DNA from: Candidatus Bathyarchaeota archaeon
GTDB lineage: Archaea; Thermoproteota; Bathyarchaeia; RBG-16-48-13; GCA-020355125
Assembly: GCA_030607815.1 (NCBI GenBank)
Contig: JAUWJG010000001.1
Location: 1 to 35,064 of the forward strand
Length of the DNA stretch: 35,064 nucleotides
Reading direction: 5' to 3'
Shown here: piece after piece, positions 1 through 35,064 of the stretch
Numbering within the stretch: the stretch's first letter is position 1
Layout: the number at the start of each line of letters is the position of its first letter
The notes under the pieces: model-generated
The model's input: the letters and a program-made list of their open reading frames with translations, nothing else
Told to the model about the DNA's origin: nothing
Database searches by the model: none
Made by a program: the position numbers and the translations under genes

Positions 1-1203
1 GCGGGGTTACTTGGTAAAATTCCACCACTACCTCCCAAAGAACCAAACATCTACTATTTTGAAGAACTCCTTAAGGAGTACCCACCAAATCCACCTAAAA
101 TCGAGATCAAATCAAAGGAAGACATTGCTGTGTTGCAATATACTGGAGGAATAACGGGAATTCCTAAGGGGGCAATTCTGACACATTATAACTTTGTTTA
201 CAACGCAGTTATGTGCTCAAAATGGTTAAGAGGAAGGGAAGGTGATGAGGTTTTTTTAGGAGCATTACCATTCTTTCACATATATGGTATGACTCTATCT
301 TTAAATGCACCGATCTACATCGCTGGATTAACAATTCCCATAATTGATCCAAGTAATGTTATAGATTCTTTAACCACAATTCAGAAATATAATGTTACAG
401 TTGTATGCAGCGTCCCAACGAATGTATCTCACGCTAATAAACCATTCAGATATCGACAAGTTCGATCTCTCTTCCATACGTTGGTGTATTTCTGGTGCAT
501 CGCCACTACCACCTACCTTACAGAAAAAGTTTATGGAATTGAGCGGAGGTGTTCTGATAGAGGGTTACGGACTTACTGAAGCATCACCTGTAACTCACGC
601 AAATCCCTTAGATAAGACTATGAAGACTGTGAAGATAGGTTCAATAGGAGTTCCATGGCCGGATACAGAGGCTAAAATAGTTGACTTGAATACTGGAAAA
701 GAACTAAAGATTGGTGAAATAGGTGAACTCATCGTAAAAGGGCCACAAGTTATGAAAGGTTACTGGAAGATGCAAAAGGAAACAGCAAACACTCTTAAAG
801 ATGGTTGGCTTTACACAGGCAACATTGCGAAAGAAGATGAGGATGGTTTCTTCTACATAGTAGATCGGAAGAAGGATATTCTAAAATATAAGGGTTACAG
901 CGTTTACCCAAGGGAAGTTGAAGATGTCCTATATGAACATCCAGCAGTGAAACTGTGTGCTATAGTTGGTAAACCAGACAAAGAGTCTGGAGAGAGATAC
1001 CCGTAGCCTACATCGTCTTGAATGATGAAACAACAACAAAAGAAGAATTAATCAACTTTGTCAAAGAAAGAGTTGCACCATACAAGAAAATTCGCGATGT
1101 AATTTTCATGGAAGAATTACCACTAACTCCTGTAGGTAAAGTTCTGAAACGAACATTGAGAAAAAAATTCATCAAAGAAGAAGAAACCACAAAAAATAGT
1201 TAA
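1..1203 (+). pseudogene. AMP-dependent acyl-CoA synthetase/ligase (fatty-acid-CoA ligase family). The 5' end lies outside the window and the gene is interrupted by two frameshifts.
   Basis: Frame 1 is open from base 1 through the AMP-binding signature YTGGITGIPKGA. Homology continues in frame 2 from 422 (..SVPT|MYLTLINHSDIDKF.., GYGLTE, YTGNIAKEDEDGFFYIVDRKKD, YKGYSVYPREVE). It returns to frame 1 at about 997 (..GKPDKESGE|IPVAYIVLNDE.., PLTPVGKVLKR). Shift 1 is one extra A at 421. Shift 2 lies inside the GAGAGAGA run at 990-997. Confidence 0.75.
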
Positions 1204-1285
1204 ATAAGTTCTGATAAAACGTCTACTAGCTTCAACCTTCCTTTTTCTAGTTTAAATAATCTTAACATTAAAAAAGGAAAGTCAG

Positions 1286-1717
1286 TTAGGTTGGTACAAA
1301 CATATATATGGGTTCACCCTCAGAGTTGGGTCTGACCACAAGCTTTACAGTCATACCTACTCTAACAGCTGACAATTTAGCTCCTTTAAGCCATGTTAAT
1401 ATTTTAATTCCTCCTTTCAACCTTCCGATTACAACAGTATATGGTTTCTCTTGTTTGAAGGATGCAGGTCTAATTATTATATGCGTGAAAGCTTCTATTT
1501 CAGCTTCTCCTACCAGTTCAAACCATTCCATCTCTGATGAAAAACAGTTAGAACAATCAGCTACCGGAGGGAAAGTTACTTTTCCACATTTTTTACATTT
1601 AGTGGTATAGATCTTACCCTCTTTCAAACCATCCCAGAATTGTAGAGTTTTACTGTTAGGTATATCATAGATCAAGGTAATTGGTCTTGACTTGAAAGTT
1701 GGCATACTAATTCCCAT
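1286..1717 (-). CDS. DUF35-type Zn-ribbon/OB-fold protein (thiolase-associated scaffold)
   Basis: 143 aa with a CKKCGKVTFPPVADCSNC zinc ribbon followed by an OB-fold-like C-terminus. GGAGGT lies 8 nt upstream of the ATG, inside the end of the upstream thiolase gene, and there is a 6-nt gap to the thiolase stop. Confidence 0.8.
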   Translation of the reverse strand: MGISMPTFKSRPITLIYDIPNSKTLQFWDGLKEGKIYTTKCKKCGKVTFPPVADCSNCFSSEMEWFELVGEAEIEAFTHIIIRPASFKQEKPYTVVIGRLKGGIKILTWLKGAKLSAVRVGMTVKLVVRPNSEGEPIYMFVPT

Positions 1718-1723
1718 AGTTTT

Positions 1724-2908
1724 TTACCTCCGCAAAACGGTTACAAAGCAGTAGTGGCCTGTTCCGCCGACATTATGAGCTAAAGCAATGTAGTTATTTA
1801 ATGGAGCTTGCCTCGTCTTTTCAACTTCTTCTCGCAATTGTTTAGTTAACTCGTACATCATAGAGACTCCTGTTGCACCTATAGGATGACCCTTGGCTTT
1901 AAGACCGCCATCTAGATTTATGGGTATCTTACCACCTATTTCAGTTTGCCCATCTTGAATTAATTTAGCTCCATCACCCTTCCTACATAGACCTAGATCC
2001 TCGTATGCCATTATCTCAGCTATAGTAAAGCAGTCATGTACACTAGCTACCTCAACCTGACCTGGTTCTATTCCAGAAGCTTTGTAAGCTCTCTGTGAAG
2101 CAATAACGGATGAACGAAGCCCAACGTAATTTAATCTCTTACTAAGGTTAGCAGTATCAGAAGAACTTCCTATACCTGATATCCAGATGGGTGTATCTAT
2201 CCCTAGTTCCTTGACCTTCTCTTCTGAAGCAAGGATAATAGCTGATGAACCATCCGTTATTGGACTACAATCATAGAGTTTGAGAGGCCACGAAACTACA
2301 GGAGATGATAAAACATCATCGATAGTTATCTCTCGTTGAAATTGGGCTAAAGGATTCATTGCTCCATACTTATGATTTTTCACAGCAACTCGCGCTAAGT
2401 CTTCCTCAGTTGTACCATAGAGGGCCATGTGAGATGTCGCGTAAAGGGCATAATAAGCAGGGAAGGTCATCCCGAAGTTGTGGAATTCCCATAAATAGTA
2501 TCCAGCTCTTCCGATTAACTCCATTGTCGTCGAAGTGTCTATTTCTCTCATTTTTTCAAGGCCAATTACTAAAGCTAAATCAGTGTTTCCGCTAACAATA
2601 GCAGAATATGCTGTAAAAACTGCCGCACTGCCAGAAGCACAAGCAGCCTCACAGCGGAGTAGACCAGCTCCAGTCAATCCACAATACTCAGCAGCAATTA
2701 CTGCAGGAAGCATCTCCTCATACCAACCTCCAGAACCAACTGATCCAAGCACGAGAAGATCAATATCTTTTCCGATTACTCCGGCATCTTCAAAGGCTGG
2801 CTTCACAGATTCAAAAGTTAACTCAGCAAGATTCACATCTTGTCTAATCCCAAATTTTGAGTTTCCAACACCTATAATAGCTACTTTTTTCACTATATCA
2901 ACTTCCAT
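1724..2908 (-). CDS. Thiolase-family acetyl-CoA C-acyltransferase (archaeal/SCP-x-like type)
   Basis: 394 aa with the active-site Cys context CEAACASGS, GHPIGATG and a C-terminal NVGGTG. Immediately followed by a DUF35 partner gene. Confidence 0.85.
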   Translation of the reverse strand: MEVDIVKKVAIIGVGNSKFGIRQDVNLAELTFESVKPAFEDAGVIGKDIDLLVLGSVGSGGWYEEMLPAVIAAEYCGLTGAGLLRCEAACASGSAAVFTAYSAIVSGNTDLALVIGLEKMREIDTSTTMELIGRAGYYLWEFHNFGMTFPAYYALYATSHMALYGTTEEDLARVAVKNHKYGAMNPLAQFQREITIDDVLSSPVVSWPLKLYDCSPITDGSSAIILASEEKVKELGIDTPIWISGIGSSSDTANLSKRLNYVGLRSSVIASQRAYKASGIEPGQVEVASVHDCFTIAEIMAYEDLGLCRKGDGAKLIQDGQTEIGGKIPINLDGGLKAKGHPIGATGVSMMYELTKQLREEVEKTRQAPLNNYIALAHNVGGTGHYCFVTVLRR

Positions 2909-2931
2909 TTTTTGAATAAGTAAAAAAATAC

Positions 2932-3921
2932 TTAACTTTGTGACCGTGCACTTTTTAGTTCTATTATTTTTTCTTTTAGAGAGGGTACAATTTTGAATAG
3001 ATCATCTACTACACCGTAATTTGCAAAATTAAAGATTGGAGCATTCGGATCTTTATTTATAGCTATAATTAGATCTGAGTTTTTCATTCCTAGAACATGC
3101 TGGAAAGCTCCACTTATTCCAATAGCAAAATAAAGTTTAGACTTTACAGTCTTACCTGATGTCCCAACCTGACGGTCACTTGAAAGCCAACCTTTATCTA
3201 CAATTGGACGGGAACAGGCTAACACTCCTCCGAGAATCTTCGCTAATTCTTCAACCATAGGTTTATTACTCACGTCCTTTATTCCACGGCCAATACTGAC
3301 AAGAATGTCTGCTGTGGTTATATCAATATCTCCACTTAAAGGTAAAAGATATTTGATGAAACGTTTTTTAGATATTTCTTCAGAAAGTGAAGAAGACATT
3401 TCTATTATTTCTCCATTCATCGTGGGTTTTTGAACAGTAAAAGTGGATTGGCGAACAGTGATAATATAACTTTTAGATTTACGGATTGTTGCTCTGACAT
3501 TTACTTTACCACCATACATTTGCCGCGTAACTAAAAGGGTTTCACCATTAAATTTTAGATCTATACAATCCGTTGCAAGAGGTAGATTCAACTTTGTTGC
3601 TAAGCCAGGAGCTAAATCCACACCGTAAGATGTATGACCAATTAATGTTAGAAGTGGCTTTTTTTTGATAATTAATTGAGAAAGCGTCTGTTGATAGGCT
3701 TCAGAATTAAAGTTTTCCAATTTTATATCTTCTATGAGTAAAACCTTTTCTGCGTATTTAGAGAGTGTTTCAGCATATTTTTTAACATCCTTACCCAGCA
3801 AAATTGCTGTTAACTGTGTATCTGTAGTTTCAGCTAATTCTTCCCCTTTCGTGAGCATCTCAAAGGTTATGTCTCTGATTTGTCCTTGTCTATGTTCAGC
3901 TAATACAAAAATTTCTTTCAT
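2932..3921 (-). CDS. etfA: Electron transfer flavoprotein alpha subunit
   Basis: 329 aa with a C-terminal FAD-binding region: RPIVDKGW..QVGTSGKTV..YFAIGISGAFQHVLGM..IIAINKDPNAPIF. No N-terminal ferredoxin domain. Confidence 0.9.
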   Translation of the reverse strand: MKEIFVLAEHRQGQIRDITFEMLTKGEELAETTDTQLTAILLGKDVKKYAETLSKYAEKVLLIEDIKLENFNSEAYQQTLSQLIIKKKPLLTLIGHTSYGVDLAPGLATKLNLPLATDCIDLKFNGETLLVTRQMYGGKVNVRATIRKSKSYIITVRQSTFTVQKPTMNGEIIEMSSSLSEEISKKRFIKYLLPLSGDIDITTADILVSIGRGIKDVSNKPMVEELAKILGGVLACSRPIVDKGWLSSDRQVGTSGKTVKSKLYFAIGISGAFQHVLGMKNSDLIIAINKDPNAPIFNFANYGVVDDLFKIVPSLKEKIIELKSARSQS

Positions 3922-3924
3922 TTT

Positions 3925-4713
3925 TTATATCAACCCCCTTGATTTGAGGAGATCAACAATTTTAGTTGCAATGACCTCTGGAGTTCCCAGAAAGAATTCT
4001 GCACGCTTATCCATAGGAGGAATAAATAGTTCATTAATTATTAACCATGACCCTGCTTCACCAACTTCACTCTCAGATAGACCAGTATCAGTCAAACTGA
4101 GGACTTTTATCTCCTTTTTCATGGCTTTTCTTATTCCCATGATAGAAACGTATCTTGGTTCATTTATCCCCGTCTGGATAGTTAAAACAACCGGTAATTT
4201 TACTTCAACTATCTCCTCTAGACCACCCTCCAATTCACGGTTTACTCTAACAACACTTTCAATAAACTCAATTTTCTTAACCATGGTCGAATGTGAAATC
4301 CCAAGTAACTCAGCAAGTATGGAACCAACCACCGTATACCCGTCATCGCTTGCAAGAACTCCGGTCAGTATTAAATCGAATGGTAAATCCTTAATCACAC
4401 TATGTAATATTTTTGCAATAGCATAACCATCAGAACCCTCAAACTTAGCATCTGTTAGCCTTATTGCTTTATCAGCACCTCTAGCCAAGCACTTCCTTAA
4501 TGTGCGATTTGATTCTTCAGTATTCACAGTTATTGCGGTAATTGTACCACCAAATTTCTCTTTAATACGAACCGCTTCTTCCAATACATAGTCATCCCAT
4601 TCATTGATGTCGAAGACAAGACCCGTTTTTTCTATCGCCTTTCCACTACTATCAATTTTTATTTCCGCTTCTGCGGTCTCAGGAACATGCTTAATGCAAA
4701 CAATTATATCCAA
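3925..4713 (-). CDS. etfB: Electron transfer flavoprotein beta subunit
   Basis: 262 aa with N-terminal IIVCIKHVPETAE and a 3-nt gap to etfA. TTG start is preceded by GGGGGA about 6 nt upstream. Confidence 0.9.
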   Translation of the reverse strand: MDIIVCIKHVPETAEAEIKIDSSGKAIEKTGLVFDINEWDDYVLEEAVRIKEKFGGTITAITVNTEESNRTLRKCLARGADKAIRLTDAKFEGSDGYAIAKILHSVIKDLPFDLILTGVLASDDGYTVVGSILAELLGISHSTMVKKIEFIESVVRVNRELEGGLEEIVEVKLPVVLTIQTGINEPRYVSIMGIRKAMKKEIKVLSLTDTGLSESEVGEAGSWLIINELFIPPMDKRAEFFLGTPEVIATKIVDLLKSRGLI

Positions 4714-4926
4714 ATCATTTCCCCCTAACTACAATTGTATTCTTAAGATTATTTCTTTTTCTAAAGATTACCATTTTAAAAGTTCATAATATGTATTTTA
4801 AAGTATTATTATTTTTCAATAATAGTCAGTAATTAAATACTTCGAATGATGATAAATAGAACTTTTCAAATCGAATATACAAATAAAATGAAAAAAGTTA
4901 AAAAGGAGGGGGTATTAGCTTCAAGT

Positions 4927-5199
4927 ATGGAAGCCTTCATTTTAGTTAATGCAGTATCCGGTAAATTATGGGAAGTAGCTGAAAAAATAAAAAAGATTGA
5001 AGGCGTAAAATTAGCGCAAACGGTTACAGGTCAATTCGATGTGGTTATCTACATCGAACGTAAGGCAATTGATGAGTTGAGCAGTGTTATAAAGAAATTA
5101 CAGGCCATCAAAGGGGTTATAAAGACGCAAACTTTAATAGCGTTACCTCCAAGTTCGCTTTGGACACAGCCTACTTCATTGGAAGAAAAAAATAGATAA
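4927..5199 (+). CDS. Stand-alone Lrp/AsnC C-terminal (RAM/ACT-like) ligand-binding domain protein with no HTH
   Basis: MEAFILVNAVSGKLWEVAEKIKKIEGVKLAQTVTGQFDVVIYIE..IKGVIKTQTLIAL matches the AsnC_trans_reg fold pattern. The ORF is open from 4846, but the ATG at 4927 follows a GGAGGGGG motif. The start is uncertain. Confidence 0.6.
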   Translation: MEAFILVNAVSGKLWEVAEKIKKIEGVKLAQTVTGQFDVVIYIERKAIDELSSVIKKLQAIKGVIKTQTLIALPPSSLWTQPTSLEEKNR

Positions 5200-5255
5200 T
5201 CTTTGAAATTCTTTTTTAGATTCATATTTTCTATAATTATTAGTTAACATCTTAC

Positions 5256-7628
5256 TTAACTTAGAATTTTTTGTTTTATGACAGTACGTTTCTCATCAGA
5301 GAGTGAGCCAAATTTTTTAATTCTTTCTGTAAAGCTAATGAACAATTCAGCTGCTTTCTTATAAACTGGTAAGGGTACATAACTGTAACGAATTCTCATT
5401 CTTTTTATTCCAAACTCTGTCAAGGAACGACTCATCTCAATCATCCTCTTCTTTGAGAACTCTTCATCAATGTCTTGTTGCCCTTCAATCATGAGAATGC
5501 CGTCAGCTCCAAACATAAAAGCATAAAGTAGATGTTTTAAGCCTAAAATTGCAGTTGATGGAATTGAGACTATTCGAATGTTTTCAGGATAATCTACACG
5601 GGCAAGTCCAAGAAAATCCATTCCAGTATAGCCAACATTCTTATCGACAAAGGCAATTATTCGCACTTCATCGTCTTCTTTGTCAGTAAGTACGCCACGT
5701 AATTGGGCAATTATCTGTTTTGTTGTTGAATTCTTGAAGTCAATAGATTCTTTTGGACAAATTGGAATACAAGCACTACAACCAGTACACATGAATAGAT
5801 CAATTGTGGCTTTCTCTTCCCGAATGGTTATTGCATTTGATGGACAAGTCTGGATACAAATTTCGCAGCCATCGCATAATTCTGCTATAACAAAGGCTTT
5901 TTCAGGATTTGTAGTTATGAATTCACTCTTGAGAAACAAGGAAGCTTTGGAAGCTGCTGCCAAAGCATCGGAAACAGTATCACGAACATCTTTTGGACTC
6001 AGTGCACAACCACATGCGAAGATTCCAGTAATCAAAGAATCAACTGGATCAAGTTTTGGATGTCTCTCCTGTATGAACCCATCTTCACCTAAGGGAAGTT
6101 TAATTTTACTAGCAAGATCTTTTAATCCAGAGGATGGAATCATCGGTGTAGCCAAAGCAACAAGATCAAATTCTTCCTCTGAGACATTACCTGTTAAAGT
6201 GTCTTCAACAATAACATTAAGCCTCTTGTTTTTATTCTTCCAGATGTCAGCTACTTTTCCACGAGTAAAAATAACTCCAACTTCCTGGTTCCGCCAATAG
6301 AGCTCTTCATAGCCTTTACCTGTTGCTCTAATATCAGTGTAATAAATGTGAACATCTATACTAAGCATCTTTTTTAAGAGAAAAGCCTGTTTCATGGCAT
6401 ACATGCAGCATATACGACTGCAATATGAGATATGATTTTTATCCCTAGAACCAGCACAAAGAAGTATTGCAATTTTTTTTATGTTTCTACCAGTCATCGT
6501 TACATTACCCTCTGTGGGTCCCGAAGCTGAAGTTAACCGTTCTAATTCCATCATCGAAATTACATTATCATAGATTCCATATCCATAATTGGTAAGTTTT
6601 TTTGCATCATAAAGTTCATAGCCAGTTGCCATTATAATAGCGCCTACATGTAAATCGATTATTTCAGGTAGTTGCTCGAAGTTTATGGCCTGTCGGATAC
6701 ATGCTTGAAAGCATTTATCACAAGCCAAAGTATCTGATTTGAAACAAAGGTCTCTGTCAATTATATATGTTGCAGGAACAGCTTGAGGGAAGGGAACATA
6801 AATAGCATGTCTTACAGCCATTCCTTCTTCGAATTCATTTGGAACAATTACTGGACAAACATTAACACAATCATTGCAACTAGTACACTCCTTTAGGACA
6901 TATCGAGGTTTTTTTAAAATTTTTACATTGAAATTTCCAGGACGTCCTGTTATATCGAGCACTTCTGAATATGTAAGTAAATTCACATTGAGGTTTCTAC
7001 CAATCTCAGCCATCTTTGGCGCAAGAATACATTGAGCACAGTCAAGAGTTGGAAAGACTTTTGTTAGTTTTGACATGTTCCCACCTATGCTCGGGTTTTG
7101 TTCTACAAGATGAACTTTAAAATCTAGATTGCCAAGTTGAAGAGCTGATGTTATTCCAGCTATACCGCCCCCAATAACAAGAATTTCTCTGGAACCTTTT
7201 TCACTTATAGTTTCTAAAGGTTCGAGCTCATGGCTTCGCTCATAACCACCTCTAATTAGGTTTAAAGCCTTTTTTGTAGCCACTATAGAGGCTTGGGGGC
7301 CATGAATCCAGGAGCAGTGTTCTCGAATGTTTACAAATTCTAGCATATATTGATTTAAACCTGCAAAATCTAAAACGTTTTTAAAAGTTGTAAGGTGCAT
7401 TCGAGGAGTACAGCAAGCAACTATAACTCGATCTATATTCTTCTCTTTAATCGATTTAATTATCATTTCCTGAGCGGGTTGAGAACATAAATATTTGTTC
7501 TGTTCTGCTACAATAACATTATCCCAATTTTTAATTTGATCATGTATTGTAGATAGATTAATGACGTCACTAATATTTCCACCACACTCACAAAGAAAGA
7601 TACCTATTCTTTGCAGCTTATTTTCCAT
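5256..7628 (-). CDS. hdrA: Heterodisulfide reductase subunit A-like flavoprotein fused to a C-terminal MvhD/FlpD-like domain
   Basis: 790 aa. N-terminal Cys pattern RIGIFLCECGGNI / VIVACCTPRMH / REHCSW. Dinucleotide-binding motif ILVIGGGIAGITSAL..VEQNPSIGG. Inserted ferredoxin CTSCNDCVNVCP. C-terminal CDGCEICIQTCP and CTGCSACIPICP. The tail RIIAFVDKNVGYTGMDFLG..GADGILMIEG resembles MvhD. Confidence 0.85.
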   Translation of the reverse strand: MENKLQRIGIFLCECGGNISDVINLSTIHDQIKNWDNVIVAEQNKYLCSQPAQEMIIKSIKEKNIDRVIVACCTPRMHLTTFKNVLDFAGLNQYMLEFVNIREHCSWIHGPQASIVATKKALNLIRGGYERSHELEPLETISEKGSREILVIGGGIAGITSALQLGNLDFKVHLVEQNPSIGGNMSKLTKVFPTLDCAQCILAPKMAEIGRNLNVNLLTYSEVLDITGRPGNFNVKILKKPRYVLKECTSCNDCVNVCPVIVPNEFEEGMAVRHAIYVPFPQAVPATYIIDRDLCFKSDTLACDKCFQACIRQAINFEQLPEIIDLHVGAIIMATGYELYDAKKLTNYGYGIYDNVISMMELERLTSASGPTEGNVTMTGRNIKKIAILLCAGSRDKNHISYCSRICCMYAMKQAFLLKKMLSIDVHIYYTDIRATGKGYEELYWRNQEVGVIFTRGKVADIWKNKNKRLNVIVEDTLTGNVSEEEFDLVALATPMIPSSGLKDLASKIKLPLGEDGFIQERHPKLDPVDSLITGIFACGCALSPKDVRDTVSDALAAASKASLFLKSEFITTNPEKAFVIAELCDGCEICIQTCPSNAITIREEKATIDLFMCTGCSACIPICPKESIDFKNSTTKQIIAQLRGVLTDKEDDEVRIIAFVDKNVGYTGMDFLGLARVDYPENIRIVSIPSTAILGLKHLLYAFMFGADGILMIEGQQDIDEEFSKKRMIEMSRSLTEFGIKRMRIRYSYVPLPVYKKAAELFISFTERIKKFGSLSDEKRTVIKQKILS

Positions 7629-7644
7629 TCACTGATATCTCCGT

Positions 7645-7664
7645 TTCCAAGTATATATGTGGAA
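7645..7664. promoter_or_regulatory. Inverted repeat TTCCA-N10-TGGAA centred on TATATA, in the hdrA / hdrD-like divergent spacer
   Basis: The sequence is ctGATATCtccgtTTCCAagTATATAtgTGGAAgatGATATAc. The 5-bp arms flank a palindromic TATATA, and GATATC/GATATA half-sites lie outside the arms. It sits in the 100-bp intergenic region 7629-7728. Confidence 0.35.
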
Positions 7665-7728
7665 GATGATATACAAGAAAAAATACTTAAACCTTATATT
7701 CTTATTTTAGCAGATCGTTACGTTAGAA

Positions 7729-8838
7729 ATGAATCTCCAAGAATTAGTTCAGAAACATAAGCTACTTGAATGCATTCACTGCGGAATGTGTTCTGGAGGT
7801 TGTCCTGTTTCGAGAAAGACAAACTTGAATGTTAGAAAGTATATGCGAGAAGTTGCAGTTTATAATGAAGAAATTAAACCACCACATAATGAACTGTGGA
7901 GTTGTACAACCTGTGCTTCATGTGGAATACGATGTCCTAAGGACATTAATCCTTACGAGTTTTTAATAGATCTCCGCAGTTTGGAAGTTGAAAAAGGGAG
8001 AATTACACCCACGATTCGAGATGCATTAGAAACTATCTTTAACAATGGTAATCCTTGGGGGGGAATAAGAAGTAAAAGATCTGAATGGACTCAAGAATTA
8101 AATGTTAAACATATTTCACAAGGTGCTGACATCCTATATTATGTTGGTTGTACGTCTGCGTACGATCCTCAAGTCCAAAACGTACCAAAAAGCCTTGTAA
8201 AATGTTTGAATAAAGCCGAAGTAGACTTTGGAATTTTAGGCGATGAAGAAAACTGTTGCGGAAGCGAAGTTTATGGAATGGGTGAAAAAGGTTTATTTGA
8301 AGTTTTAATCGAAGAAAACATGAAGAATTTCGTAAAGTATGATATAAAAAATGTTATTGTGAATTGTCCACACGCTTATCATACTTTTATAAATCGATAT
8401 GGAAAAACTTCATTTATAGTACAACATCACACTCAATTACTTGCTACTTTGATTGAAAATGAAAAAATATCCTTCTCTAAAGAACTAAATAAGAAGGTCA
8501 TCTATCATGACCCATGTTTTTTAGGTAAACAGAACGGTATCTACGATGAACCTCGAAAAGTTATTGAAAGTATACCGGGTGTAGAATTATTAGAATTCGA
8601 CCGTTCAAGAGACCGAAGTCTCTGCTGTGAAGGAGGAGGTGGAAGAATGTGGATCGATATCCCTGGAGAGCGTCTTGCAGAAATCCGTGTTAGAAATGCT
8701 GTTGAATATGGAGCAGATATATTAGCTGTAGCATGTCCATTCTGTCGCTTAACCATTGAAGATGCAATTAAAACAACAGATCTAGAAAAGAAAATACGTG
8801 TGATGGATGTAGCAGAATTGGTTTCACTCACATTATGA
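7729..8838 (+). CDS. HdrD/GlcF-like soluble Fe-S protein (2x[4Fe-4S] ferredoxin domain plus two CCG cysteine-rich repeats)
   Basis: 369 aa with CIHCGMCSGGCP and CTTCASCGIRCP. CCG repeat 1 is YYVGC..ENCCGSE..NCPHAY. CCG repeat 2 is HDPC..SLCCEGGGG..ACPFC. No long hydrophobic segment is present. Divergent from hdrA across a 100-bp spacer. Confidence 0.8.
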   Translation: MNLQELVQKHKLLECIHCGMCSGGCPVSRKTNLNVRKYMREVAVYNEEIKPPHNELWSCTTCASCGIRCPKDINPYEFLIDLRSLEVEKGRITPTIRDALETIFNNGNPWGGIRSKRSEWTQELNVKHISQGADILYYVGCTSAYDPQVQNVPKSLVKCLNKAEVDFGILGDEENCCGSEVYGMGEKGLFEVLIEENMKNFVKYDIKNVIVNCPHAYHTFINRYGKTSFIVQHHTQLLATLIENEKISFSKELNKKVIYHDPCFLGKQNGIYDEPRKVIESIPGVELLEFDRSRDRSLCCEGGGGRMWIDIPGERLAEIRVRNAVEYGADILAVACPFCRLTIEDAIKTTDLEKKIRVMDVAELVSLTL

Positions 8839-8962
8839 AACGTATATATTTTTGAAAAAGTTCTGTATTTCACTTAAATTACTTTCATAATTTTACTTAT
8901 ACACTTAAAAACTTGGAATATTACATAAAATAGTTCATATGTAACAATCGGGATGTAAGTTT

Positions 8963-10330
8963 TTGAAGAAAAAAGTTGGTATAGATGATTTAGCAGTGCA
9001 CATTCCCAAACTTTACCTCGATGCAGAAGAATTAGCAAAGGCTCGAGGGATAGATCCAGGTAAGATCACAAAAGGGCTTGGAATAGAGAAAATGTCTATT
9101 CCTGATGCACATGAAGATGCTGCAACTATGGCTGCAATAGCGGCTCTGAAACTAATGAAGAAAAATAATCTTAATCCAAAAGATATAGATTTCATCCATG
9201 TCGCAACTGAAACAGGTCCAGATGCTGCAAAACCAATATCATGTTATATCCAAGGTATGTTAGAGCAAGTATATGGGAAAAGATGTTTAGATCATATAGG
9301 GGCACCAGAGACTAAATTTGCTTGTGTGGGAGCGACATATGCTTTGATAGACCGATTAGCATATATCGCTGCAGGATGGAATAAACGTAAATATGCTATT
9401 GTCATAGCTACAGACATTGCAAAATATGATCTATATTCTTCAGGTGAATCAACTCAAGGAGCAGCTGCAGTTGCGTTACTTTTAAAAGAAAATCCTCGTC
9501 TTTTAGCTTATGAACCTGATTTTACTGGTTTTGGGACAGTAGATGATAGGGACTTTTATAGACCCATTGAGAGAACTACTGCTGTTGTTGATGGACAATA
9601 TTCTATTGGATGTTATCTTCGAAATATGAGAATCGCAACCGACATGTATAAAAATAATTTAATAAAATTAAACATAATCAAATCTGATCAAGAAAACTTG
9701 AGCGATAAACTTGATTTAATATCATTTCACTCTCCTTTTCCAAAAATGGTTCAATACGCTTTTGCCTCATTTTTAATACATGATTGGAGACGTTTCCCAA
9801 GATGGGATAATATTTTATCTAAGATAGGACCCGAACCTCCTAGAAAAGGCTTAACAAATATAGAGTTTTATGTATCTAAAGATTACAAACGATTTAGAAG
9901 CCGTTTTTCAAAAATAGAGGAGTTTAGAGATGAATATAATGCGAAAGTTGCAAATTCATTGATTGCCTTAAAGCTCATCGGTAATTCTTATACAGCTTCT
10001 GTATGGTTATGTATAGCAAGCCATTTTGGGAATGGAAGAGACAATTTAGACAATAAAAGATTGGGCGTATGTTCCTATGGTAGTGGAAGTAGTGCGATAG
10101 CATGCAGTTTTATTATTCAACCAGAATATAAAGAAGTGATTAAAAAAATAGAATTAATGAGAGATCTTTCTCGTAGGAAAAGGATATCCATGGACGTGTA
10201 TGAGGATTTACATGAAGGAATATTCAAAACAGATGAAAGCGTTATATCTCCTAAGAAAGAATTCGCATTAGACTATATTGGTAAAGAGGATAAAAACGTA
10301 GGTTACAGATATTATAAATATATTGAGTAA
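8963..10330 (+). CDS. Hydroxymethylglutaryl-CoA synthase (long form, 455 aa)
   Basis: The HMGCS catalytic contexts are present: VATETGPDAAKP (Glu), KFACVGATYAL (Cys), SFHSPFPKMV (His), GNSYTASVW, SYGSGS. TTG start. Confidence 0.8.
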   Translation: MKKKVGIDDLAVHIPKLYLDAEELAKARGIDPGKITKGLGIEKMSIPDAHEDAATMAAIAALKLMKKNNLNPKDIDFIHVATETGPDAAKPISCYIQGMLEQVYGKRCLDHIGAPETKFACVGATYALIDRLAYIAAGWNKRKYAIVIATDIAKYDLYSSGESTQGAAAVALLLKENPRLLAYEPDFTGFGTVDDRDFYRPIERTTAVVDGQYSIGCYLRNMRIATDMYKNNLIKLNIIKSDQENLSDKLDLISFHSPFPKMVQYAFASFLIHDWRRFPRWDNILSKIGPEPPRKGLTNIEFYVSKDYKRFRSRFSKIEEFRDEYNAKVANSLIALKLIGNSYTASVWLCIASHFGNGRDNLDNKRLGVCSYGSGSSAIACSFIIQPEYKEVIKKIELMRDLSRRKRISMDVYEDLHEGIFKTDESVISPKKEFALDYIGKEDKNVGYRYYKYIE

Positions 10331-10566
10331 AAATCGTTGATTTAACGATGGGACATATTGATAATCTTAACTTTTTAAAAAAATGTAGATTGTTTTGGTT
10401 GTAGCATTTATTGTTCTAATGGTAGGATAGAACGCCCTACAGAAAGGCGAATTGTCTAAGTACAGTTATCTGAAATTTTTCTGCATTAATGACTTTGGTT
10501 GAGAAGTATATATCTCTTAAATCTTTTATATAAAGAAGAACCAAAGAATCAATTAGGAGATAAGTT

Positions 10567-11337
10567 GTGGGTAGACTAGAAAATAAAATTGCTATAGTTA
10601 CTGGAGGTGCTAAAGGAATAGGCAGAGGTATAGTGTTATCTTTTGCAAAAGAAGGAGCTGATGTAACTATCGCAGATATAAATATTGAAATAGCTGAAAA
10701 TACTGCTGAAGAAATTAGAGCTTTGGGCCGTCAAGTAATGGTTGTAAAAACTGATGTCAGGAAAGAAAAAGAAGTTAATGAGATGGTTAGAAAGACTCTT
10801 AAGAAATTTGGAAAGATCGATATCCTTGTAAATAACGCGGGGACTATTGCGCCCAGTCACATTGATAATGTACATGCGAGTGCTTTGGAGTGGAAAGAAG
10901 ATGATTGGGATGTAACATTAGACACTAACTTAAAGGGAACTTTTTTTTGCTGTAAATTTGTGATCCCTCTTATGAAGAAACAAAAGAGCGGAAAAATAGT
11001 CAATATTTCATCAAGTGCTGGTAGGAGAAGGCGAAGAAGCGGAACGTTGGCTCATTACGCTGCCTCCAAAGCTGCAGTTATAAATTACACTGAAAGCATT
11101 GCAGCGGTTTTAGGGGAATATGGGATTACAGCTAATGTGATTTGTCCCTATTTTATTTGGACAGATCTGTGGAAAGCTGGAGTGGGAGGAGAGCAAAATA
11201 AAGTGAGATTTGATAAAATTGTGCAGTCATCATTGTTAAAAAGGGCTACTACTCCTGAAAATATTGGTGCTTTAGCAGTATTTTTAGCGTCGGAAGATGC
11301 CAATGATATCACAGCACAAGTGATTGATATAGGATAG
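10567..11337 (+). CDS. Short-chain dehydrogenase/reductase (FabG/3-hydroxyacyl or acetoin-reductase-like)
   Basis: 256 aa with TGGAKGIGRGI, NNAG and a YAASKAAV catalytic Tyr/Lys. GTG start is preceded by AGGAGA. Confidence 0.85.
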   Translation: MGRLENKIAIVTGGAKGIGRGIVLSFAKEGADVTIADINIEIAENTAEEIRALGRQVMVVKTDVRKEKEVNEMVRKTLKKFGKIDILVNNAGTIAPSHIDNVHASALEWKEDDWDVTLDTNLKGTFFCCKFVIPLMKKQKSGKIVNISSSAGRRRRRSGTLAHYAASKAAVINYTESIAAVLGEYGITANVICPYFIWTDLWKAGVGGEQNKVRFDKIVQSSLLKRATTPENIGALAVFLASEDANDITAQVIDIG

Positions 11338-11380
11338 TTTAGCTCAAATATTTTCCTCGAAAGTAAGGAGTCGAAGAAAA

Positions 11381-12373
11381 ATGAAAGTGGCTATTCTTGA
11401 AGATGCAAATAAGTTTGTAATAAAAGAAGTACCTAAACCCGAACTTGGTCCATGTAGTGTAGTTATAAAAATTCGTTATTGTTCAATATGTGGATCAGAT
11501 ATTCACATGTACAAGTGGGGACCTAAACCTCAAGACCCTTCAGAGGTAAAGTTGGTTAGTTTTCTTGACAGCATTTTGGGGTTTCCAGCTTATTCTCTTT
11601 TAGGACATCAGATATCTGGAAATATCGTAGAGATAGGCCCTGAAGTAGAGGGATACAACATAGGAGATCGTGTTACGGCTAGAACTCGTGGAGCATATGC
11701 AGATTTCATAATATCAGAAGAATCTCAAGTGTATCATCTTCCAAATGAAGTATCCTTTGAACAAGCAGCTTTTGTTGAACCAGTATCAGTGGCTGTAAGT
11801 GCTGTTAGGCGATCGAGGTTGAAATTAGGGGATGTTGTGGTTATTTTAGGTGCAGGACCTATTGGATTATTTATTTTACAATGTGCCAAAGCTGCAGGAG
11901 TTGGGAGAGTATATGTTTCAGAGATATCTGAATTGAGACTTAAAAAAGCAAAAGAATTGGGTGCTGATGAGGTTTTTAATGCAAAGAAGGTTGATGTTGT
12001 CAAGAGGATTAATAAGATAACTAGAAGTTTAGGTCCTGATGTAGTTTTTGAGTGTGCTGGTAAACCCGAAACGATGTGGCAAATGCTCAATATACTTTCG
12101 AAGCATGGTAAAGGAGTTATCGTTGCCGTCTATGAGAAGCCTTTTGAGATCGACCCTAATCGTATTATGATGAAGAATCTAGATATTGTCGGAATTCTTC
12201 CAACTCGTGGTGAAGGGGAACGGGATCAGTTTAAGATGGCTATAGCCTTAATCAAAACAGGAAAGGTTAGAGTAGATCCAATGATAACAGCAACCTATTC
12301 GCTGAATAATATAAATGGGGCTTTTAATAGCTTGATTAAGGGTGAACAGTTGGGAATTTTGATTAAACCTTGA
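11381..12373 (+). CDS. Medium-chain (Zn-type) dehydrogenase/reductase family protein
   Basis: 330 aa with CSICGSDIHMY, GHQISGNIVEIG, and the Rossmann motif LGAGPIGL. AGGAG lies upstream of the ATG. Confidence 0.75.
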   Translation: MKVAILEDANKFVIKEVPKPELGPCSVVIKIRYCSICGSDIHMYKWGPKPQDPSEVKLVSFLDSILGFPAYSLLGHQISGNIVEIGPEVEGYNIGDRVTARTRGAYADFIISEESQVYHLPNEVSFEQAAFVEPVSVAVSAVRRSRLKLGDVVVILGAGPIGLFILQCAKAAGVGRVYVSEISELRLKKAKELGADEVFNAKKVDVVKRINKITRSLGPDVVFECAGKPETMWQMLNILSKHGKGVIVAVYEKPFEIDPNRIMMKNLDIVGILPTRGEGERDQFKMAIALIKTGKVRVDPMITATYSLNNINGAFNSLIKGEQLGILIKP

Positions 12374-12451
12374 ATTAAGGTAATGAAGTTTGATCTGAGT
12401 GAACAAATTAAATAGAAGTTTAAACATATAGAAGTTCTTGTGGAGATTTAA

Positions 12452-13417
12452 ATGGCTCAGGAAAATATTGAAAAAGATATTTTAATCAAGATGTATAAGC
12501 TGATGGTGACTTCGAGATTCTGGGACAATAATATTGATGACATGCATGCAAAGAAGCAAATGATTGGAATGTCACCCCATTCTGGCCAAGGCCAAGAGGC
12601 AATAGGAGTTGGCGGATGCTTAACCCTTAAAGAAGAGGATTATATGGTTCCTTCTCACCGTGGATGCGCTCATGCCATCACAAAGGGCTTATCATTACGG
12701 AAATTAACTGCGGAATATCTTGGCAAAGCTACTGGTGTTTCTAAAGGAAAAGGTGGCGCACATATTTGTGATCCTACACATAACATTCTAGGTGTTAGTG
12801 GTATTATTGGAGGAGCACTTCTTATAGCCACAGGTGTAGGATGGTCAATAAAAATAAGGAAAACTAAACAGGTTGTAATGGATTTCTTTGGAGATGGTAT
12901 GGCTGGTCAAGCTAGCTTTTATCCAGCTCTGAATCTCTCAGCAGCATGGAAACTTCCAATCATATGGATGTGCGAAAATAACAGAGTTCAACAATTTACG
13001 CATTTTGAAGATGTAATGGGGATGAAAAACATCGCAGAGATGGGTAAACCCTTTGGAATGCCAAGTATAATAGTGGATGGAAACGATGTTATGGCAGTAT
13101 ATAATGCCGCTCAAAACGCGGTTAATAGAGCAAGAAATGGAGAAGGTCCGTCACTGATTGAGTGTAAAACGTATAGATGGAGACCTCACTATGAAGGTGC
13201 CCCGGAGACAAGAACAATAGAAGAACTTTTGGAAATGAAGAAGAAATGTCCTATCAAAAAATTAAGAGCTTACATCATACAAAATAAAGTCATAACAGAG
13301 AAAGAAGCTATAAAAATAGATGAAAACGTAATGTTGGAAATTAAAGACGCTGCAAAATTTGCATTGGAAAGTCCTTGGCCAAAGCCCGAAGAGTTATTCG
13401 AGGATGTTTATGTATAA
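12452..13417 (+). CDS. Thiamine-diphosphate-dependent 2-oxoacid/acetoin dehydrogenase E1 alpha subunit
   Basis: 321 aa with GQGQEAIGVG, SHRGCAHA, GKGGAH, and the TPP motif GDGMAGQASFYPALNLSAAWKLPIIWMCENN. Confidence 0.85.
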   Translation: MAQENIEKDILIKMYKLMVTSRFWDNNIDDMHAKKQMIGMSPHSGQGQEAIGVGGCLTLKEEDYMVPSHRGCAHAITKGLSLRKLTAEYLGKATGVSKGKGGAHICDPTHNILGVSGIIGGALLIATGVGWSIKIRKTKQVVMDFFGDGMAGQASFYPALNLSAAWKLPIIWMCENNRVQQFTHFEDVMGMKNIAEMGKPFGMPSIIVDGNDVMAVYNAAQNAVNRARNGEGPSLIECKTYRWRPHYEGAPETRTIEELLEMKKKCPIKKLRAYIIQNKVITEKEAIKIDENVMLEIKDAAKFALESPWPKPEELFEDVYV

Positions 13418-13434
13418 ATGGATGGTGCATGTAT

Positions 13435-14415
13435 ATGTCTGAAAAAATAATAAATGTGGGTGAGGCGATTCACGATGCCTTAGTTGAGGAGATGAGGAGA
13501 GACCCAAGTGTTATTATTTTAGGTGAGAGTATTCAACGTGCTACCTCGTTTGGTATTACAAGAGGATTATTAACAGAATTTGGGTATAATAGAGTCTGGG
13601 ATACACCAATTGCGGAAAATGCTATTGCAGGATTGGCCTTAGGTGCAGCTTTGACAGGGTTAAGACCCGTTCCAATTATTATGATAGGTGATTTTCTTCC
13701 ATACGCTATGGAAATAATATGTAACGAGATAGCTAAGTACAGGTATATGTTTGGAGGAAACTTCAAAGTACCTATAACTATTAGAGTGGGAGCTCAAGGT
13801 GCTGGAGCAGGTCTCGCTGCTCAACATTCTCAATGTCTTGAAGCTTGGTTTATCCACGTTCCAGGATTAAAAGTAGTATATGCATCAACTCCGTATGATG
13901 CTAAGGGTCTCTTAAAAGCGTCAATCAGAGATGATAACCCAGTATTATTCTTTGAACATAAATTGCTTGGATCGATAACAGGAACTGTACCTACAGAGGA
14001 CTATACGGTTCCAATTGGTGTTGCTGATGTGAAGAGAGAAGGTGAAGATTTGACAATAGTTGCTTGGGCTTTTATGATGCATAAGGCACTTAATGCAGCT
14101 ACAGAGCTTGAAAAGGAAGGGATAAGTGTGGAAGTGGTTGATCCGCGAACCCTTTATCCAATTGATAAAGAAACAATTTTACAATCTGTTAAAAAGACGG
14201 GTAGGCTTATTATTGCAGAAGAAGCTCCTAAAACAGGTAGTATAGGGGCTGAAATATCGGCTATGGTTAATGAAGAAGGTTTTGATTATTTAGATGCTCC
14301 GATTATGCGAGTTGCGGCGCCACATACACCAATTCCATATTCAGCTGCTTTAGAAAAACTTTGGATACCAAATGTAGAGGATATCATTAATATGGCTAAA
14401 AAAATCGTTACATGA
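13435..14415 (+). CDS. 2-oxoacid/acetoin dehydrogenase E1 beta subunit
   Basis: MSEKIINVGEAIHDALVEEMRRDPSVIILGE.., DTPIAENAI, PVLFFEHK. The ORF track opens at 13375, but that stretch overlaps the E1 alpha gene. The ATG at 13435 follows GGATGGTG, and 13429 is also possible. Confidence 0.85.
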   Translation: MSEKIINVGEAIHDALVEEMRRDPSVIILGESIQRATSFGITRGLLTEFGYNRVWDTPIAENAIAGLALGAALTGLRPVPIIMIGDFLPYAMEIICNEIAKYRYMFGGNFKVPITIRVGAQGAGAGLAAQHSQCLEAWFIHVPGLKVVYASTPYDAKGLLKASIRDDNPVLFFEHKLLGSITGTVPTEDYTVPIGVADVKREGEDLTIVAWAFMMHKALNAATELEKEGISVEVVDPRTLYPIDKETILQSVKKTGRLIIAEEAPKTGSIGAEISAMVNEEGFDYLDAPIMRVAAPHTPIPYSAALEKLWIPNVEDIINMAKKIVT

Positions 14416-14483
14416 TACGGATAAATATTGTCAATGAAGATCATTTTTCGAGATATAGTCAATAAAATTGTGGTGATTTGACG

Positions 14484-15677
14484 ATGATAACTAAAGTTGT
14501 TATGCCAATGCTTGGTTGGACTATGAAGGAAGGAACCATAGTAACATGGCTTAAAAAAGAGGGGGAAGGGGTAGAGAAAGGAGAACCTTTACTTGAAGTA
14601 GAAACTGGGAAAGTATTAAAGGATATTGAGTCTCCAGGAACTGGAATTTTGAGGATAATCTTGATACCTGAAGAATCCACAGTACCTGTAACAGAAATTC
14701 TCGCTATAATAGCTGAACCTCAGGAAGACATACCTGATCTTCAAAATATGATTGAAAAAGCGAAGGTGCTTCTAGAATCACCAGAAGCTACATCTATCGA
14801 AAAAAGTGAAGATCGGATAATTAAGAAGCATCCAGTTAAAAGAAAAATTTCTCCAGTTGCAAAGAAAATTGCTGAAAAAAATAATATTGATTTTAATCGA
14901 ATTACTGGTACAGGACCAAATGGTAGGATAGTAAGAAAAGATGTTTTTGAATTTATTGAAATGACAAAATATATGCCCAGGGTTAAGGAAGTCATAAAGC
15001 TAACTGGAATTAGGAAAATAACGGCTGATCGTTTATCATTCAGTTATCGAACAGCAGTACATGTAACAATAACTATGGCTATGAATATGTTAGAAATGGT
15101 GAAGCTTCGTCATAAACTTCTTCCTGAAATCGAAAAGAAGGTACAAAGTCGGGTTACTTATACAGATATGCTAGTAAAAGTTTTAGCTCAAACTTTGGAA
15201 GAATATCCTATTTTAAATTCGACGCTTGAAGATGAGGAAATTAAGATTCTGGAGAACATAAATATAGGTATAGCGGTTGATACTGGGATTGGATTAGTTG
15301 TCCCAGTTGTTCGTGAAGCAAATAAAAAGTCGCTAACTGAAATAGCATTATTAACGAAGAAACTCATAGAAAAAGCAAGGTCGGGTAATCTTGCTTTAAA
15401 TGAAGCCACGGGTGGCTCTTTTACTATTACAAACTTAGGTATGTTCGGTATTGACCAAGGGACGCCTATAATCAACCCACCTGAAATTGCAATTTTGGGA
15501 ATGGGAAGAATCGCTGAGAAACCTGTAGTTATTGATGGAAGAATTGAAATTAGGCCCATGATGAACATCACTTTATCTTTCGATCATAGAGTAATCGATG
15601 GAGCGTTAGCAGCACGATTCTTGCAAAATATGAAACAAAAAATAGAGAAACCTTATGAAGTTTTCAAGATCAATTAA
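14484..15677 (+). CDS. Dihydrolipoamide acyltransferase (E2) with lipoyl, subunit-binding and catalytic domains
   Basis: Lipoyl domain: VMPMLGWTMKEGTIVTWLKKEGEGVEKGEPLLEVETGKV. PSBD: SPVAKKIAEKNNIDFNRITGTGPNGRIVRKDV. Catalytic motif: SFDHRVIDGA. ATG at 14484 lies 6 nt after GGTGAT. The ORF is open from the TTG at 14478. Confidence 0.85.
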   Translation: MITKVVMPMLGWTMKEGTIVTWLKKEGEGVEKGEPLLEVETGKVLKDIESPGTGILRIILIPEESTVPVTEILAIIAEPQEDIPDLQNMIEKAKVLLESPEATSIEKSEDRIIKKHPVKRKISPVAKKIAEKNNIDFNRITGTGPNGRIVRKDVFEFIEMTKYMPRVKEVIKLTGIRKITADRLSFSYRTAVHVTITMAMNMLEMVKLRHKLLPEIEKKVQSRVTYTDMLVKVLAQTLEEYPILNSTLEDEEIKILENINIGIAVDTGIGLVVPVVREANKKSLTEIALLTKKLIEKARSGNLALNEATGGSFTITNLGMFGIDQGTPIINPPEIAILGMGRIAEKPVVIDGRIEIRPMMNITLSFDHRVIDGALAARFLQNMKQKIEKPYEVFKIN

Positions 15678-15891
15678 TATTACAGAAGTCCCTAGATTTA
15701 CTATAAGATGACAAGTTATAGAGTTTAAGTTTTAGAGTTTTCATATGTTTCCAATTTTTCCGTTTCACATTTAAGATAATGATTAAAATATTCCGGTAAG
15801 TTATTGGTCAAATAAACAGATTATGATATAAACGGAAAAGTTCTATCGTTTAGTATTGTTTTTTTAATATTATCAAAAGTCTTGTAATAGG

Positions 15892-16970
15892 TCAAGTAGA
15901 TTGTTCTCGCATATATGGCAATATTTGATTATCCCAAAATTTGTATTGAGCCTCTCTGTATTTCTCTGAGACAAAAGCCACTATTACAAAATAATTAACG
16001 TCTGATTTAATCCATTTTTCGAGTTTTTCTATACAGCTTGCGGGTGAACCCCAAATAGATCGTTGTTCAATCATTTCGAAAGAAACATGCTCTTGAGCAT
16101 ATTTAATAATTTGTGTTATCATTTTCCGTAATTATGAAATTTTTTTAAAAGAGAAATTATGTGAAATTTTTGAACTGGACTGATCTAATCCATTAGCATC
16201 AAATAATGAGAAAACTTTTGCAGGAAGTTCTAAAATATGTCTAGCTGCATCATCGTTCTCTGCAACAACAGAATATAATAAGATGCTTCGTTCTAAAGCG
16301 GAATTTTTTCTGACTTGTTTTCTGAATTTAAGAATGTTTTTAAATCGTTTTCATAGTTTTTTCTGACTAGAGGTAACCAACCATCTGCAAGTTTCGCAGT
16401 CATATTCATTGTTCTAGGTGAATTTGCAGCTATCCAAACCGGAGTATGTGGTTTCTAAATCGGTTTTGGATCAATAAAAGCTCCTTTTAGTTTAAAGAAC
16501 TCACCATCGAAATCAACTTTTTTTTCAGACCATAGCTTTATCATTAATCTAATGGCTTCGTCCATACGTGAGACGGGTTTATTCCATGGAATTCCAAAAG
16601 GCATAATACTCATTGCTTCTCCTGAGCCTATTTCTGTAATCACTATCCCCTTTGATATATGATCAAGGATTGAAATGGTTTGTGCAAGATTGCTGGATGT
16701 CTCGTTTGGATGTTGGTAACTGATGTTCTGAGATGTACTTTCGTAGTTATCATAGCTAGAGAATAGTATAGAATAAGCTTCTAGTACATCAAGACGTTTT
16801 AAATCCATTCCAACAATATGATCAACTATCCAGATAGAATCAAAGTTATCTTTTTCACTCATCTTTGCACGTTTTAATATTTCTTTCCAAGGATGAAACG
16901 GCATAGTGATTCCAAAGCGAAGCCCATTTGTTTCCAAATAAGTCATATCTAGGAAAATATCTTTCAACAA
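15892..16970 (-). pseudogene. Luciferase-like (LLM-class, F420/flavin-dependent) oxidoreductase, decayed
   Basis: The N-terminal 171-aa ORF (..SIWIVDHIVG.., FKLKGAFIDPKPI) ends at an in-frame TAG (16455-16457). Homology continues directly (KPHTPVWIAANSPRTMNMTAKLADGWLP). The frame changes at the T6 run 16304-16309 (..ILLYSVVAENDDAARHILE..). An in-frame TAA at 16132-16134 precedes the C-terminal 76-aa ORF. Confidence 0.75.
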
Positions 16971-17317
16971 CGTAAATATTATCTATGACTGTTAACCATT
17001 CACCTATAAACTTCCAAAATATGTGATGATTTCACTTGTATCACTTCTAAAAAGATTCATATAAAAAATTGCGCAGTATAGTTTTCGCAAGATGTTAATG
17101 TGACACGGACATTATAATGAAAACTTTTAGGTACAATAATTGTAAAAATGAAAAAGAGATCATCACTTAAACTTGATTAGTCTTAATGTAAAGAAGAGGT
17201 ATAAGAATTGAGCAAATTATTGAAAGCATAATCATTGGATACATATTTTATTTAGGAAAATTTTTTTTAGAAAAAATATAGAAATCAATGGATTGTACAT
17301 CTTCACAAAATTATTTT

Positions 17318-17728
17318 TTAAGATGATAATGTATCAAGTTTAAAGAAATATCTGGGCCATTGAGGCCATTGAAGAGGAATAGAGGTATCGAAGTCTACTA
17401 ATAAATTCATACCTACCCTGATTTGTTTTGGGTTCATATCACGAATTATACCAGGTAGGTTGAGACCGGCATTCAATTTTACAATTCCGATAATGTAGGG
17501 GGTTTTAGATTGAAATTGTTCTGTTGAAAAGTGAATCACAGTGTAACTAATTAATTCTCCTTTTCCTTCAAGTTTCACCCAGTTAAAGTTTGTAGAGAGA
17601 CATTTAGTACACATTGGTCTTGGTGGCAGAAATAAGGTTTCGCATTTACAACATTTTGTTGCCATAAGTTTTCGTTCGCCTAAAAATTTGTAGAAGCTTT
17701 CTATAGTGAAGGGAGAATCTTCCAACAT
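17318..17728 (-). CDS. DUF35-type Zn-ribbon/OB-fold protein (second copy)
   Basis: CCKCETLFLPPRPMCTKC zinc ribbon plus an OB-like C-terminus. The preferred start is the MLEDSPF ATG at 17728, 4 nt after the thiolase stop, with GAGGGGA upstream. The ORF track start at 17785 would overlap the thiolase gene. Confidence 0.75.
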   Translation of the reverse strand: MLEDSPFTIESFYKFLGERKLMATKCCKCETLFLPPRPMCTKCLSTNFNWVKLEGKGELISYTVIHFSTEQFQSKTPYIIGIVKLNAGLNLPGIIRDMNPKQIRVGMNLLVDFDTSIPLQWPQWPRYFFKLDTLSS

Positions 17729-17732
17729 ATTG

Positions 17733-18920
17733 TTATCCCCTCTTAAAAATGTGTACCGTCGCACTAGCTCCCGACCCTCCGACATTATAAGATAAACCTA
17801 TTTCAGCTCCACTCACTTGCCTTTTCTCCGCTTGCCCTATCAATTGTAAATATATCTCATAAGCTTGAGCAGTTCCAGTCGCTCCAACAGGATGTCCCTT
17901 CGCCTTCAATCCTCCACTGGTATTGACAGGAATCTCGCCATTAAGGTTTGTTACATTCTGATCGATAAGGTTTCCACCTTTTCCTGGCTTACAAAGACCG
18001 AGATCTTCGTAAGCTATAATTTCAGCAATAGTAAAACAATCGTGAACCTCTATTATATCCAAATCTTTAGGTGTAACCTGCGCCATCTTATATGCTTCAC
18101 GTCCAGCAAGTCTTCCTGCTTTAAGAGTTGTAAGTTCATCTCTTTCGTAAAGACCGATTGTATCACTGGCTTGACCTGTACCAATGATATGAACAGGTAT
18201 ATCCGTAAATGTTTTAGCTATGTTAGGATTGGTTAAAATTAGACAACTAGCTCCATCACTAATTAATGAACAGTCGTACAGTTTCAGGGGCCAAGCTATA
18301 ACTCTTGATGACATTACTTTCTCCAGAGTTATTTCTTTCTGAATGTGGGCTTTCGGGTTTAAGGCTCCATTGTGATGATTTTTTACTGCAACTCGAGCCA
18401 TCTGTTCTTCCGTTGTGCCGTATTTATGCATATGAGCTGTAGCCATGAGAGCATATAACCCCGGAAATGTTATCCCATTCCATTGCTCAAAGGGGAAGTC
18501 AGAGGCCATAGTTAGGAATTCTGTCACGTCCATCGTGGTTCTATGGGTCATTTTTTCCACTCCACCAACCATTACAATGTTATACATACCAGACAGTATG
18601 GCCATAATACCCATTCTAAGGGCAACACCTGATGAAGCACAAGCAGATTCAATTCTTATTGCTGGTCTTGGTAACAAACCAGCCCAGTCAGCTAAGATTG
18701 GTCCGGTATGTCCTTGATGTTCAAAGGATTCACCCATGTGTCCAATAAAGAGTGCTTCAATATCTTTAACTGGATCTAAATTAGGACACTTTTCAAAAGC
18801 TTCTTTCGCTGCTTCAACGAAGATTTCGCGACTACATTTTCCTTCCAGTCGTCCAAACTTTGATAGCCCAGAGGATATGATTGAAACTAAATTCTTTTGC
18901 GTCAATACAGAAACATCCAA
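17733..18920 (-). CDS. Thiolase-family acetyl-CoA C-acyltransferase (second copy)
   Basis: 395 aa with IESACASSG, GHPVGATG, NVGGSG. A clear paralogue of 1724-2908 (shared YGTTEE..ARVAVKNH, WPLKLYDCS, VHDCFTIAEI.AYEDLGLC). TTG start, uncertain. Confidence 0.85.
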   Translation of the reverse strand: MDVSVLTQKNLVSIISSGLSKFGRLEGKCSREIFVEAAKEAFEKCPNLDPVKDIEALFIGHMGESFEHQGHTGPILADWAGLLPRPAIRIESACASSGVALRMGIMAILSGMYNIVMVGGVEKMTHRTTMDVTEFLTMASDFPFEQWNGITFPGLYALMATAHMHKYGTTEEQMARVAVKNHHNGALNPKAHIQKEITLEKVMSSRVIAWPLKLYDCSLISDGASCLILTNPNIAKTFTDIPVHIIGTGQASDTIGLYERDELTTLKAGRLAGREAYKMAQVTPKDLDIIEVHDCFTIAEIIAYEDLGLCKPGKGGNLIDQNVTNLNGEIPVNTSGGLKAKGHPVGATGTAQAYEIYLQLIGQAEKRQVSGAEIGLSYNVGGSGASATVHIFKRG

Positions 18921-19114
18921 TCAGAGATTGTTAAGTAAATAGGATAACTATACAAATATTTATAGTCTCTCATATTAGCAATGAAATGGTTTGGTGATAT
19001 TTTGAAAAAAAACTTGTCTAACAAAAATCAAATGTTCATATAAAAATTGAAAAAGATTAAAAATTGCGAGACTGCCAAACTAGGAGGAGGCACATAATAA
19101 AAGATGGAAAAGAG

Positions 19115-20293
19115 TTAATATTTGTAAAACCCTCGCCCGGTTTTTCTGCCGATCCATCCTTTATCAATATATGTTGTAAGTAACGGACATGGTTTATACA
19201 TCTCCATGTTATACTTCTTGTAAAGCTCATCTAACTTGTTTAATATCCAATCTAAACCTTTTTTATCAGCGTATTCACATGGACCTAAAGACCATCCTGT
19301 TCCCAATTTCATTCCCATATCGATACTATCTGATTCTGCTACATTGTCATAAACTAACCATGCAGCCTCGTTAATGGCAACTACCCAAATTCTTTCAATA
19401 TCATATTCATCAGCTAAATTAAATGGAATTCTTGGTCTTCCTTTACTCCAATCATAAAATCCATGTTTAACTTTCTGACCGAATCTTTTCTCTTTAACAA
19501 GTGGTTCTATAACTTCGTGACAGGGTTTGAATCTTGCTCCATAGGCTTCGTATAATATTTTACCAACTTCATAGACTATGTCTATTCCTACAAAGTCACA
19601 TAATTCAAACCATCCCATTGGAAATCCTCCGATGTACTTTGCAGAAGCATCTATACCTTCCTTGGAAGTTTCGCCTCTATGATAAGCCCAAAAAGCTTCA
19701 TTGAACACCATACCCAAAATTCTATTTACTATGAATCCTCGAACATCTTTCTTGCAGAGTATAGGTGTTTTTCCTATTTGTTTACTAAGTTCTAAGATAA
19801 TTTTTACAGTTTCATCACTTGTATCTTCACCCTTAATTACTTCTATAAGTTGCATCAATTGTGGAGGATTAAACCAATGCATTCCCACAACTTTATCAGG
19901 TCTATTAGTTGCTCTACCCATTTCAGTGATACTTAAAGTGGACGTATTCGTGGCTATTATCGCGTAAGGTGGAGCAATCGCATCAAGTTTAGCGAAGACC
20001 ATTTTTTTAATATTCATTTTTTCGGAAACAACTTCTATAGCCAAGTCTATATCATTTGCAGCTTCCTCATATGATGTTGTTATTTTTATCCTAGATAAAG
20101 CTGCTTCAGCATCCTCTTTCCTTATTCTCCGTTTCTCAACAAACTTATTTAAGCTCCATTCGATTCTCTGAAGACCTTTTTTTAAAAGATCATCATTTAA
20201 ATCGAGAAGATTAACTTCATATCCGCGCATGGAAAAAACTTGCGCTATTCCATGTCCAAGCAATCCCGCTCCAATTATAGCTAACTTTTTCAT
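19115..20293 (-). CDS. 3-hydroxyacyl-CoA dehydrogenase (NAD-binding plus C-terminal dimerisation domains)
   Basis: KKLAIIGAGLLGHGIAQVF Rossmann motif, NTSTLSITE, HWFNPP. The preferred ATG at 20293 lies 8 nt after GAGGT. The ORF is open to 20317. Confidence 0.85.
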   Translation of the reverse strand: MKKLAIIGAGLLGHGIAQVFSMRGYEVNLLDLNDDLLKKGLQRIEWSLNKFVEKRRIRKEDAEAALSRIKITTSYEEAANDIDLAIEVVSEKMNIKKMVFAKLDAIAPPYAIIATNTSTLSITEMGRATNRPDKVVGMHWFNPPQLMQLIEVIKGEDTSDETVKIILELSKQIGKTPILCKKDVRGFIVNRILGMVFNEAFWAYHRGETSKEGIDASAKYIGGFPMGWFELCDFVGIDIVYEVGKILYEAYGARFKPCHEVIEPLVKEKRFGQKVKHGFYDWSKGRPRIPFNLADEYDIERIWVVAINEAAWLVYDNVAESDSIDMGMKLGTGWSLGPCEYADKKGLDWILNKLDELYKKYNMEMYKPCPLLTTYIDKGWIGRKTGRGFYKY

Positions 20294-20340
20294 AGCGACA
20301 AACCTCTTTAAAGACAAAGATAAACTTAAACTGATTAGAC

Positions 20341-21129
20341 TTATTTACCCTTAAACTTAGGTTTCCTCCGAGACATAAATGCTTCTAAGCCTAATTTTAC
20401 ATCTTCTGTTGAGAAGAGTAAACCCATAAGACTGGCTTCCATCCTTAATCCTACTTCAAGTGGAACCTGAGAACCAAAATTTATTGCTTGCTTCGCATAT
20501 TTGAGTGCAATTGGAGGTCCGTCACATATTCTTTGAGACAATGCTCTTGTTTCATCTTTCAACTTGTCATATGGAACAACTTTGTCCACTAAACCTATTT
20601 TTAATGCTTCATCAGCTTTAACTCTATCTCCAAGCATCACAAGTCTTTTTGCAGAAGATATACCAATGATTCGTACAAGTCTTTGGGTAGCACCCCATCC
20701 CGGGATAATGCCTAAATTTATCTCAGGGCTTCCTAGCTCTGCATGTTCAGAAGCTATTCTAAAATCGCAGGCTAATGCCAATTCTAAACCGCCGCCTAAA
20801 GCATATCCATTTATAACAGCGATTACAGGTTTTGATAATGCTTCAATTTTTGAGAAAAGTTTCTGACCAATTCTTGAGAATTCAGTAGCTGTTACAGGAG
20901 TAGCTTTTGAAAATGCCATTAGATCAGCACCAGTACTGAAAGCTCTATCACCTTCTCCTGTGATTATAACGCATCTTACACCAGTATCTTGATCGATTGT
21001 ATCAAGAACTTCAGACAATTCTTCGATTAATGTGTCATTGAACGCGTTTAACCTATGCGGCCTGTTTAAAGTAATTTGAACTGTACTCTTTTCTCTCTCA
21101 ATTTTTAAGGTTTCATACGGTTTAGACAT
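20341..21129 (-). CDS. Enoyl-CoA hydratase (crotonase family)
   Basis: 262 aa with FSTGADL, AVINGYALGGGLELALACDFRIA, PEINLGIIPGWGATQRL. Confidence 0.9.
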   Translation of the reverse strand: MSKPYETLKIEREKSTVQITLNRPHRLNAFNDTLIEELSEVLDTIDQDTGVRCVIITGEGDRAFSTGADLMAFSKATPVTATEFSRIGQKLFSKIEALSKPVIAVINGYALGGGLELALACDFRIASEHAELGSPEINLGIIPGWGATQRLVRIIGISSAKRLVMLGDRVKADEALKIGLVDKVVPYDKLKDETRALSQRICDGPPIALKYAKQAINFGSQVPLEVGLRMEASLMGLLFSTEDVKLGLEAFMSRRKPKFKGK

Positions 21130-21181
21130 TTTTTATACATTCCATTATTCCATTTAAATTTATTAAAAAAGAATTCTTCAA

Positions 21182-22333
21182 TTAGAACATTCTTAACAAA
21201 TATCTAAGAATTGTTAACCTTTGAATTTCCGATGTTCCCTCATAGATCTCAGTTATTTTTGCATCTCTATAGAATTTTTCAACTCTATATTCACGCATAT
21301 ATCCATATCCACCTAACGTTTGAATTGCCACATCAGCTGATTTCACAGCTACCTTACTAGCGTAAAGTTTAGCCATAGAAGTTAACATGGGATCCATAGA
21401 TCCCTGATCAACAGTCCATGCTGCTTTATAGACTAATAGTTGAGCTGCCGCGATTTCTGTGGCTACTTCCGCAAGTTTGCATCCTATTTGTTGAAATTGT
21501 ATAATTGGTTGTCCAAATGCTTCTCTTTGTTTTGCGTATTTGAAAGCTATTTCGAATGCGCCTTGTGCGGTTCCAACCGCTTGAGCTGCAACTCCAATTC
21601 TACTTATATCAAAAAACCACATAGAATGATAAAAGCCTCTATTCAACTCACCCAATATCTCGGCATCAGTTACTTTAACATCACTGAGTGAAACTTCTCC
21701 CGTTGCCGTACATCTGATACCCATCTTATTCTTCTGTTCTAAAACATCTAGTCCAGGAATTCCCTTCTCCACTATAAATAATGTTTGACCTCTATATGTA
21801 GGTCTTACTTTAGTATCTGTTTGACATAGGACTATTATGAAATCAGCTATTGGTGCATTAGTTATGAATGTTTTTGTTCCATTTAACCACCATTCATCTC
21901 CATATTTTCGTGCAATAGTATCCATTTTAGTTATGTCGCTTCCACGAGATGGTTCAGTAAAAGCCGCAGAAGATATATACTCTCCACGACTTAATGGTGG
22001 AAGATATTTTTTCTTTTGTTCTTCAGTTCCATGGTAAAGAAGTAAATCACTTCCAAACAAACCAATCAATGTAGCAATACCAAGGGATGAATCTGCTCTA
22101 CACATTTCTTCCATGGCTATAGCTGCTTCCAAATAACCATACCCTTGTCCACCATATTGTTCAGGAACAAAAAGACTTGTAAATCCAAGTTTTGCAGCCT
22201 TTTTATATAGTTCCATCGGATACTTTTCGTTTTTATCAAGTTCTAACGCTAGTTCAGGAATGAATTCATTTTCACAAAATTCTCTAATTGCACATCTAAT
22301 CTCTAACTGTTCTTCGCTTAATTTAAACTCCAA
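21182..22333 (-). CDS. Acyl-CoA dehydrogenase
   Basis: 383 aa with FTEPSRGSD, the catalytic-Glu context YEGTSEIQRL near the C-terminus, and QTLGGYGY. TTG start follows GGGGA. Confidence 0.9.
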   Translation of the reverse strand: MEFKLSEEQLEIRCAIREFCENEFIPELALELDKNEKYPMELYKKAAKLGFTSLFVPEQYGGQGYGYLEAAIAMEEMCRADSSLGIATLIGLFGSDLLLYHGTEEQKKKYLPPLSRGEYISSAAFTEPSRGSDITKMDTIARKYGDEWWLNGTKTFITNAPIADFIIVLCQTDTKVRPTYRGQTLFIVEKGIPGLDVLEQKNKMGIRCTATGEVSLSDVKVTDAEILGELNRGFYHSMWFFDISRIGVAAQAVGTAQGAFEIAFKYAKQREAFGQPIIQFQQIGCKLAEVATEIAAAQLLVYKAAWTVDQGSMDPMLTSMAKLYASKVAVKSADVAIQTLGGYGYMREYRVEKFYRDAKITEIYEGTSEIQRLTILRYLLRMF

Positions 22334-22498
22334 AGAATTCCCCTTAATCTAGTAGTAATGAGATATGTTATAATTATTTATGCATTAAATTCTAAAGTTT
22401 CTTCGTTCAAGATTATTCAATGATCAGTCTTAAATAAGATTTAAGTAAACATTTATCTCAAATGAATAGGAGTCTATCATGAATAGTAGGTGTAAATA

Positions 22499-24469
22499 GT
22501 GAAAAATCATTCTGAGAATCCATTTGAGATTTTTAGAAAAGAATGTAAAAACATTCTAAAGGAAGCTTGGGATAATTCTCAAAAAGAACAGTCTAAAAAT
22601 AACAAAAATAGTGAAACAAAAAAGATTTCTTTTTCGTTAGATATGCCACCTTCATTAAAGTTAGGTGACCTTTCATCCGCTTCATGTTTCAAACTTTCTA
22701 AACAACTAAAGATACCTTCGAATACATTAGCTCAGAATATAGTAGAAAATATCGATTTATCAAAGATGTCTATGATTAAGGATGTTAAAGTTGCTGGAGG
22801 AGGATATATAAATTTTTACGTTGACTATGAAAAACTTTCAAAACTAGCGATAGAATCAGCACTTATTCTCAACACGTCTTATGGATATGTAAAAACAGAT
22901 ATCCCGAAGAAGATCATTGTTGAACATACAAGTGTAAATCCTGCGGGACCAATCCATGTTGGAACTGCAAGGAATTCAATTCTTGGGGATTCAATATCTC
23001 GTATTCTGAGAGCAAGAGGACATAAAGTGAACACACATTTCTATATTGATGATGTTGGCAAGCAAATCGCGGTACTTGTTTATGGTTATAAGATGATTGA
23101 TCAACCTCAACCTAAAGGAAAAGCTGACCATTGGATAGGTCTTATCTACGCTATAACAAATTGTATTCTTGAGATTCAAAAATTGAAGAAACAACTAAAA
23201 GAAGTCCCAATTGAAGATATAAATAAGATTCAAAATAAGTTGGATGATTGGGTTATTGCTGCTGATGATATATATGAAAGAGATAAGATTCTCTTTAATA
23301 CCATACTTGATAAAATCAAAAAGGATCACTCACCTCAAGATAATATTGCAAAAATTATGCGTTTTTATGAGATGGAAAAACCAGAGATAAAGAGTTTAAT
23401 TAGAAGAGTCGTTAAGATATGTTTGGAAGCATATAAGGAAACTTATTCTAGAGTGGGAATCTATTGGGATTCTTGGGATTGGGAAAGTAATTTAGTATGG
23501 AACGGATCAGTAGCCCAAATTATTGATAAACTAAAAGCATCACCTTACTACGATTCTACTGGTGAGACAGCATTATTAAAAATTGATCAAATTGCTGAGG
23601 CAATGAATCTTAAAAAGATTTTTAATGTCTCAAAGAAACTTGAAATTCCTTCCCTCGTCCTTATTCGTTCTGATGGAACTAGTCTCTATCCAACAAGGGA
23701 CATCGCATATAGTTTATGGAAACTACAGCAAGCCGATAAAGTCATCAATGTGATAGGAGTAGAACAAACCTTGATACAGCTTCAGTTACGAGTAGCATTA
23801 AGTCTGTTAATATCTCCAAAAAAAGCGATGAATCTAATTCATTACGCATATGAACTTGTTAAAGTACCAGACTTTAAAATGTCGAAACGACGGGGCAGAT
23901 ATATAGCTTTTGATGACATCCTCGACGAAGCAATTAAGAGAGCACAATTAGAGGTAAATAAAAGGTCTCCGAATTTATCAGTTGAGTTAAAAAAAGGAAT
24001 TGCTGAAGCTGTAGGAATTGGAGCCGTAAAATATGCTCTAACAGAGGTTGCCCCGAAGAAGCAGGTGACCTTTACATGGGAAAAAGTGTTAAATTTTGAG
24101 ATGAATAGTGCACCATTCATACAATACGCTCACGCTAGAGCATGCAACATCCTAAAGAAGGCTGAAAATAAATCAATAAAACCTAATTACGCTCTCTTAA
24201 TCGAGAATATTGAGAAAGAAATAGTGAAAAAAATTGCAATCTTCCCAGAAATATTCATAGCTACTTCTAAGAATCTTACACCATACATCATTAATGAGTA
24301 TGTGAATGATCTGGCTGCGAAGTTTAACTCCTTTTATGCCAGTTGTCCCGTTCTGAACGCTGATGAATATGAACTCAAGGAAGCTAGACTGGTTATGGTT
24401 GATGCTGTACGAATAGTACTAAGAAATGCATTAAAACTACTTGGCATAGAAGCTCTTGAAAGGATGTAA
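22499..24469 (+). CDS. argS: Arginine--tRNA ligase
   Basis: 656 aa with the HIGH-type motif HTSVNPAGPIHVGTARN, a KMSKRRG motif, and a DALR-type anticodon-binding C-terminus ending ..LGIEALERM. GTG start. Confidence 0.9.
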   Translation: MKNHSENPFEIFRKECKNILKEAWDNSQKEQSKNNKNSETKKISFSLDMPPSLKLGDLSSASCFKLSKQLKIPSNTLAQNIVENIDLSKMSMIKDVKVAGGGYINFYVDYEKLSKLAIESALILNTSYGYVKTDIPKKIIVEHTSVNPAGPIHVGTARNSILGDSISRILRARGHKVNTHFYIDDVGKQIAVLVYGYKMIDQPQPKGKADHWIGLIYAITNCILEIQKLKKQLKEVPIEDINKIQNKLDDWVIAADDIYERDKILFNTILDKIKKDHSPQDNIAKIMRFYEMEKPEIKSLIRRVVKICLEAYKETYSRVGIYWDSWDWESNLVWNGSVAQIIDKLKASPYYDSTGETALLKIDQIAEAMNLKKIFNVSKKLEIPSLVLIRSDGTSLYPTRDIAYSLWKLQQADKVINVIGVEQTLIQLQLRVALSLLISPKKAMNLIHYAYELVKVPDFKMSKRRGRYIAFDDILDEAIKRAQLEVNKRSPNLSVELKKGIAEAVGIGAVKYALTEVAPKKQVTFTWEKVLNFEMNSAPFIQYAHARACNILKKAENKSIKPNYALLIENIEKEIVKKIAIFPEIFIATSKNLTPYIINEYVNDLAAKFNSFYASCPVLNADEYELKEARLVMVDAVRIVLRNALKLLGIEALERM

Positions 24470-24498
24470 CAAAATGGAAAAAGAAGAAATAAATCTTA

Positions 24499-24651
24499 AT
24501 GTCAACTCTTCTTATTGGTTTAGTTTTACTAACAAAGCATTGGCGTAGGTATGGAAAAATAGATCCAACATTAGAACAAGAAAGAGTAGCGTTGATAATA
24601 GCAACAATCTCTATGTTTTTGTTAGTGGTGATACAAAAGAGTGAAAAATAA
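24499..24651 (+). CDS. Hypothetical small membrane protein (50 aa; below the ORF-track cutoff)
   Basis: Manual translation gives MSTLLIGLVLLTKHWRRYGKIDPTLEQERVALIIATISMFLLVVIQKSEK, two hydrophobic segments around a basic loop. It starts 30 nt after the argS stop. No homology evidence. Confidence 0.25.
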   Translation: MSTLLIGLVLLTKHWRRYGKIDPTLEQERVALIIATISMFLLVVIQKSEK

Positions 24652-24861
24652 TAAGTAAAGCATTATTCGGCAACATAAGAATAAAGAATAGTGTGAAGTA
24701 GAATCTATAAAAAAAGAAATAATGAATTGATAAACTATATAGTTCGCTTGGTTAGATTTGTAACTTTTTTAGAAAATTGAACTTTATAGTAATTATAGTT
24801 TAATAAGAAGTAATTATCAACTTATTCTGAATATAGATAATAATTAAAGAGGGAAATATTA

Positions 24862-25938
24862 ATGAAACTAAAGGAATATGAAGGAAAAGCTATTTTTAAA
24901 AAATATAATATTCCTATTCCTAACGGTGTTGTAATTTCTGATTTAAATAATCTCAAGGATAAATTAGAGAAACTTCCAATTGATTTAGTTGTAAAAGCAC
25001 AAATATTAGTTGCTGGAAGAAAAAAAGCTGGGGGAATAATATTTGTTGATAAAAAAAATGTGGAAGAAGTTGCATCATCACTTTTATATAAAAAAATTAA
25101 AGGTATGACAGTGAAAGAGCTGCTGATTGAAGAGAAATTAGATATTGAAAAAGAATTTTACATTTCGTTAATTGTTGACAGATCCGATAAAAAGGTCTAT
25201 TTGTTAATATCTCTAGAAGGAGGCGTTGACATTGAAGACCTCTCACAAAGTCATCCTGAAAAAATATTGAAAGTTTCAGCAGATAATGAGAGGGATATTG
25301 AAGAAACTTTGAATAAATTACACAATAGCAAAAAGCTTGGAATAATTATCAAGATTTTATATAAAATAATGAAGGATTATGATGCGGAATTAGTTGAAAT
25401 AAATCCTTTAGTCGAATCAAAAGGCAAACTCATTGCAGCTGATTCTAAGATAATAATTGACGATAATTCACTATTTAGACATCCAGAATTTAAAATGAAA
25501 AGAGAATTAATCAAAATCGAAGCTGAAGCTGCAAAGCACGGTCTCAATTATGTAGAATTGGAAGGAGATATTGGTGTAATCGGAAATGGTGCAGGTTTAG
25601 TGATGGCAACGTTAGATATCTTAGATTATTATGGTGGAAAAGCAGCTAATTTTTTGGATGTTGGTGGTGGGGCTTCAATTGAACGAATGGAGAAAGCTTT
25701 GGAGATAACCATGACTAAAAACCCAAAAAAGATAATCATTAACATATTTGGTGGGATCACAAAGTGTGATGAAATAGCAAAAGGGATTATTAATTTCAAA
25801 AAGAAGAATGGTATTACAATTCCAATGGTAGTCAGGATGATAGGTACAAATGAAAGGGAAGCTAAAAAGATTTTAGAAGAAAATGGTATTTTCTGCATGG
25901 ATTCCATGGAAGCAGCGATTAAAAAGGTGGTTGAATGA
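24862..25938 (+). CDS. sucC: Succinate--CoA ligase (ADP-forming) beta subunit
   Basis: 358 aa with an ATP-grasp N-terminus (MKLKEYEGKAIFKKYNIP, VVKAQILVAGRKKAGG), EINPL, GNGAGLVMATLD, NFLDVGGGA, NIFGGITKCD. A 4-nt overlap with sucD. Confidence 0.85.
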   Translation: MKLKEYEGKAIFKKYNIPIPNGVVISDLNNLKDKLEKLPIDLVVKAQILVAGRKKAGGIIFVDKKNVEEVASSLLYKKIKGMTVKELLIEEKLDIEKEFYISLIVDRSDKKVYLLISLEGGVDIEDLSQSHPEKILKVSADNERDIEETLNKLHNSKKLGIIIKILYKIMKDYDAELVEINPLVESKGKLIAADSKIIIDDNSLFRHPEFKMKRELIKIEAEAAKHGLNYVELEGDIGVIGNGAGLVMATLDILDYYGGKAANFLDVGGGASIERMEKALEITMTKNPKKIIINIFGGITKCDEIAKGIINFKKKNGITIPMVVRMIGTNEREAKKILEENGIFCMDSMEAAIKKVVE

Positions 25939-26786
25939 CTATTTTAATAGATAAAAAAACTAAAGTCATAGTTCAAGGAGCGACCGGACACCAAGGTTCT
26001 TTTCACACCAAACTGATGAAAGAATACGGTACTAACATTATAGCTGGTGTAACCCCAAAAAAAGGTGGGCAGGAAGTTCATGGTATCCCAGTCTTTAACA
26101 CAGTTAAGGAAGCTCAAGACTTCAATCCTGCAGATTATTCAATTCTTTTCGTTCCAGCTCGATTTGCAAAAAGTGCTGCGTTTGAAGCTTTAGATAATGG
26201 TTTAAATTTGGTGATTATTTCTGAAGGCATACCAATTCACGATTCAATAGGAATAATGAACAAAGCAAAAGAAAATGCTTTAACCGTTATTGGACCAAAT
26301 ACGCCAGGAATTATCTCAGTAAATGAGTGTAAAATCGGAATAATGCCATCGCATATCTTCAAAAAAGGGAAAGTGGGTATAATTTCGAGGAGTGGAACAC
26401 TAACATATGAGATAGTTAATGAACTGTCTAAGAATAAACTAGGCCAAAGTACGGTTCTTGGAATTGGTGGAGACCCAGTAATCGGAATAGATTTCATTGG
26501 AGCATTAAAATTGTTTGAAGAAGATCATAGAACAGAAAAAATCGTGATTATTGGGGAAATCGGAGGAGATTTAGAAGAAAGAACAGCTAAGTTTCTGAAA
26601 AATTATTCAAAATATGTAGTAGTTTATATTGCTGGAAGAACTGCTCCACCGGATAAGAGAATGGGACATGCAGGAGCCATTATATCAGCAGGTATAGGAA
26701 CGGCGAAATCGAAAATAAATAAATTTATGAGTGTAGGAATCAAAGTTGCACAACTTCCCTCAGAAGTTGTTAGATTACTAAAATAA
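25935..26786 (+). CDS. sucD: Succinate--CoA ligase alpha subunit
   Basis: 283 aa with VQGATGHQGSFH, GPNTPGII, SRSGTLTYE, and the phosphohistidine loop MGHAGAIIS. Confidence 0.9.
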   Translation: MTILIDKKTKVIVQGATGHQGSFHTKLMKEYGTNIIAGVTPKKGGQEVHGIPVFNTVKEAQDFNPADYSILFVPARFAKSAAFEALDNGLNLVIISEGIPIHDSIGIMNKAKENALTVIGPNTPGIISVNECKIGIMPSHIFKKGKVGIISRSGTLTYEIVNELSKNKLGQSTVLGIGGDPVIGIDFIGALKLFEEDHRTEKIVIIGEIGGDLEERTAKFLKNYSKYVVVYIAGRTAPPDKRMGHAGAIISAGIGTAKSKINKFMSVGIKVAQLPSEVVRLLK

Positions 26787-27216
26787 GATATATAATATTT
26801 TCCAAGAAGAATTACTTTTATGTTCATGATTTTATAACCGGAATCATAGTATGTAGCATCAAGTCTGATAAAATTCAGATTTTCATCGCAGGTGTTTTAA
26901 ACTTCTCTGGCAATAAGCAAATAACCAAATACTGTCTTGGGAATGTCTATAACTGAGAATCTAGACTTGAGCTATTGGATAAGCAACTACCTAACCCTCG
27001 GTTGTAGAATTAGCACAATTGTTAAAAGTAGTATAATAACGAAAAAGTTTCGTATTTTAATAATTTGCGTTCCTCGACTGTTTCATTTAAGTTAATTCGA
27101 TATATGTGATATTTAGGATCTAATTGTCCACAATTTTATTTAAGATTCATTAAACTAATTTATCTACATTAACTATTCGAAATATTTATAAAAAACTATA
27201 GTGTACGAAGGAAGTT

Positions 27217-27366
27217 ATGCCCAGAAGAAAATATAGAAGCTTAATTCTTCCCGAAGGACTATACAAAGAACTTGAAAAATACATTGAACAAACAAATGGA
27301 ATGTACGTAACCATCTCAGAAGTTGTAAGAGAAGCATTAAGAGAATACCTTAAAAATCATTCTTAA
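27217..27366 (+). CDS. Ribbon-helix-helix (CopG/Arc/MetJ-like) small DNA-binding protein, 49 aa (below the ORF-track cutoff)
   Basis: Manual translation gives MPRRKYRSLILPEGLYKELEKYIEQTNGMYVTISEVVREALREYLKNHS. This fits a basic N-terminal beta-strand (SLILPEGL) followed by two helices ending in the typical EVVREALREYL. Confidence 0.55.
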   Translation: MPRRKYRSLILPEGLYKELEKYIEQTNGMYVTISEVVREALREYLKNHS

Positions 27367-27773
27367 TCCAACATCAACCCAAATCTCTAATGAATCAAAG
27401 TAATTAGAAAAAAGGGAGATATGGGAAAGTTGAAAGTGTATTTATCATTTGATGGTTGTCACAATCAAAATCTCAGCCTCATGTGCATTCCTTATACTCC
27501 AATCTATTAATTGTCAGTTTTGAGATTAAATTTTTTTACAATGAATCCAGATATATCTGTTTTGAGTATTTGTTTTCTCGTCGATTGACTCGGCAAGATA
27601 TTCCTCTAAAAGCTATGGTCAGTACCATGCCCTAAAGTTTCGTAAGTTAATATTCATCTTTAATTATTTTATTATTAATTTCTCTGCATTATCATAACAT
27701 CATTATTTTTAAATTAAGTATTTTTTTAGTAACGTTAACATTCAGTTAATGAATCATAACTTTGAATTAAAAT

Positions 27774-27890
27774 TGGCGCCGGGGACGGGATTTTCATCCC
27801 AAGAGGTTCCTCTTAGAACTTTGAACCCGTGAGACCCGAAAGGTCACAGACTTAGCAGGCCTGCTCCATACCAGGCTAGGATACCCCGGC
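27774..27890 (-). tRNA. tRNA-Ser (anticodon GCU) with a 29-nt intron in the T-loop and an encoded 3' CCA
   Basis: Manual fold of the reverse complement: acceptor GCCGGGG/CCCCGGC; D arm TCCT-AGCCTGGTA-TGGA; anticodon stem CAGGC/GTCTG with loop CTGCTAA; long variable arm GACCT-TTC-GGGTC; T stem ACGGG/CCCGT; discriminator G; CCA. After intron removal the T-loop is TTCAAAT. Confidence 0.9.
27791..27819 (-). other. tRNA intron at non-canonical position 59/60, in a strict hBHBh' motif
   Basis: 5' ACGGG-TTCA-[AAG]-TTCTAAGAG-GAAC-CTCTTGGGA-TGAA-[AAT]-CCCGT 3'. The outer helix is the T stem. The central 4-bp helix is TTCA/TGAA. Two 3-nt bulges lie on opposite strands. The inner helix is 9 bp with a GAAC loop. 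Cleavage after the 2nd bulge nucleotide on each side gives TTCAAA|T. Confidence 0.8.
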
Positions 27891-28137
27891 TTTAATAAAG
27901 ACAATTGAATAATCTTCAATAATTTAAAACTTTCCAGTCTATTCCGTTACAAGGAAGAGTTAGAAAGATAAAGATGTATAATAAACTACGATAGTTATTA
28001 GGAGAATAATAAATATACTTAAAAATAGATAATCAATAGTTCAGTTTTTCTGCTTAGTTATATTTAATCAAGGGATCTGAAATAACTTGCTAAACTTTTA
28101 AACGCAAGTAACATATCTATAAGGTTTGTGCAAAATC

Positions 28138-28143
28138 TTTATA
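28138..28143 (+). promoter_or_regulatory. Candidate TATA box for the SRP RNA gene
   Basis: TTTATA is centred about 26 nt upstream of the first base of the terminal SRP RNA helix (28167). AT-rich background makes chance matches common. Confidence 0.35.
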
Positions 28144-28166
28144 GAAGTTGCAACCATTACATATAA

Positions 28167-28495
28167 TGAGTGGTGGATCTAAGTGGGAACTAGGGGTTCC
28201 CTAAGGAGAAATCCTGACCGCAAACCCCCTATACGGCGGACAATGCTGAAGTGAGGCGCTTAGGCTCCTCTCAACCTTTAATGTATCTACAATGAATACC
28301 TGTCCTCTAGGGCTGACGGTTATGGAATAGTCTCTTCGCAGGGATTATTTCCATATTTGCTGAGTGAATCTGGCCAGGCTCGGAAGAGAGCAACCTAAAC
28401 TCAGACGATCAGCGCTTAGGGGGTCGCGGGTATGAGCATGGTTGTTAATGGTTCGTGGAAAACCGGACGTCGATCTTCAGTGGTCCATCGCTCAC
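28167..28495 (+). ncRNA. Signal recognition particle RNA (archaeal 7S RNA)
   Basis: A GC-rich island in AT-rich DNA. The helix-8 signature CCAGGCTCGGAAGAGAGCAACC (28374-28395) carries a GGAA tetraloop and AGCA loop motif. A 13-bp terminal helix pairs 28167-28179 (TGAGTGGTGGATC) with 28482-28494 (GGTCCATCGCTCA). The ends are approximate. Confidence 0.85.
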
Positions 28496-28629
28496 CTGAG
28501 TTGTTATAATATTAAGAAAGATGATACTTTTATCTAAACAATTCTTGAGTTTGAACATAGATGAACTGATTTATAAATTGGTACACCTCGAAATGTATTA
28601 AATAATTTTAGAATTAAACGTGAGAAAAA

Positions 28630-29418
28630 ATGAAAATTGCAGTATCAGGTAAAGGAGGAACTGGAAAGACAACAATATCAGCATTATTAGCACGTACATT
28701 CTTGCAAAAAGGATTTAAAGTTTTAGCTATTGATGCAGATCCTAATACCACACTAGCTTTTAGTTTAGGGATAACTCCTGAAGAAGCGGATAAGATAAGT
28801 CCGATCTCAGAAAACTTGAACTTAATCGAAGAAAAAACAGGAGTAAAACCAGGTTCTTATGGGTCTCTCTTTCGTCTTTCTTTCAGAGTTGATGATATTG
28901 TTCAGAAGTTTAGTGTTGAGTCCCCAGTGGGTGTTCCGCTCCTCATTATGGGCGCTGTTAAGTCTGCTGGACAGGGATGTATGTGTCCAGCTAACACTCT
29001 AATTAGAGCATTACTTCGACATCTTCTGACAAAGCATAAAGAGATGGTTGTAGTAGACATGGTCGCGGGAGTTGAACATTTAGGTCGGGGTACAGTCAAG
29101 TATATTGATGTAATGTTAATAGTTTGTGAACCTAACTTAAAATCTCTAGAGACTGCAAAAAGAATTTTTAGGCTTTCTAATGAGATGGGGCTTAGAAATA
29201 TCTTTACTATTGGTAATAAAGTGAGTGATGATTTCGATGAAAAGATGATTAAACAATATTTTAAAAAGAATAAGATTCCTTTACTCGGATTCATCCCTTA
29301 TGATGAAGTAATTAAAAGAACAGACGCAATAGGTCGGACGGTAATAGATATTTCTAATCCAACACCTGGTGTAAAAAGCATTATTAGAATAGGTGAACGA
29401 TTACTAAATAAAACGTGA
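28630..29418 (+). CDS. CooC-type MinD/ParA-superfamily P-loop ATPase (Ni-insertion accessory-like)
   Basis: 262 aa with the deviant Walker A SGKGGTGKTT, AIDADPN, a CxC motif GQGCMCPAN, and Walker B VVVDMVAGVEH. Confidence 0.7.
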   Translation: MKIAVSGKGGTGKTTISALLARTFLQKGFKVLAIDADPNTTLAFSLGITPEEADKISPISENLNLIEEKTGVKPGSYGSLFRLSFRVDDIVQKFSVESPVGVPLLIMGAVKSAGQGCMCPANTLIRALLRHLLTKHKEMVVVDMVAGVEHLGRGTVKYIDVMLIVCEPNLKSLETAKRIFRLSNEMGLRNIFTIGNKVSDDFDEKMIKQYFKKNKIPLLGFIPYDEVIKRTDAIGRTVIDISNPTPGVKSIIRIGERLLNKT

Positions 29419-30074
29419 TAAGAGACATACATTCATCCAAATCCCTTTTTATTTCAAGCCTCCTCTGAGTAATTGAGTTATGTCGATGAAGATTAATAAT
29501 GTACTAAATTAACCAATACTAAATCTTAAATGAATCAAATTATATTATATCCTCAATATTAACGTAGTAGAACAGTTATTCTATAAAATATCACATACAA
29601 AGTGAATAGAATACTATTACCAAAACTGTTAAGTCGATATTCAATTGTAGAATCTAGAAAATTGTCAAGAATTCAAGAAACCCAATGTAAATGAAAAGAA
29701 TTGTAGCAATAAAAATAAGGAAAAACATGGTCAACTACAGTTTTTTTACCAAATCAAAACTAATTTATCCTTGAAAATCTATTAAAAAAATAAAAATTAG
29801 TACACGATAGTTTTAAAAGATCAATCCAGTAAAGAGTGTTTACATTAATCGGATATTATACAGTGTAGTTGATCTAATAAAAACTTCTGAATTACATAAA
29901 TATTAAAAAACTACTATTCAAATTATCTAATGAAAACATAAAAATAACACGAATAAGATAAAAAAAATCTTTTTCATAAAAAACAACTTATAAATCAGAA
30001 AAAAATATAATCGTTGAGACTAACATATTATTTTTTATCAAATATATCGTTAAAAGAAAACATGGGTAAAAAAA

Positions 30075-32726
30075 ATGACTATTCAACCTTTAGAAAGATT
30101 CACGGATATGAAATTTAAACCGATCAAGACATATAACCTAAACGATAAAAATGAATCATATAAACCCATAAAACGAATAGAGAAAAAACCATTTTTAGAA
30201 ACAGACCAGTCGGAAAATATAGCTAAAGCATATGTAATATCCGCAAACTATGATGGGAAAAAACGGGTAGCATACCTAAAATTATATTCTACAAAGAGAA
30301 AGAAGATTTATTTCTGGTATGACAATACTAATCATCTACCCTACTGCTTATCAGATCTCTCAAAGACTGCACTTGAAAATATCAACCCTCTTAAGAATCA
30401 CCCTGGGTTGACACGGATAGAAACCGTGAAAAAATATGATCTACTTAAAGATAAAGAAGTTACAATGTCTAAGATCATCGCAAAAGACCCACTAAGTATT
30501 GGAGGAAGATCAAGTAGAGCAATACGTGAAATCCTGCCAAAAACTTGGGAAGCAAACATTAGATACTACAACGGTTACATCTATGATAAACAACTTCTTA
30601 TGGGTATGCCCTATAAAGTTAAGGCAGGAAAATTAAATAACATTGATTACGTTCCTCCTGAAGATGTTCTTCGAAATATTCAATCCATTTTCAAAGATGA
30701 ACATGAAAATTTTAAAAAGTATATTGCGCATTGGATTAAACTTCTTCAATGTCCAGTACCAGACATACAAAGACTTGCGTTAGATATCGAGGTTTTTTCT
30801 CCTAAAGAGGATAGAATTCCAGATCCTAATTTGGCAAATAACCCAATAATAGCAACGTCCTTCATAGATACAGAAGGTAATAAGAGAGTTCTAGTGCTAA
30901 AAAATAAAGAAGATATTAACAAAGAAGTTGAGACTGGCCTTTCCGATGTGAAAGTAGAATATTATGATAAAGAAGTGGAACTCATAGAAGAAATATTTAA
31001 AGTTCTACGAATATATCCCCTTATCTTAACTTTCAACGGTGATGACTTTGATCTACGTTATATTTACCACCGGGCTGAAAATCTAGGCTTTCAAAAAAAT
31101 GAGATTCCAATAATTCTAGGATCAAGGTTTGCCTTGTTAAAGTATGGTATACATATTGACCTTTACAGGTTCTTCTTTAATAGATCAATACAAAACTACG
31201 CCTTTAGTAGAAAATATACTGAGTTCTCTCTAAATGCTATAGCTATAGCACTTTTAGGATCTGGAAAAATTCCATTAAAGTCTCCTATATCGAAATTAAC
31301 ATACTCAGAACTTGTTAAATACTGCTTAATGGACTCAGAATTAACTCTTAAATTAACGACTTTTAGCGATAATTTAGTGATGAAGCTCATCTTTATTCTT
31401 ATGCGGATCACAAAATTACCTATGGAAGATTTGACAAGACAAGGAGTTTCTAATTGGATAAAAAATATAATGTATTTTGAACATCGACGTTTGAATTATC
31501 TTATTCCTAGATCAGAAGATATTCTATCCGCTAAGGGTAATGCAGCTTCTACTGCATTGATTAAAGGAAAGAAGTATAAAGGAGCGGCAGTCGTTAACCC
31601 CACACCAGGTGTACACTTCAATGTCACAGTTGTAGATTTTGCATCGTTGTATCCCAGCATAATTAAAGTTCGTAACATTTCATACGAAACAGTTCTTTGT
31701 ACGCATCATGAATGTCGTAACAATAAGATTCCTGACTTACCACATTGGATTTGTCATGTAAGGAAGGGTTTATCAAGTCAAATTATTGGATCTCTCCGAG
31801 ACATGCGTGTTAAATGGTATAAGACAAAAGCAAAAGATCAATCGTTACCCGAATCTCTTCGTAACTTCTACAACGTCGTTCAGCTCACCCTGAAAGTTCT
31901 TTTAAATGCATCTTACGGGGTAATGGGTTCTGAAAATTTCAGTTTATATTGTCCCCCAGTTGCAGAGGCTGTTACAGCTTATGGAAGAGATGCGATGAAA
32001 AAAACAGTTGATATGGCTCAGTCTCTTGGGGTTAAGGTTTTATACGGTGATACAGATAGCTTATTCCTTAAATCACCTACACCGGAACAAATTAATGATT
32101 TGATTAAGTGGTCCAATGAAAAGCTTCAGATGGAACTTGAAATAGAAAAGGAATATCGATATTCTGTTTTAACGAAACTAAAGAAGAATTATCTGGGGAT
32201 ATATCAAGATGGTACTGTCGATATTAAAGGATTAATTGGTAAAAAAAGACACACACCTAAATTCTTGAAAGACGCTTTTATGAAAATGATTAAGATTCTT
32301 GGAGATGTACAATCATCAAAGGACATTGAGAAAGCTAAAAAGAGCATTAGAAATATTGTTCATGATTGCTATAGTAAATTGATGAATAGGGAATACACTC
32401 TCGATTATTTGACTGTAAATATAACGATCAGTAAACCGCTTAATAAATATATAAAAACAACACCTCAACATGTTAAAGCTGCAAAGCTTCTAATTAAAGC
32501 GGGATATGATGTTAAACAGGGACAAATCATTCGTTTTATTAAAACCATAGATGATATTGGAGTTAAACCTCTTCAATTAGCTGATCGTGAATTAAAGGAT
32601 ATAGATCTAAAGAAATATGTGGAGCATTTGAAGTCGACTTTTGATCAAGTCTTGGATGCTTTAGGAATAAGCTTTAATGATATCTTAGGAATCTCAAAAC
32701 TTGATTCCTTTCTGTGGGGTTCATAA
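30075..32726 (+). CDS. polB: Family B DNA polymerase
   Basis: 883 aa. Exo I LALDIEV, Exo II FNGDDFDLRY, Exo III YCLMDSELT. Pol A VVDFASLYPSII, Pol B KVLLNASYGVMG, Pol C YGDTDSLF. No intein-like insertion is evident. Confidence 0.95.
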   Translation: MTIQPLERFTDMKFKPIKTYNLNDKNESYKPIKRIEKKPFLETDQSENIAKAYVISANYDGKKRVAYLKLYSTKRKKIYFWYDNTNHLPYCLSDLSKTALENINPLKNHPGLTRIETVKKYDLLKDKEVTMSKIIAKDPLSIGGRSSRAIREILPKTWEANIRYYNGYIYDKQLLMGMPYKVKAGKLNNIDYVPPEDVLRNIQSIFKDEHENFKKYIAHWIKLLQCPVPDIQRLALDIEVFSPKEDRIPDPNLANNPIIATSFIDTEGNKRVLVLKNKEDINKEVETGLSDVKVEYYDKEVELIEEIFKVLRIYPLILTFNGDDFDLRYIYHRAENLGFQKNEIPIILGSRFALLKYGIHIDLYRFFFNRSIQNYAFSRKYTEFSLNAIAIALLGSGKIPLKSPISKLTYSELVKYCLMDSELTLKLTTFSDNLVMKLIFILMRITKLPMEDLTRQGVSNWIKNIMYFEHRRLNYLIPRSEDILSAKGNAASTALIKGKKYKGAAVVNPTPGVHFNVTVVDFASLYPSIIKVRNISYETVLCTHHECRNNKIPDLPHWICHVRKGLSSQIIGSLRDMRVKWYKTKAKDQSLPESLRNFYNVVQLTLKVLLNASYGVMGSENFSLYCPPVAEAVTAYGRDAMKKTVDMAQSLGVKVLYGDTDSLFLKSPTPEQINDLIKWSNEKLQMELEIEKEYRYSVLTKLKKNYLGIYQDGTVDIKGLIGKKRHTPKFLKDAFMKMIKILGDVQSSKDIEKAKKSIRNIVHDCYSKLMNREYTLDYLTVNITISKPLNKYIKTTPQHVKAAKLLIKAGYDVKQGQIIRFIKTIDDIGVKPLQLADRELKDIDLKKYVEHLKSTFDQVLDALGISFNDILGISKLDSFLWGS

Positions 32727-32784
32727 AATACAATGAAAAAGACTATTTAGAATGAATAGAACATATGTTTAATGGGTTGGACCT

Positions 32785-33249
32785 TTGAATAACACATCTC
32801 CTCATTTTTCAGATGATCTTGATCTCAGAATCCTCGCCATTCTAAATGAAGACGCTCGTATGAGTTACAGAGAAATAGCAAAAAAATTGGATATAGCATC
32901 TGGAACTGTATATAATAGAATTAAAAAAATGACTGATAATGGAATTATTAAAGGATATATCCCTCTCTTAGATCACAGAAAATTAGGGTATGATTTAACA
33001 GTTCTTATTCTCATTCAAGTTGAGGGGGAATATCTTACTAAAGTTGAAAAGATGCTCGCAACACCTAAGGAGGTTCTTGCCGTTTACGACATTACAGGAG
33101 AATTTGATGTAGCCGTAATTGCAAGGTTTAAGAATACAAAATCTATGAACAACTTCATAAAAAGTACCTTAAAAATATCTTACATTCGTAGAACAGTAAC
33201 TAATGTTGTTCTAAACATCGTTAAGGAGGATCAGAGATTAAAGATTTAA
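32785..33249 (+). CDS. Lrp/AsnC family transcriptional regulator (HTH plus RAM domain)
   Basis: 154 aa with DLDLRILAILNEDARMSYREIAKKLDIASGTVYNRIKKM (wHTH) followed by LVLILIQVEG..VYDITGEFDVAVIARF. TTG start. Confidence 0.85.
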   Translation: MNNTSPHFSDDLDLRILAILNEDARMSYREIAKKLDIASGTVYNRIKKMTDNGIIKGYIPLLDHRKLGYDLTVLILIQVEGEYLTKVEKMLATPKEVLAVYDITGEFDVAVIARFKNTKSMNNFIKSTLKISYIRRTVTNVVLNIVKEDQRLKI

Positions 33250-33385
33250 CGAGTTAGAACTCAGGCAAAGAATGAACCTTCTTAAAAAAGTTTTTTTTTT
33301 CGAATAGTAGGTTATAAGCGGTAACCACTAGCCTTTTTAAGCTTCATTTGTTAGTAAGAACTAAGTAAAATAATAAATATTAACT

Positions 33386-34057
33386 GTGGCAAAATTCATG
33401 ACATTTCCCAGAGAGAAAGAAGGATATATCCTAAGAACAGTTCACGCAATTTGCCAAGATCATATCAGAAGAGTTGTAGATACTGTTAGGGAATTAACAA
33501 ATATGGTTTTCGACCTATCGGAAGGAAACTTGAAAAATATGGAAGACCATTTCGCTGAAATCAAAAAATTAAAAACTGAAGCATCTGAACATCGACAAAC
33601 ACTTTTAAATGAACTTGCTGAAGTGGGAATGTTACTTCTAAACCGAGAAGATTTCCTTAGACTTGCAGTTCAATTGGGAGAAATAGTAGATTATTGTGAG
33701 GGAGCTGCCTATAGAATCAACTATATCGTCTCCAAAAAGCTAAATCTCGATAATACAATTAAAACTGGTCTCTTTAATCTTAGTAAAAATGTTTTAAAAA
33801 CAGTAACAAATCTTAGGGAAGCAATTTTTTCCTTAAATTATGGAAGTTCAAGGATAATAAATATGGCTAAAAATGTTGAGATCGCTGAATACATTGTCGA
33901 TGAAATATTCAGAGAGATAGAAGTAAAGATAATAGATGCTAAACTGGAACTTGGAACAACCCTAATTCTGCGAGATTTAGTGAATTTCTTGGAAGATATC
34001 GCAGATAAAGCAGAAGACGCCTCAGATTCAACTAGAATTCTAGCTCTGGGAGCTTAA
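33386..34057 (+). CDS. DUF47 / PhoU-related family protein
   Basis: 223 aa, helical. It shows a pattern typical of DUF47: ..AEIKKLKTEASEHRQTLLNEL....LNREDFLRLAVQLGEIVDYCEGAAYRI.. and a C-terminal LEDIADKAEDASD. GTG start. Confidence 0.6.
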   Translation: MAKFMTFPREKEGYILRTVHAICQDHIRRVVDTVRELTNMVFDLSEGNLKNMEDHFAEIKKLKTEASEHRQTLLNELAEVGMLLLNREDFLRLAVQLGEIVDYCEGAAYRINYIVSKKLNLDNTIKTGLFNLSKNVLKTVTNLREAIFSLNYGSSRIINMAKNVEIAEYIVDEIFREIEVKIIDAKLELGTTLILRDLVNFLEDIADKAEDASDSTRILALGA

Positions 34058-34059
34058 AA

Positions 34060-34623
34060 ATGGCCAATTCACCACAATTCAACGCCGAATTAATAGGAAA
34101 AAGATTAATAGTTTGGGACTATAAACAAGCTTCGGGACTTTATAAACTTGGGTTCTATGGTAAACCTGTTGGTATAGCAAAACCTAAGTCTGCAGAGTTT
34201 GAAACACCACTCATCGTCGATCTTATTGAAGGATTTTATCTTCTTGAAAAAAAAATAATAAAGATCCACAAAGGACCTAAAAAGAGAAGAATCGGAGTAA
34301 AACGGTTTCAAAAATATGCTGAGAAAACGTATCGAAGATTTAATCTGAATTATTTAGTTTATAAAAAACTTCGAAATCGCGGCTATGTTGTCCTTCCAGG
34401 GATAAAATTCGGTTGTGAATTCGCGGTCTATGAGAGAGGGCCCGGTATAGATCATGCACCATATATGATCTCTGTTAGAGCAGCAGGAGATACAATCACA
34501 TCAACAGAGATAGTTAGAGCAGGCAGATTAGCTACTTCAGTTAGAAAAAGATTCATTATTGCAATCCCAAATCTTATGACAGAAACAGTTCATTATCTCA
34601 TGTTTAAATGGTTTAAAGCATAA
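34060..34623 (+). CDS. endA: tRNA-splicing endonuclease (single-unit, 187 aa)
   Basis: LSLIE-like N-domain (DLIEGFYLLEKK). Catalytic C-domain YLVYKKLRNRGYVVLPGIKFGCEFAVYERG..DHAPYMISV..RLATSVRKRFIIAI with Tyr/His/Lys contexts. ATG lies 2 nt after the DUF47 stop. Confidence 0.85.
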   Translation: MANSPQFNAELIGKRLIVWDYKQASGLYKLGFYGKPVGIAKPKSAEFETPLIVDLIEGFYLLEKKIIKIHKGPKKRRIGVKRFQKYAEKTYRRFNLNYLVYKKLRNRGYVVLPGIKFGCEFAVYERGPGIDHAPYMISVRAAGDTITSTEIVRAGRLATSVRKRFIIAIPNLMTETVHYLMFKWFKA

Positions 34624-34767
34624 TTTATTGAAATAGTATTGTTAATCGATTTTCATTATTTGAAAAAATTAAGGAGTTCATTAAATTACGCCAAATATAT
34701 GTATGAATAGTATTAGATTATTCGATAATTAATTTTTTCATATGAAAAAAGGAGATTAAATTCCATA

Positions 34768-35064
34768 TTGTATTTTATCGTGTGTGAGAAAATACATAAT
34801 GTTTGGTATGGTATCGCACTCGATGATGAAAAACGAATAGTTATATCTTATTTCTCTGTTAACGATAGAAGCGATGTTATAGCAAGTATTATAGAATATT
34901 TACCGAATGACTCTGAATTTTTAGAGATCAAACGTGATAAATTTGCGTTCAACATTCTCAAAACAATGAGTCAGATTTATGAAGGAAAATCTAGCAAATA
35001 TGATTTTATGTTAGCCTTAGATAACTTATCCCTTTTCACTCGGAGAGTACTGTTTTTAACTTCA
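34768..35064 (+). CDS. O6-alkylguanine-DNA alkyltransferase (Ogt/MGMT)-like protein, partial: N-terminal domain only, running off the window
   Basis: Open frame to the window end. (M)YFIVCEKIHNVWYGIALDDEKRIVISYFS...MSQIYEGKSSKYDFMLALDNLSLFTRRVLFLTS fits the Ogt pattern yfeGk...l.l..s.F...V just before the IPxG/PCHRV region. The active site is not in the window. TTG start, uncertain. Confidence 0.5.
   Translation, partial: MYFIVCEKIHNVWYGIALDDEKRIVISYFSVNDRSDVIASIIEYLPNDSEFLEIKRDKFAFNILKTMSQIYEGKSSKYDFMLALDNLSLFTRRVLFLTS

Follow-up and report, generated by a model that had tools for sequence, protein, structure and literature searches.

A putative cytoplasmic, quinone-independent link from ETF to an HdrA-type flavoprotein in Bathyarchaeia

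The window analysed here, a 35,064-nucleotide stretch of a Candidatus Bathyarchaeota archaeon contig, carries etfBA beside a thiolase gene, an HdrA with an MvhD-like tail and, divergent from the latter, a soluble iron-sulfur protein whose sequence, fold and ligand signature are of the EMO type. This arrangement exceeds chance and recurs in dozens of related genomes. We infer that the locus provides a cytoplasmic, quinone-independent link from ETF to an HdrA-type flavoprotein. By analogy with class II benzoyl-CoA reductase there is about an even chance that ETF takes the place of the heterodisulfide on the high-potential side of HdrA. If true, beta-oxidation could run without a quinone via confurcation, and these quinone-poor sediment anaerobes would handle fatty-acid electrons by flavin-based bifurcation.

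Gene content and its conservation in related genomes

The gene positions given in the initial annotation were borne out by ORF calls and Pfam matches (Table 1), as was the full beta-oxidation operon placed further on. The gaps between the DUF35, thiolase, etfA and etfB genes are only 6, 23 and 3 nt, so that co-transcription of the four is plausible, in keeping with the co-operonic reading already made. The DUF35 gene is the final gene of this string and encodes the thiolase's partner. The AsnC/RAM gene, seen only in the closest relatives (L080, L084 and L085), lies between etfB and hdrA, and because it is on the opposite strand the two are neighbours in the window and not a single operon. Among window ORFs of at least 80 aa there are no HdrB/HdrC, hydrogenase, FDH, ETF-QO/FixCX or cytochrome genes, as had been stated, and no candidate third partner of HdrA is encoded within the window.

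Table 1. Features of the window, numbered from its first nucleotide
Feature	Position	Strand	Basis
DUF35/ChsH2-type zinc-ribbon + OB-fold protein	1286..1717	-	Pfam zf-ChsH2, OB_ChsH2_C
Thiolase	1724..2908	-	Pfam Thiolase_N/C; NCBIfam PRK12578, 603 bits (over cut-off)
EtfA, ETF large subunit with FAD domain	2932..3921	-	Pfam ETF + ETF_alpha
EtfB, ETF small subunit	3925..4713	-	Pfam ETF
AsnC/Lrp ligand-binding (RAM) domain alone, 117 aa, no HTH	4846..5199	+	Pfam AsnC_trans_reg, residues 34-100 only
HdrA, 790 aa, with C-terminal FlpD/MvhD-type domain	5256..7628	-	
HdrA core, aa 1-649	5682..7628	-	Match to solved HdrA 8rvu_a
MvhD/FlpD-like tail of HdrA, aa 650-790	5256..5681 (stop codon included)	-	Pfam FlpD, E 3.5e-20
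hdrA/hdrD-like divergent intergenic spacer	7629..7728	.	Aligned spacers of relatives
Soluble EMO/EtfD-like (HdrD-like) iron-sulfur protein, 369 aa	7729..8838	+	Pfam Fer4_8/17 + 2x CCG
C213-P-H215-A216-Y217 motif, diagnostic EMO-type signature	8365..8379	+	81-sequence consensus
ACAD-ECH-HADH-thiolase-DUF35 operon	17318..22333	-	Pfam

Of 68 related Bathyarchaeia genome loci, 67 carry hdrA and the hdrD-like gene as a divergent pair; the spacer between them measures 93-129 bp in 76 loci. Across 77 aligned spacers blocks such as GGAAAACGCT..TTAAAAATC.TTATGCT and AAAAGTGATG are kept, which may represent promoter-like and Shine-Dalgarno-like elements. With hdrA as anchor, etfBA(-ACAD) lies within 5 kb in 28 of 49 loci and etfB within 300 nt downstream in 19 of 65; in 13 loci etfBA adjoins hdrA with a gap of 19-35 nt, junctions that we read as operonic, while ACAD adjoins etfA in 23 of 39. 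The reverse anchor, on etfB in metagenomes, finds HdrA within 300 nt in 17 of 48 loci and within 6 kb in 18 of 33, so that the neighbourhood conservation proposed as a check in the initial annotation is seen from both sides. The linkage is scattered over the entire HdrD-like tree. In about 18 genome loci a stretch of 7 kb or more around hdrA is free of ETF, which is therefore not an obligatory neighbour. Orthologues of the thiolase, 71-75% identical, are found in the beta-oxidation operons of loci L125-L163 and close operons of the order ETF-ACAD-HADH-ACAD-ECH-thiolase-DUF35; relatives also carry an ACAD-ECH-HADH-thiolase-DUF35 set directly 3' of etfBA. Inspection of 160 loci revealed neither a FixCX, EMO or ETF-QO gene nor a membrane anchor in the neighbourhood of etfBA.

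Further genes lie 3' of the hdrD-like gene in relatives. In 38 of 80 these comprise a CxxC-containing TrxR-like gene, an NfnAB-like pair of NAD(P)H-type flavoproteins (DHODB-FeS and GltD-like), and an MvhD-polyferredoxin whose two FlpD domains both bear Cys; in 15 of 80 they are TfrAB-like. An ETF arm is combined with an NfnAB-like/MvhD arm in 16 loci, and 12 of the 80 loci have the ETF arm only, which is the window type. The TrxR-like, polyferredoxin and NfnAB-like genes, not present in the window, are likely to be third-partner genes of HdrA in the relatives, and the frequency of TrxR-like and TfrAB-like neighbours hints at thiol/disulfide chemistry.

Properties of the iron-sulfur protein, HdrA and ETF

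The 369-aa protein contains two [4Fe-4S] motifs and two CCG domains and, as had been noted, no hydrophobic segment: no transmembrane segment was found, the maximum Kyte-Doolittle mean over 19 residues being 1.21. Cluster ligands were mapped after PMC13083937 and the EMO preprint. The HdrC-like domain holds the cysteines for two cubane [4Fe-4S] clusters (C15, 18, 21, 25, 59, 62, 65 and 69), the proximal non-cubane site consists of C263, C299, C300, C336, C339 and His215, and the distal site of C141, C176, C177 and C213, with Ala216 where the fifth Cys is expected. That the first CCG motif terminates in C213-P-H-A-Y and not in CxxC was correctly recognized earlier; in 81 sequences the consensus is CPH[G51/S21/A9][Y/F], position 216 is never Cys and the ligand pattern CC...CPH[G/S/A] is invariant. 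In the S. aciditrophicus EMO, H534 blocks the CoM site, G535 stands for C81 of HdrB, and the FAD of ETF docks beside the non-cubane clusters (EMO preprint). By alignment CPHAY is this Syntrophus EMO signature, combining the His with a missing HdrB C81 equivalent.

The best PDB sequence match is the EtfD 9ojn_A (190 bits, against about 60 for HdrC and about 28 for HdrB), the top Foldseek match is again 9ojn (TMq 0.76 vs 0.50 for HdrB/C), and membrane EMO-like proteins make up 89 of the top 150 representative homologues. The protein had been called 'HdrB/HdrD-type', of which the two CCG and two ferredoxin motifs stand, but its nearest solved relative is EtfD/EMO and not HdrB. These comparisons support its assignment as a soluble counterpart of the ETF-oxidising iron-sulfur domains of EtfD/EMO. 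The closest NCBIfam model is the C-terminal half of TfrB (174 bits), and a Bathyarchaeia TfrB-like paralogue, about 40% identical, shows the C-S...CPHC pattern of M. smegmatis EtfD. Since the His of CPH is near-universal across the wider family, TfrB-like members included, this residue alone would be no bar to thiol catalysis.

Residues 6-649 of HdrA match the solved HdrA 8rvu_a with an E value of 3.5e-191, and the NCBIfam HdrA2 model scores 854 bits, under its cut-off of 1100. The core comprises an N-terminal cluster domain, a TrxR-like FAD domain with a C197/C200 pair, an inserted ferredoxin domain, a CSRICCMYxxK413 motif and a C-terminal ferredoxin domain. Across 67 orthologues neither the cluster cysteines nor the C197/C200 pair nor Lys413 varies, and the FAD and [4Fe-4S] motifs reported before hold. 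The HdrA-MvhD fusion holds as regards the 790-aa length and the FlpD/MvhD-like tail, but not as an electron relay. The tail has zero cysteines, each Cys of the CCNWCSY, VMCSGR and GCHxGDCHY segments of solved MvhDs being replaced; it is Cys-free in 61 of 67 orthologues and strongly conserved all the same, while a hydrogenase-linked HdrA paralogue in locus L025 retains the MvhD cysteines. Because the cysteines are missing, the tail is a cluster-less pseudo-MvhD, unable to hold a [2Fe-2S] cluster or relay electrons.

In PDB alignments EtfA has GVDLAP where bifurcating EtfAs have GR[DSE]LA; this Arg, a feature of each of the four solved Bf-EtfAs, occurs in none of 39 EtfA orthologues. EtfB scores 177 bits against 1o94_C, the beta subunit of the AMP-containing W3A1 ETF, vs 112-120 bits against bifurcating EtfBs. 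The EtfB segment GVLASDDGYTVVG, previously said to match 'neither form', in fact has its aligned counterpart in the Methylophilus W3A1 ETF, GVQSSDQAYASTG. The N-terminal KHVPET segment of EtfB is Bf-like, and the columns that discriminate the types give a mixed picture (14 against 18, out of 68); apart from the missing Arg, the ETF type is ambiguous.

Proposed electron route and alternative explanations

In the proposed route acyl-CoA dehydrogenases, with the window ACAD as the presumed ETF-reducing or ETF-oxidising enzyme, would trade electrons with an EtfAB of conventional type, probably with a single FAD. ETF would dock at the non-cubane-cluster end of the EMO/EtfD-like protein, from which electrons would pass through the two cubane clusters of the HdrC-like domain to HdrA, both proteins forming a stable complex as HdrBC does with HdrA. 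The ETF branch is of high potential, about 0 mV. The HdrA FAD would couple it to a low-potential ferredoxin branch, reached via the inserted ferredoxin domain, and also to a two-electron partner of middle potential. Run oxidatively, the system would use reduced ETF together with reduced ferredoxin to reduce the mid-potential carrier (confurcation); run reductively, it would take electrons from the carrier to ferredoxin and enoyl-CoA, as in Bcd-EtfAB. The third partner in many relatives is probably NAD(P)H, via the NfnAB-like and MvhD-polyferredoxin genes. A path from ETF through the HdrD-like protein to HdrA had been put forward in the initial annotation; synteny, the EMO-type signature and the BamD precedent favour it, and the literature gives the Hdr substrate in Bathyarchaeia as unknown, but a relay through the MvhD-like tail is excluded. 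In class II benzoyl-CoA reductase it is through the HdrBC-like BamD that ETF receives the high-potential electron from the HdrA-type BamE (bioRxiv 10.64898/2026.04.10.717634).

It is conceivable, though rather unlikely, that HdrA and the HdrD-like protein, as a fused HdrCB, form a genuine soluble disulfide reductase for a low-molecular-weight or protein disulfide, ETF adjacency reflecting co-regulation of redox genes or ETF being an occasional donor only. HdrA is about as near to methanogen HdrA as paralogues get (by the E value above), TfrB is a true thiol-using enzyme, the CxxC-containing TrxR-like gene lies directly 3' of the hdrD-like gene in 38 of 80 relatives (TfrAB-like genes in 15), and a heterodisulfide is assumed in the Bathyarchaeia literature. 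Nevertheless, Cys81, the catalytic bridging residue of HdrB, has no counterpart in any of the 81 sequences, the His by which EMO/EtfD occupies its CoM site never varies, and sequence and fold are much nearer to EtfD than to HdrB; moreover, most Bathyarchaeia are without methanogenesis and have no known thiol cofactor (literature), and ETF linkage is as frequent as TrxR-like linkage and operonic in 13 loci.

We consider it improbable that the system is a non-bifurcating, two-partner ferredoxin:ETF oxidoreductase, in which reduced ferredoxin would pass electrons via HdrA, the HdrD-like protein and ETF to ACAD for enoyl-CoA reduction, as a fermentative electron sink or in reverse beta-oxidation. 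The cluster-less tail, the absence of a third module from the window and the 12 loci of window type would fit, and M. acetivorans HdrA2B2C2 has plain Fdx:heterodisulfide oxidoreductase activity (literature). By established thermodynamics, however, about 0.45 V would be lost with no energy conservation, and the oxidative direction required for beta-oxidation would be impossible; further, the bifurcation hallmarks of HdrA (Lys413, the C197/C200 pair and both ferredoxin domains) are strictly conserved, and both arms occur in 16 loci.

A ferredoxin:heterodisulfide oxidoreductase linked to an Fpo-like complex has been proposed for Methanomassiliicoccales and hot-spring Bathyarchaeia. A soluble HdrD-like protein without HdrE could be recruited to such a membrane complex, as the literature proposes for Bathyarchaeia hdrD, with HdrA an independent enzyme; this is highly improbable here, as in 80 loci the conserved neighbour families include no fpo genes, the hdrD-like gene is locked to hdrA (67 of 68 loci) and its product bears the non-catalytic, EMO-type cluster signature. 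Fortuitous adjacency of functionally unlinked units, for which the intervening opposite-strand gene and the 18 relatives without ETF nearby might speak, is barely credible and strongly disfavoured by about 55% linkage within 5-6 kb in two independent samplings spanning a class-level phylogeny, by the 13 operonic junctions and by a chance expectation of about 1% for any given pair of genes in a genome of 2 Mb.

Comparison with known systems

The EMO/EtfD proteins, ETF:(methyl)menaquinone oxidoreductases by which bacteria draw electrons from ETF (S. aciditrophicus SYN_02638; M. smegmatis EtfD, PDB 9OJN), and the window protein have in common the HdrC-like 2x[4Fe-4S] and non-cubane-cluster domains, a proximal site of five Cys and a His, and genomic linkage to etfBA; the distal site is variable in EMO/EtfD, and CC...CPHA of the window corresponds to the S. 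aciditrophicus type (H534/G535). Unlike them, the window protein is without the N-terminal membrane domain that carries heme b, and therefore without a quinone site, its gene stands in a fixed divergent pair with hdrA and not alone, and its host is an archaeon with no quinone-linked ETF route reported in the literature. HdrABC-MvhAGD and HdrA2B2C2 show the same HdrA architecture with all FeS ligands, FAD and Lys, and HdrC-like and HdrB-like modules, which are fused in the window; as in HdrA2, an MvhD-type domain is fused to HdrA. The window differs from methanogen Hdr in that the HdrB-like part has a blocking His and no Cys81 equivalent, the MvhD domain is stripped of all Cys, Mvh and Fdh were not found in the window, and nothing pointed to CoM/CoB.

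The FlxABCD-HdrABC system of sulfate reducers, an NADH dehydrogenase/heterodisulfide reductase where FlxA-D feeds HdrA, resembles the cluster-bearing MvhD-like and NAD(P)H-type flavoproteins of 38 of 80 relatives, although their subunits are NfnAB-like and not FlxABC, a TrxR-like gene is added, DsrC is not involved, and the window itself has no NAD(P)H-type module. Likeness to TfrAB (thiol:fumarate reductase) is to the C-terminal half of TfrB, the window protein being without the [2Fe-2S] N-terminal extension and the TfrA partner. Geobacter metallireducens BamDEF with ETF is similar by description: in both systems an HdrBC/HdrD-like subunit, its distal non-cubane cluster degraded and its proximal one ligated by a His, is wired to an HdrA-type bifurcating FAD and has ETF as its docked high-potential partner, wiring and docking being proposals in the window. 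In contrast to the Bam system, the window has neither a BamBC tungsten module nor BamGHI, its HdrA is single-copy where BamE is a fused HdrA dimer, its MvhD tail is cluster-less where BamF is a Sec-containing, cluster-bearing MvhD, and its proposed substrate is acyl-CoA/enoyl-CoA and not benzoyl-CoA. The proposed overall chemistry is that of the bifurcating, ETF-based enoyl-CoA reductases Bcd-EtfAB and CarCDE, which likewise join a mid-potential donor to ferredoxin and, through ETF and an ACAD, to acyl-CoA/enoyl-CoA. These bifurcate at the second FAD of EtfB, whereas in the window EtfA is without the Bf Arg, EtfB is nearest to AMP-type ETF, and HdrA would supply the bifurcating flavin.

Conservation of the hdrA/hdrD-like pair and its recurrent partners

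More than 4,500 homologues of the HdrD-like protein could be retrieved, and among the best 120 (70-94% identity) those with a named source belong almost all to Candidatus Bathyarchaeia/Bathyarchaeota. These names and an archaeal SRP RNA place the window in Bathyarchaeia, and metagenome contig PVMS01032299.1 (35,997 bp), 99-100% identical in the genes that both contain, is evidently its source. With this protein as anchor and one genome taken per GTDB species, a sample of 80 genome loci was obtained, 79 of them from Bathyarchaeia MAGs, in which hdrA is divergently adjacent to the hdrD-like gene in 67 of the 68 loci with enough upstream sequence. The spacer between the two genes measures 93-129 bp in all 76 loci, and an alignment of 77 spacers displays conserved TATA/BRE-like and SD-like blocks (e.g. 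GGAAAACGCT-TTAAAAATC-TTATGCT), which suggests that this near-constant stretch may act as a shared, possibly regulated, bidirectional promoter. Downstream of hdrA, etfB lies no more than 300 nt away in 19/65 loci and no more than 5 kb away in 28/49; a gap of 19-35 nt in 13 loci implies that the two genes share an operon there; ACAD adjoins etfA in 23/39 loci and a complete HADH-ACAD-ECH-thiolase-DUF35 set often comes next. A second, independent sample, anchored on EtfB and drawn from metagenome contigs, places the end of hdrA at most 300 nt upstream of etfB in 17/48 loci and at most 6 kb upstream in 18/33. Neighbourhood conservation, set beforehand as a check on the association claimed by the initial annotation, was therefore borne out both by the pairing of hdrA with the hdrD-like gene and by recovery of the etfB linkage with either anchor. 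The ETF-hdrA linkage is dispersed across the entire HdrD-like tree and so is old and repeatedly retained, while in about 18 genome loci at least 7 kb around hdrA are free of ETF genes, making the ETF arm frequent, not obligatory. Complete Bathyarchaeia chromosomes that bear the module include CP070730.1, CP070683.1, CP070649.1, CP070835.1 and OY970176.1. The single locus outside Bathyarchaeia MAGs (L071, DATKLC010000084.1), labelled Candidatus Krumholzibacteriaceae bacterium, has, with 67-71% identity, the entire cluster typical of Bathyarchaeia (ACAD-etfA-etfB-hdrA / hdrD-like-tfrA-tfrB), and the contig is probably archaeal and wrongly binned. When etfBA loci without hdrA were searched for other genes that might serve ETF reoxidation, a 446-aa and 107-aa pair whose sizes suggested FixC/FixX turned out to be TiaS and a FUN14 protein.

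When the ORFs of the 80 loci were all clustered into neighbour families, the hdrD-like gene proved to be followed in 38 loci (L005, L007, L012 and L033 among them) by a four-gene set comprising TrxR-like, polyferredoxin and NfnAB-like genes. This set, absent from the window, is a candidate for a third module that would link the Hdr complex to NAD(P)H. TfrA- and TfrB-like genes instead come after the hdrD-like gene in 15/80 loci, with fumarase genes beyond in at least eight; the pattern of locus L069 recurs in L030, L034, L054, L060, L061, L070-L072, L074 and L076-L079. The TfrB-like protein unites a [2Fe-2S] domain, two [4Fe-4S] motifs and two CCG domains, its non-cubane motifs (C-S...CPHC) being of the Mycobacterium smegmatis EtfD type with the His retained, and these neighbours point to a possible ETF:fumarate oxidoreductase, or to a possible partner shared with the Hdr pair. 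ETF occurs together with the NfnAB-like set in 16 loci, with Tfr in 11 and by itself, as in the window, in 12; the NfnAB-like set is the only one of the three in 22 loci and Tfr in 4, and 15 have none of them. The invariant core is the HdrA/HdrD-like pair; ETF/ACAD, fumarate reductase and an NAD(P)H-type module whose MvhD is genuine recur as its partners. Beyond Bathyarchaeia, the nearest soluble HdrD-like homologues lie on Anaerolineales contigs (L164-L166; about 50% identity, CC...SPHC pattern) amid genes for HdrL/HdrA-like flavoproteins, FlpD, FeS proteins, CoA-transferases and ACAD-like proteins, with no etf found within 8 kb. Since these homologues stand in such surroundings, HdrA-type modules linked to acyl-CoA metabolism may extend more widely than Bathyarchaeia.

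In the window itself, ORF calling with Pfam and NCBIfam scans located the genes named by the initial annotation where it had placed them, and among the remaining ORFs of the window, again in agreement with it, none encodes HdrB/C, a hydrogenase, formate dehydrogenase, FixCX/ETF-QO or a cytochrome. The acyl-CoA synthetase gene carries a frameshift (pseudogene or assembly error), and the luciferase-like monooxygenase gene is probably a pseudogene. The 2-oxoacid dehydrogenase genes, for which no E3 (dihydrolipoamide dehydrogenase) gene was found within the window, suggest, with those preceding them, an island of branched-chain or acetoin catabolism that supplies acyl-CoA dehydrogenases. The stand-alone RAM/AsnC gene is restricted to the closest relatives of the window (L080, L084, L085). 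The SRP RNA is the sole Rfam match in the window, and tRNA and tandem-repeat scans of its whole length returned no matches.

Features of the window and of the related loci discussed in the text, with coordinates on each sequence
Sequence	Position	Strand	Feature	Remarks
Window	130-1006	+	AMP-forming acyl-CoA synthetase	Overlapping ORFs 130-579 and 392-1006 match successive parts of the AMP-binding domain; gene extends past window start
Window		-	DUF35, thiolase, EtfA, EtfB	Gaps of 6, 23 and 3 nt
Window	4846-5199	+	AsnC/RAM ligand-domain-only protein, 117 aa	Without DNA-binding domain; between etfB and hdrA
Window	5256-7628	-	HdrA with FlpD/MvhD-type C-terminus, 790 aa	Beside AsnC-type gene; tail (aa 650-790) at 5256-5681
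Window	7629-7728		hdrA/hdrD-like spacer	
Window	7729-8838	+	HdrD-like protein, 369 aa	Divergent from hdrA; two ferredoxin-type motifs and two CCG domains
Window	12452-15677	+	2-oxoacid dehydrogenase E1alpha, E1beta, E2	Preceded by HMG-CoA synthase, SDR and Zn-ADH genes
Window	15892-16970	-	Luciferase-like monooxygenase	In-frame stops; 171-aa ORF covers profile positions 84-161 of 314
Window	17.3-22.3 kb		ACAD-ECH-HADH-thiolase-DUF35 operon	
Window	26.8-28.1 kb		About 1.3 kb ahead of SRP RNA	Longest ORF at most 59 aa
Window	28171-28490	+	Archaeal SRP RNA	Rfam RF01857, 131.6 bits
L005	7026-12461		Four-gene set after hdrD-like gene	
			Four-gene set, gene 1: TrxR-like flavoprotein, 314 aa	CxxC at TrxR position (GVSYCGiCDGP)
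			Four-gene set, gene 2: polyferredoxin, 406 aa	Two Cys-bearing FlpD/MvhD domains
			Four-gene set, gene 3: DHODB-FeS (NfnA/PyrK-like), 280 aa	
			Four-gene set, gene 4: GltD/NfnB-like, 472 aa	
L069 (CP070730.1)	11203-14492		TfrA-like (569 aa) and TfrB-like (535 aa)	Directly after hdrD-like gene; fumarase there by Pfam
L025	13750-16167		Hydrogenase-linked HdrA-MvhD	

Cluster ligands of the HdrD-like protein and of HdrA

Among solved structures, M. smegmatis EtfD (9OJN), the ETF:menaquinone oxidoreductase, matches the HdrD-like protein with 190 bits (E 5e-55, residues 54-365), as against about 60 bits for HdrC and 28 for HdrB in the same comparison, and it is also the top Foldseek match (E 1.5e-18, TMq 0.76; LutA and HdrB about 0.5) of the AlphaFold2 model (pLDDT 81, pTM 0.85). 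A wider survey, through 1.84 billion representatives, gave a best 150 with 35-50% identity, of which 89 possess at least three TM helices and resemble HdrF and EMO, the ETF:(methyl)menaquinone oxidoreductase of Syntrophus aciditrophicus; a further 15 are TfrB-like proteins, 37 short soluble proteins and 12 in none of these classes. Ligand positions were mapped onto the published structures of EtfD and S. aciditrophicus EMO, and their invariance was scored in 81 Bathyarchaeia sequences. Both cubane sites are intact and invariant (C15, 18, 21, 25, 59, 62, 65 and 69, aligning with EtfD C412/415/418/422 and the other cubane ligands), as is the complete proximal non-cubane site, formed by C263, C299, C300, C336, C339 and His215 (EtfD C637, 672, 673, 709, 712 and H583). 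The distal non-cubane site presents C141, C176, C177 and C213, with Ala216 at the position of HdrB Cys81; its consensus is CC...CPH followed by Gly (51), Ser (21) or Ala (9), never Cys, and the other 17 cluster Cys are invariant save C177, which is kept in 80/81 sequences. The CPHAY ending noticed earlier in the first CCG motif is confirmed and corresponds to the pattern of S. aciditrophicus EMO, where H534 fills the site that binds CoM and HdrB C81 is replaced by G535, so that a [4Fe:5S] cluster results; in the cryo-EM complex of EMO with ETF, the ETF flavin lies beside the two non-cubane clusters. An HdrB-type site has an open substrate pocket and ten Cys in two complete CCG motifs, including the equivalents of the bridging Cys81 and Cys234; the HdrD-like protein has nine, with the Cys81 equivalent being Ala, Gly or Ser in 81/81 sequences and His215 present, and on these ligands it is predicted not to be an HdrB-type catalytic unit.

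The HdrD-like protein begins 11 residues ahead of its first cluster motif and lacks the N-terminal heme-b membrane domain of EMO and EtfD (about five TM helices, quinone site). Its maximum 19-residue Kyte-Doolittle mean of 1.21 upholds the initial view that it has no hydrophobic segment, and no conserved membrane-protein neighbour was found among the families at the 80 loci. Because of the EtfD-like sequence and fold, the homologue survey and the ligand mapping, we place it, as a member without membrane domain, in the EMO-like branch of the non-cubane-cluster proteins. Homology and genomic linkage to etfBA make it a candidate to accept electrons from reduced ETF, as EMO and EtfD do.

Residues 6-649 of HdrA align over their full length with solved methanogen HdrAs (8rvu_a, E 3.5e-191), and the NCBIfam HdrA2 score is 854, below the cut-off of 1100. 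The protein retains the FAD, the clusters of the N-terminal, TrxR, inserted and C-terminal ferredoxin domains and a Lys near N5; all FeS ligands, the C197/C200 pair and K413, the lysine five residues past the CC doublet, are invariant in 67 orthologues. In HdrA-type bifurcating modules the K413-equivalent lysine adjoins flavin N5 (bioRxiv 10.64898/2026.04.10.717634). The MvhD-like tail noted initially is indeed an FlpD/MvhD-type domain fused to HdrA (FlpD, Pfam E 3.5e-20), but it has no Cys, here or in 61/67 orthologues, and so is not a [2Fe-2S]-bearing MvhD: CCNWCSY, VMCSGR and GCHxGDCHY of solved MvhDs read VDKNVGY, SIPSTA and EGQQDIDE in the window, every Cys being substituted in a tail that is otherwise highly conserved. 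A functional MvhD tail on the ETF-linked HdrA was rejected for this reason. This HdrA carries a pseudo-MvhD, and the usual entry port for a two-electron donor is predicted not to be available in its usual form. A second HdrA-MvhD paralogue adjoins MvhAG-like [NiFe]-hydrogenase genes in 11-14 loci; that of L025, the one sequence examined, retains the MvhD Cys.

ETF type and possible routes of electron flow

Bifurcating (group 2) ETFs bind a second FAD in EtfB at the place of AMP. The best match of the window EtfB is the AMP-containing ETF of Methylophilus (W3A1) with 177 bits, four bifurcating EtfBs scoring 106-120 bits, and the segment that had been thought to fit neither form, GVLASDDGYTVVG, in fact aligns with W3A1 GVQSSDQAYASTG. 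EtfA scores 225-194 bits against bifurcating EtfAs and slightly lower, 192 bits, against W3A1, and in the 68 columns that separate W3A1 from two bifurcating EtfBs the window EtfB is W3A1-like at 14 and of the bifurcating type at 18, including the N-terminal KHVPET. The Arg of the EtfA motif G-R-[DSE]-LA, which reportedly lies close to the bifurcating FAD, occurs in 4/4 solved bifurcating EtfAs and not in W3A1; the window EtfA reads GVDLAP, and Arg is found at this position in 0/39 orthologues. On account of the missing Arg and the best-match ranking we lean towards a non-bifurcating ETF.

The acyl-CoA/enoyl-CoA couple and ETF lie at about 0 mV, and unaided reduction of NAD(P)+, F420, H+ or ferredoxin is impossible. 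HdrA couples ferredoxin, a mid-potential donor and a high-potential acceptor. The pair is conserved, ETF is linked to it, the HdrD-like protein bears an EMO-type FeS signature, and HdrA has intact bifurcation hardware and a dead MvhD tail. We give even chances to the reading that ETF stands in for the heterodisulfide as partner of HdrA, with confurcation onto, or bifurcation from, a two-electron carrier. In the oxidative direction, reduced ETF and reduced ferredoxin would be confurcated onto this carrier; in the reductive direction, the carrier would reduce ferredoxin and, through ETF and ACAD, enoyl-CoA. The carrier would plausibly be NAD(P)H in loci with NfnAB-like/MvhD-polyferredoxin genes. 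In class II benzoyl-CoA reductase, HdrBC-like BamD passes the high-potential electron of HdrA-type BamE to ETF, its proximal cluster having five Cys and a His and its distal cluster being degraded (bioRxiv 10.64898/2026.04.10.717634). More tentatively, and with some doubt, we put forward for Bathyarchaeia an undescribed HdrA-based bifurcating/confurcating acyl-CoA system in which ETF would take the place of the CoM-CoB heterodisulfide and be connected to HdrA by an EMO homologue that has no membrane domain, with ferredoxin as low-potential partner and NAD(P)H as two-electron partner through the NfnAB-like/MvhD-polyferredoxin proteins (F420H2 and H2 being alternatives).

The TrxR-like and TfrAB-like neighbours and the similarity to TfrB would also suit a HdrA/HdrD-like pair acting as a genuine disulfide reductase, which we regard as unlikely: the Cys81 equivalent is absent, the His does not vary, and both sequence and fold resemble those of EtfD. 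Almost all members of the wider family, TfrB-like ones included, have this His, which is therefore no absolute argument against such a function. A two-partner ferredoxin:ETF oxidoreductase would agree with the dead MvhD tail and with a window holding no third module, but it would waste about 0.45 V and leave the strictly conserved bifurcation features unexplained, and we hold it to be improbable. The Fpo-associated HdrD proposed in the Bathyarchaeia literature is supported by no neighbourhood and seems very improbable for the protein described here. That the ETF and Hdr genes adjoin by chance is scarcely credible and was rejected, their recurrence in both samplings going far beyond chance.

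Precedents, significance and comparison with known systems

Knowledge of membrane HdrF/EMO-etfBA clusters goes back to 2009 and that of HdrA-MvhD fusions (HdrA2) to 2017; the structures of EMO/EtfD and the link between BamD and ETF appeared in 2025-2026. Studies of Bathyarchaeia list etfAB, hdrABC and hdrD separately and either presume a heterodisulfide or describe the substrate of Hdr as unclear; one genome-centric study explicitly calls it unknown in the non-methanogenic members. Our literature search returned membrane HdrF/EMO-etfBA clusters, BamD-ETF and HdrA2; within its incomplete coverage, which makes an earlier description elsewhere possible, it found no account, for Bathyarchaeia, of a soluble EMO-like protein tied to HdrA and ETF, and none of a cluster-less MvhD tail.

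Bathyarchaeia are among the most abundant archaeal classes of anoxic sediments. Strict anaerobes must find an outlet for the high-potential electrons that acyl-CoA oxidation releases, and the known solutions are a membrane EMO with a reverse redox loop and ETF-based bifurcation; the fixed pairing of HdrA with a soluble EMO homologue would add a third. The proposed acyl-CoA system, if true, would explain the role of Hdr in non-methanogenic Bathyarchaeia and the reoxidation of ETF without quinones, and would bear on models of fatty and branched-chain acid carbon flow in marine and peat sediments. The soluble EMO homologue with its HdrA would also stand, in evolutionary terms, midway between heterodisulfide reductases and ETF oxidoreductases, two groups whose connection was argued for in the EMO work of 2026. 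The module is coherent, widely conserved and experimentally tractable, and its functional steps are those that we infer; being compact and well defined, with three or four soluble proteins kept in hundreds of genomes, its function is directly testable by heterologous expression.

EMO and EtfD share with the HdrD-like protein the two cubane clusters, the proximal site of five Cys and a His and, for the S. aciditrophicus type, a distal site one ligand short, whereas the heme-b membrane domain belongs to EMO/EtfD only. With HdrABC and HdrA2B2C2, which reduce CoM-S-S-CoB in hosts that make CoM and CoB, the window has the HdrA architecture in common, but not the HdrB-type catalytic site or the cluster-bearing MvhD. 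In class II benzoyl-CoA reductase (BamB-I), the BamBC tungsten/FeS and BamGHI NADH/Fd modules adjoin the HdrA-, MvhD- and HdrD-like genes, whereas aldehyde-oxidoreductase-type and NuoEF-type genes were not found in the window or among the conserved neighbours of its relatives. Compared with Bcd-EtfAB, the proposed system would, if true, be a functional analogue assembled from Hdr parts.
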